From Ranitomeya imitator (taxonomy: Eukaryota), in contig NC_091291.1 in the NCBI RefSeq assembly GCF_032444005.1, positions 100,998,001-101,062,000 on the forward strand: a stretch of DNA of 64,000 bases. Reading direction: 5' to 3'. The notes under the pieces were generated by a model. The model was not told the DNA's origin. It made no database searches and worked only from the letters and a program-made list of their open reading frames with translations. Position 1 is the stretch's first letter; each line of letters opens with the position of its first letter. Below, one piece after another: positions 1-64,000 of the stretch. The translations under genes and the position numbers were made by a program.

Positions 1-330
1 TGATCCGATTTTCTCGGAAGAAGAGAAGATGGAAAAAAAATGTCTCGATCACCTCCGTTCCGTCAGTCTGTGGAAATTGGACTGCACTCAGATGTCATTC
101 GAGTGCAGTCCGATGGTTTCTACGCACTCATTAATTTGCATGGCCGAGTGCGATCCGAATATTGGATCAAATTCAGGCATGTCGTGATTTTATTCCCCAG
201 ACAGGCTCTATCCAAGGAAAAAATCTGACATGTGCACGACCCCATAGAATAACATTGGTCTGAGTGCGATCTGATGTTTTGTCAGATCGCACTGCGACCG
301 ATAATATGGTAGTCTGGACGAATTCTGAAA
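1..330. mobile_element. Degraded non-autonomous DNA element (MITE-like) fragment
   Basis: Shares the motif ctgacatgtgcac..ccc(t)atagaata (about 226-252) with the insertion in hes5 copy 1 intron 2 (about 16205-16230). No termini identified. Confidence 0.35.
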
Positions 331-353
331 ATGAGGGCGTTAGTGCACTCTTG

Positions 354-3300
354 GTGTGGCCCAAGGGTTCAGTATAATATTACGCCCCCTCAGATTGCAT
401 GCTGGGCACTGTTGTATCTTGGTTGCCAGCACTCAAACGAGTGCGGTCTGAGCTGCGCAGCCGCATTCGCGCAGTGTTATTTCCTGCTACCATCTTTGGC
501 TCCTGTCTACAGTATAATCCTGAGTGGCGGCCACAGACAGGCTCAACAATTACAGTCATCAATGACTCTGTGCGTGCAGCTGCAGAGTGTGTATGGAGGT
601 GCAGAGTGTGTGTGTGGAGGTGCAGAGTGTGTGTGTGTGGAGGTGCAGAGTGTGTGTGGAGGTGCAGAGTGTGTGTGGAGGTGCAGAGTGTGTGTGGAGA
701 TGCAGAGTGTGTGTGTGGAGGTGCAGAGTGTGTGTGTGGAGGTGCAGAGTGTGTGTGTGGAGGTGCAGAGTGTGTGGGGGTGCAGAGTGTGTGGGGGTGC
801 AGAGTGTGTGTGGAGGTGCAGAGTGTGTGTGGAGGTGCAGAGTGTGTGTGGAGGTGCAGAGTGTGTGTAGAGGTGCAGAGTGTGTGGAGGTGCAGAGTGT
901 GTGAGGAGGTGCAGAGTGTGTGTGGAGGTGCAGAGTGTGTGTGGAGGTGAAGAGTGTGTGTGGAGGTGCAGTGTGTGTGGAGGTGCAGAGTGTGTGTGGA
1001 GGTGCAGAGTGTGTGTGGAGTTGCAGAGTGTGTGGAGGTGCAGAGTGTGTGTGTGGAGGTGCAGAGTGTGTGTGTGGAGGTGCAGAGTGTGTGTGTGGAG
1101 GTGCAGAGTGTGTGTGTGGAGGTGCAGAGTGTGTGTGGGGGTGCAGAGTGTGTTTGGAGGTGCAGAGTGTGTGTGGAGGTGCAGAGTGTGTGGAGGTGCA
1201 GAGTGTGTGTGGAGGTGCAGAGTGTGTGGAGGTGCAGAGTGTGTATGGAGGTGCAGGGTGTGTGGAGGTGCAGAGTGTGTGTGGGGGTGCAGAGTGTGTG
1301 TGGAGGTGCAGAGTGTGTGTGGAGGTGCAGAGTGTGGATGTGCAGAGTGTGTGTGGAGGTGCAGAGTGTGTGGAGGTGCAGAGTGTGTGTGGGGGTGCAG
1401 AGTGTGTGTGGAGGTGCAGAGTGTGTGGAGGTGCAGAGTGTGTGTGGAGGTGCAGAGTGTGTGTGGGGGTGCAGAGTGTGTGTGGGGGTGCAGAGTGTGT
1501 GTGGAGGTGCAGAGTGTGTGTGGAGGTGCAGAGTGTGTATGGAGGTGCAGGGTGTGTGGAGGTGCAGAGTGTGTGTGGAGGTGCAGTGTGTGTGGAGGTG
1601 CAGAGTGTGTGTAGAGGTGCAGAGTGTGTGTGGGGGTGCAGAGTGTGTGTGGAGGTGCAGAGTGTGTGTGGAGGTGCAGAGTGTATGGAGGTGCAGGGTG
1701 TGTGGAGGTGCAGAGTGTGTGTGGAGGTGCAGAGCGATCTAAGTACTGTACTGCAGACAGTACATCAGCAGAGTTCAAGCAGCGCTCGCTTGAGTGCTCA
1801 GTATTGTAATTGAGGGGGCGTAATGCGTGCAGCTGCAGAGTGTGTATGGAGGTGCAGAGTGTGTGTGGAGGTGCAGAGTGTGTGTGTGTGAAGGTGCAGA
1901 GTGTGTGTGGAGGTGCAGAGTGTGTGTGTGGAGGTGCAGAGTGTGTGTGTGGAGGTGCAGAGTGTGTGGGGGTGCAGAGTGTGTGGAGGTGCAGAGTGTG
2001 TGTGGAGGTGCAGAGTGTGTGTGGAGGTGCAGAGTGTGTGTGGAGGTGCAGAGTGTGTGTAGAGGTGCAGAGTGTGTGGAGGTGCAGAGTGTGTGAGGAG
2101 GTGCAGAGTGTGTGGGGGTGCAGAGTGTGTGTGGGGGTGCAGAGTGTGTGTGGAGGTGCAGAGTGTGTGTGGAGGTGCAGAGTGTGTGTGGGGGTGCAGA
2201 GTGTGTGTGGAGGTGCAGAGTGTGTGTGGAGGTGCAGAGTGTGTATGGAGGTGCAGGGTGTGTGGAGGTGCAGAGTGTGTGTGGAGGTGCAGTGTGTGTG
2301 GAGGTGCAGAGTGTGTGTAGAGGTGCAGAGTGTGTGTAGAGGTGCAGAGTGTGTGTGGGGGTGCAGAGTGTGTGTGGAGGTGCAGAGTGTATGGAGGTGC
2401 AGGGTGTGTGGAGGTGCAGAGTGTGTGTGGAGGTGCAGAGCGATCTCAGTACTGTACTGCAGACAGTACATCAGCAGAGTTCAAGCAGCGCTCGCTTGAG
2501 TGCTCAGTATTGTAATTGAGGGGGCGTAATGCATGCAGCTGCAGAGTGTGTATGGAGGTGCAGAGTGTGTGTGGAGGTGCAGAGTGTGTGTGTGGAGGTG
2601 CAGAGTGTGTGTGTGGAGGTGCAGAGTGTGTGTGTGGAGGTGCAGAGTGTGTGTGTGGAGGTGCAGAGTGTGTGTGTGGAGGTGCAGAGTGTGTGGAGGT
2701 GCAGAGTGTGTGTGGAGGTGCAGAGTGTGTGTGGAGGTGCAGAGTGTGTGTAGAGGTGCAGAGTGTGTGGAGGTGCAGAGTGTGTGAGGAGGTGCAGAGT
2801 GTGTGGGGGTGCAGAGTGTGTGTGGGGGTGCAGAGTGTGTGTGGAGGTGCAGAGTGTGTGTGGGGGTGCAGAGTGTGTGTGGAGGTGCAGAGTGTGTGTG
2901 GAGGTGCAGAGTGTGTATGGAGGTGCAGGGTGTGTGGAGGTGCAGAGTGTGTGTGGAGGTGCAGTGTGTGTGGAGGTGCAGAGTGTGTGTAGAGGTGCAG
3001 AGTGTGTGTAGAGGTGCAGAGTGTGTGTGGGGGTGCAGAGTGTGTGTGGAGGTGCAGAGTGTATGGAGGTGCAGGGTGTGTGGAGGTGCAGAGTGTGTGT
3101 GGAGGTGCAGAGCGATCTCAGTACTGTACTGCAGACAGTACATCAGCAGAGTTCAAGCAGCGCTCGCTTGAGTGCTCAGTATTGTAATTGAGGGGGCGTA
3201 ATGCATGCAGCTGCAGAGTGTGTATGGAGGTGCAGAGTGTGTGTGGAGGTGCAGAGTGTGTGTGTGGAGGTGCAGAGTGTGTGTGTGGAGGTGCAGAGTG

Positions 3301-4400
3301 TGTGTGTGGAGGTGCAGAGTGTGTGTGTGGAGGTGCAGAGTGTGTGGAGGTGCAGAGTGTGTGTGGAGGTGCAGAGTGTGTGTGGAGGTGCAGAGTGTGT
3401 GTGGAGGTGCAGAGTGTGTGTAGAGGTGCAGAGTGTGTGGAGGTGCAGAGTGTGAGGAGGTGCAGAGTGTGAGGAGGTGCAGAGTGTGTGGAGGTGCAGA
3501 CTGTGTGTGGGGGTGCAGAGTGTGTGTGGGGGTGCAGAGTGTGTGTGGAGGTGCAGAGTGTGTGTGGAGGTGCAGAGTGTGTGTGGAGGTGCAGAGTGTG
3601 TGTGGAGGTGCAGAGTGTGTGTGTGGAGGTGCAGAGTGTGTGTGTGGAGGTGCAGAGTGTGTGTGTGGAGGTGCAGAGTGTGTGTGGGGGTGCAGAGTGT
3701 GTGTGGAGGTGCAGAGTGTGTGTGGAGGTACAGAGTGTGTGTGGAGGTGCAGAGTGTGTGTGGAGGTGCAGAGTGTGTGTGGAGGTGCAGAGTGTGTGTA
3801 GAGGTGCAGAGTGTGTGTGGAGGTGCAGAGTGTGTGAGGACGTGCAGAGTGTGTGGAGGTGCAGAGTGTGTGTGGAGGTGCAGAGTGTGTGTGGAGGTGC
3901 AGAGTGTGTGTGGAGGTGCAGTGTGTGGAGGTGCAGAGTGTGTGTGGAGGTGCAGAGTGTGTGTGGAGGTGCAGAGTGTGTGGAGGTGCAGAGTGTGTGT
4001 GGGGGTGCAGAGTGTGTGTGGAGGTGCAGAGTGTGTGGAGGTGCAGAGTGTGTGTGGAGGTGCAGAGTGTGTGTGGGGGTGCAGAGTGTGTGTAGAGGTG
4101 CAGAGTGTGTGTGAGGGTGCAGAGTGTGTGTGGAGGTGCAGAGTGTGTGTGGAGGTGCAGAGTGTGTGTGGAGGTGCAGAGTGTGTATGGAGGTGCAGAG
4201 TGTGTATGGAGGTGCAGGGTGTGTGGAGGTGCAGAGTGTGTGTGGAGGTGCAGAGTGTGTGTGGAGGTGCAGAGCGACCTCAGTACTGTACTGCAGACAG
4301 TACATCAGCAGAGTTCAAGCAGCGCTCGCTTGAGTGCTCAGTATTGTAATTGAGGGGGCGTAATGATACCTAGCGTAGCACTGAACCCTTTGGCCACACT
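354..4400. mobile_element. Putative TIR-bounded element hosting the GT-rich satellite
   Basis: Left end gtgtggcccaagggttcagt...attacgccccctca...agcactcaaacgagtgc (354-444) is an inverted match to right end gcgctcgcttgagtgct...tgagggggcgtaat...actgaaccctttggccacac (4322-4399). No TSD found. Confidence 0.5.
573..4366. repeat. Compound satellite: (GGAGGTGCAGAG(TG)n) monomers of about 17-23 bp organised in four higher-order units
   Basis: Monomer read directly. A roughly 100-bp non-monomer block (cgatctcagtactgtactg...gagggggcgtaatg) starts at 1735, 2441, 3113 and 4275 (spacings 706, 672, 1162). Confidence 0.95.
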
Positions 4401-4796
4401 ATGTGAGCACCAACGTCCCCTCATGCCTTCAAAATAATTTGTTTATCTATATGCCAACCAAACCACTAGAAGCTATACTACAGGTATGATTTTTAGTGTA
4501 GCTAAGCCCCATAAATACCTGTATAAGTTGTTTAGATAGTGTTTTAGAGAAGACAGATTCCCTTCAAGTTTCCTGTTATTGTAATACCACTGTTTACCTG
4601 TAGAGGTCACTAATTCATTATATCAATCTGTAGTGTGTCTGAGCCATAGGGTGCGGATGTTCCCCATACACAACAGATAGCTCTTGGCCATTAGCTATGT
4701 CCCCAACCTCCTCCATACACAGGAGCGCTCAACGCTTCTGTTCTCTATGAGAGGAACCGCAGCCGGACTCCTCTGCTGGAAGATTATGTTCTAGAT

Positions 4797-4958
4797 CAGG
4801 GGTCCCCAACTCCAGTCCTCAAGGCCCACCAACAGGTCATGTTTTCAGGATTTCCTTTGCATTGCACAGGTGATGCAATTATTACCTGGGCAAGACTAAG
4901 GAAATCCTGAAAACATGACATGTTGGTGGGCCTTGAGGACTGGAGTTGGGGACCCCTG
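4797..4958. mobile_element. hAT-type MITE, 162 bp
   Basis: Long TIRs caggggtccccaactccagtcctcaaggcccaccaaca / tgttggtgggccttgaggactggagttggggacccctg. Perfect 8-bp TSD TTCTAGAT at 4789-4796 and 4959-4966. Confidence 0.92.
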
Positions 4959-6828
4959 TTCTAGATAACAAAAGGATCTGCCTATGGAAATCCAAAGTGC
5001 TGAATCCTTGTCCCCTCTGACAGCACCTCTTGGGGAGGAGACGGGAGGCCCCCATAGACAACAGTCTGGAGATACAAAATGATGTAGAATCAGGTACCAT
5101 AGTAAATCCAAAGCTGGCAGCATAAAACCCAAATGAAAGCCAAAGGGAAACCCGGGACGACCGGAAGACATCGTGGCCCATGTCGCCTGGGCAGCAAAGG
5201 AAGTGGGAGCGTGGCGTCCCGTGTTGCCACATCTCTCACCACTTCCACACATGAGGCACCACCGTGTGTCTTCGCTCCACCCAAAAGCACGCTAGTGCCG
5301 CCCCCAGGGCAGTCTGAACGGCGGAGCAGTCTGAAAACCGGAGGATGACGATTGCATCCGCGGCAGGTATTCCTAACAGGAACTTAGCTCTTTTCATAAA
5401 ATTTCGATCTGCTGAACTGCGTAATTAGTATCTAGAGAACACGAAGGCCTCATTCAGAGTTACGTTGTTCACGTGTACGTTCTATCTGTGGCTTTCAATG
5501 ATAGAACACTTACCCAATATAATCTATGGGGTTCATCACAAGTCCGTGTTTTTTTATGGACCGAGGGTCCACAAAGTCTGTTTTTTTTCTGTGCAATATG
5601 GATCAACATCATCTGTGTAAGAGTATGGGCCTGTGAAAATCACTCACAGCACACTGGTGACATCAGTGCGTAATCTGGGTTCGGTCTGTGATTAATAGAT
5701 GAAGATGACATTTATTTATTCATCAGTAAAAATCAGCTCTTCCTCTTGAACGTAAGTGCTGACATCATGATGACTGACAGCCGGCTCCCCGCAGTTAGGT
5801 AGCGGGGAGCAGGTTGTCAATCAGCATGACGTTGGCAGTGACGCCCCATTAACAGCTCTGTCAACTGGATGTCAGCAGAAGCCAGTGAATCACCGTCAGG
5901 AGAGGTGTGTGACCGCTCTACGCTGGGCCGGCAGAGATCGACGCCGGGCACAACAGGCAGTTGTTGGCAACTACCTGCCTGTTAGTTCTTAGGCCCATAG
6001 TAAAAAGTGAAATTAGACCTGGATAACTCCTTTACCGTCATGTCTGAGAAACTTCTTGAAATATACAAGGGATTCCAACTCCTGGTTCTTTAGATTTTAA
6101 ATAAAAAGAAAAGCCAGTGCCGAGGACTATATAAAATAAAACAATAATAGGAAAATGGTTTTTATTGAAGTTACAGAATAATTGTCCAATAAATTACGCA
6201 ATCGTTTCCGAAAATAAATTAAGTTGGTTTATTAGACCATTGAAGAGAAGACACAGCCAAGATGAAAATGTATCTTTGGTAATATAGACCCAATAATGCC
6301 CGGCTTCACACTTTCATCTTTTACGATCACTATATATTTGGTTGAATGCCATCCCATGTGAAACGGCTGGGGGCACGATACTATTGAATGCAGCCAAGTA
6401 TGACTTTTCTCGCCTCTGTGTCCGCACTTCCACATTCTGCACACTGTGAATGTCCATCACTGTTGTCACACTCCTTGTTATGAGAAACACCACAGGGAAC
6501 TTTGAGAAAAATCTGAAATTTCTCCAAAAACTGCTGCAGCTTCGGTAAAACTGAGGCAGTTCAAACATTATTATGACAAAGCTATCCTGCAAAAGTCAGG
6601 TGAATTTAATACAAAATATTTAGGACAGAACACATTATATATAAGGTGACCCAAGGCCTATGTAACCAGATCACCAAAGGCAATAGCCATGGAAACTACT
6701 CCCACCAACTTGTAAACATGCATGAATGGAGTAAAAATAGTCCACCAAAAGAGGTAAAAGCAAAATAATTTTATTTAACCAAATATATACAAGGCACCAA
6801 AGAAGACAGTTTTCATTGATAGAGTTCA

Positions 6829-7283
6829 AGAATCCAAGGAATCAAGTGCAGCAAAAAATCACATGGAGACCCACAGGTACAGCATAGTAAAGTCAAGTAA
6901 CAAGACATGTAAATACAACTAAAGTGATAGTGCTTCAAGTCCTATCCAGAAAAAGTAAACAGTGAAACACATGCCGCCACGTCAGCACAAGTGCGCAAAG
7001 TATAATAACATATATGATAAGTAAACATGCCAGTGCTGACATGGCAGCACAAGGATCACAAATGATAAATGTTCTTACCCATGGCTGTCCTGCAAGTCAT
7101 ATGTGCAACCCCAACGCGCGTTTCGCGTGGGCTTCGTCAGGAGACTGTGACAGCCCACTGATGAAGCCCACGCGAAACGTGCGTTGGGGTTGCACGTGTT
7201 ACATGTCTTATTACTTGACTTTACTATGCTGTACCTGTGGGTCTGCACGTGATTTTTTGCTGCACTTGATTCCTTGGTTTCTT
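6829..7283. mobile_element. Penelope-like inverted repeat remnant with two opposed hammerhead cores
   Basis: Outer arms about 6829-6912 / 7199-7283, inner arms 7103-7140 / 7158-7195. Cores CTGATGA-A-GC-ccac-GC-GAAAC (+, from 7158) and CTGACGA-A-GC-ccac-GC-GAAAC (-, from 7140). Confidence 0.6.
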
Positions 7284-7825
7284 AAATTCTGTCAATGATA
7301 TGTCTTTTTAAAAGCTAGAGGAGTTTAGGGTCTCGTAGCCTTAATAAGGACCCTAAAATGTGTCAGTGTTGTGTTTCAATTGGCATCGTGTAACCCATTG
7401 TTTCTCCAGCAGTGGCCACCACTGCCACCAAGCAGGAGAAAGGAGGCATCATATTATGGAGGAAAAATGTCTTTGTGATATAGCATGTGATTGAACATGG
7501 CACCATTTACCCATTTGTTTTTATCATAGATCATCCACCTACACAGTGAGTTTTTACTTTTTCAATTTCTCACACTATTGGCCAGAGCTTTGAAACCAGG
7601 GATCCCTTTATCATTACAGGAGCTCTCACATTTGCAATGGTTTTCAAAAAGTTGAAATTTGCAAAAACTGATAGGTCAGAAAAAAATCAGTGGCACTGGT
7701 TACCCTTTCAATAAAAATTTGAGAACAACAACCATAAGCCACTGAAGTCTATAATGTGTATATATGATACCTTAGATACTTTAGTCCAAGGGTCTGACGT
7801 CAACTCTGAGACTATTATGGAGCTC

Positions 7826-7860
7826 GGTGTGAAAGTGTGCCTGGCAGAAGGGTGTGAGAA
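7826..7860 (+). promoter_or_regulatory. Paired T-box-like half-sites, the second overlapping an RBPJ site
   Basis: GGTGTGAAA (7826-7834) and GGTGTGAGAA (7851-7860, containing TGTGAGAA). The same module recurs at 10564/10589. Confidence 0.4.
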
Positions 7861-9022
7861 CTGCTGTATATGTGCTAAGAAAGCTGATAGTGTTATTTCT
7901 TCCTCCCCCCGCCAAAAAAAAAATTGTATCCTCTATCCATGAGATCACTAAGGGTCTGATCTCTGAACCCCCCAGCGATCATGAGATTGGGGCTTTGGAG
8001 CAATTAGAACGAAGGTCTGCAGCCCCGTCCTGATTGGAGCAGAGGTGCGCTTGCTCAGACTCTGCTTTATTCATAATGTAAACGCCTACTGGAAATAGCG
8101 GAGCACTGCACTCAGCAGTCCCATAGACAATGAATGAAGCGGAAGCCAAGCAAGTGCACCTCTGCTCAATTTAGGGCAGGGCTCTATTTTCTTGCTTCCA
8201 AAGACTGATCTTTAGACCATTAAGGGTCACAGTGATCGGACCCTAGCACTCAGCAAGTTATCACCTATCCTATGGATAAGGGATATATATTTAGTTCCCA
8301 GCAGCAACCTGAGAGTCAGAGATGCGTCTAGGCGTCTTCCCCATGCTATTCCCATTCCGTTTGAGCATTGTTTCCATCCATTTCAGGAAGTTTCCTGCCT
8401 CCCAGCCCTCCTGTTAAGATCTTCTGGAAAAATGCTTGAGTTTCCCATTGACTTCCATTATACTCATTACTCAAGTCGAGCCAGTCCAAGTGTCCGACCT
8501 CATCGATTTTTGTAACGAATACGCAAACATTTTAGTGCTCGATCTTCACTATTGAAAGCCAAAGGTGGATTTACAAAATACTACCAAAATATAAAAAATA
8601 AAATTTAGATTTTTAGGAGCAAAACAGTATCAATGCAGTGACATGACAATGATCGGCATAACTAATCATATGCTAAATAGTTGTAGGTCAAATTTATGTA
8701 TGAGATAGCCAAGATGATTGTCTATAAAATGATGGTAGTCTTGCGTCGAAGCAGCAGTGGACGGTGAGATATGGAGCCTGAAAGTCAAAAGTTCTAAATA
8801 TTGTTACCCTTTTGCTTGTCACTGTACAATGAGAGCTCTGGACCTTCTCTTCTCCCAAGAAGATGTACAGAATCCATGTATAAAGTTAAATCCTATGATT
8901 TCCCCCATACAATGATCAGTGTTTCCCTACCAGGGTTTTTCTAGAAATGGTACAAATTTTCACATTATCAATAAAAATGTCAAACCTATCTCAAACATTG
9001 GAGATGTCAAGATTGGACTTAA

Positions 9023-9351
9023 TCAGTGAAAAGAGGGAGACACAAAAGCGCAAATAGGGTCTTATCAAACGTTACACAAAGTTGCCCACCAAGAGAACTA
9101 CTCACCTGGTGAGATTGAAGGAAGGACATATATTAATGGCGACTTCTGCAGATCCACAGGTCAGTGCAGGACCTGATTGAAGCACACACTTAGATAGGAG
9201 AAAAAAGGATCATCCCCGCGCTGCCGCAAGAAGAATTTCAAAAATTGTAGAGGTTTCAACGTGGTTTAATCTACGCGTTTCAGGGTTCAGATGACCCCTT
9301 CATCAGGACATACCACAAATATTGTGATCCTTTTTTCTCCTATCTAAGTGT
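9023..9351 (-). mobile_element. Short Penelope-like insertion with hammerhead core
   Basis: 14-bp flanking duplication aagattggacttaa (9009-9022, 9352-9365); inverted arms 9186-9212 / 9325-9351. Minus strand reads CTGATGA-AG-GGGT-catctga-ACCC-T-GAAACGCGTA (9306 to 9272). Confidence 0.68.
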
Positions 9352-9719
9352 AAGATTGGACTTAACACAGACCAGTAGAAATGAAAGGATTTTCATAGGC
9401 ACCTTTGAGGTAGTAGGAAGGAAAAGGTTTCCATGAGCTAGAGAAAGCTTTTTCCATAGCAAAAAGTTGGGAATCAAACCCTTTAGGTCTCATTCAGACA
9501 TCCGTTTTTCAAGTACATGTCCTGTCCGTGTTTTTCACATATATAATTGATTGCATACCCATTATAATCTTTAAAGCTGTTCACATGCCATTTTTTTTAT
9601 GAGGAACATGTGTCCACAAAATAATGGTTGGTTATTTATTTTACTTACATACAGTAGCACCATCATATTCCACATCACTTTGCAGAGTTTATAATCACTG
9701 TCCCCATTGGGGTTCAAAA

Positions 9720-10207
9720 TCTCCATTCTCTATCAGTAAGTTGTGGGAGGAAATCGGAGAACCCAGAGGAAACCCAAACAAATTCCTTGAGGAAACATGC
9801 ACGTAACGTCTTTTTCAGGTGCATTCAGCCAGGAACCCATGTAAAAAAGTGCATGAAAATTTAACATACCGTATTTCCCAGCAATGTAAAAACAACATTG
9901 CTGTGTACATGTTTCATCTTTTGCTACTTCTTTTTGAACCCTGAAGTTGTTAAAAGAAGTAGCATGTACATTCTCCTTTACTCTAATAGAACATACAGAG
10001 AAAAGACCCTGGCTGTGGAGTCGCCCCAGATGCCACTTTAGAAAAAAGACCACCCGATTTTTCCAGAAGCGCCTTTGCTTAGGAAAATTTAGTGCTTCTG
10101 CTGCTGGAAAAAATAAATGTTGTGTGCAAATAAAGGTGTCATCCTTGGTGGGATTTCAACCCAGGACCCCTGGGCTTTACAACAACACTGCTAACCGTTG
10201 ATCCACA
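9720..10207 (-). mobile_element. tRNA-derived SINE (V-SINE-like) split into head (10141-10207) and body (about 9720-9800)
   Basis: Minus-strand head gtggatcaacggttagcagtg...cctgggttgaaatcccaccaaggat has A/B-box-like motifs. Body ggaggaaatcggagaacccagaggaaaccc resembles the core of this SINE type. Confidence 0.45.
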
Positions 10208-10554
10208 TGTTGCATGAAGACATTTCTGGGTTGGGGGTTTAAATCATGGATCAAAATTACCCATGGGTTTGTGAAAAATCACTGACAACGCTTGGTGACA
10301 TCCATGTGCAATAAATGTCTGTTTGTAACATTGCGAATAGGTGGGAGAAGCTTTCAATGTATTTATTCACTTCATATAAGAAACTCAAAGATGAAACATT
10401 CATAGTAAAAATTGACACTGATGAAAATCAGAACCAAAACACTGATGAAAATTGGACGTTTTTTTTTTCCTGTATGAGAAAAATCACTGATGTCTGAATA
10501 AGCCTTTAAACCAATGCTTTGGTGCAGCTGTCTGACATCAGCTCAGAGGCCATC

Positions 10555-10970
10555 ATGTAAGTGGGTGTGAAAGTGTGCCTGGCACAGGGGTGTGAAAAGT
10601 ACCATATATGAGCTAAAAGGAAGCCTTTCTTGTAGTTGTCCTCTCCTCACATTATTGCTATGGACAGTAATAGTTCACTACCAGTGAGGCAATATTCCTC
10701 TCAACCCCTTGGGTTGTAATGGAGCTTCAGTTCCTGATACATTGTAGGGATGGATACAGTAGAAGCCTTTGGACTTCCTCTTCTCCCAAGCAGTTGTGAT
10801 ATTTCACACGTTTCTACCAGGCACACTTCCAGTCTCATAGACAAATGTCCTCAATTAGGACTAATGTCCTCAGTTTTCAGAGCCAGGCTGTGATATAAAG
10901 GAGCTAGGGTGTGAAAGTGTGCTGCTCCGATGGGGTCCATTCACACTCAGCTCATCAAAGGACAAGGGAG
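10555..10970. promoter_or_regulatory. Candidate enhancer block A (T-box / TCF / homeodomain motif cluster)
   Basis: GGTGTGAAA at 10564 and 10589; TTTCACACG at 10802; GGGTGTGAAA at 10907; TCACACT at 10941; ATCAAAG at 10954-10960. A 20-mer ctcaattaggactaatgtcc is shared with block B. Confidence 0.45.
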
Positions 10971-11639
10971 TGAAGGAGCTAGATCTAAACTGGAGAGGAC
11001 AAGTGCATAGGAATTGAAAGACTGCAAGTGTGGTTATGTGCAACTATACCGGGGCCATTTACTCTCTTGGTATTGGCATCATAGCAGCGTGGTGGCCTCA
11101 GTCTACAACCTCAAGCGACCTTATCCCATTTGATTATTTTACATGATTGCCTCCAACCTCCAATGACAGACTGACCATGGAACATAGATATATGGCGCAA
11201 GTCATCGGAATTCATACCGCTCATCTAAGACAATAATGCTCAACCTGTACCCTCCAGACAGTTATGGTAAGGAGTAAATCATGGCACTCCTAGTTGGTGC
11301 TCAAGTAAGGTCCAAGTTTATTCATATACTGCAGTTATGGCATTAGGCAAGCGTTGTGGTTTCCCAGCAGCTGAAGGGCCACAAGTTGGACACCACTGAT
11401 GTGAAAGTGACCATACACATTAGATAGTAGCTTGATGGTTGAACAAACAATCTTTTGGTAAAAAACCATTAAGCCTCCAGTAGATAATAGACTAATGTTG
11501 GATGAACCCACCGATATTGATGTGTTCGGGCGACAGTCTAGTGTATAAGTATAGTATAAGAGCTGGAGGAGAAAAGGATGCCTAATTTCAGACTGACAAA
11601 CTTTTTGTTCTCCCAAAGATAAACCATCACAAGACATAT

Positions 11640-12148
11640 CTGTCACCGACTCTCATAGAGAACATAGGAGTACTCGGTCGAAGAAGCACTCTTGTGTATG
11701 AGAGACATGGCTGAGATGGCTGTCAGCTGAACCATGGTGGCCCGAAATAAAAATGAAGAAGCCGCAACTTCAATATTGTTATAAAAAGCGTCGGCTCCAG
11801 TTTGCAAACAAGTACAAATAGTGGACAATAGAAGATTGGAAACGGGTGATTTGGAGTGATGACATGAAAATCAATAGACTAGGGTCTGATGGGTGCAAAT
11901 TGGTCTGGATGAAACAAGGGAAAAATGGATTGAGAAATTGAAGAAACTGTCCAGTTCGGTGGAGGAAGCCTGTTGATATGGGGTTGTTTCACAACCAAAA
12001 GCATTGTATACTTGACCAGGATCGTTGGTGGCCTCAATGCTGAGCTACATGTGAGTATGCTACAGGATGATTTACTTCGTATACTCAAGTACTTTGGGTA
12101 TGAAAAGGACGACATAGTGTTCCAGCAGGACAATGACACGAAGCATAC
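11640..12148 (+). mobile_element. Degraded Tc1/mariner transposase fragment
   Basis: Conceptual translation across frameshifts gives WTIEDWKRVIWSD..., GGGSLLIWGCF, and IVFQQDNDTKH. Confidence 0.78.
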
Positions 12149-12606
12149 GTTTAAGATTTTATATGTTCTCCCTGTATTTGCGTGGGTTTCCGCCACATTC
12201 TCCAGTTTCTTCCAGATGATAATGTCCGTAAAACAGTGTGTAATAAGATGGCATTGTGGAATATAATGGCGCTATAAAAGTGAATAAAATGAATAAATAC
12301 ACTAAGATCGCTGTATACATCACATAAGAAGGAGCGGGTGAGGAGCACAGAGCGTGTTATCTCCGCCCATAAAGAACATCCTACCACTGGAAGTGTTGGA
12401 CTTAATCCAGCATTGCATGTGCCGTGGTGGTGTTCAGGAGTGAATGCTGTGTGCATGTGCACACACTCTACAGAAATCCTAAAGGGCCATCGGATGGAAA
12501 GATGGGGCCTATGGCCCACCAGGAATCTGACCTAAGGCTGGGTTCCACCGAATAATATCGTGGTCCATAAATAGCTCACAGATCAGAGGTTCCCCTCACT
12601 ACCCTT

Positions 12607-13347
12607 AAGGTACCGTCAAATTTAGTGACGCTGCAGCGATCTAGACAACAATCCCGATCGCTACAGCGTCGTTGTGTGGTCGCTGGAGAGCTGTCACACA
12701 GACAGCTCTCCAGCGATTAACTATGCCAAGTCCCCTGGTAACCAGGGTAAACATCGGGTTACTAAGCGCAGGACCGCGCTTAGTAACCCAATGTTTACCC
12801 TGGTTACCAGCGTAAACGTAAAAAAAACTCAAACACTACATACTTACATTCCGGTGTCTGTCCCCCGACGTTCTGCTTTCCTGCACTGAAGGTGAGCGCC
12901 AGCTGGCCGGAAAGCACAGCGGTAACGTCACCGCTGTAATCTGCTATACGGCTGGCCGGCGCTGACAGTGCAGGGAAGCAGAACGCCGAGGGACGCGACA
13001 GACACCGGAATGTAAGTATGTAGTCTTTGGTTTTTTTTTGCATTTACACTGGTAACCAGGGTAAACATCGGGTTACTAAGCGCGGCCCTGCGCTTAGTAA
13101 CCCGATGTTTACCCTGGTTACCAGTGAAGACATCACTGAATCGGCGTCACACACGCCGATTCAGCGATGTCTGCGGGAGATCCAGCGACGAAATAAAGTT
13201 CTGGACTTTCTGCTCCGACCAACGATGTCACAGCAGGATCCAGATCGCTGCTGCGTGTCAAACACAATGATATCGCTAGTCAGGACGCTGCAACGTCACG
13301 GATCGGTAGCGATATCGTTGTTAAGTTGGCCAGTGTGACGGTACCTT
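12607..13347. mobile_element. TTAA-type MITE (T2/Kolobok-like), family copy 1 of 4
   Basis: Termini aaggtaccgtca / tgacggtacctt at a TTAA-like site; internal inverted blocks ggtaaccagggtaaacatcgggttactaagcgc. Same family at 27118, 37310 and 40998. Confidence 0.85.
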
Positions 13348-13419
13348 TACTCTAGGATTCTAGGATTAGAAGTTGATTTATGTTTCCAGGCAAGTATCTC
13401 CGGTTTGTCAAGACTTATC

Positions 13420-13760
13420 ATGGTGAAGAGTGAAAGTGTGCTCGGCACAAACCAGTGAGAAGTACCATACACTTGCTAAAGGGAAACCTCCCTTGTGGGT
13501 GTAATGACACCCACATTACACAGACAACTACAGAAGGACAGTAAGATATACTTATACAATGGGAGTTCTGGTTTCCCTGTTCTCCCAGGCAGTTGTGATA
13601 TCTCACACCTGTTTGCCAGGCACAAGTCCAGTCTCATGGACAAGTGCCTATAGCTCAATTAGGACTAATGTCCAAGCTGTGATCAAAAGATACTAAGGTG
13701 TGAAAGTGTGCTGCTGTGATGGGGTCCATTCACACTCGGCTCATCAAAGGACAAGGGGGG
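13420..13760. promoter_or_regulatory. Candidate enhancer block B, diverged paralog of 10555-10970
   Basis: Collinear with block A. Perfect T-box half-sites TCACACCT (about 13603-13610) and AGGTGTGAAA (13696-13705); TCACACT 13730; ATCAAAG 13743-13749; GTGAGAA about 13453. Confidence 0.45.
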
Positions 13761-14354
13761 TGAGCCACCCAAACCTGAAATGTAGAGCAAACTTGGCACT
13801 TGCAAGTTCAATAACTAGATATCTGCAATGGGTGTTTGATCTATTGTTCACATACTGTAAAATTTTACCTTGGGTATACGGAGAAGAATTACATTTTACC
13901 TTTTTATTCTCAAAAATCAGAGACTTATTGGCCCAACTATTCATTGCTGTCATTTACTATTTTAACAATAGCAGCGTAGATAATTCAATAAAAAGGGATT
14001 TTTTTTAACCCAAAGAACTAACAAGTTAATTTTCCAGTTCCTCCACTTAGCCATTTTCAAGATATTCATTAAATATATCTAATGTAATTTACTTGAAATA
14101 TACAGTGCTGTTCTTAAATTTTAGGCAAGTGTAGAAAAATGACTGAGACTGAAACACAGTCATTAGCTGAAACTGAAATAGATGTGTAGGAGGCTTTATG
14201 CTGGACAAGGAACAGGAAAACTGCTATAAAGGTGATATATCCTATGTTATGGTTGTGGAAGACAGTTTTATGTCTCAGCTCATACACCATAGAAAGAATG
14301 AGCACAGCAACAAGACACAAGGTAGTTATAGTGCATCAGCAAGGTCTCCCTGGG

Positions 14355-15016
14355 TAATTTTTTTCAAAAATCAGACTGAGGTTTCAAGATGTGTTGTTCA
14401 AGCTCTCTTGAGGAAATGGGCAAAGTTGAGGACTATAGATGTAGTGGTTGGCCAAGGAAACTGACGTCACGTGCACACATTAAGTATTTAGTGAGTTTTT
14501 TACCTCAGTATTTGTAAGTCACAACCATGTGGAAGAATCAGAGGAAAAGTTTATTAGAAACACGTCCCCACTTCTGTATTTATCACCCACTCCTGGTTTT
14601 GGCTTACAAATACTGAGGTAAAAAACTCACCAAATACTAACCGTGCCAACATGGCCTTAGTGTAACAGAGGAAAGACATGTCCTGCTTACTTCCCTTCAA
14701 AATCAGAAGATGTCCAGCAGTGGCATAAGCTCAGAACTGGCAATAACCAATGGGACCCAGCTACGCTCATCTACTGTTCAGAGAAGTTTGGCCAGAAGTT
14801 GTTCTTCATGGATGATTTGCTGCCAGAAAGCCGTACCTTCCACATGGACAAGGGCCAAGCGACTCAAGTATAAGCAAAAACATAGGAACTCGGGAGTAGA
14901 AAAATGGCAGAAGGTGTTCTAGGCTGATGAGTCAAAATGTGAAATATTTGGCTTTAACAGAACACAGTTTATTCATCAAAGGACTGGAGAGTGGTACAGT
15001 AATGAATGTCTGCAGG
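14355..15016 (+). mobile_element. Degraded Tc1 transposase fragment interrupted by a MITE
   Basis: Remnants EVSRCVVQALLRK...GWPRK, then ...SSTVQRSLAR..., KWQKVF*ADESKCEIFG. Confidence 0.7.
14463..14659. mobile_element. About 200-bp foldback MITE inside the Tc1 relic
   Basis: Inverted arms agtatttagtgagttttttacctcagtatttgtaag / cttacaaatactgaggtaaaaaactcaccaaatact. Confidence 0.7.
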
Positions 15017-15362
15017 AGTTCTGTTGATCCATTGTTTTGGCCCAGTATGATCTTATTTTTACAATCTTAAAAAAGGCCAAATCACAGTGGTCAGAAACAA
15101 TGTAGTACATAGGCGAATAAAGAAACACTTTTTTGGCACTGAGCTTGGACTGGTAATATGAACAAAAAATCATTGTATTAATAATAAAATATTCACTCCT
15201 ATCATTTTGCAATCACGTTTTAATCTGCGTCATTATTTTTAAATGCTTCCTAATGATTTTTCAAATAAATTAAATCATCTGAAGGATGCTCCTCGTGCTT
15301 CATTGTCGCTGCGTAGTGCAAAGCAGCAGATGCACTAAAACCTTTTTTTATGGTGTATTCCT

Positions 15363-15538
15363 TTCCCACACTTTCATGTCTGTCTGCACAATACCAGCTC
15401 CAGATGCTGTCCTGCTCTATCACAGTTTACTGTGACACACGTCCATTGTCCCCGCTGCGGTGGGATTGGAGGATGAGTGTGGGAACCTCTTGTAAGTCCG
15501 CTCTCCACACATCATTATGCAGGGAGAGGGGTATATAG
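15363..15538 (+). promoter_or_regulatory. hes5 copy 1 proximal promoter
   Basis: TTCCCACA 15363-15370; ATTGG 15465-15469; RBPJ TGTGGGAA 15478-15485; degenerate inverted site TCTCCACAC 15502-15510; TATATAG 15532-15538. Confidence 0.8.
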
Positions 15539-15614
15539 AGGGGCGGCCGCTCACTAGTAGTCAGACAGCTCCTGCCCCACACAGCACAAGGCTACAGACT
15601 GCCGGATCTGCACC

Positions 15615-16573
15615 ATGGCCCCATGTAATATGAGGACCCCGGACCATCAGGCTGACAGCGGCCTCAGAAAGGTAAGAGCCCCCGACTAGTGACAGCGTCA
15701 CCCCATATCTCTACATGTAGACACTTATAGGAACAGGAGTCTGATGTTTTACAAGTGATCTTAGTTGTCCTCCATAGACATGGACACTGGCGCAGGGGAA
15801 TAATGAGAGATTCTTCTTTTCTGCAGCTGAGGAAGCCGGTGATTGAGAAGATGAGGAGAGATCGGATTAACAGCAGCATTGAGCAGCTCCGCGTCTTACT
15901 GGAGAAGGAGTTTCAGAGACATCAGCTCCCCTCCAAACCGGAGAAAGCCGATATCCTGGAGATGACGGTCACCTTACTGCAGCGGCACATGGCGGAGAGA
16001 GGTGAGTGTCGTGTCCGCGCTCCTCATGTGTTTCTTAAAGTAGGGTCATACAACTCTTTTCTCCGTATCTGAGAAATATTGTCTGATTATTCTGATCAGA
16101 CTTTGTTGTCATCCAAGTGCGGTGCGATTTTTTTTTCACGGCTACGTAGACTTGCATTCCCAATTTTGTTCAGAACAAAATTGGACATCTCCGATTTTTT
16201 TTCCTGACATGTGCACAGCCCTATAGAATATCATACTTACGAGTCCTCTCCTTGAAAACCACTGATAGCACTCATCTGGAAAAGTCGGTCGTGTTCTCAA
16301 GCCCTGATAGAGAGCAGAGCAGCCGGTGACGGACGCTGTCACTGACATGTTGTCTTTCCAATTCTAGATATCACAGCCTCCAGCCAGGCTCGGAGAGAAG
16401 GCTACTCCACCTGCGTCCAGGACGCCGTCACCTTCTTACCATCCCAGAATCAGCAGGATGGCTCCTTCTGCACTGGATACACTCTGTCATATGAGCTATC
16501 TACCATGAAGACGTCTAAGAAAGCAACTCCATTCACTGGAAACAAGAACAAATCTATGTGGAGACCCTGGTGA
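15615..16573 (+). CDS. hes5: hes5-like bHLH-Orange repressor, copy 1 (exons 15615-15671, 15827-16001, 16368-16573; 145 aa; divergent C-terminus)
   Basis: GT-AG introns of phase 0 and 1. MAPCNM...GLRK|LRKPVIEKMRRDRINSSIEQLRVLLEKEF...SKPEKADILEMTVTLL...|DITASSQARREGYSTCVQDAVTFL...NKSMWRPW-TGA. Confidence 0.93.
16038..16307. mobile_element. About 270-bp MITE-like insertion in intron 2 of copy 1
   Basis: Intron 2 is 366 nt versus 105 nt in copies 2-4. The extra sequence lies between tttctta and gagagcagagc and shares a motif with the repeat at 1-330. Confidence 0.7.
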
Positions 16574-16690
16574 ATAATAACCAAGGCTTTGACCATATCA
16601 TGGACTGGTCTAAGATGGTCACTTCATGGGTGAATAATAACCAAGGCATTGACCATGTCATGAACTGGTGTAAGATGGTCACTTTATGCC
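16571..16690 (+). repeat. 60-bp tandem duplication starting at the copy 1 stop codon
   Basis: tgaataataaccaaggc(t/a)ttgaccat...aagatggtcactt at 16571 and 16631. Confidence 0.9.
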
Positions 16691-19600
16691 TTTATGGTCT
16701 ATTTGACCCCGGACAATCCTTAGTACATGAACCTTTGTGCAGTGATGATGATGTCGATTAGATGTCCACTCTGCAAGTTAAGGGGTGACCTTTAGAAGCC
16801 AAGCCTTTCTTATAGAAAGTCCTGTTTTTCCTTATTTTAGGGAAGTTATATTGAAGTTCCTCCATCAGGGACAAAATGTTAACTGATTATGAGTTGTGTT
16901 ATTTTTATGTATTTTCACATACTCCTATTTCTGTGGAGCCACATAGTGAGTTCCTCCTATCAATGAAAAGTCCTGCCGTATTTTGTACTCAGGTCATGAT
17001 GCACCCGCGATGAGGGTTAGGACCTGATGGACTCTAATGTTATGTTCCTTCTCTTCTGTGAAGATGCTATTGCAGGGTTAACACGGATAATGTGCATTTC
17101 TTAGGGAGACCAATGTCTTGGTCTGTAGCAGTTTGGGGGGTTATTATGTTGGAAAAAGTTTTTTTTAATGTTTTTTTAAAAAAACTTCTGTAATTTCTGT
17201 GAAATGTATCCATTCACAAGCCGAATCAATGTCATTCAATAAGTATGAGATGTCGCTTTGTGTTACATGCAGATGTTTGGATTTGTACTTAATAAATAAA
17301 TCATTATTATTATTACTGAACAGTTTTCATCCATAAATTAATATTAATAAATAATATGGGGCAGAAGTGCTAAAGTAGTTATCCAGAATTAGAAAAATAC
17401 GTTCTCTTCTTTCTAAAAACAGCGCCACATCTGTCTTAAGGTTTTATGTGACATTGCAGCTCATCCCTATTCACTTCAGTGGTGCTGAGCTGCAATACCA
17501 CACATGACCTAAAGACAGGCGGGGGCGCTTTTTGGAAGAAACCGGTCATGTTTTAATCCAGGACAAACCTTGAAAAACAAAACAGTGTAGTAAGTAAAAC
17601 AACACATTTTATTTTGGTAAAGGGGTTAATTATTGGTGGCCAGTCCTTAGTGGAAGCTGTGGTCCCAAAACTTACCTGTTTAGTGGGGGTGCCAGGACTC
17701 AGACCCCCTATAGAGGAAATAATCTGACCTAAGGATAGGCCATCAATATTACAATCCTGGTAATAAATGACATTATAGCAACTGCTATGTCACCTTTCTC
17801 TACATGGCCAATAGTTCTGGGTGCCAAATCTGTAGCAATGTCTGCCTTTCAGGAGCTAGGGAAAGCTGGGTGACAATCCAAGGTAATAGGAAGTTTATTA
17901 GGGACCATTGGGTATTCTTGCAGCTAATTAGTTTATTTAACCGTTTTTTTTTTATCAGAGACAGCTTCTTTAAGAGATTCACAGCAGCTGCTTTTGGCAG
18001 GGGTTAAATGGCGACTTTGGCTGCGACACGGGTTATATGGCCAAAGATCGCCCTAAGCAGGTGAATGGGGTTATATTGTTACTGAGTCAAGCAACTCGCA
18101 AGGGGACAGAACCAGTTGGGTTTTGTACAACTACCTTGTCGCTGTACCCTGAGGACTTACACTGCGTTTTTGCTGCACTTTTGCTGAGTGTTTTTCAAGG
18201 GTAAAAAAATGTTGCATTTTACAGCACTGGTAAAGTGAATGAGATTTTTGAAATTTCACGCACACGCTGTTTATTATTTCCTTGCAAATTTGAACCATCT
18301 AAGGTCAATTCTATCAGCGTTTCTACTACCTTGTTCACAAACTCGAATGAACGGGAAAGAAACACAGGTAAAAAGACATCAAAAACACAAGCAAAACCAT
18401 GTAAAAAAGCACAAGCAAAACCATGTAAAAAAACACAAGTGGAGCGCCCCCAGCCACAGGGCCACGGGTTCTCGGTACCGGGCCTCTCTGGTTCGGTTCT
18501 GAGGCTGTCACGGTGGCTAGACCCGGTCCGCGACCCTGCTAAGGGGCGTCCAATAAAGGTGATGCAGTCTGTCAGGGGTTCGTGACGCCACCTGTGGTGT
18601 TCGGTCAGGGTGACCGACGCTGCTGTGGGGTCCGCTGGGGTGATGGAATGGCAGCTGGATGGTATAACTTCCCACAGGTGAAGTATGTCCCCAGGGCTTC
18701 CCAGTAAGGTGGATGGTGATAGTGTGGGGTGCAGTCAATAACGAGGACACAAAGTTGCAGTCTCTTTACTGAAGACTTCAGGATCCTCAATCCAGAGCAC
18801 GTTTAACAGGGCTATCTGAGACCGGCCGGCCTGATGGGCACTTCCAGAGTTTCCCTCGCAGATGGAAATCGTTGCCCACCACTAGCGCCTGTGTGTTGTA
18901 GTCCTACCCTGCTGAGCATTCGGAATAGTCCTCACAACTGCTGTTCTCGTTCGTTCGTTCTCTACAGCTCTCTCTCTCTCTTTAGTTCCAGATGTTGCTA
19001 GTTTCTCGTCCCCCAGTATGTTTTGGCTAGGACGCACCCGTATGACGGGAAGGCCTGGAGGTCTTCCGGGACCCTAGAGATGCCCCTCTCCCACTGTTGC
19101 CCCCTATGTCTTCTTAGGAAATTTAAGGTAGACAGCCAACCTATAATTAACTGTCCTGCGGAGTTTGAAGTAAGGCCTAAAGTCAGTTACTCCCGCGGTG
19201 TTCCGGCCACTGGCTACGCGCCTCAGTAGGATGTTGCCTCGGTCTCACGGCACTACTCCTACTGGTACTTCTTTTTGCTTGATCTCGTTTACACTGTTCC
19301 ACAATATCCTTCGCTTCTTGTCTCTTTCTTAGGATACCGCCGCAAGGTAGTGCAGGCGCGGTTCCGTAACGTTCTGTTCGCTAGGCACCTGCCAGGTTCC
19401 CACGCCTGACAGGGACCCCCCTGTGTCTTCTCCCTGCAACACCCCCTGCCACGGGATGTTGCCTGAATCCAACCCAGTCAGCTTCTGACTAACTTTCTAT
19501 CCAACCCCTAGTTTTACCAGTGTGAGGAGGGGCCCAATAAATAAAGCCTTTTGCTCCCCCTATTGGCAGGAGTGTGAAGTGTAATGTGTGCTGGTGATAC

Positions 19601-20597
19601 CTGGTCAGAAGAATTCCTTCAGTGCCATCAGACGTACCATCACTCCCCTTAGTGGCAGAGTGTCATACTGCAACGACCAGGTCTCTGGGGCGCTGTACTC
19701 CCCCCCGGTTAAATCCAGTACTCCTGGACTGGGAAGAAGAACAACAATACATAGCAGCAAAAGACATACAAAATTTTTAAAATGCTAAAACAAGTAAATA
19801 GAACAATGCTTCCCTTTATGGGAGGTGAGAACACTTGAATGTTACAAACAAAATTAAATATTTTTAAATAACATGTTGACTATAAATAACTCTCAGTACC
19901 CAGCCGGATATTCTACCAAGTGCAAACTCTGACCAATAAGTTAACTTTTCCTTTAAGGGCGTATAAGCTGAACCCACTAAAGGCTTACTATAAAATACTA
20001 TATAAATATCTCAACTTTTCTTTCTGTTCTAACTTCCCCAATGCAGGACCGCCTAGCTCCTTGGCTGGGCCTACTGTCATTGTGCCGACCATCTTTCTAC
20101 AGTTCTCAGGAGGACTCTCTCTCTAACCCCTACGGGTTCACTTTCAAGCTTTCCTGTCCTCAGTCTCTATCAACATTATCAAACTTTCTAAATTTCAACA
20201 TTATTAACGTTTCAACTTTTATTAAAGCAATCATGTAACCATTCCCTTTAAGAGGGACTCAAGTCTCTAGGAGATGGTGCAGATTCTCTCTCTGTCTGCA
20301 AGTCCACTGAAAGCAAGACCTTCTGTGTCATGTCCAGAAGCATTATCTTCGCAAAGTCTTCTTTCGCTTGTAAAACCAGTAGGGAGCACCTTTAAGAAGG
20401 TGCAAACTATATACAAAGCAGTTTTGGATTCATTCACTGTTCATGATCCGGCAGTCTTTGGAAACAATGATGAACAAACAAACAGAAGAGGTATCCCGGG
20501 TAAACAAAGGGATCCCTAGGAGTTAACCCTGGACGGGTTTAAGGTAGCAGCAAGAAACAGTTAAATAACTTATGTACATTTATCGGGGTTTCGAGGT

Positions 20598-22366
20598 TTA
20601 GTTCTGTGAAGGTTGTGGTCTTACCTCGCAGACCACTCCTCTCCATTGAGCATGGGTGGGACCCACAGTCGCACGCGGGGCCTGGTCAGCCCGGCGATCC
20701 GCAGCGGGGACCTCATCATCCGGGGTCCCAGTTGCGACCTGGAGGACTGCGCACCGTTAAACGCCCCTGGCCGTCCAGCCAGTCCTCCTTGACCATCGGG
20801 TATAAGTTACCACGTCTTCCGGTCTTAGGTCGCGGTCTTCGACCATCCCACAACATGGCTCCACCTCACTCCGATCAACACGGACCTGCAAGGGCTCTCC
20901 AATCTCCTGGATGACCCCCTTCTCCTCCTTGGGGTTATAGAAGACCACCACTCCCCACTGTAACGGTGGGACCTTCTCTTCCTCCGTGAGGTCGACTGTT
21001 GTAAATTCTGTTGTCGGGCTCCCTCCTGTGGTCATGAATGGTACTTCGGCTGGTTCTGTCCATGGACTTCCTCGGGTGGCTGTGGGTGTTTCTGAGTTTC
21101 CTTCCACAGGTGACGAGGTTAATTCGTTAGCTGGCTGCTCTATTTAACTCCACTTAGATCTTTGCTCCATGCCACCTGTCAATGTTCCAGTATTGGTCTA
21201 GTTCACTCCTGGATCGTTCTTGTGACCTGTCTTCCCAGCAGAAGCTAAGTGCCTGCTTGTATTTCTCTGGTTTGCTATTTTTCTGTCCAGCTTGCTATTT
21301 TGATTGTTGTCTTGCTTGCTGGAAGCTCTGGGACGCAGAGGGAGCGCCTCCGCACCGTGAGTCGGTGCGGAGGGTCTTTTTGCGCCCTCTGCGTGGTCTT
21401 TTTGTAGGTTTTTGTGCTGACCGCAAAGCTACCTTTCCTATCCTCAGTCTGTTCAGTAAGTCGGGCCTCACTTTGCTAAATCTATTTCATCTCTGTGTTT
21501 GTATTTTCATCTTTACTCACAGTCATTATATGTGGGGGCTGCCTTTTCCTTTGGGGAATTTCTCTGAGGCAAGGTAGGCTTTATTTTTCTATCTTCAGGG
21601 CTAGCTAGTTCCTTAGGCTGTGCCGAGTTGCATAGGGAGCGTTAGGAGCAATCCACGGCTATTTCTAGTGTGTCTGATAGGATTAGGGATTGCGGTCAGC
21701 AGAGTTCCCACGTCCCAGAGCTCGTACTATATTATCAGTAACTATCAGGTCATTCCGTGTGCTCTTAACCACCAGGTCCATTATTGTCCTGACCACCAGG
21801 TCATAACAGTCGACTACGATCGCGAGTCGAGGCTGCTTCCTCCGGGCCGCCACCAGGCGTCGCTAATGCTCCGTCACTGTCAAGATCTTCAGATCCGACC
21901 CCTGCGGTACACGATCCCCTGGTCGGGTTCGGGGGTCTGCCGCGGCCGTGACGGGTAAAGGAGGAGACATGGGCGACAGGCGAATCTCTGTCGGGTGGCC
22001 CAATCGGGAACTCACACGAGCTTGGGCCTTCAGGCAGCGCGCCAGCTGCCGGGCCGCGGCCATCCCACCGACGAGCATCCATCCTCCGGGTTTTCCCTCC
22101 GGCTGCTCCGCGATGGGAAGTCTCTGCAGCGGTGATGACTCCGAGGTCGCTGCAGGGGGTGCAGGTCTCTGCCTGGCCGTGTTTTCGCCATGCGGTGGCC
22201 TGGAAGTCGCCATCTTTGTCTCCTCCTGTGGGTCTTCTTCCCGGGCTCTTTTCCGAGGGGGGTCCCGTCTCCATTGTCTCCACCCTCCATGGAGAATGAG
22301 AAGGCAGACCTCAGCCGCTGACGGACATGCCCTCAGGATACAGCAATGCTTAGACTGGGCGGCCAT
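20598..22366 (-). pseudogene. Disrupted internal ORF of the LTR element (about 316 codons after removing the nested solo LTR) with a cold-shock-domain-like segment at 20960-20760
   Basis: Frame of ORF 22366-21863 continues past one TAG (RRLVAARRKQPRLAIV), across the GTCGAC TSD into VDLTEEEK...GVVVFYNPKEEKGVI...GWTARGV, then past a TAA for 52 more codons to the stop at 20600-20598. Confidence 0.7.
20997..21808. mobile_element. Nested solo LTR, 812 bp
   Basis: Termini TGTTGTAA...TCATAACA; 6-bp TSD GTCGAC at 20991-20996 and 21809-21814. Confidence 0.88.
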
Positions 22367-22571
22367 TATCTTTCGCGCTCTTCAGCTCGCTCGCGCCCAC
22401 TTCCACGCCCTTCTTCTTCTCCTGCGCTCCTCGTGGCGCTATAATGGCAGCAGCTTTGGCGGGAATCTTGCGGCAGATAGCAATACACAGTCTTTGCAAT
22501 AAATCACAGTCCAACACGTTTCAATCACAATTCCAAGGCACACATGACCCAATTCTTCAGGCTTAAGTACG

Positions 22572-22589
22572 ATCCTGTTCGTGACGCCA
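22572..22589 (-). other. Primer-binding site TGGCGTCACGAACAGGAT
   Basis: 18 nt beginning TGG, 3 nt from the 5' LTR end. From memory it is complementary to the 3' end of a vertebrate tRNA-Ser(CGA) (...ATCCTGTTCGTGACG-CCA); not database-checked. Confidence 0.8.
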
Positions 22590-25579
22590 AGTTGGAGCGC
22601 CCCCAGACACAGGGCCACGGGTTCTCGGTACCGGGCCTCTCTGGTTCGGTTCTGAGGCTGTCACAGTGGCTAGACCCGGTCCGCGACCCTGCTAAGGGGC
22701 GTCCAATAAAGGTGATGCAGTCTGTCAGGGGTTCGTGACGCCACCTGTGGTGTTCTGTCAGGGTGACCGACGCTGCTGTGGGGCCCGCTGGGGTGATGGA
22801 ATGGCAGCTGGATGGTATAACTTCCCACAGGTGAAGTATGTCCCCAGGGCTTCCCAGTAAGGTGGATGGTGATAGTGTGGGGTGCAGTCAATAACGAGGA
22901 CACAAGGTTGCAGTCTCTTTACCTCTTTACTGAAGACTTCAGGATCCTCAATCCAGAGCACGTTTAACAGGGCTATCAGAGACAGGCCGGCCTGATGGGC
23001 ACTTACAGAGTTTCCCTCGCAGATGGAAATCGTTGCCCACCACTAGCGCCTGTGTGTTGTAGTTCTACCCTGCTGAGCATTCAGAATAGTCCTCACAACT
23101 GCTGTTCTCGTTCGTTCGTTCTCTACAGCTCTCTATCTCTCTCTCTTTAGTTCCAGATGTTGCTAGTTTCTCGTCCCCCAGTATGTTTTGGCTAGGACGC
23201 ACCCGTATGACGGGAAGGCCTGGAGGTCTTCCGGGACCCTAGAGATGCCCCTCTCCACGCGTTGCCCCCTATGTCTTCTTAGGAAATTTAAGGTAGACAG
23301 CCAACCTATAATTAACTGTCCTGCGGAGTTTGAAGTAAGGCCTAAAGTCAGTTACTCCCGCGGTGTTCCGGCCACTGGCTACGCGCCTCAGTAGGATGTT
23401 GCCTCGGTCTCACGGCACGACTCCTACTGGTACTCCTTTTTGCTTGATCTTGTTTACACTGTTCCACAATATCCTTCGCTTCTTGTCTCTTAGGATACCG
23501 CCGCAAGGTAGTGCAGGTGCGGTTCCGTAACGTTCTATTCTGTTCGCTAGGCACGTGCCAGGTTCCCACGCCTGACAGGGATCCCCCTGTGTCTTCTCCC
23601 TGCAACACCCCCTGCCACGGGATGTTGCCTGAATCCAACCCAGTTAGCTTCTGACTAACTTTCTATCCAACCCCTAGTTTTACCAGTGTGAGGAGGGGCC
23701 CAATAAATAAAGCCTTTTGCTCCTTCTAGTGGCCGGAGTGTGAAGTGTAATGTGTGCTGGTGATACCTGGTCAGGAGAATTCCTTCAGTGCCATCAGACG
23801 TACCATCACTCCTCTTAGTGGCAGAGTGTCATACTGCAACGACCAGGTCTCTGGGGCGCTGCACAAGCAAAACCACGTAAAAAACACAAGCAAAATCACG
23901 TAAAAAACAAGCAAAAATGCATCAAAAGCACAAGCAAAAGAATGTGAAAAACACAAGCAAAAACATGTAAAAAACAAGCAAAACCGCGTAAGAATCACAA
24001 GTAAAATCGCGTAAAAAACACAAGCAAGAACGCGTTAAAATTACAAGCAAAAACATGTAAAAAACAATCAAAAATGCATAAAAAACACAAGCAAAACGCG
24101 TAAAAAACACAAGCAAAACCACGTAAATAACACAAGCAAAGCCGCATAAAAACAAGCAAAAACACATAAAAAATATAAGCAAAACAGCGTAAAAAACACA
24201 AGCAAAAATGAATCAAAAACACAAGCAAAGACGTGTAAAAAAATGCAAGCAAAAACGTGTAAAAAATGCAAGACTGAAAAATCTTCTGCAAATGCTCGTT
24301 ATGTGCACATACTCTAAGGGTCACAATGCGTCCCCATTTACCTATGTTACACGGCGACCTGTGTCGCTGCCAAAATGGTCATCTAGCTCCAGCCTTAACT
24401 AGCCGATCTTATTGGGGGATGCCATGGTCTGCCAGACATTACCCCTCTAGGGAATATATGGCACAACTATTGCATTTTTTTCCCACTTTAACATTCACCC
24501 TATTGGGTAAATATTACATTAATTATTAGTTCAGACACCAAGCAGTGATGCCAAATAAGTTATACTTTTATAATGAAGGCTCCTCTGTGATTGATGTGAC
24601 AAAGACTTTTGGAGAGTTCTCATTAATCTGCCCCGTTATTCGTTGTGTGGCTTAATTACTGTATACTGGGTGCATCGGTTGCAGTTGCTCCCCCAAGCCC
24701 TTTAGCTTAGGGGGCCAAAAGAAGTACAATACTAAATAATGGATTTATTTGGGGAGAGGGATCTTTTCTGCATCTTTGTTTCTTCCTTGAGATTCCTGGT
24801 TTGCCAGGACAGAGGCCATGAAGCCCACATGTCACATCTTCACCTCCTGAAGACATAATAAAACATTCTTTCCTGGCTTTGGTGGGTGGAGGTGGAGGAC
24901 ACACTTTCACACCTCCGTGCTAGCAGGATTCTCAGTCTCATCTGTGTTCTGGGGATTGTTGGCAGCTTTGCTTTGTTGGAAGGGACCCCTGTACAGTTAG
25001 AGGTATGGCAGGGGTCTGTCATGTGTGCAGGGTCAACATGCTCACAGCGCCCCTCATGTAGTTTTTAGGGGGAAAAAAGTGAAATACTTACTACTTTCAT
25101 TTCCAATAGCAGGTCATGCTGGGAGTTGTAGTGCTCTACATATAGAATATAATAGAAAAATATGATAATTTTGAATTGCAAGTTTATTTTGGGAATTATA
25201 GTATTACATGTATAGTGCATAATCAGAATTATATAATAGTTATGTCAAGTGATCAGGCCATGCTGGGAGTTGTACGGTGCATAGAGTATAATGGAATTGT
25301 ACTATGGTATTATTAAGTAATTGAGATCATTCTGGGGATTGTAGTGCTTTCTATATAGTGTGTAACAGAATTGTGAAAAGGATTTGTTGGGGGTTGTGGT
25401 GTTTTAGAGTAATATTTACAGTGGCATGTATAGTTTGGGCACCCTTGGTAATAATTACTGTTATTGTGAACAGTTAAGCAAGTTGAAGATCAAATGATCT
25501 CTAAAAGGCCTTAAGTTAAATATGACACATTTCCTTTGTGTTTTAGGCAAAAAAAAATATATACATAGATATATATATA

Positions 25580-25619
<40 letters not shown>

Positions 25620-25635
25620 TATATATGTATATATA

Positions 25636-26757
25636 TCTGTCGGAGTCCCACAAGGTTCAGTTCTAGGACCCCTGCTCTTCTCCATTTACACCTTTGGCCT
25701 GGGACAGCTCATGGAATCTCACGGCTTTCAGTATCATCTCTATGCTGATGACACACAGATCTACATCTCTGGACCAGATATCACCACTAGATTTCTAAAA
25801 CTTAACATGGACAAAACAGAATTCATCATCTTTCCCCCATCTCACACGACCTCCCCAACGAACCTATCCATTACAGTAAACGGCTGCCCACTCTCCCCAG
25901 TCCCACAAGCCCGCTGTCTTGGGGTAATCCTTGACACTGATCTCTCCTTCAAACCGCATATCCAAGCCTTTTCCACTTCCTGCCGCCTCCAACTCAAAAA
26001 TATTTCACGGATCCGCACATTCCTAAAAAAAGAATCTGCAAAGACCCTAGTCCATGCCCTCATCATCTCCCGCCTTGACTACTGTAACCTTCTGCTCTGT
26101 GGCCTCCCCTCTAACACTCTTGCACCCCTCCAATCTATTCTAAACTCTGCTGCCCGACTAATCCACCTGTCCCCCCGCTATTACCCAACCTCTCCCCTCT
26201 GTCAATCCATGCACTGGCTCCCCATCACCCAGAGACTCCAGTACAAAAGCCTAACCATGACATACAAAGCCATCCACAACCTGTCTCCTCCATACATCTG
26301 TGACCTCGTCTCCCGGTACTTTCCTGCACGCAACCTCCGATCCTCACATGATCTCCTTCTCTACTCCCCTATTATCTCCTCTTCCCACAATCGCATACAA
26401 GATTTCTCTCACGCATCCCCCCTACTCTGGAACTCTCTACCACAACACATCAGACTCTCGCCTACCATCGAAACCTTCAAAAAGAACCTGAAGACCCACC
26501 TCTTCCGACAAGCCTACAACCTGCAGTAACCACCGATCCACCAAACCTCTGCACGACCAGCTCTATCCTCACCTACTGTATCCTCACCCATCCCTTGTAG
26601 ATTGTGAGCCTTCGCGGGCAGGGTCCTCTCTCCTCCTGTACCAGTCGTGAGCTGTATTGTTTAAGATTATTGTACCTGTTTTTATTATGTATACCCCTCC
26701 TCACATGTAAAGCGCCATGGAATAAATGGCGCTATAATAATAAATAATAATAATAAA
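25636..26757 (+). mobile_element. 5'-truncated L2-clade LINE (RT C-terminal part, 3' UTR and (AAT)n tail) inserted in a (TA)n tract
   Basis: [40 protein letters not shown] motifs open to the stop at 26529; tail ggcgctataataataaataataataat. Short in-frame deletion after GPDIT. Confidence 0.9.
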
Positions 26758-27117
26758 TATAGATACAGTATATATATAGATATATAAATATATATTTTCA
26801 TATTTTACATTTTAAAAATTATAAAACGGAAAATGGGCCAATGCAAAAGTTTGGGCACCCTTGTGAGTTCAGATAACTTTGACCAAGGTTTCAGACCTTA
26901 ATTAGTCTGTTAGGTTTATGGCTTGTTCACTATCATCGTTAGGGAAGGCCAGGTGATGCAAATTTCCCAGCTTTATAAAAACCCAGCCTCCTCTAACCTT
27001 GTGCCAAAAAACAGCAGCCATGGGTTCTTCTGGCTGCCTAGCACTCTGAAAATGAAAATGGCGGAGGCCCAGAAATCAGGAGACGGCTATAAGAAGATAG
27101 CAAAGAGTTTTCAAGTT

Positions 27118-27843
27118 AAGGCCCCTTCACATTAAGCGACGCTGCAGCGATACAGACAACGATCCGGATCGCTGCAGCGTCGCTGTTTGGTCGCTGGAGA
27201 GCTGTCACACAGACCGCTCTCCAGCGACCAACGATGCCGGTAACCAGGGTAAACATCGGGTAACTAAGCGCAGGGCCGCGCTTAGTAACCCGATGTTTAC
27301 CCTGGTTACCATCCTAAAAGTAAAAAAAACAAACAGTACATACTTACCTACAGCCGTCTGTCCTCCAGCGCTGTGCTCTGCACTCCTCCTGTACTGTCTG
27401 TGTGAGCACAGCGGCCGGAAAGCAGAGCGGTGACGTCACCGCTCTGCTTTCCGGCTGACCGACGCTCACAGCCAGTACAGGAGGAGTGCAGAGCACAGCG
27501 CTGGAGGACAGACAGCGTTAGGTAAGTATGTAGTGTTTGTTTTTTTTACTTTTAGGATGGTAACCAGGGTAAACATCGGGTTACTAAGCGCGGCCCTGCG
27601 CTTAGTTACCCGATGTTTACCCTGGTTACCAGTGAAGACATCGCTGAATCGGTGTCACACACGCCGATTCAGCCATGTCAGCGGGAGAGCCAGCGACCAA
27701 AGAAAGGTCTGGCCCTCTAGCCCCGACCAACGACATCACAGCAGGATTCTGATCGCTGCAGTGTGTCAAACTAAACGATATCGCTAGCGAGGACGCTGCA
27801 ACGTCACGGATTGCTAGCGATATCGTTTAGTGTGAAGGTACCA
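27118..27843. mobile_element. TTAA-type MITE, family copy 2, inside Tc1 transposase sequence
   Basis: ttaaggccccttcaca...tgtgaaggtaccataa; same internal blocks as 12607-13347. Confidence 0.85.
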
Positions 27844-30800
27844 TAACTCTTTCCTCAGTTCGAAATGTAATTAAGAAATGTTAGTTAACAATGAACAGTG
27901 AAGTTCAAGATAAGGTCTAGAAGACTAAGCAAAATTTCAGTGAGAGCTGCTCCTAGCATTGCTAGAGAGACAAATTAGAACCCCAGCTTGACTGCAAAAG
28001 AAATTCAGAAAGATTTAGTAGACTCTGGAGTTGCGGTACATTGTTCTACTGTTCACAGACACCTGTACAAATATGGCCTTCATGGAAGAGTCATCCTAAA
28101 CACACATCAAAATCCACAATAGACTACCTGAAAAGGCGCAAGTTATATGTTATGTGTAGAGTAATAGATAAGTGCATTATGGCCGTGTACAGTTTAATAG
28201 AATAGAATGATATAAGGATCCTGCCCAGTGGTAAGTTCATACGATGAGCTAAGTCTAATGTCTTTGTAAGTCACTGTATACCTGGTCAGCAGAGTATTAA
28301 GCCCCATACAATGCAGCAGATGTCAGGCAAAACATTCAATTCAGATAGAGATCATCTTCCAAGTCTGCCCTGTTCCCACAGTTATCTTCCTGCTGCTCCG
28401 TGAATCCCTCTATTATATTACCGCCCCAGATGTTAGTGATGTGTCCTCCACAGCTAGATGTGACACACTCCTATTGTCTGTGCCCTCTGTGTAATGCCCG
28501 CTGTGTGTGGGAAAGCCTGGACTGCGGGGGAAGGGCGGCGTCTGCCTATCTACACACCGATTACTGCCTGGGGACATCTATCCATTACTATGTTATATAC
28601 ACTCATATGTTAAATATATTTGTAACAAATAGAAATATATAATTTCTGCAGCTTCTTTCCATACATATGAAAAAAAGACTGGGGTAGGGAGCAATGGAGG
28701 CATTGTGTACTCCACCCAGGCAGACATGTCGACTCACCCCCTTTCCCATGTTTGCAGGGCAGGGTGCTCCCAGCCAAGGTTACGTTGGAGACATCCATAA
28801 AAATCATGCACTATTATCCACTGTCCGTTAGAAAGTCTGTACATTTTGTGTAATGATCATGTTACAGTTCGGTGACTGCGGCTTACGGGTTTAGATCAGT
28901 TATCAAAGCTGCAACCATTTATTACCTATCATTTCTAGGTTTCAATGTGGTTTTCCAATGTATCAGAATAAAATGTTGTCTGTGATTTTCAGATGAATAG
29001 TTCAGAAAAAAAAAAAAAAAACCAAGATGGTAAAATCATGGGACATCAGGGTGCGATCGCTATTTTGGCAAAAAAAGATTCCGAGAACTCTTGAGAACCT
29101 CATCTCTGGTGCCTCTTCTGATTACTACTGACGACCTACGTGGCTGATGGTCAAGGGTCCTGCAAATATTTGTGCTCAAATATAATGCCTATTTCAATGT
29201 ATGGGGAAATCTGGATGAAGCAAGTGCTCAACTGGCAGATATCCAAACCTCCCAACTCTCAAGGATAAATGTGAAGGACATTGTCGGCGGCACGCTCAGC
29301 TCGTCGTGGCACTTATTTTTGACAGCTATGTCTTAGGCTCCTTCACTCATTTGTGCAATTCGGTCCACAATGAACGGACTGGCCGTGAGACTCCTGTCAC
29401 GCTCGTGTCGGGAGTCTCATAGTTCATTGCTATCCAAAATTGGACTAAATTGCACAAACGTCTCAAATAGCCATAACATTGCCTAGTCCTTTATGTGCTT
29501 CCATTAAAATATAGTGCCCCCTAATGAATCCTCTTAATACTCCCACACAGTTATATAAGCCCTTCATGGCCTCCACAAAGTGTGATTCCCCAAAGATACC
29601 CCACCACACATTGATTTCCCCATATTGCCAGTCGTACACACACAGGATAATGCACCCCGAGTGCCTCCCACAAACACTATGGTGTCTGCCCTTCCCACAA
29701 TGATGCCATCCACAAAATATGATGCACCCACAGTCCTCCTCTACACACAGTCTGATTCCCTCAGCATCCCCACCACAGTACGATTGCCCCACATCCCCAA
29801 CTATACATACAGTATAATTCCCCACAATGCCCCCTTCGCACCAGTATGGTGCCCGCCCATTCCATTCTGTACTGTACCTGTTCCCAGCACATGTAGCGGA
29901 ATTATTGCACCCCTGTTCTGCGCCCCAGATGGCACAAGTGAATGGTGGAACATGGAGCAGTTGGCTCCCGGTTCCACCACCGTATTAAGCTGCATACGCA
30001 TCCCAAAGACTCAGATAGCCACTGACCTCCTTGGACAGTGGGGCACACAGCTATCTCAGGTGCATGGTCATCCTCCCATATTGGACATTTATGGCCTATC
30101 CACAAGATATTCCACCAATGGCTGATAGATGCAGGTCCCAAAAGTGCCGTGACTTGCATATACTACCTCTCTAAAAATGTGCCCTGACTCACACGGCTGC
30201 CATGAACAGAGCGGTGGCAGATAGTACATGGGCGTCTACCACTACCGGCACGGAGATGGCACAGTGTTCTTGGAATGGGTGAAGGTCCCTTAGGTGTTTC
30301 CCACACCCATTAGACTGTATAGTATGTCCTGGGAACATTATCCCACTTCTATCCCCTATGGAAAGGATATAGGGAAGACAGAGAAGATAGTACTGTCTGC
30401 TGGACACTGATCTTATCGGTAGGACCAGTCATTGTCTAGAAGCTCAGTTTCTCCAACCTAACCAGTGTGAGAGCTAATGGTTTTCTCTCCTTCCTTTGAT
30501 ATGGAGGTAACATTTGTCACATAGTCTGCTTGGGATAATAGACACACACTTTCACAAGAGGGTGATGCTGGCCTCCTATTACACGCCATAAAAGACAGTT
30601 TCACAGATATTGGGAACAGATAGATCACAGTAAGGGAGTAGAGGCTGAAAGGAATCCATGCACTTCAGTAGGAGCTGAAGTTTTTATCAATGTGATCAGA
30701 TTTTTGTTTCCTGGTAGAAGTTGGGAATAATCTCGCTGTCAACATAGACATCATCATGTCAAGATTATTGGGATCCGTGTAATTATTTTCTACAGACCGT

Positions 30801-30962
30801 TATACTTGGTTCTGATCGGTTTCTCCACATTGTGTTAGCAGCACTCTTTATAAATGAGCGTTAGTATCAGAATTACTGTTTTTACAAGCAGGATGGATTA
30901 AATATACAAGATTGCAAAAAATTATGTTCCCAACCACTTCTGGATGTGATACCAGCAGAACC

Positions 30963-33055
30963 TCTACTAAATAATTGTCTAAGGGTCACTTCCGTCTGTC
31001 TGTCTTTCTGTCTGTCTGTCTTTCTGTCACGGATATTCATTGGTCGCGGCCTCTGTCTGTCATGGAAATCCAAGTCTCTGATTGGTCGCGGCAAAACAGC
31101 CACGTCCAATCAGCGACCGGCACAGTCCGGCGGAAAAATGGCCGCTCCTTCCTCCCCACAGTCAGTGCCCGCTCCATACTCCCATCCAGTCAGCCCTCAC
31201 ACAGGGTTAATGCCAGCGTTAATGGACCGCGATGTAATGCACTCCATATTAACCCTTTGTGACCAACTTTTAAAAAGATCTAATGTTACAAATAATAATA
31301 ATTTTAAAAAAAGGTTATTCTCACCCTCCACCGTCACGCCCTCTCCTCGGCAGTGCAAGCGGCAGGTTCCGGTGGCAAGGATGCTATGCGAGAAGGACCT
31401 TCCATGACTTCACGGTCACGTGACCGCGACGTCATTACAGGTCCTGCGCTCATACGAACCCTGGGACCGGAAGCTGCCGCGTGCACCGCACACAGGCGCC
31501 AGGACTACAAGGGTCCCTCGGAGGGTGAGTATATGTTTATTTTTTATTTTAACTCTTTTTTAACCTGTTACATACGTGTCTGGTCAATATACTACGTGGC
31601 TGGGCAATATACTACGTGACTGGCCAATATACTACGTGACTGGCCAATATACTACGTGGCTCTGCTGTATACTACATGGCTCTGTGCTGTATACTGCGTC
31701 GCTGTGCAATATACTACGTGACTGTGCAATATACTATGTGGCTGGGCAATATACTACGTGACTGGGCAATATACTATGTGGCTGGGCAATATACTACGTC
31801 GCTGTGCAATATACTACATGACTGCAATATACTATGTGGCTGGGCAATATACTACGTGGCTGGGCAATATACTACGTGACTGTGCAATATACTACGTGGC
31901 TGGGCAATATACTACATGGCTGGGCAATATACTACGTGACTGGGCAATATACTACGTGGCTGGGCAATATACTACATATCTGTGCTGTATACTACGTGGT
32001 TCTGTGCTGTATACTACGTCGCTGTGCAATATACTACGTAGCTGGGCAATATACTACGTGACTGGGCAATATACTACGTGGGCTGTGCAATATACTTCGT
32101 GGCTGGGCAATATACTACGTGGGCTGTGCAATATACTTCGTGGCTGGGCAATATACTACGTAGCTGGGCAATATACTACGTGGCTGGGCAATATACTATG
32201 TGACTGGGCAATATACTACGTGGCTGGGCAATATACTACGTGTGTGCTGTATACTACGTGGCTCAGTGCTGTATACTACGTCGCTGTGCAATATACTACG
32301 TAGCTGGGCAATATACTATGTGGCTGGGCAATATACTACGTGGCTGGGCAATATACTACGTGTCTGCTGTATACTACGTGGCTCTGTGCTGTATACTACG
32401 TCGCTGTGCAATATACTACGTAGCTGGGCAATATACTATGTGACTGGGCAATATACTACGTGGCTGGGCAATATACTACGTGGCTGGGCAATATACTACG
32501 TGGTTGGGCAATATACTACGTGACTGGGCAATATACTACGTGGTTGGGCAATATACTACGTGGCTGGGCAATATACTACGTGGCTGGGCAATATACTACG
32601 TGGCTGGGAAATATACTACGTGGCTGGGCAATATACTACATGGTTGGGCAATATACTACGTGGCTGGGCAATATACTACATGACTGGGCAATATACTACG
32701 TGGCTGGGCAATATACTATGTGACTGGGCAATATACTACGTGGCTGGGCAATATACTACGTGTCTGCTGTATACTACGTGGCTCTGTGCTGTATACTACG
32801 TCGCTGTGCAATATACTACGTAGCTGGTCAATATACTATGTGACTGGGCAATATACTACGTGGTCTGGGCAATATACTATGTGGCTGGGCAATATACTAC
32901 GTGGCTGGGCAATATACTACGTGGCTGGGCAATATACTACGTGGTTGGGCAATATACTATGTGACTGGGCAATATACTACGTGGGCTGTGCAATATACTA
33001 CGTGGACATGCATATTCTAGAATACCCGATGCGTTAGAATCGGGCCACCATCTAG
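30963..33055 (+). mobile_element. Non-autonomous Helitron-like element
   Basis: 5' TC start (tctactaaataattgtctaagg); 3' hairpin cccgat-gcgttaga-atcggg followed by CTAG|T at 33052-33056. Confidence 0.68.
31580..33003. repeat. 20-bp minisatellite (atatactacgtggctgggca), about 70 units, inside the Helitron
   Basis: Unit read directly; variants TACATG and TATGTG replace TACGTG. Confidence 0.95.
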
Positions 33056-34039
33056 TCAATATATAATGACCTGTATTCAGTCATTTTGAAAATAGTGAGA
33101 TATTTGACCCTATAGTATATTACAGAGTTTTAGAACCTTATATAATACAAACATTAAAGGGTTGTCCATTCTTCTTGATGAGCGCACCGTCACTTTGCCT
33201 CCAAGCTTCCTGCTTGCTGCTTGCAGTGCATTCCTGACACCACTTTGGACCACGCCACTTGCCCAAACTATGCACTTTTGTCGCTGCATCAGTTATCTAG
33301 GATTCCAAACCATGGCCATGTTTTTTCTCTAAACAGCGCCACATTTGTATTTGTCCTAGTTCTGGACAACATGTTAAACAGGATTTGGAACAAAGGACTG
33401 CAGCAAAGCAATGGGGAGGTGTTTCCCTGCAGACGTACGGTAATTGGATTCCTGATTTTTTAAAGATAATCATAGATATAAGCTTACTGATAGATATGTT
33501 CTTCAATATAAGAACATATTGAATCTGACTCTCTTGCACACAAGTAATGAGTATAAGCGGATGCCTGACAGCTGCAAAGCTCTGTACATCCGAACAATGT
33601 CAATAGTTTAAAACGCAAAAAACAACGAGCATTTCTTCCAAATGGGACAATCGCAATATTTATAGCAATGAATCCATATTTGAGGTGCAGAATACAGAAT
33701 AACTGTAGATATTATAATGAAACTACAAATAAACATAATCTGTATAAAACCTTAATGTCAAAAAAGACAAAAGTATTCTAGGAGTGATACATTTCCTGAC
33801 TAATCAGAAATAATGACATCACGTCTACAATACTTTTTGTCTTGTTTAACATATAGGTTTTGACGAAGATTTATCTGGTACCAAGATATATTTTTGCTTT
33901 GCATCAAAAGAAATAAAATAAATGTACAGATACATTAACATAATCTACAACATTTCTTGCCTGATTAGTACTGTCAGGGTCTGTGTCATCAACAGGACCA
34001 GATGTTCCCTGCCAGTGTCACAGTCTGAGAAAGGGGCTA

Positions 34040-34189
34040 ATCAATTGTGCCCCCTGCAATGTGTCTGATTGGATGCAGAGTGTGAGAACCGCACACAGGA
34101 CCCTGCTCCACACATCATTATACTGAGGGATTGCCCCATATAAAAACCAATCCAGCCACAGTCATCTGTTCCCCAACTGACGGCCATGT
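34040..34189 (+). promoter_or_regulatory. Diverged fifth hes5-type promoter ending in ATG at the edge of an assembly gap
   Basis: ATTGG 34068-34072; RBPJ TGTGAGAA 34081-34088; 16-nt spacer; GCTCCACAC-ATCATTAT 34105-34121 as in the other promoters; TATAAAAA 34139-34146; gccATGt 34186. Confidence 0.72.
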
Positions 34190-34839
34190 NNNNNNNNNNN
34201 NNNNNNNNNNNNNNNNNNNNNNNNNNNNNNNNNNNNNNNNNNNNNNNNNNNNNNNNNNNNNNNNNNNNNNNNNNNNNNNNNNNNNNNNNNNNNNNNNNNN
34301 NNNNNNNNNNNNNNNNNNNNNNNNNNNNNNNNNNNNNNNNNNNNNNNNNNNNNNNNNNNNNNNNNNNNNNNNNNNNNNNNNNNNNNNNNNNNNNNNNNNN
34401 NNNNNNNNNNNNNNNNNNNNNNNNNNNNNNNNNNNNNNNNNNNNNNNNNNNNNNNNNNNNNNNNNNNNNNNNNNNNNNNNNNNNNNNNNNNNNNNNNNNN
34501 NNNNNNNNNNNNNNNNNNNNNNNNNNNNNNNNNNNNNNNNNNNNNNNNNNNNNNNNNNNNNNNNNNNNNNNNNNNNNNNNNNNNNNNNNNNNNNNNNNNN
34601 NNNNNNNNNNNNNNNNNNNNNNNNNNNNNNNNNNNNNNNNNNNNNNNNNNNNNNNNNNNNNNNNNNNNNNNNNNNNNNNNNNNNNNNNNNNNNNNNNNNN
34701 NNNNNNNNNNNNNNNNNNNNNNNNNNNNNNNNNNNNNNNNNNNNNNNNNNNNNNNNNNNNNNNNNNNNNNNNNNNNNNNNNNNNNNNNNNNNNNNNNNNN
34801 NNNNNNNNNNNNNNNNNNNNNNNNNNNNNNNNNNNNNNN
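34190..34839. other. Assembly gap (650 N)
   Basis: Run of n. Confidence 1.
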
Positions 34840-35040
34840 GGCCAAAAAAGTGGAAGACAGCACACCAGGTTTTAGCAAAAATAAAAGTGGACTTTATTAC
34901 GTGGTGCAACGTTTTGGCTTCCAAAAGCAGCTTTTGGAAGCTGAAACATTGCACCACGCCATGTGGGCCCAATAAAGTCCACTTATATTTTTGCTATTTT
35001 TGCTAAAACCTGGAGTGCTGCCTTCCATTTTTTTGGTTCC
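34840..35040. mobile_element. Penelope-like inverted repeat remnant
   Basis: Imperfect foldback centred on tccaaaagc-a-gcttttgga; arms contain caacgtttt / gaaacattg and ctttatt / aataaag. Confidence 0.5.
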
Positions 35041-35099
35041 TGTATATTTGGCAAGTATATGGATTAGTTGCTTGGAGGCCTGTGCACCCATCTAATTAT

Positions 35100-35267
35100 N
35101 NNNNNNNNNNNNNNNNNNNNNNNNNNNNNNNNNNNNNNNNNNNNNNNNNNNNNNNNNNNNNNNNNNNNNNNNNNNNNNNNNNNNNNNNNNNNNNNNNNNN
35201 NNNNNNNNNNNNNNNNNNNNNNNNNNNNNNNNNNNNNNNNNNNNNNNNNNNNNNNNNNNNNNNNNNN
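35100..35267. other. Assembly gap (168 N)
   Basis: Run of n. Confidence 1.
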
Positions 35268-37309
35268 CTATATCTTCCTGCCTATTTGTATGCCTATCTG
35301 TATATGGTCTATATGATATCTATATACGGTGTCTAATTTCTTTATTTCGCTCTGACACAGACCAGATACAAACATTGGGTATTAGGAATTGTATTGAGCC
35401 AAAAGAAAGTAGAATTTTTTTCCAGCTGGGTAAAACCAAGTGGTTGACAATGTGAAGAATGCATGGGGCAGCTGGCAGGGCGCGGGCAGTGTGACATGGA
35501 GTGTGCTTCACAGTCATTTGTGAATTGCCAAACTGAACAATTCTGACCAGTATTGAGATGTCTTTATTGTCAGCTTTAGTGAATGATGGGAAAGTGTGTG
35601 GGGAGACACGAGGTGCCACTTCCAGCCCACCAGTAATGACTGCGGAGGATCTGCTGTCTGGCAGAGGTGTGTGGTAGCACATTGTGTGTGGCGGTGATGT
35701 GCACACTCCCTATGTGACATTGTAGGGAGAAAATCCAATATATCCCCTAATATTCTCAATATCCTGTGCGGATTCAGTCCATAATTTATCTTTGCAGCAT
35801 TTCCTTTACAAAGCCATATAGCTCAATGGTTGTCTTACTCAGATTGCTTCTATTCTCCCCTTATGGTGCTGCAGGCAATGGCGATTATTGTACGCAGGGC
35901 CATGCAGAGGGTTTGGAGATCTGTTTTACACAAGCTCCAAAAATGATAACAAATGAATCAGAACAACATTGTGCATTTCTTTAGATTAAAAAGGTTACTA
36001 CCAAGGGTTTGTCTGGTACTATGGTACTCATGTACAGCGCCATGGAATCAATGGTGCTATATAAATAAATAATAATAATAATACTATTTTAATTTTTTCT
36101 TATGGGTGTAAGAGCCAGTTGCGCCTGGCTCCGATCTCTGCTGGTTCATAGCAGTCACCGACCGCTTCTCCGCGCTGCTTGCGATTCTGCGGCTTCCGCT
36201 GACGCAATATCGACAGGGCTGCAGCTTCTCTTCTACTCCGCTCTGTTATCAGGGCGCAACTGCTAATGTCATGCTGATTTACAGCCGGCTCCCCACTGCC
36301 TAACTGCGGGGAACCAGCTGTCAATAAGCATGGTGTAAGAAGTCACGTCCCATCGACAGGGAAACCTGGATTGCTAACAATGGTTTCCGTTACTTTTCAG
36401 GTTTGGTAAACTCTATGTAGATAGATCCAGTGGAGAACCGGTGAGGAGCCCCATCCGCCCCTCTGGAATCTGCAGGGGAAATCAGTTTTGCCAAATGTGA
36501 CGCCGGTCATGGAAAGTCTGCGCTCGGCTTTACAGATGAAGCATATTACTGGGAACATTTCGGACATTTCTTTTTTAGGGCAGATTCTCTGCTTTCGTCA
36601 CAGTAACAATCCATTCTTGAAACATTTTAAGACAAGCAGAATTTTATTTGTATATTTATATGAAAATTCCACCTTAAAGGGAACCTGTCACCATGAAGAT
36701 GCAGACAGATCTGCTGGCACCATGTCCACCCTGAAGTGCAGTTTGCTGTAATGGGTGAATGGAGGACCGGAATAAAAATAAAATAGAATTAATATAACCC
36801 GAGTGGCTTATCTACGGTGTTATCATGTTCATCTAGGTTGTGATATAAAACAGATGGAGAAGATTTCTGAGTGCAATAAAGCGTCAAGTGTTAATCTGTG
36901 TGGTTCTGGTTGTTGTATAGCATCTAATAGAGCCGGTATGGCCTCTGCTGTGTTCCCTCCATCCCATATATTGATAACATAAAGTCTTGGCTTCAGGGCA
37001 TCGGGCAGGGCTGTAACCTTTACTCCCCTTCCTACAGATATACCAAATGTAACCCAGTCCACGGTCATGTTTATGGCCAGTGTCATACAGGTACACACGT
37101 CAGATTACACTGCATTGTCTTCCTCAATTCCTTTTCCCCCCCAGAGCCAGACATGTGCCCTTTTGATGTAGAAACTGTGACACATAACTGTGACATTGAC
37201 TCCTATTCTGTTCCCAGACCTGCTCAGACATCCGCTATAGCCGAAGCCTAAGGAGCCATTTACTACTCGCTGGTCTGTAACCAGAGGAAGGTTTTGGTGA
37301 CATTCTGTT

Positions 37310-38058
37310 AAGGTACCTTCACACATAACGATATCGTTAACGATATCATTGCTTTATGTGACGTAGCAACGATATCGTTAAGGAAATCGTTCTGTGTGAC
37401 AGCGACCAACGATCAGGCCCCTGCTGGGAGATCGTGGGTTGCTGAGGAAAGTCCAGAACTTTATTTCGTCGCTGGACTCCTGCAGACATCGCTGGATCGG
37501 CGTGTGTGACACCGATTCAGCGATGTCTTCACTGGTAACCAGGGTAAACATCAGGTAACTAAGCGCAGGGCCGCGCTTAGTAACCCGATGTTTACCCTGG
37601 TTACCAGCGTAAAAGTTAAAAAAACAAACACTACATACTTACCTACCGCTGTCTGTCCCCGGCGCTCAGCTTCTCTGCACTCCTCCTGTACTGGCTGTGA
37701 GCGTCGGTCAGCCGGAAAGCAGAGCGGTGACGTCACCGCTCTGCTTTCCGGCCGCTGTGCTCACAGTCAGTGCAGGAGGAGTGCAGAGAAGCTGAGCGCC
37801 GGGGACAGACAGCGGTAGGTAAGTATGTAGTGTTTGTTTTTTTTACTTTTACGCTGGTAACCAGGGTAAACATCGGGTTACTAAGCGCGGCCCTGCGCTT
37901 AGTAACCCGATGTTTACCCTGGTTACCCCGGTACCTCGGGATCGTTGGTCGCTGGAGAGCTGTCTGTGTGACAGCTCTCCAGCGACCAAACAGCGACGCT
38001 GCAGCGATCGACATCGTTGTCGGTATCGCTGCAGCGTCGCTGAGTGTGAAGGTACCTT
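37310..38058. mobile_element. TTAA-type MITE, family copy 3
   Basis: ttaaggtaccttcacac...gtgtgaaggtaccttta with large internal inverted repeats. Confidence 0.87.
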
Positions 38059-38273
38059 TACTTTCTTAAAGGATAAATACATAGATAATAGAAAAATACA
38101 GGGGTGGACATATCATTGGTGCAACCTGTGCAGCCGCACGGGGACCCGAGAGGTAAGGAGGCCACTACCACCTCCAAGGCAGGTGACATATGGCATTATG
38201 ATGAGCTACTGGACAGTAAAGGGCCACATACTATTCCTGCAGAGGGGCCCTTTTTGGACTGTGTCTGCCAGTG

Positions 38274-38332
<59 letters not shown>

Positions 38333-38425
38333 ATAGATAAACAGATGATAACTAGATAGATAGGAGATAGATAGATATGAGATAGATAGTAGATGACAGA
38401 TAGATAGATAGATAGATAATAGATG
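38274..38425. repeat. (GATA)n microsatellite, degenerate at the 3' side
   Basis: Read directly. Confidence 0.95.
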
Positions 38426-38444
38426 GACAATAGACTAATAGATA

Positions 38445-38572
38445 ATGATAGTGAAAAGTTGCCTTACCTAAACCCAGATGGTGGTGCCACTTCCCCTACG
38501 CGTGTTTCGGCGGCGTGCCTTCGTCAGAGGGTGTCCCATCTGGGTTTAGGTAAGGCAACTTCACACTATCAT
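38445..38572 (-). ncRNA. Type I hammerhead ribozyme motif at the tip of a 37-bp-arm hairpin (Penelope-like)
   Basis: Minus strand: ccct-CTGACGA-A-GGC-acgcc-GCC-GAAAC-acgc-GTA-gggg. Arms 38445-38481 / 38536-38572. Confidence 0.65.
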
Positions 38573-40690
38573 TTAAGGTTTTTTCAATCCTTTTTCCTCA
38601 TGTCATATGACTGTAATTATGTATTGCCATTGATATGGATTACCAATTGTTTCAGGATGCATTTACAGTATTTGTCTATGTCACAGACACGTAGTATAAC
38701 ATTGCCATTCCTTGCCATTTAGTTGAACTTGTACCTGCCTTGCTTGTTTTCCCAAGGTGGTGCCACTGAGATCTATTTTGGCTCCTTTCAGGCACTCATG
38801 GTTACTTTTTAAATAATTTTTGTTTTGCTTTGTTGCGATTACTAATATATTTTCTACTTTGTTCAATATATGTTTTTTGTCTATATGTTCCTAGTCTTTT
38901 TGTAATTGTATATTAGCTTTCTGCCCATAAATTCAGACTTTGAAGAGAAGTATTCAAATCTGCCCAGGAATTCAGACTTAAGTCTTAGAGAGGTATTCAC
39001 ACTAGACACGTAGGACCCAGCAGATTTGAGTCCATCTTGTCGTTGGCTGCTGGACTTGCATGAATTGGCCAAATTATGGGCTAAGCGTCTGATTTTTTCC
39101 TAGTATCCAGAAGCCGTATTGCTAATCATATTTTATATATTTCACATTCACATGCTTTAGCACTACAGAGTGCAACTTTTATTGTTTATAGCAAAAAATA
39201 GGACCTAAAACTTAACATTTAATCTTACATTAAAAATGTTTATTTTACTAAAAAATGTTTCAGTTTACCTTTCTTGGATCAGGGGAGTTTCTTTCAAAAT
39301 TCATGGTTCCATTGTGTCCACGCAGATATAATCTCCGCTGCTTATCGCGGATACATGGAGCCCCCTGCCTGTTAATTCTCTTTTCCACCGGTTTATTGAA
39401 ATAAGTGACTCCTCGTATCCCCGGTCACTTCTGGGTACCCTGACCCATCATATCCGGTGCTTGGACCGCTCATACTAGTCGTGGTGACCCCACATGTCAC
39501 TTCCTGAGCGTCCTTCACAGCGGCCGACACCATCCCGTGGAACGCAGGCTGATCCACAGTTACACTCGCTCAGCAGCCTATTGACGGGTGAGTACTGGTA
39601 TATTGAACTAACCATGACATTGGACTTGTGTCTTTAAGGGATTTTCTCACTCCATTATATTTACCGTATATTATAGCATTTCGATTATCCCATATTATTG
39701 GTGAGCATAAAAAGATTCACCCACCTAGATAACTGAATCTGTTTATACAACACAAAATGAGTTTTATACAGATATATTCTGAATTACAGAGAAATTGAAA
39801 AAAAATTGAAAAACGAAAACCGATTGACTTATGAGATGTGGTCAAAGGAATGTCAGTTATCAGAAAAGGATCATAGAAGTGTGTATAAAGGGGGATTGGT
39901 GGTACCTAAGATGCACTGAAAACATTAATAAATAATGTACTAGCCCTACCATGCTCCAGGGGTTGGCACCCGAATAATCTACGCAAGCGGCGAACCCACT
40001 CATCGTTGTCTCACCCTCAGTAAATAACCCTGTTGAACCCTAATTATATAAAGCTACTATATGTCAATTGTTTGTTACGACCCAATGGTGATACAGTTTT
40101 AAGGTCGATAGGTCCACATTGCTTCTCGTTGCAAAATGGTTGTATCCCAGTCGCTTTCCTCAGGGGTTTTTCCAACTCTTATCAACCCCCATTAATGTTA
40201 TTGTTGACATTTGTCCTGAATGTTCCTGATTGACATGCCTAACTAACGGGGTATCACTTTTCTTACTGATATCGCGAAGATCTTTTCCTATCCTTCTCCT
40301 GAACTCTCTCCTCATCTTGCTCACATACTCATGGCCCCATTGGCACGAGGCCTTTTAAATCAAGCTCTCACTCCGACAATTGATGAATGATCTAATTCTA
40401 TACTGTTTCCCTGTTGTTGTACTTTGGAAAGTTTTGGCCACAGATATGGCTTTACACGCCATTCAGTCACCGTATCTCTGGCATCCCGTTACACCTTCTG
40501 ACCGCCATATGGTCTCTTTCTATGTGGTGTAATGGCTGTAAACTAATCAGTCTTACAAATATCTCCCTTTTTTGAAGGTAATCTGAGGATTAGCTGTGAT
40601 TAAGTTCCCGATATCACTGTCCAATTTTAGTACCTTCCAGTTTTTGTTTTTTTAAGAAGGATCTCTGAAAGGCGGATCAGTACACAGCCA

Positions 40691-40736
40691 TTACACCCCT
40701 GATGAATCCAAGTAAAGGAGGAAACGCGTCGGGTAA
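40691..40736 (+). ncRNA. Minimal hammerhead ribozyme motif (Penelope-like)
   Basis: accc-CTGATGA-A-TCC-aagtaaa-GGA-G-GAAACGCGTC-gggt; palindromic ACGCGT stem III; predicted cleavage after GUC at 40730. Confidence 0.55.
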
Positions 40737-40857
40737 ATTATATTGTTTCAATAAGGACGGTTAATAGACGGTGTTACCCCTGCTATAAAGATTGTTTGCC
40801 GGACAAGATTTTAAGAAATTGGCTGAGACCTTTCCTGTAGCTCAGTGGTGAGCACTG

Positions 40858-40997
40858 TAGGGTGGCTCAGTAGTTAGCACTGCAGCCTTGCAATGCTGGG
40901 ATCCTGAGTTCAAATCCTACCAAGAACAACATCTGCAATGAGTGTGTATGTTCTAGATTGTGAGCCCCAATGGGGACAGTGATGACAATGTCTGTAA
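40858..40997 (+). mobile_element. tRNA-derived SINE with L2-like tail, truncated by a MITE
   Basis: A-box-like tggctcagtagtt, B-box-like gagttcaaatcc; tail tagattgtgagcccc...tgtctgtaa matches L2 3' ends at about 26600 and 60860. Confidence 0.7.
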
Positions 40998-41639
40998 AGG
41001 TACCTTCACACTGAGCGACTTTAGAACGATAACGATAGCAATCCGTGACGTTGCAGCGTCCTGGATAGCGATCTCGTTGTGTTTGACACGCAGCAGCGAT
41101 CAGGATCCTGCTGTGAGATCGCTGGTCGGAGCTAGAAGGCCAGAACTTTATTTCGTCGCTGGATCACCCGCTGACATCGCTGAATCGGCGTGTGTGACGC
41201 CGATTCAGCGATGTCTTCACTTGTAACCAGAGTAAACATCGGGTTACTAAGCGCAGGGCCGCGCTTAGTAACCCGATATTTACCCTGGTTACCTAAAAAA
41301 AACAAACACTACATACTTACATTCCGGTGTCTGTCGCGTCCCTCGCAGTCAGCTTCCCGCACTGACTGTCAGCGCCGGCCGTAAAGCACAGCGGTGACGT
41401 CAATGCTGTGCTCTCCTTTACGGCCGGCCGGCGCTCACAGTCAGTGCAGGAAGCAGAACGCCGGGGGACGCGACAGGCACCGGAATGTAAGTATGTAGTG
41501 TTTTGTTTTTTTTTAGGTAACCAAGGTAAATATTGGGTTACTAAGCACGGCCCTGCGCTTAGTAACCCGATGTTTACCCTGGTTACCCGGGGACCTCGGC
41601 ATCGTTGGTCGCTGGAGAGCTGTCTGTGTGACGGTACCT
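40998..41639. mobile_element. TTAA-type MITE, family copy 4, right arm internally deleted
   Basis: aaggtaccttcacac start; ends ggagagctgtctgtgtgacggtacct, lacking the roughly 70 bp present in copy 3. Confidence 0.8.
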
Positions 41640-41838
41640 GAGGAGGTGGTGATGGCGAACTCAGTCGAGGGGTTCAAGAGAGGCCTGGATGTCTTCCTGG
41701 AGCAGAACAATATTGTATCATACAATTATTAGGTTCTGTAGAAGGACGTAGATCTGGGGATTTATTATGATGGAATATAGGCTGAACTGGATGGACAAAT
41801 GTCTTTTTTCGGCCTTACTAACTATGTTACTATGTTAC
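41640..41838 (+). mobile_element. CR1 LINE 3' end
   Basis: EVVMANSVEGFKRGLDVFL C-terminus, 3' UTR ataggctgaactggatggac, and octamer tail (actatgtt)n. Confidence 0.8.
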
Positions 41839-42375
41839 CCTAAAGCGATGAGGAATTAATGGTGCTACATAAGAGAGTAAAATACATATAACATCAGTAA
41901 GTACTGATGTAGGTAGAGTTTAATGTGGTGGCACAGAGCTTTCAATTCCACTAAGGCCTACCATACATACAATTTTGAGACAATTTTGGAAACGCTGTCC
42001 CAGTGAGCGAGGCTCCAATACATGCGATTAGTGACATGAATATCCCATAATTAATCGGGTGTTCAGTCGTTTTGCTCCATGAGTCTTCAATGTTGTAATG
42101 TCTTTTATTTGTTCAATATATATGTATAATATACCACTGAATGTTACATTTTTAATCCCATTTCTTTGCTATAGTATTTTCTATAAAACCAAAAATGTCT
42201 CCAGGGCTGACAGGGCGGTGTCAGGAGGATCCTCACTTGTAATGCTTCATGTTACAGTGTGAATTGTTTCATGGATATTTAAATATTAGTTATGACAGAA
42301 TTACGTGTAAATATTTCCTGACTTGGTAAATCTCATAATTTACATAGGCTTCTTCATGGCTATTGATGGGGCTGT

Positions 42376-42636
42376 CATGTCAGTGACAGGTCGGGGGTCG
42401 TCACTTAGATGCACAATTTAATCCCATCCTGAGCAATGTGTGATTGGTGCAGGTCCCATCTTGTGGCCGGGGGTTCCCACACTCACATCTCCCCCCAGCA
42501 GCCTCTATTATCTCCTGTATTGGAGCAGATGGACACACGTCCATTGTCCCCGCTGCGGTGGGATTGGAGGATGAGTGTGGGAACCTCTTGTAAGTCCGCT
42601 CTCCACACATCATTATGCAGGGAGAGGGGTATATAG
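42376..42636 (+). promoter_or_regulatory. hes5 copy 2 proximal promoter
   Basis: TTCCCACA 42474-42481; TGTGGGAA 42576-42583; TCTCCACAC 42600-42608; TATATAG 42630-42636. Confidence 0.82.
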
Positions 42637-42712
42637 AGGGGCGGCCGCTCACTAGCAGTCAGACAGCTCCTGCCCCACACAGCACAAGGCTACAGACTGC
42701 CGGACCTGCACC

Positions 42713-43432
42713 ATGGCCCCATGTAATATGAGGACCCCGGACCATCAGGCTGACAGCGGCCTCAGAAAGGTAAGAGCCCCCGACTAGTGACAGCGTCACC
42801 CCCATATCTCTACATGTAGACACTTATAGGAACAGGAGTCTGATGTTTTACAAGTGATCTTAGTTGTCCTCCATAGACATGGACACTGGCGCAGGGGAAT
42901 AATGAGAGATTCTTCTTCTTTTCTACAGCTGAGGAAGCCGGTGATTGAGAAGATGAGGAGAGATCGGATTAACAGCAGCATTGAGCAGCTCCGCGTCTTA
43001 CTGGAGAAGGAGTTTCAGAGACATCAGCTCCCCTCCAAACCGGAGAAAGCCGATATCCTGGAGATGACGGTCACCTTCCTGCAGCGGCACATGGCGGAGA
43101 GAGGTGAGTGTCGTGTCCGCGCTCCTCACACCCCTCATGTGTTTGTTACTGAGAGCAGAGCAGCCGGCGATGGACGCTGTCACTGACATGTTGTCTTTCC
43201 TGTTCTAGATGTCACAGCCTCCAGCCAGACCCGGAGAGAAGGCTACTCCACCTGCGTCCAGGACGCCGTCACCTTCCTGACCCAGCACAAACAGGAGGAG
43301 CTCCAGATCCAGCTGCTGCAGAACCTCCCTGGGGCTCACACTGTGGTGTACAGGGCCGTATCTCCTCCTGTATCTCCTGTCTACCAGACCCCCATCAAAT
43401 ATAGCAGCAAAGCCTTGTGGAGACCCTGGTAA
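42713..43432 (+). CDS. hes5: hes5-like, copy 2 (exons 42713-42769, 42929-43103, 43209-43432; 151 aa)
   Basis: Intact GT-AG introns, bHLH, Orange (REGYSTCVQDAVTFL...LQIQLLQNL), ends SSKALWRPW-TAA. Confidence 0.95.
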
Positions 43433-44485
43433 CATGGCTTCTGGATCATACAAGACTGTTGAACACTTTAGAGTCCACTGGACATAGAGATGAAGGTATT
43501 GCACTGTGCAGCATGGCGGACGCGCTATGGGCACTATCGTATAGTGTTGAGTGTATGACACATCCAGGGGCCAGCGTTGACCTCATGTCCTCATAAGTCT
43601 TCCATGAAGAGTTTGTGCTGGAGAAGTCGCTGTTAGTAAAGGAATCCCAGAGATGGGGAGAGATTTTTGCCTATATATTTCTTTCTCTGTGATTTATTTA
43701 TAATGATTAACCCCTTCACTTCCTGAGTTAGACGTGTCTCTGCTTTTAAGATAGGAGACCCAGGTGTCTCATGTCCATGAGTCTCAATGAACTTGAAGTA
43801 GTATTTTTACCTATGAAAAGTTTATTTAGTCTGCAAATTGCACATCACAGTAATAAGGTCCCCCGAGACGTCTGTGCGGCCGACTTGTACCTATATGACT
43901 ATACTTCATACGTGGAGCCAATATCTTCATCATGTTCTGCATCCTTCTTTACAAAGGTATCCTCATATAATGAGCAGCGCTTGATTAATGTGTCCCCAGG
44001 ATCTATTCAATACCTGGAGATAGTGTAAAATGCTGGTAGGTAAAGGATACGGCGTATACTGTTCAATGGAGCGAGCTGTAACTTGTGCAGTGTGTGAGAC
44101 ACCTGTAATGGTGACCGGAAGGATGTGTGTAACAGGAGAGGCATCCGGGGCAACGAGCCCCAGAGGACGGAAACACAAGGCAGCGTGAATGTGTTATGTG
44201 ATATATTATATATATGTGCTGGTACTGTATGTGGATTCCAGCATCTGGAAATAAGTGAATAATTATGTTATTATGTCATATTATTATGTCAGCCTTTGTA
44301 ATGGGGCTTTACTTCTGGTATTAGCGCTGGATGAAATGCTGAATTTGTACTTTCTTGAGTGCAACCAAATGTATGAATATATTATTCATTGGGAAAAGTA
44401 ATAAAATAACTTTACATTTAGCTGTTCTGTTTCCTGATTTATTATTTCCGAAAGATACTATGTTAGTGTGAAATAAATAGTTAAT

Positions 44486-44982
44486 NNNNNNNNNNNNNNN
44501 NNNNNNNNNNNNNNNNNNNNNNNNNNNNNNNNNNNNNNNNNNNNNNNNNNNNNNNNNNNNNNNNNNNNNNNNNNNNNNNNNNNNNNNNNNNNNNNNNNNN
44601 NNNNNNNNNNNNNNNNNNNNNNNNNNNNNNNNNNNNNNNNNNNNNNNNNNNNNNNNNNNNNNNNNNNNNNNNNNNNNNNNNNNNNNNNNNNNNNNNNNNN
44701 NNNNNNNNNNNNNNNNNNNNNNNNNNNNNNNNNNNNNNNNNNNNNNNNNNNNNNNNNNNNNNNNNNNNNNNNNNNNNNNNNNNNNNNNNNNNNNNNNNNN
44801 NNNNNNNNNNNNNNNGTATNNNNNNNNNNNNNNNNNNNNNNNNNNNNNNNNNNNNNNNNNNNNNNNNNNNNNNNNNNNNNNNNNNNNNNNNNNNNNNNNN
44901 NNNNNNNNNNNNNNNNNNNNNNNNNNNNNNNNNNNNNNNNNNNNNNNNNNNNNNNNNNNNNNNNNNNNNNNNNNNNNNNNNN
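44486..44982. other. Assembly gap with a 4-nt island (gtat, 44816-44819)
   Basis: Run of n. Confidence 1.
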
Positions 44983-45205
44983 CTAGCTGTCCATCTATCT
45001 ACAAAACAAACAATACAGTAGCATCTGTAAGCGCTGAGAAGTCTACAAACATTGAATGTATAATATTTGGACAGCATCACTGCTATATAAAATATGCTAA
45101 TAAAAATGAAGGTATTTGGCACATTAATTGGCCTAGTCATGAGAACCCGCCAGCCACGACAAGGCAAGCTTTCTCTGATAGCACCCTGACCTAATATTTG
45201 TCATA

Positions 45206-46817
45206 CAGGTCCTTCTCAAAAAATTAGCATATAGTGTTAAATTTCATTATTTACCATAATGTAATGATTACAATTAAACTTTCATATATTATAGATTCAT
45301 TATCCACCAACTGAAATTTGTCAGGTCTTTTATTGTTTTAATACTGATGATTTTGGCATACAACTCCTGATAACCCAAAAAACCTGTCTCAATAAATTAG
45401 CATATCAAGAAAAGGTTCTCTAAACGACCTATTACCCTAATCTTCTGAATCAACTAATTAACTCTAAACACATGCAAAAGATACCTGAGGCTTTTATAAA
45501 CTCCCTGCCTGGTTCATTACTCAAAACCCCCATCATGGGTAAGACTAGCGACCTGACAGATGTCAAGAAGGCCATCATTGACACCCTCAAGCAAGAGGGT
45601 AAGACCCAGAAAGAAATTTCTCAACAAATAGGCTGTTCCCAGAGTGCTGTATCAAGGCACCTCAATGGTAAGTCTGTTGGAAGGAAACAATGTGGCAGAA
45701 AACGCTGTACAACGAGAAGAGGAGACCGGACCCTGAGGAAGATTGTGGAGAAGGACCGATTCCAGACCTTGGGGAACCTGAGGAAGCAGTGGACTGAGTC
45801 TGGTGTGGAAACATCCAGAGCCACCGTGCACAGGCGTGTGCAGGAAATGGGCTACAGGTGCCGCATTCCCCAGGTAAAGCCACTTTCGAACCATAAACAG
45901 CGGCAGAGGCGCCTGACCTGGGCTACAGAGAAGCAGCACTGGACTGTTGCTAAGTGGTCCCAAGTACTTTTTTCTGATGAAAGCAAATTTTGCATGTCAT
46001 TCGGAAATCAAGGTGCCAGAGTCTGGAGGAAGACTGGGGAGAAGGAAATGCCAAAATGCCTGAAGTCCAGTGTCAAGTACCCACAGTCAGTGATGGTGTG
46101 GGGTGCCATGTCAGCTGCTGGTGTTGGTCCACTGTGTTTCATCAAGGGCAGGGTCAATGCAGCTAGCTATCAGGAGATTTTGGAGCACTTCATGCTTCCA
46201 TCGGCTGAAATGCTTTATGGAGATGAAGATTTCATTTTTCAGCACGACCTGGCACCTGCTCACAGTGCCAAAACCACTGGTAAATGGTTTACTGACCATG
46301 GTATTACTGTGCTCAATTGGCCTGCCAACTCTCCTGACCTGAACCCCATAGAGAATCTGTGGGATATTGTGAAGAGAAAGTTGAGAGACGCAAGACCCAA
46401 CACTCTGGATGAGCTTAAGGCCGCTATTGAAGCATCCTGGGCCTCCATAACATCTCAGCAGTGTCACAGGCTGATTGCCTCCATGCCACGCCGCATTGAA
46501 GCAGTCATTTCTGCCAAAGGATTCCCGACCAAGTATTGAGTGCATAACTGAACATTATTATTTGATGGTTTTTTTGTTTGTTATTAAAAAACACTTTTAT
46601 TTGATTGGATGGGTGAAATATGCTAATTTATTGAGACAGGTTTTTTGGGTTATCAGGAGTTGTATGCCAAAATCATCAGTATTAAAACAATAAAAGACCT
46701 GACAAATTTCAGTTGGTGGATAATGAATCTATAATATATGAAAGTTTAATTGTAATCATTACATTATGGTAAATAATGAAATTTAACACTATATGCTAAT
46801 TTTTTGAGAAGGACCTG
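45206..46817 (+). mobile_element. Full-length Tc1 transposon, 1612 bp
   Basis: TA TSD at 45204-45205 and 46818-46819; 200-bp TIRs (45206-45405, 46618-46817) with no mismatch seen; aattagcatat repeated at both ends of each TIR. Confidence 0.96.
45535..46539 (+). CDS. Tc1 transposase, DD34E, 334 aa, uninterrupted
   Basis: MGKTSDL...GRKRCTT; FSDES; QHD followed by 34 residues then E (SPDLNPIE). Confidence 0.95.
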   Translation: MGKTSDLTDVKKAIIDTLKQEGKTQKEISQQIGCSQSAVSRHLNGKSVGRKQCGRKRCTTRRGDRTLRKIVEKDRFQTLGNLRKQWTESGVETSRATVHRRVQEMGYRCRIPQVKPLSNHKQRQRRLTWATEKQHWTVAKWSQVLFSDESKFCMSFGNQGARVWRKTGEKEMPKCLKSSVKYPQSVMVWGAMSAAGVGPLCFIKGRVNAASYQEILEHFMLPSAEMLYGDEDFIFQHDLAPAHSAKTTGKWFTDHGITVLNWPANSPDLNPIENLWDIVKRKLRDARPNTLDELKAAIEASWASITSQQCHRLIASMPRRIEAVISAKGFPTKY

Positions 46818-46880
46818 TACATGCCTCTCCCAGGTCAAAGCCTACAAATTTAAAGGGCAGGTCAGATCAAGCATTAATCA

Positions 46881-48017
46881 AGGGTCTGACTATGGGGGTA
46901 TTGCCTTATTACAGGATCTGACTATGGGGGCTGCCTTATTAAAGAGTCTATGGGGGTGTTGCCTTATTACAGGGTCTGACTATGGGGGCTGCCTTATTAC
47001 AGGTTCTGATTATGGGGTACTGCCTTATTACAGGGTCTGTCTATGGGGATGCTGCCTTATTAAAGAGTCTGACTATGGGGGCTGCCTTATTACAGGGTCT
47101 GACTATAGGGGCTGCCTTATTACAGGGTCTGACTATGGGGGGGCTGCCATATTACAGGGTCTGACTATGGGGGTGCTGCCTTATTACAGGGTCTGACTAT
47201 GGGGGTGCTGCCTTATACTACAGAGTCTGCCTATGGGGGTGCTGCCATATTACAGGATGACTATGGGGGTGCTGCCTTATTACAGGGTCTGACTATGGGG
47301 GCTGCCTTATTACAGGGTCTGACTATGGGGGAACTGCCTTATTACAGGGTCTGACTATGGGGGCTGCCTTATTACAGAGTCTAACTATGGGGGCTGCCTT
47401 ATTACAGGGTCTGACTATGGGGGTGCCTTATTACAGGGTCTGACTATGGGGGTGCTGCCTTATACTACAGAGTCTGCCTATGGGGGTACTGCCTTATTAC
47501 AGGGTCTGACTATGGGGGTGCTGCCTTATTACAGGGTATGACTATGGGGGCTGCCTTATTACAGGTTCTGATTATGGGGGTACTGCCTTATTACAGGGTC
47601 TGACTATGGGGGGGCTGCCTTATTACAGGGTCTGACTATGGGGGTGCTGCCTTATACTACAGAGTCTGCCTATGGGGGTGCTGCCTTATTACAGGGTCTG
47701 ACTATGGGGATGCTGCCTTATTACAGGGTCTGACTATGGGGGCTGCCTTATTACAGGGTCTGACTATGGGGGTACTGCCTTATTACAGGGTCTGACAATG
47801 GGGGCTGCCTTATTATAGGGTCTGACTATGGGGGTGCTGCCTTATACTACAGAGTCTGCCTATGAGGGTACTACATTATTACAGGATCTGACTATGGGGG
47901 CTGCCTTATTACAGGGTCTGACTATGGGGGCTGCCTTATTACAGGGTCTGACTATGGGGGCTGCCTTATTACAGGGTCTGACTATGGGGGTGCTGCCTTA
48001 TACTACAGAGTCTGCCT
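46881..48017. repeat. 30-33-bp minisatellite (ttattacagggtctgactatggggg(t)gctgcc), about 36 units
   Basis: Read directly; recurring variant tatactacagagtctgcc. Confidence 0.95.
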
Positions 48018-48304
48018 GATACATAAATATGACATAAAAAAAGATTTAAAAAAACGACATATGACTACTTAAAAAAAATAACACAAAGCAGAAAAAAATA
48101 GGAGGTAAAAGCACAAAATATAATTACCGTACATTAGTATTTTAGTATTTTCCTCATATTGCTGTACATGTGTTTGGGGGAGAAGTGGCTCAGTACTGGA
48201 CTGGTGGAAGGAACTCGGGGAGAACTAATGGTTCTTGGGTTAAGGGGAATAAATTGCTTGTTTTCCCCCAGGCATTGGTAACCCACGCTACACCAGTGGG
48301 TGCA

Positions 48305-48566
48305 CATGTCAGTGACAGGTCAGGGGGTCGTCACTTAGATGCACAATTTAATCCCATCCTGAGCAATGTGTGATTGGTGCAGGTCCCATCTTGTGGCCGG
48401 GGGTTCCCACACTCACATCCCCCCCCAGCAGCCTCTATTATCTCCTGTATTGGAGCAGATGGACACACGTCCATTGTCCCCGCTGCGGTGGGATTGGAGG
48501 ATGAGTGTGGGAACCTCTTGTAAGTCCGCTCTCCACACATCATTATGCAGGGAGAGGGGTATATAG
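48305..48566 (+). promoter_or_regulatory. hes5 copy 3 proximal promoter
   Basis: TTCCCACA 48404-48411; TGTGGGAA 48506-48513; TCTCCACAC 48530-48538; TATATAG 48560-48566. Confidence 0.82.
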
Positions 48567-48642
48567 AGGGGCGGCCGCTCACTAGTAGTCAGACAGCTCC
48601 TGCCCCACACAGCACAAGGCGACAGACTGCCGGACCTGCACC

Positions 48643-49374
48643 ATGGCCCCATGTAATATGAGGACCCCGGACCATCAGGCTGACAGTGGCCTCAGAAAGG
48701 TAATAGCCCCCGACTAGTGACAGCGTCACCCCCATATCTCTACATGTAGACACTTATAGGAACAGGAGTCTGATGTTTTACAAGTGATCTTAGTTGTCCT
48801 CCATAGACATGGACACTGGCGCAGGGGAATAATGAGAGATTCTTCTTCTTTTCTGCAGCTGAGGAAGCCGGTGATTGAGAAGATGAGGAGAGATCGGATT
48901 AACAGCAGCATTGAGCAGCTCCGCGTCTTACTGGAGAAGGAGTTTCAGAGACATCAGCTCCCCTCCAAACCGGAGAAAGCCGATATCCTGGAGATGACGG
49001 TCACCTTCCTGCAGCGGCACATGGCGGAGAGAGGTGAGTGTCGTGTCCGCGCTCCTCACACCCCTCATGTGTTTCTTACTGAGAGCAGAGCAGCCGGCGA
49101 TGGACGCTGTCACTGACATGTTGTCTTTCCTGTTCTAGATGTCACAGCCTCCAGCCAGACCCGGAGAGAAGGCTACTCCACCTGCGTCCAGGACACCGTC
49201 ACCTTCCTGACCCAGCACAAACAGGAGAAGCTCCAGATCCAGCTGCTGCAGAACCTCCCTGGGGCTCACACTGTGGTATACAGGGCCGTATCTGCTCCTG
49301 TATCTCCTGTCTACCAGACCCCCAACAAATACAGCCCCCCAGACAGCAGCAAAGCCTTGTGGAGACCCTGGTAG
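48643..49374 (+). CDS. hes5: hes5-like, copy 3 (exons 48643-48699, 48859-49033, 49139-49374; 155 aa)
   Basis: Intact splice sites and frame; ends KYSPPDSSKALWRPW-TAG. Confidence 0.95.
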
Positions 49375-49400
49375 TGACTGTATCCATTATGTGACTGGAC

Positions 49401-50021
49401 TGAGAGCTGTGTACCCCCAGTATACCTGAGAACTGGGAGCTGTGTACCCCTAGTATACCCGAGAGCTGTGTACCCCCATTATACCTGAGAGCTGTGTACC
49501 CCTGTATACCTGAGAGCTGTGTACCCCCAGTATACCTGAGAGCTGTGTACCCTCAGTATACCTGAGAGCTGTGTACCCCCAGTATACCTGAGAGCTGTGT
49601 ACCCCCAGTATACCTGAGAGCTGTGTATCCCCAGTATACCTGAGAGCTGTGTACCCCCATTATACCCAAGATCTGTGTACCCCCCGTATACCTGAGAGCT
49701 GGAGCTGTGTACCCCCAGTATACTTGAGAACTGTGTACCCCCATTATACCCGAGAGCTGTGTGCCCCCAGTATTCCTGAGAGCTGTGTACCCCCATTATA
49801 CCCGAGAACTGTGTACCCCCAGTATTCCTTAGAGCTGTGTACCCCCAGTATACCCGAGAGCTGTGTGCCCCCATTATACCCAAGATCTGTGTACCCCCAT
49901 TATACCTGAGAGCTGTGTGCCCCCATTATACCCAAGATCTGTGTACCCCCAGTATACCTGAGAGCTGGGAACTGTGTACCCCTTGTATACCCGAGAGCTG
50001 TGTGCCCCCAGTATTCCTGAG
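49401..50021. repeat. 26-bp minisatellite (tatacctgagagctgtgtacccccag), about 24 units, starting just after the copy 3 stop
   Basis: Read directly; same unit after copy 4. Confidence 0.95.
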
Positions 50022-51216
50022 CGCCGTGGATGTGATGTCTTCTGTCACTAATGTCTCATGTGATGGGAGATGACGTTCCTTCTGATCTTGGTGTAATTTC
50101 TCTGTGATTTTCTCATCCATCATATAATCTGCTGTCGGCTGCAGATCTCCTGTGTGCACTCGGTCCTATATCCTTCTATGAAGAACAGTCCTGGTCCTAT
50201 ATGGACCCATTGTAGGAATCTTCCCAGTGATACAATGTATCGGATTATATATAGTGTGTACTGGCTCTATAGAGAGTGATGTATTGTAGGTAGATATCAG
50301 AGCTCCAGTGCAAAGCATTGCAGAATAATGGAGGTGAGACCTCCGGCCTGATATACACTGTAGATATTATGTATCAGTCCTGTAATACTACAGACGTCTG
50401 TATAGTAATATATACATTATTGGATTCAGTATATAGATGTACTGTGTACAGCGCCCCCTATAGTTCACTATTATTAGTGGTAAATGTTCTGTATATTGAA
50501 TATTCAGTAAATTACCAGGAGGCATATGTTCTGTGTATGATCATGATTAATGATTATAATGTAATGCTGATGTGTATTATGCAGGATGAGGTCATATACT
50601 TTGCCATAGTATACAATATTTGTAGTAATTGCCTCCTTATAGTTCACTATGATTAGTGGTAAATGTTCTATATATTATACTGTATTATGTCCATCTGATA
50701 AATTATCAGAATATTCTAAATTCTATGAATTGTACATTATGTGATCTGTATTATGGATTATTATGCTCCATGGTTTTCCTATGTGGTATGCAATATTTGC
50801 ATCAAATGTTAGAAAGTTATGTATAATATACACTGTATGGTGCAATATTTGCAGTATTACATCAGTGATGTTGCGTATATTATACACTGACTGCGCGCGT
50901 CTGTATACTCTGTATACTCTTATCAGTGGACAATGTTCAGTTGTCATACATTGTGAGATAAGTTGCAATCAATAAAATAAATTATTATACATAAGTTGTC
51001 ATTAGTGTTGTGAGGTTGATACAATGGTGTTATCCTTAGTCCATCCCCTCCATCAAATTCAATTTTCGCTGGGGTCCCCTTTTTCAGAATGGTTTTTCAG
51101 TTATCGCCGCCCCTCTCCTCTGTGATTGACAGCTCTGGCTTTACAGGAGTCATAGGAGCACGGAGGCTGATGGAAAAGAAGTAGGTGAGTGGGTGTACTG
51201 AACTTTTAAGGCACTT

Positions 51217-51349
51217 AGGGTGCACACAGCATCTGTGCTTGGTATGAACAGGGTGCACACAGCATCTGTGCTTGGTATGAACAGGGTGCACACAGCATCT
51301 GTGCTTGGTATGAACAGGGTGCACACAGCATCTGTGCTTGGTATGAACA
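51217..51349. repeat. 33-bp tandem repeat, 4 copies
   Basis: agggtgcacacagcatctgtgcttggtatgaac x4. Confidence 0.95.
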
Positions 51350-52342
51350 GTCATTTTGTGCTGACAGTTGCACTCCCAGGAAAATTTAGATTTAGTCCCT
51401 TTGCATAAAGCGTGCTGTACAGTGTGTATGTGGTCATAGACGTCCTGATCACTGTCTTCTATGAAATCAGCACAGCTGCTCCTCTTCTCTACCTTGTGAC
51501 CACATTACAGATTAGCAGATCACACCGCAGATTCTTTGCTAGAGCAGAATTTGATTTTTTTTTAGTGTAACCCTATGAGACTTGCATAGAGGCGCTCATA
51601 GGATTACACTGAGAAAGTGACTTCTAGACCACAGAAAAGTCTCTGTGTGAGACCGCCGGTCTGAATAGCGGTCTCATGATGCAGAAAAGGATCGAGTATC
51701 GCTCATCTCATGAGACTAAACAGAAGGAAAAAATGTAACTTTTTCGCAAGAAACCCTACAGCCATAACTTCATAGCTACCATTGTGCCGCATTCTGCAGA
51801 ATATCCCACCCATCTTTCTTCAGCCCCCTCCAACATAAAGTCCCATATAAACAACATCAATCCCCTGTAGAGATGGTGCAAAACAAATCGCAGGACCCGG
51901 TCCATCCACCATGTCAGTATTCTGTGACCACTGTACAGGAGCCCTGAAAGCCATTTCTTATTTGATGGCATCCGAGGCTCTTCTTTTGATTAGCCGATGG
52001 TTCTATGTCATCTTTACCTCCGGTATAATGGTCACAGATTAATGACATGGCCAAAGGAATGGGTCCTGTTATTCCATTCGCCCCTGTAATATACAGCTGT
52101 GATCACACCAACATTACTCCATGGTATTGATCGGGATTAGCTCATATTTTATATCCAATAGCCGAAAGCCTAAAAATCCCATTTTAACCAACCCGAAATA
52201 AAATATAATGTAATAAATGCACATCGCCCAGGCAAAATGGAAGCTCAGATTGGCTGAAGATTGGCAATCATAATAATGAGGTCGCTCTGATGTCAGATGG
52301 GGAGGTTATATATAGTTTGTTTGGCCATATCAGTTTGCATTT

Positions 52343-52390
52343 GCCTCATTGCCCTGAGGAAGCCCATAAGGGCGAAACATGTTGGGAGGC
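52343..52390 (+). ncRNA. Type I hammerhead ribozyme motif
   Basis: GCCTC-attg-CC-CTGAGGA-A-GCCC-ataa-GGGC-GAAACATGTT-GG-GAGGC: stems I and II pair, palindromic ACATGT stem III, GUU site at 52381-52383. Confidence 0.65.
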
Positions 52391-52432
52391 TCTTTCTCTA
52401 ATTTAATAGCGCCTTATTCCACTGGTCATTAA

Positions 52433-53393
52433 CCCCTTAATGACAGCCAATACGTCTTTTAACTAACCTGAGATAAAAGAGACTAGCCTCCCCATACAGG
52501 GGACAATCTAGCAGCTGCTGGCTGTACTCTATAGCTGACAACTTGCTGCATCAGCCATGATCAGTGTTTGCACCGTCCAACTCTGTTTAACCCCTTAGAT
52601 GCTGCTGTCAATAGTGACTACATCATTATAAATGGTTAACAGAGTGTGGGGGCTTCCTATTTAACCAAATTGGTGTCCTCAGATCATGATTCTGTTGTCC
52701 TGATGTTTGCCATGGCAATTCATGACCAAATCGCGGCCTTAGAGTCTGATTGTTGTAGTAATCTGTTCAGACGTTAGAGACATTTAGGTGGTAAAAATAC
52801 ACATTTTCATTCCTATCATGCCACTTTGCATTAATTCCTGTAAAGCACCTGAAGAGTTAATAAACTACCTGAGAGCAGTTTTCAGTATGTCAGGGGGTGC
52901 TGTTTTTAAAATGGTATCACGTTTGGGGGTTTCACAATATATGAGACCCCTAAAGTCACTTCAAACATGGATAGGTCCCTAAAAAAATAAATTTTGTAAA
53001 TTTCCTTGAAAAAAATGAAAAATTACTGCTACATTTTTAATCCTCCTAAAATGCTAGCAAAATAAAATAACATTTTACAAATGGTGCTGATGTAAAGCCA
53101 ACATGTGGGAAATGTTATTTATTAATGGTTTGCTGTGGTATGGCTATCTGGATTAAAGGGATAATCATTCAAAGTTTGAAAATTGCTAATTTTTTAACAT
53201 TTTTCTCAAATGTTTTATATTTTTTATAAATAAACACAAAACATATTGACCTAAATTTACCATTATCATAAAGTATAATGTGTCACGAAAAAACAATCTC
53301 AAAATCACTGGGATTTGTTGAAGCGTTGCAGAGTTATTACCACATAAAGTGACACTGGTCAGATTTCAAAAATTTGGCTCCGTCACTAAGGGG
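52433..53393. mobile_element. Non-autonomous piggyBac-like element
   Basis: TTAA at 52429-52432 and 53394-53397; TIRs ccccttaatgac / gtcactaagggg. Confidence 0.78.
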
Positions 53394-54214
53394 TTAAACA
53401 ACACAAAATAGGATACAATCCTTGATGGTTAGATAATGGAGGGCAGTTCTTGTGCTTTATGCGAGTAATATAATGTGAGGCTTATGGAGCTGTACACCTT
53501 TGTAGCTACAAATAGGTAGATTTATCCATAGCATATTAAAATTGAATGGCTCAACCAGCACAGCAATGTGACTTCTTGGGACACATTATTTAAACATAGG
53601 TAGGACCAATAAGGAACACAGTGTAAGTGTATTGTGCACCTTAACATATGATTTGCATCAGTTACTCATATTTTTAATTTTGCAATTCAAAGTTATGTTT
53701 TATTTGGAATTGGTGAAAATGGGATTTGTTGGGTTTAAAATGTATATACAGCTCCATTCTGATGAATATAGGCATATCTAGAGGGGGGCTGACTGGGCAT
53801 CTGGCCCAGTCAGAGCCAGCAGGGGGCCAGTACGATTGAAGCCCTGACCGCCGAGTCAGGACGACTAAAGCATCGTAATCAGAACATGTGATAATCCTGC
53901 TGACGTCACTTGCCAGTGTCGCAAACAACATTGGTGGTAAGTGCTCCAGTGGAGCTGAAGATAGGTGTGCACAAATATGGAAAGTGGAAGATATTTGATG
54001 ACACAGTATGAAGAGCAAGGGGGAGATGGGCGGCATGTATGCAGACAGCGTCAGACTAGAGCACCTTGGGCCCACCAGGGAAAATCATTCTTGGGGCCCA
54101 CTATGTAGCTACATAGAAATACATTCAAGACCATCAATTGTGCGGTAAAACATGCTAATATCAGGGCATAATATAAGGTAGTACATGTCTTAATTATGTA
54201 GCAGGGGTTCGGGT

Positions 54215-54733
54215 AGCCCCCTCATAGAATATAAAGTAGCCCCCCTCATAGAATATAATGTAGCCTCCCACGGAATATAATGCAGCCCCCCATAGAATAT
54301 AATGCAGATCCCTCATAGAATATAATGCAGCCCCCCTCATAAGGTATAATGCAGCCCCGCCATAGAATATAATGCAGCCCCTCCACAGAATATAATGTAG
54401 CCCCTCAGAGTATAATGCAACCCCCCATAGAATATACTGTAGCCCCCTCATAGGGCATAATGCAGCTCCCCTCATATAGTATGATGTAGCCACCTGAGAG
54501 AATAATGCAGCCCCCACATATAATATAATGCAGCCCCTCCACAGAATATAATGCAGACCCCTCAGAGTATAATGCCAACCCCTCATAAGGCAGCCCCCCA
54601 TAGAATATACTGTAGCCCCCCATAGGGCATAATGCAGCTCCCCTCATATAGTATGATGTAGCCCCCTCAGAGAATAATGCAGCCCCCACAGAACTATAAT
54701 GTAGCCCCCTCATAGGGAATAATGCAGCCCCCT
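54215..54733. repeat. About 23-25-bp minisatellite (ccccctcatagaatataatgcag)
   Basis: Read directly. Confidence 0.9.
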
Positions 54734-54756
54734 TGAAAGGGTATAAAGCAAACCCC

Positions 54757-55880
54757 TCCACCATCATCATTGTTCTCCCCCTCCACCATTGTACTCATTA
54801 CCACCTCCATCATTGCCTCCTTCCCCACCACTATTGTCTTTTCCACCACTACCATCTTTGTCCTTTACACCACAACCATCATTGCTTTCTTCCCCACCAT
54901 CATCATTGCCTTCCCCACCACCATCATCATCATTGCCCCCACCACCATCATCATCATTGCCCTTACCACCATCATCATTGCCCCACCACCATCATCATTG
55001 CCTCCAGCACCATCATCATTGCCCCACCACCATCATCATTGCCTCCAGCACATCATCATTGCCCCCACCACCATCATCATTGCCTCCAGCACCATCATCA
55101 TTGCCTCCAGCACCATCATCATCATTGCCTCCAGCACCATCATCATTGCCCCCACCATCATCATCATCATTGCCTCCAGCACCATCATCATTGCCCCCAC
55201 CACCATCATCATCATCATTGCCTCCAGCACCATCATCATTGCCCCCAAAACCATCATCATTGCCTCCAGCACCATCATCATCATCATTGCCTCCAGCACC
55301 ATCATCATTGCCCCACCACCATCATCATCATTGCCTCCAGCACCATCATCATTGCCCCTACCACCATCATCATCATCATTGCCTCCAGCACCATCATCAT
55401 TGCCCCATCATCATCATTATTGCTTCCAGAACCATCATCATTGCCCCCACCACCATCATCATTGCCTCCAGCACCATCATCATTGCCTCCAGCACCATCA
55501 TCATGGCCCCCACCACCATCATCATTGCCTCCAGCACCATCATCATTGCCCCCACCACCATCATCATTGCCTCCAGCACCATCATCATTGCCTCCAGCAC
55601 CATCATCATTGCCCCCACCACCATCATTGCCTCCAGCACCATCATCATTGCCCCACCACCATCATCATGGCCTCCAGCACCATCATCATTGCCCCCACCA
55701 CCATCATCATTGCCTCCAGCACCATCATCATGGCCCCCACCACCATCATCATTGCCTCCAGCACCATCATCATTGCCCCACCACCATCATCATGGCCTCC
55801 AGCGCCATCATCACCTCCAGCACCATCATCATTGCCCCCACCACCATCATCATTGCCTCCAGCACCATCATCATTGCCTC
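54757..55880. repeat. (CAC/CAT)n-based compound repeat (caccatcatcattgcc(tccag/ccca))
   Basis: Read directly; source of the His/Pro/Ile-rich ORFs. Confidence 0.95.
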
Positions 55881-56546
55881 CCCCCACACACACACAGCTG
55901 CACACATGGAGGCAGAGATGCACACACAGACACACACACAGCCGCACACACGCACACAGCACCCACTCACCTCTCCGCCCGTTCCCAGCAGCTGCAGCAC
56001 ATCCCGGCAACCTTCTCGCTGACACAGCCGCGCTGAATGATGACGTCATCCAGCCGCGCTGATTCAGACAGGAAGTGCCGGGCAGGAAGGAGGACGGCGT
56101 GGATCCCTCTAACTCCGCTCTGGTCCCAAGCTGCAGGGATCACAATCAAGGATCACCACGCTTTAGGTGCCCACCTTCGGGGCCCCCCATTCAGCAGCAG
56201 CGGCGGGCAGTGTTAGCCTCAGCCTGCAGCTAAAGCTGCCCGCCATTAAAGTGCAATGATATTCACGCCTCTCCATGCTCATGGGGGCGTGGGGAAGCGT
56301 GAATATTAATTTCTCTTTAGCAGCGGGGACAGGCTCCCATCCATATGCATTCTGGCACCAGAAGGGCCCCCTTGACTCAGGGGCCCCATAGCAGCTGGGT
56401 GTGCCGCTATTAGTGACACTCCACTGGCTGGGGGGCCCCTGGAGCAGTGGGGACCCTAGGCAGCTGCTGGCCAATATGCCAGCAGGTGTCAGTGCCTGGG
56501 CCCACCAGAGAATCCTCCGGTTCTCCGGTGGGCCAGTCCGACCCTG

Positions 56547-57005
56547 TATGCAGAAACAGCATGAGGGGGAATGGGTGCAGACACAGTATGGTGAGAGGTA
56601 GGATGGATGTTGACAGTATGAGGAGTGTGAGGGAATATATGTGGACACCAAATGGGGAGGATGGATGCGGAAACAGTATGGGGAGTAAGGAAAGGGATGG
56701 GTGCAGATACAGTGTGGTGAGTAGGGAGATGGGTGTTGACACAGTATGAGGAGTGAGGGTGATGTGATGGGTGCAGACACAGTATGGGGAGTCGGGGGTA
56801 TGTGTGTGGAGACAGCATGGAAAGCGAGGGGGTAAATATGTTTCGAGACAGTATGGTTAGAGGAGGGGATGTGAAAGGAGACAGTCTGAGGAGGGAGGGG
56901 TAAATGTGTAAGGAGACTATTGAGGGGAATAGTGTGAGGAGACAGTATGAGGGGAAGTGTAAGTGGTCACAGAATACAGACTGAATAGTATGGGGGACAG
57001 TGTAA
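56547..57005. repeat. Degenerate purine-rich tandem repeat (…gacacagtatgaggag…)
   Basis: Recurring acagtatg motif every 30-35 bp; also seen at about 54000-54045, left of the hAT insertion. Confidence 0.65.
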
Positions 57006-58271
57006 CGTTGTAAGGTGAGAGAGTGACGTTCAGACACCTCTCTCCACGGAGATTACGTTTTTGACTTCTGTATTGGAATATGTGATTTTATTGTGCATAG
57101 AATCTCAGAGGCACTAATGTAATGCACCTCTCCATTACTAACCTCTGGGCTTGATGTCAGCAGGCATGTAACAGTTGACATCAACCCCAACTCTATTACC
57201 CCACTTGCTACCGCACCCGGGCAAGTGGGAAGAGTGAGGCTAAGTGCCAAATTTGGTGCATCTTATGGATACGCCATTTCTGGGGCAGCTGAGGGATGAT
57301 GTTCTTATCCTTGGAGGGGGCCAATATCCATGGCTCTTTCCTAGCCTATTAATTTCAGCCCGCAGCTTTCTGCTTAGCTGTTGCAGATTATTACCATAAT
57401 TATAGGGGGACCCCACGGCATTTTTTTGGGGTCTCCCATTTTAATAAGTAGACAGCTGTGAGCTGATATTAATAGCCTGTAAAGCTTCATGTTTATTACC
57501 CTTTTCTCAGGCTATAAACATCTGCCCCCAGATGTCGGCTTTCCCTCAGCTGGTTATTAAAAATTTGGATGACCCTTATGAGCTAAACACATGTACAGTA
57601 AGCTGCACTGTACTGATTATATATCTCAGTTACATATATCTATCTATATCTGAGATTGTTTTATTAGTTACTAAACTAGCTTGAAATGACAGAGAATTCC
57701 TGTATGTAAAAGTTGATGTTAAAAACACATTGTATATGGATTTGGGGGAATGCCGAACTGAATTCTTACCTTGTGTGCTGGAAAACCTGGATACACCTGT
57801 GAAGGATGGCATGGGAAAGATCACGCAGAATCCCACCTGCCACCATATGTAACGAATCCCACACTTCTATACTGTACCTGCCTGACATCTCTATTACGTC
57901 AGACTGATCATGTAATGCAGTTTCCTCACTATCACCAACGTGACGTTCTGCACCCCCTGGGGACAGGTGTGGTCAGCTTTGTACAGTTTTACACAGACAT
58001 CTCACTGTCCGCACGGACCCAGGGAGGCATGGGGAGTGAGAGGATGTGGCCCACACAGTCACTGACATGGCACCACACTCACTCACAACAAAAATATGCC
58101 TAAAAAAGAATATTGGTTATTTTAAGAAATATTTGATAGAGTAGAGTAGGGCCTGGACAAATAAGTCTGCCTTGTCTTGGTGGTGGCTTAAAAAATCTTT
58201 TGGCCAAAACAAAAGCGGATAGCTATATATGTGATATGGTGTTAGATGGGAACTGTTGCTGTGTGATTGGG

Positions 58272-59774
58272 TGTCACGGGGCTACCGCGACAGAGAGATT
58301 CCAGAGAACCGCAGCGCTCTGGGCCTCGTTCACACAGTGAACAGAAGCTCTTCACCTATATTTTGACCTGGCTGTTTTGTGCCAGCAGTGCAGGAGTTAA
58401 CCTTATTTGCTAAGTTAAACATAAACCATATAAGGTACCATAGATGAAATGGTGCTATCAGGACAAACTGCCGTACTCATGTCCGTGCACCAACAGGACT
58501 CTCCCTATTAGATATATACCACATTAGAAAAAATGGAGATAGGTCCAAGGATAACAAAATAACAACTTTATTAAATATATAACAACTATAATGTACAAAA
58601 TACAAAAATGCAAGACTAGGATCGGGAAAAGGAGGGCACAGGTCCCGACCAATGAGTTGGAAAAACGGCCAATATGGGGAAAGAAAGCAGGCTAAGTGCC
58701 GTCAATAGATAGAGGAAACCAGGGTAGTATATCCGTATTAAGTCCAATAACTAATTAGATCATTTGTATTATGTAGTGCGCACTACCTCCAAACTACAAC
58801 CCAGTTCGTACACTACCCAATCTGCTTACCCATGCTTATGCCAGGTCGGGACCGATGCTCCCCGCCGCCACCGACGCGCGTTTCGCCTTCTTTGTCAAGG
58901 TGCGGACAAAGAAGGCGAAACACGCGTCGGTGGCGGCGGGGAGCATCGGTCCCGACCTGGCATAAGCATGGGTAAGTAGATTGGGTAATGTACGAACCGG
59001 GTTGTAGTTTGGAGGTAGTGCGCACTACATAATGCAAATGATCTAATTAGTTATTGGACTTAATACGGATATACTACCCTGGTTTCCTCTATCCATTGAC
59101 GGCACTTAGCCTGCTTTCTTTCCCCATATTGGCCGTTTTTCCATCTCATTGGTCGGGACCTGTGCCCTCCTTTTCCCGATCCTAGTCTTGCATTTTTGTA
59201 TTTTGTACATTATAGTTGTTATATATTTAATAAAGTTGTTATTTTGTTATTCTTGGACCTATCTCCATTTTTTCTAATGTGGTACTTATTTGCTATTTGC
59301 TGTGAGCTGGGTCTCTCAGCTGAAGTGGATTTTTGTAATCTCCTCCTCTATATAGACCCAGCCTTGACTACAGCTAGTGTCAGTGATCAGTTCTGCCGCC
59401 TGGCTTGGAGGTTGAAGGAGAGTGATATTTGGAGCTTGGAGGTTTATTACAGAGATTGGTGTCTGCTGTTTTGGTTGCTTGTTAAACCTGTTTTACTTAC
59501 TAGTTTTCTCCTTCTCTTCCCTTCTATGTGTACCCTCTGTGGTTGTGTGAGCATTTGGTGAGTTTGAGACTTTTAGTTACCTTGTCTGTATACCCTGTTT
59601 ATTGTTGTGTTTATACACTGGTGCAGTCCTCCGTCCTCCTCCCTGGGGGGGAGAGGGGGCCACTTATAGGGCCTGCACAGGAGACAGGGATACGCTGGCG
59701 GCTCGGGCCTCCTAACCATCATAGGTACCCCCGATATAATGGAAAGCCAGGGCCCCATTAAAGTGGTAGGGACA
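58272..59774. mobile_element. Probable solo LTR interrupted by a Penelope-like insertion
   Basis: Termini TGTCACGG...AGGGACA; TATA-like ctatatag near 59349; no matching TSD found. Confidence 0.55.
58413..59284. mobile_element. Penelope-like insertion forming a 768-bp near-perfect palindrome
   Basis: 11-bp flanking duplication cttatttgcta (58402-58412, 59285-59295); arms 58517-58896 and 58905-59284 with about 7 mismatches; 8-nt spacer; GAAAC(A/G)CGCGTC next to the centre. Confidence 0.8.
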
Positions 59775-60857
59775 GGTGCGGGTCCCAGTACACCCTCCTG
59801 CCCCTTTAACGCCGCTTACGGCGTGACATTGGGAAGACAGAGTGCAGAATTGGAGATTTTCCATGTGTGGGTGGGGGAACTGTGGAAGGGTGGAGGCGGA
59901 GCTGGGGTGGAGCCTGGGCGGAGTCTCAAGGGGCCACAAAAAATTGCCAGTATGGGGCCCTGAAATTCCTGGTGGCAACCTTGTGCTCAGCTGAATAGCG
60001 CCTTGTGCAATATTGCCTTTTTGTCCCAAACCCCGTTGATTTTTTTACCAAGTTTTCCAGAACACATGAGAAGGTAGGAGAATTAATTTTATAGCCTAGG
60101 TTTGCTTTCTTCCTGCAATGGCTCCTATCCATCATAAGTCATCAAGATTTTTTGGTGTTTTTACACCATTCCCAACCAGCTCTGCTAACTTTTTGAAAAT
60201 TGGGCTGAGCCAGAACGTGACTTAGCAAAGCCTGGCCGAAAAAGTCATCATAAATGACTCCAAAACAGATGGCACAAAATACACCAGAAATGTACGTTAG
60301 CCCCTGACTGGTGTATCATTTCTATACAACATTAGTAAGATACATCAAATTCATTAAGAAGCACAGACCTCTTCATTTTTGGACCCTCACTCCAGTGCAC
60401 GTTTATTAAGACTAGTGTGCAAGAAGCCAGTCTTAATTCATCAAGGCCATAAATTAGTGCAGCGCTCTGTATTTACTTTAGGTCAACCAGGTGAAAATAA
60501 AAAATGATAACGGCGGTTTAAAGCAAGTTGGAATTGCTGCATACAATTTCGCAACAATTTGGGGGGAAATCTGTAAAAATCTAAGCCGAGTCGTGTGGAT
60601 ATTGGTGCAGATTTGCCACTGATTTTCCTGCGTTATAAAAAGAAGAAAGTCAATGACTTTGAAATCAACAGCAAAAAATACCAATCATTGTACAGAATGC
60701 ACACCTCAGCTGCTGCAGAACATCATAAAACACACCGAGAAGCCAATATCACATTTAATTGCTGCAATCGTTTTCCTTTACCTTTACATGATGATTTGGT
60801 GCTGAGATCGAAGTGAAAAAATATCAGTTTCTTATGTGTGCAAATATCACAAATAAT

Positions 60858-60940
60858 GTGAGCCCCAATGGGCACAGTGATTACCATGTCTGTAAAGCGC
60901 TGTAGAATACAATGGTGCTATAAAAGCATAATAAATAAAT
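60858..60940 (+). mobile_element. L2/SINE 3' tail fragment
   Basis: tgtgagccccaatggg...tgtaaagcgctgtagaatacaatggtgctataaaagcataataaataaat. Confidence 0.65.
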
Positions 60941-61483
60941 GGGGGAGATGGAGCTGACAGTCTCTACGTGTCTATGGGCAGCATTAGGGAAGAAATCAAT
61001 CTAATTATCAGGATCATTAATGCATGAAGCGTCTCATTATCTGCAGATAAGATCGCGCTGCACTTAATAGGATCAGTTGCCATTTTATAAATGGTTTTCC
61101 TACAGTGTAAATATATATAATGTTATCTCCTGCCCCACACTCCACATCATATCATCCTATGTGACACTGGGGATAATGAGGTGTCACCGAGATGTCAGCC
61201 CTCTCTTATCACACCACCACATCCTCTGTCCTCAGAGACCAGAGCCAGGACCCTCATCCCCAGCACATGAGATATCACATGGAAATCAATTAGAAATCCC
61301 TTAATAATTCCCTAACGAATAATAGTCAAAAAGTAAAAAATCAGTACAAAAATATTTTGCTAAATTACTATTTGCTTTAAATAAAAAAAATTGCTGTGTA
61401 TAATTAACAACAGTGGACGGAGGAGCAAGTCACAATTCAAGTTTTTTTAAATGTATTATATAAAGGATGTTTTTAAGTATTTA

Positions 61484-62477
61484 AGGTGTGTATCATGAGG
61501 TTCTGCAGCAGCTGAGGTGTGTATCATGAGGTTCTGCAGCAGCTGAGGCGTGTATCATAAGGTTCTGCAGCACCTCAGGTGTGTATCATGAGGTTCTGCA
61601 GCAGCTGAGGTGTGTATCATGAGGTTCTGCAGCAGCCGAGGTGTGTATCATGAGGTTCTGCAGCAGCTGAGGTGTGTATCATGAGGTTCTGCAGCAGCTG
61701 AGGTGTGTATTATGAGGTTTTGCAGCAGATGAGGAGTGTATTATGAGGTTCTGCACCAACCGAGGTCTGCATTATGATGTTCTGCAGCAGCTGAGGTGTG
61801 TATTATGACGTACTGCAACAGCTGAGGTGTGTATGATGATATACTTCAGCAATTGAGGTGTGTATAATGAGGTTCTGCAGCAGCTGAGGTGTGTATTATG
61901 ACGATCTGCAGCAGCTGAGGTGTATTATGAGATTCTGCAGCAGCTGAGGTGTATTATGAGGTTCTGCAGGAGCTGAGGTGTGTATTATAATGTTCTGACG
62001 CAGCTGAGGTGTATTATGAGGTTCTACAGCAGCTGAGGTGTGTATCATGAGGTTCTGCAGCAGCTGAGGTGTGTATTATGAGATTCTGCAGCAACTGAGG
62101 TGTGTATTATGATGTTCTGCAGCAGCTGAGGTGTGTATTATGATGTACTGCACCAACTGAGGTGTGTATGATGTAGCACTGCAGCAACTGAGGTGTGTAT
62201 TATGAGGTTCTGCAGGAGCTGAGGTGTATTATAATGTTCTGCAGCAGCTGAGGTGTGCATTATGAGGCTCTGCAGGAGCTGAGGTGTATAGGTGTATATT
62301 ATGAGGTTCTGCAGCAGCTGAGGAGTGTGTTATAAGGTTCTGCAGCAGCTGAGGTGTGTATCATGAGATTTTACAGCAGCTGAGGTATGTACTTTATTTA
62401 TGATGTTCTGCAGCAGCTGAGATGTGTTTTATGATATTCTGTAGCAGGTGAGATGTGTGTTAAGAGGTTCTGCAGCA
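61484..62477. repeat. 31-bp minisatellite (ggttctgcagcagctgaggtgtgtatcatga), about 32 units
   Basis: Period 31 (61501, 61532...); most units contain CAGCTG and AGGTGTGT. Confidence 0.95.
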
Positions 62478-62677
62478 TCTTATGCTTTTTTGCTACTTTA
62501 ATAGTATTACTACTAGAGGTAATAATTTTAGATGTGAGGGACAATTTGCTAATATTATAGATATATTATTATTATTTCTTTTGAATTTCTCAAATTTTCT
62601 GTTAATAAGAATTAGAACATTTGAACATCTTTCACAGATAAAAAAAAAGATCAATAGTGAAACCATCAGTGGTCGGT

Positions 62678-62881
62678 GCAATGTGTGATCGGTGCAGGTC
62701 CCATCTTGTGGCCGGGGGTTCCCACACTCACATCTCCCCCCAGCAGCCTCTATTATCTCCTGTATTGGAGCAGATGGACACACGTCCATTGTCCCCGCTG
62801 CGGTGGGATTGGAGGATGAGTGTGGGAACCTCTTGTAAGTCCGCTCTCCACACATCATTATGCAGGGAGAGGGGTATATAG
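62678..62881 (+). promoter_or_regulatory. hes5 copy 4 proximal promoter
   Basis: TTCCCACA 62719-62726; TGTGGGAA 62821-62828; TCTCCACAC 62845-62853; TATATAG 62875-62881. Confidence 0.82.
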
Positions 62882-62957
62882 AGGGGCGGCCGCTCACTAG
62901 TAGTCAGACAGCTCCTGCCCCACACAGCACAAGGCTACAGACTGCCGGACCTGCACC

Positions 62958-63688
62958 ATGGCCCCATGTAATATGAGGACCCCGGACCATCAGGCTGACA
63001 GCGGCCTCAGAAAGGTAAGAGCCCCCGACTAGTGACAGCGTCACCCCCATATCTCTACATGTAGACACTTATAGGAACAGGAGTCTGATGTTTACAAGTG
63101 ATCTTAGTTGTCCTCCATAGACATGGACACTGGCGCAGGGGAATAATGAGAGATTCTTCTTCTTTTCTACAGCTGAGGAAGCCGGTGATTGAGAAGATGA
63201 GGAGAGATCGGATTAACAGCAGCATTGAGCAGCTCCGCGTCTTACTGGAGAAGGAGTTTCAGAGACATCAGCTCCCCTCCAAACCGGAGAAAGCCGATAT
63301 CCTGGAGATGACGGTCACCTTCCTGCAGCGGCACATGGCGGAGAGAGGTGAGTGTCGTGTCCGCGCTCCTCACACCCCTCATGTGTTTGTTACTGAGAGC
63401 AGAGCAGCCGGCAATGGACGCTGTCACTGACATGTTGTCTTTCCTGTTCTAGATGTCACAGCCTCCAGCCAGACCCGGAGAGAAGGCTACTCCACCTGCG
63501 TCCAGGACGCCGTCACCTTCCTGACCCAGCACAAACAGGAGGAGCTCCAGATCCAGCTGCTGCAGAACCTCCCTGGGGCTCACACTGTGGTGTACAGGGC
63601 CGTATCTCCTCCTGTATCTCCTGTCTACCAGACCCCCAACAAATACAGCCCCCCAGACAGCAGCAAAACCTTGTGGAGACCCTGGTAG
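62958..63688 (+). CDS. hes5: hes5-like, copy 4 (exons 62958-63014, 63173-63347, 63453-63688; 155 aa)
   Basis: Intact splice sites and frame; ends KYSPPDSSKTLWRPW-TAG. Confidence 0.95.
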
Positions 63689-63715
63689 TGACTGTATCCA
63701 TTATGTGAGTGTGGA

Positions 63716-64000
63716 CTGGGAGCTGTGCACCCCCATTATTCCTGAGAACTGGTAGCTGTGTACCCCTAGTATACCTGAGAGCTGTGTACCCCCATTATAC
63801 CTGAGAGCTGAGTACCCCCAGAATTCCTGAGAGCTGTGTATCCCCATTATACCTGAGAGCTGTGTACTTCCAGTATACCCAAGAGCTGTGTACTCCCATT
63901 ATACCTGAGAGCTGTGTACCCCCATTATACCTGAGAGCTGTGTACCCCCATTATACCTGAGAGCTGTGTACCCTCAGTATACCTGAGAGCTGGGAGCTGT
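63716..64000. repeat. 26-bp minisatellite after the copy 4 stop (runs off the window)
   Basis: Same unit as 49401-50021. Confidence 0.95.

What the first reader, a model, noticed from the sequence alone, without database searches (positions are those of the whole stretch)
34040..34839. A fifth hes5 paralog is probably hidden in the 650-N gap
Seen: the last 150 bp before the gap reproduce the hes5 promoter grammar in order (c(a)attgt-cccc, ATTGG, RBPJ site, 16-nt spacer, CTCCACACATCATTAT, TATA box), then gccATGt, then N. Copies 2-4 span 720-732 bp from ATG to stop, close to the gap size. The promoter is far more diverged than the other four and no bHLH or WRPW exon is visible after the gap. 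Inference: a distinct, non-homogenised paralog (or its pseudogene) invisible to ORF-based annotation.
Basis: partly seen in the sequence, partly recalled or inferred. Interest (0 to 1): 0.7.

Follow-up and report, generated by a model that had tools for sequence, protein, structure and literature searches.

The report
Fifth hes5 promoter ending at gap
A genuine but strongly diverged fifth copy of the Notch-responsive hes5 promoter runs straight into an unsequenced gap, so a fifth hes5 gene or its remnant may lie there, but nothing readable shows one and this is an assembly problem in an already known frog-type gene cluster.

Summary
Observation confirmed. Positions 34033-34170 are a true homologue of the core promoter of the window's four hes5 genes (nhmmer E=2e-7; local-alignment z about 19). 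It keeps the same motif order, two exactly preserved spacings and an invariant 16-mer. Overall identity is only about 55-60%, against 98-99% among the other four. The left contig ends 4 nt after an ATG.

The interpretation cannot be settled here. The flanks do not overlap. The right flank of the 650-N gap is a 195-nt foldback, transposon-like palindrome, followed by a second gap of 168 N. No bHLH, Orange, WRPW or 3'UTR similarity is found in 34840-42300. The ATG has three equally good alignments to the other copies, so it may not be the start codon.

Identity is concentrated in the functional motifs, with decayed spacers. That argues the promoter was under selection for a long time, so a transcription unit existed. 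I put about 55% on bHLH-coding sequence, intact or decayed, lying in the gaps, and about 30% on an orphan promoter.

The promoter grammar and frog hes5 cluster expansion are both published, so interest is low. The scan had already noted this promoter grammar on neighbouring DNA of the same genome.

The parts
34042..34057 (+). Distal conserved block CAATTGTGCCCCCTGC (Sox-like ACAAT core on the other strand)
   Evidence: 13/16 identical to copy 2. The Sox assignment rests on my knowledge of the consensus and was not tested.
34068..34072 (+). Inverse CCAAT box (ATTGG)
   Evidence: Invariant in all five promoters. It lies 9 nt upstream of the RBPJ core in the fifth copy and in copy 2. Published as part of the Xenopus hes5 promoter architecture (PMC7699193).
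34081..34088 (+). RBPJ/Su(H) site S1, TGTGAGAA
   Evidence: Aligns to TGTGGGAA of copies 1-4. Both fit YGTGRGAA, a consensus quoted from my own knowledge.
34089..34105 (+). 17-nt spacer between S1 and the invariant 16-mer
   Evidence: Same length in all five promoters, but only 5/14 scored positions are identical.
34106..34121 (+). Invariant 16-mer CTCCACACATCATTAT, probably holding the weaker inverted site S2 of the paired Su(H) site
   Evidence: Exact in five places in the window, each in a hes5 promoter. The S2 assignment is by position only, from the published architecture (PMC7699193).
34139..34146 (+). TATA box (TATAAAAA)
   Evidence: Aligns with TATATAGA of the copies.
34159..34164 (+). 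CAGTCA initiator-like block; inferred transcription start near 34164
   Evidence: 6/6 identical in all five promoters. The A lies 25 nt after the TATA start here and 31 nt after it in copy 2. The start site is inferred, not shown.
34186..34188 (+). Candidate start codon ATG, 4 nt from the contig end
   Evidence: Its alignment to the copies is ambiguous: three placements, none significant.
34190..34839 (.). Assembly gap 1 (650 N, size estimated)
   Evidence: No suffix/prefix overlap and no similarity between the two flanks.
34842..35036 (.). 195-nt foldback palindrome (MITE-like) starting 2 nt after the gap
   Evidence: Nested inverted repeats with 90-96% complementarity. Self-inverted blast hit. 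No hes5 similarity.
35100..35267 (.). Assembly gap 2 (168 N)
   Evidence: Together with gap 1 and the 260-bp island, the poorly known span is 1078 bp.
15434..16573 (+). hes5 copy 1 (reference copy): promoter to stop, three exons
42532..43432 (+). hes5 copy 2 (reference copy): exons 42713-42769, 42929-43103, 43209-43432
48462..49374 (+). hes5 copy 3 (reference copy)
62777..63688 (+). hes5 copy 4 (reference copy)

Best explanation
Positions 34033-34189 are the core promoter and first bases of the transcript of a fifth, old hes5-family transcription unit. It points the same way as its four neighbours and escaped the gene conversion that made their promoters 98-99% identical.

It should work as the published frog hes5 promoters do. 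NF-Y would bind the inverse CCAAT box. An RBPJ/NICD/Mastermind complex would bind S1 (TGTGAGAA), with a second weaker site inside the invariant 16-mer 17 nt away. A TATA box would set a start near 34164.

The transcribed body runs into a poorly assembled 1078-bp span: a 650-N gap, a 260-bp foldback-repeat island and a 168-N gap. I judge it more likely than not that bHLH-coding sequence lies there, either intact or as a recently broken pseudogene.

Shown: promoter homology, motif order, spacing and lack of homogenisation. Inferred: factor binding, the start site, and the presence of a gene body.
For: Homology and motifs:
- Promoter homology is significant (nhmmer E=2.2e-7, alignment z about 19), and this is the only extra hit in the window.
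- Identity is concentrated in the functional blocks (13/16, 6/7, 11/13, 16/16, 6/6), while the spacers are 5/14, 7/17 and 4/14.
- By my estimate, a run of 16 exact matches at about 55% background identity has a probability of about 0.005.
- CCAAT-to-S1 (9 nt) and S1-to-16-mer (17 nt) distances are identical to copy 2 although the spacer letters differ.
- This pattern indicates long purifying selection on a working promoter, not neutral decay.

Context:
- Homology continues to the initiator-like CAGTCA, 25 nt before the contig end.
- The unit has the same strand and cluster position as four intact hes5 genes.
- Copy 1 shows that the cluster holds old, diverged paralogues: its exon 3 is only 41% identical in protein to copy 2.
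- Frogs carry eight or more diverged hes5 paralogues per cluster (PMC8320183).
- Different Xenopus paralogues share exactly this promoter architecture (PMC7699193).
- The 1078-bp span can hold a 720-bp ATG-to-stop unit.
Against: - No bHLH, Orange, WRPW or 3'UTR similarity exists in any readable base from 34840 to 42300. The one weak match, 35416-35564 to exon 2, is at chance level: 17 of 552 control slices score as high.
- A complete hes5 mRNA is probably longer than the unknown span, so part of the 3'UTR should be readable, and nothing recognisable is. A diverged 3'UTR need not align, however.
- The right flank is a transposon-like foldback and the locus is rich in mobile elements.
- Earlier unchecked notes of this scan report an orphan hes5 promoter and a dead hes5 gene nearby in the same genome.
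- The ATG cannot be shown to be the start codon.
- No expression data were obtained.
Confidence: 0.55

Rival explanations
1. Orphan promoter relic. The gene body that once followed this promoter was deleted or replaced by mobile-element insertions, and the gaps hold only repeats. The promoter is a leftover, or has been kept as a Notch-responsive regulatory element for neighbouring genes.
For: - No hes5 exon or 3'UTR similarity downstream.
- The first readable bases after the gap are a foldback repeat flanked by another gap.
- The locus is rich in mobile elements: a Tc1-like element, a reverse-transcriptase fragment, an LTR pair and minisatellites.
- Earlier unchecked notes describe an orphan hes5 promoter module and a dead hes5 gene in the same cluster.
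Against: Motif-selective conservation and exact spacing are not expected for a long-dead promoter, so the loss would have to be recent. Homology runs right up to the contig end, so no breakpoint is visible in the readable part.
Confidence: 0.3
2. The promoter is active but drives something other than a hes5-type protein. Examples are a non-coding transcript or a chimeric transcript running into the mobile element.
For: The promoter appears constrained, while no coding sequence is visible. The ATG is not securely a start codon.
Against: There is no positive evidence. Every other copy of this promoter in the window drives a hes5 gene.
Confidence: 0.1
3. Chance resemblance, or an assembly artefact such as a misplaced or chimeric contig carrying part of another hes5 promoter.
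For: The piece sits at a contig end next to a gap, where misassemblies gather.
Against: Its sequence differs from all four other promoters at about 40% of positions, so it cannot be a misplaced copy of any of them. The statistics exclude chance. The contig continues without a break for kilobases upstream.
Confidence: 0.03

Closest known systems
Core promoters of Xenopus hes5 paralogues (hes5.2, hes5.5, hes5.7, hes5.9) and hes4, as aligned in PMC7699193 Fig. 2A; also Esr1/Esr10 (Lamar and Kintner 2005, cited in PMC3201213)
   Same: Inverse CCAAT box, paired Su(H) sites (a strong S1 and a weaker S2), then a TATA box, in that order. Different paralogues share the motifs but not the spacers.
   Different: Binding and Notch response were not tested for this copy. 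S2 is inferred by position only. The downstream gene is unread.
Frog hes5.1 and hes5.3 gene clusters (Kuretani et al. 2021, PMC8320183)
   Same: Tandem, mostly same-direction, three-exon hes5 genes of about 150 aa ending in WRPW. Many diverged paralogues per cluster; pseudogenes and partial genes are recorded.
   Different: Three of the window's copies are near-identical and a fourth is partly converted. I could not establish which cluster or which species this is.
hes5 copies 1-4 of this window
   Same: Same promoter grammar, the same two spacings, the same strand, and the invariant 16-mer and CAGTCA block.
   Different: About 55-60% identity instead of 98-99%. The TATA-to-ATG distance is 47 nt instead of 83 nt. 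S1 is GTGAGAA instead of GTGGGAA. The upstream inverted RBPJ site of copies 1-4 (TTCCCACAC) is not kept. No visible exons.

Membership tests
Notch-responsive hes5 / E(spl)-type core promoter (inverse CCAAT + paired Su(H) sites + TATA) | Inverse CCAAT box just upstream of the Su(H) sites | tested here: met
   ATTGG at 34068-34072, invariant in all five promoters and 9 nt before the S1 core, as in copy 2.
Notch-responsive hes5 / E(spl)-type core promoter (inverse CCAAT + paired Su(H) sites + TATA) | High-affinity RBPJ/Su(H) site S1 (YGTGRGAA) | tested here: met
   TGTGAGAA at 34081-34088 fits the consensus and aligns to TGTGGGAA of the copies.
Notch-responsive hes5 / E(spl)-type core promoter (inverse CCAAT + paired Su(H) sites + TATA) | Second, inverted Su(H) site S2 at paired-site spacing | tested here: inconclusive
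   The block 17 nt downstream (CTCCACAC...) is invariant in all five but fits the inverted consensus only loosely. The literature calls S2 'moderately' conserved (PMC7699193).
Notch-responsive hes5 / E(spl)-type core promoter (inverse CCAAT + paired Su(H) sites + TATA) | TATA box downstream of the paired site, with a transcription start about 25-31 nt further on | tested here: met
   TATAAAAA at 34139-34146. The conserved CAGTCA has its A at +25. The start site itself is inferred.
Notch-responsive hes5 / E(spl)-type core promoter (inverse CCAAT + paired Su(H) sites + TATA) | Activation by Notch intracellular domain / loss on Notch inhibition | not testable with these tools
   Needs a reporter assay or expression data.
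hes5 gene (Hes/E(spl) bHLH-Orange-WRPW repressor) | bHLH domain exon | not testable with these tools
   It would lie in the gap. None is found in the readable flanks 34840-42300. Copies 1 and 2 match Pfam HLH at E about 1e-11 to 1e-12; the bHLH exons of copies 3 and 4 are identical in protein to that of copy 2.
hes5 gene (Hes/E(spl) bHLH-Orange-WRPW repressor) | C-terminal WRPW | not testable with these tools
   Only four WRPW-plus-stop sites exist in the window, all in copies 1-4.
hes5 gene (Hes/E(spl) bHLH-Orange-WRPW repressor) | Start codon in homologous position | tested here: inconclusive
   The ATG at 34186 has three rival alignments to the copies. The best placement scores no better than 15% of shuffles.
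hes5 gene (Hes/E(spl) bHLH-Orange-WRPW repressor) | A transcript from this promoter | not tested

The most novel reading that the evidence does not exclude
The gap hides an intact, expressed, strongly diverged hes5 paralogue that is missing from annotation. Its unconverted promoter would preserve the ancestral state of the cluster's promoters, showing that gene conversion homogenised some neighbours (copies 2-4 and the 5' half of copy 1) while skipping a gene lying between them.
Probability: 0.3. Interest if true: 0.3.

Novelty: new member of a known kind. Interest (0 to 1): 0.2.

Why it matters
If a gene is there, the hes5 count for this genome is one too low. A paralogue with its own unconverted Notch promoter would be a useful contrast for studying how gene conversion and selection shape frog hes5 clusters. 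If no gene is there, this is one more orphan promoter in a transposon-rich cluster. In either case it does not change what is known about hes5 regulation; it mainly flags an assembly gap worth closing.

Tried and rejected
- Continuity across the gap: there is no suffix/prefix overlap and no similarity between the flanks. Right-flank reading frames show nothing hes5-like.
- Hidden exons after the gaps: tblastn with each exon of copy 2 and exon 3 of copy 1, run exon by exon, found only the four known genes.
- A weak nhmmer match of 35416-35564 to the bHLH exon looked tempting, with an acceptor-like ttccag followed by CTG. It has a stop at codon 10 and scores no better than 17 of 552 control slices, so I rejected it as chance.
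- 3'UTR similarity after the gaps: none.
- More diverged promoter copies: a five-promoter profile found none.
- Shared upstream minisatellites as a mark of one duplication unit: the arrays have unrelated units.
- GC and CpG profiles: uninformative.
- Literature search for the 16-mer: no paper holds it.
- Contig ends at the other gaps are in ordinary sequence, so a gap alone does not prove a repeat.
I made no attempt to read the gap's letters from any other source.

Full report
**What is in the window.** Four hes5 genes lie on the + strand, with start codons at 15615, 42713, 48643 and 62958. Each has three exons. Exon 2 of copies 1 and 2 matches Pfam HLH at E about 1e-11 to 1e-12, and exon 2 of copies 3 and 4 is identical in protein to that of copy 2. 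Each gene ends in WRPW plus a stop. Copies 2-4 are 96.8-99.4% identical over about 1 kb. Copy 1 shares only a 5' block, 15434-16026 (98.6%), and its exon 3 is 41% identical in protein. The cluster therefore contains old paralogues that gene conversion has partly overwritten. The window has four N runs: 34190-34839, 35100-35267, 44486-44815 and 44820-44982.

**Check of the observation.** The 16-mer CTCCACACATCATTAT occurs exactly five times in the window, each time in the same place within a hes5 promoter. With the copy-2 promoter as query, nhmmer finds the four known promoters plus 34041-34132 at E=2.2e-7. A local alignment scores 32 against 8.7 +/- 1.2 for shuffles. A profile built from all five promoters finds no sixth.

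Identity to copy 2 is concentrated in blocks:
- Distal CAATTGT..CCCC.CTGC block: 13/16.
- Inverse CCAAT: 6/7.
- RBPJ site S1: 11/13.
- The 16-mer: 16/16.
- CAGTCA initiator-like block: 6/6.
- Spacers: 5/14, 7/17 and 4/14.

The distances from CCAAT to S1 (9 nt) and from S1 to the 16-mer (17 nt) equal those of copy 2, although the spacer letters differ. ATG-to-stop spans of copies 2-4 are 720, 732 and 731 bp.

**Continuity across the gap (the test requested first).** The left contig ends at 34189, 4 nt after an ATG. The right contig starts at 34840. There is no suffix/prefix overlap and no similarity between the flanks. The right contig is only 260 bp long. Of these, 34842-35036 form a 195-nt foldback palindrome resembling a miniature transposon, and a second gap of 168 N follows. 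The poorly known span is therefore 1078 bp, not 650, and the sizes are estimates. "In frame" has no meaning here, because nothing on the right side resembles hes5 coding sequence in any frame.

**What lies after the gaps.** Exon-by-exon tblastn and nhmmer with the whole copy-2 gene find no bHLH, Orange, WRPW or 3'UTR similarity between 34840 and 42300. One weak match, 35416-35564 to exon 2, follows an acceptor-like ttccag. It has an early stop and is at chance level: 17 of 552 control slices score as high.

**The ATG.** The last 14-25 nt before the gap align to the copies in three ways:
- ATG to ATG.
- ACGGCC--ATGT to ATGGCCCCATGT, which would make the homologous start codon ACG.
- ACTGACGGCCATG to the 5'UTR stretch ACTGCCGGACCTG, which would put the true start inside the gap.

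None is significant; 15% of shuffles reach the best score. "gccATGt" is therefore a candidate start codon, not an established one.

[quoted passage not shown] From established knowledge of paired Su(H) sites, the exact spacing matters for cooperative binding of Notch complexes. That would explain why spacer length is kept while spacer sequence is not. By my estimate, a 16-match run at about 55% background identity has a probability near 0.005. The promoter thus shows heterogeneous constraint, the mark of long purifying selection rather than neutral decay. Binding, the start site near 34164 and Notch response are inferred, not shown.

**Gene or relic.**
- *For a gene body in the gaps:* the constrained promoter; homology up to the contig end; the same strand as four intact neighbours; room for a 720-bp unit; and the known abundance of diverged hes5 paralogues in frog clusters (PMC8320183).
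- *Against:* no recognisable 3' part in readable sequence; a transposon-like right flank in a locus rich in mobile elements; and earlier, unchecked notes of an orphan hes5 promoter and a dead hes5 gene nearby.
- *Neutral:* gaps elsewhere in the window begin in ordinary sequence, so the gap alone does not imply a repeat.

My estimates are:
- 55%: bHLH-coding sequence in the gaps, roughly 30% intact and 25% broken.
- 30%: orphan promoter.
- 10%: promoter driving something else.
- 3%: artefact.
- The small remainder is left unassigned.

**Limits.** I searched the spliced gene models exon by exon by reference and left out the joined-protein step. I did not establish the species.

**Novelty.** The promoter grammar and the frog hes5 expansion are published, and the same grammar was already noted by this scan on adjacent DNA (s1-307453). 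At most this is a new member of a known kind, hidden by an assembly gap.

Noticed in passing
window 45204-46819: Tc1/mariner-type transposon. Its 202-nt terminal inverted repeats are 100% identical. It has an intact 355-aa ORF (45472-46539) with HTH_Tnp_Tc3_2 and DDE_3 domains, so it looks recently active. It sits just downstream of hes5 copy 2 and next to two gaps.
   Followed up: partly
window 15434-16573: hes5 copy 1 is a gene-conversion chimera. The stretch from the promoter into the start of intron 2 (15434-16026) is 98.6% identical to copies 2-4. Intron 2 carries extra sequence, and exon 3 is only 41% identical in protein, though it still ends in WRPW.
   Followed up: partly
window 16569-16688: A 60-bp unit is duplicated in tandem (91% identical). 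It starts within the last codons of copy 1 and runs through its stop codon into the 3'UTR.
   Followed up: no
window 34842-35036: A 195-nt near-perfect foldback palindrome (MITE-like) with no other copy in the window. It begins 2 nt after gap 1 and is followed 63 nt later by gap 2.
   Followed up: partly
window 569-4274; 31573-33005; 46881-48014; 49400-50028; 54875-55884; 61484-62477: Six long minisatellite arrays with unrelated units of 19-32 nt, several lying a few hundred bases upstream or downstream of hes5 copies.
   Followed up: no
   Followed up: no
window 25522-26529: A 335-aa ORF with a partial reverse-transcriptase domain (RVT_1, E=1.4e-9): a retroelement fragment.
   Followed up: no
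window 12605-13350, 27113-27827, 37295-38063, 40980-41632: An interspersed repeat family of about 650-750 bp (79-91% identity), present in both orientations and with an internally palindromic part. One copy lies 2 kb after gap 2.
   Followed up: no
window 44816-44819: A four-letter island (GTAT) between two N runs of 330 and 163; an assembly oddity.
   Followed up: no
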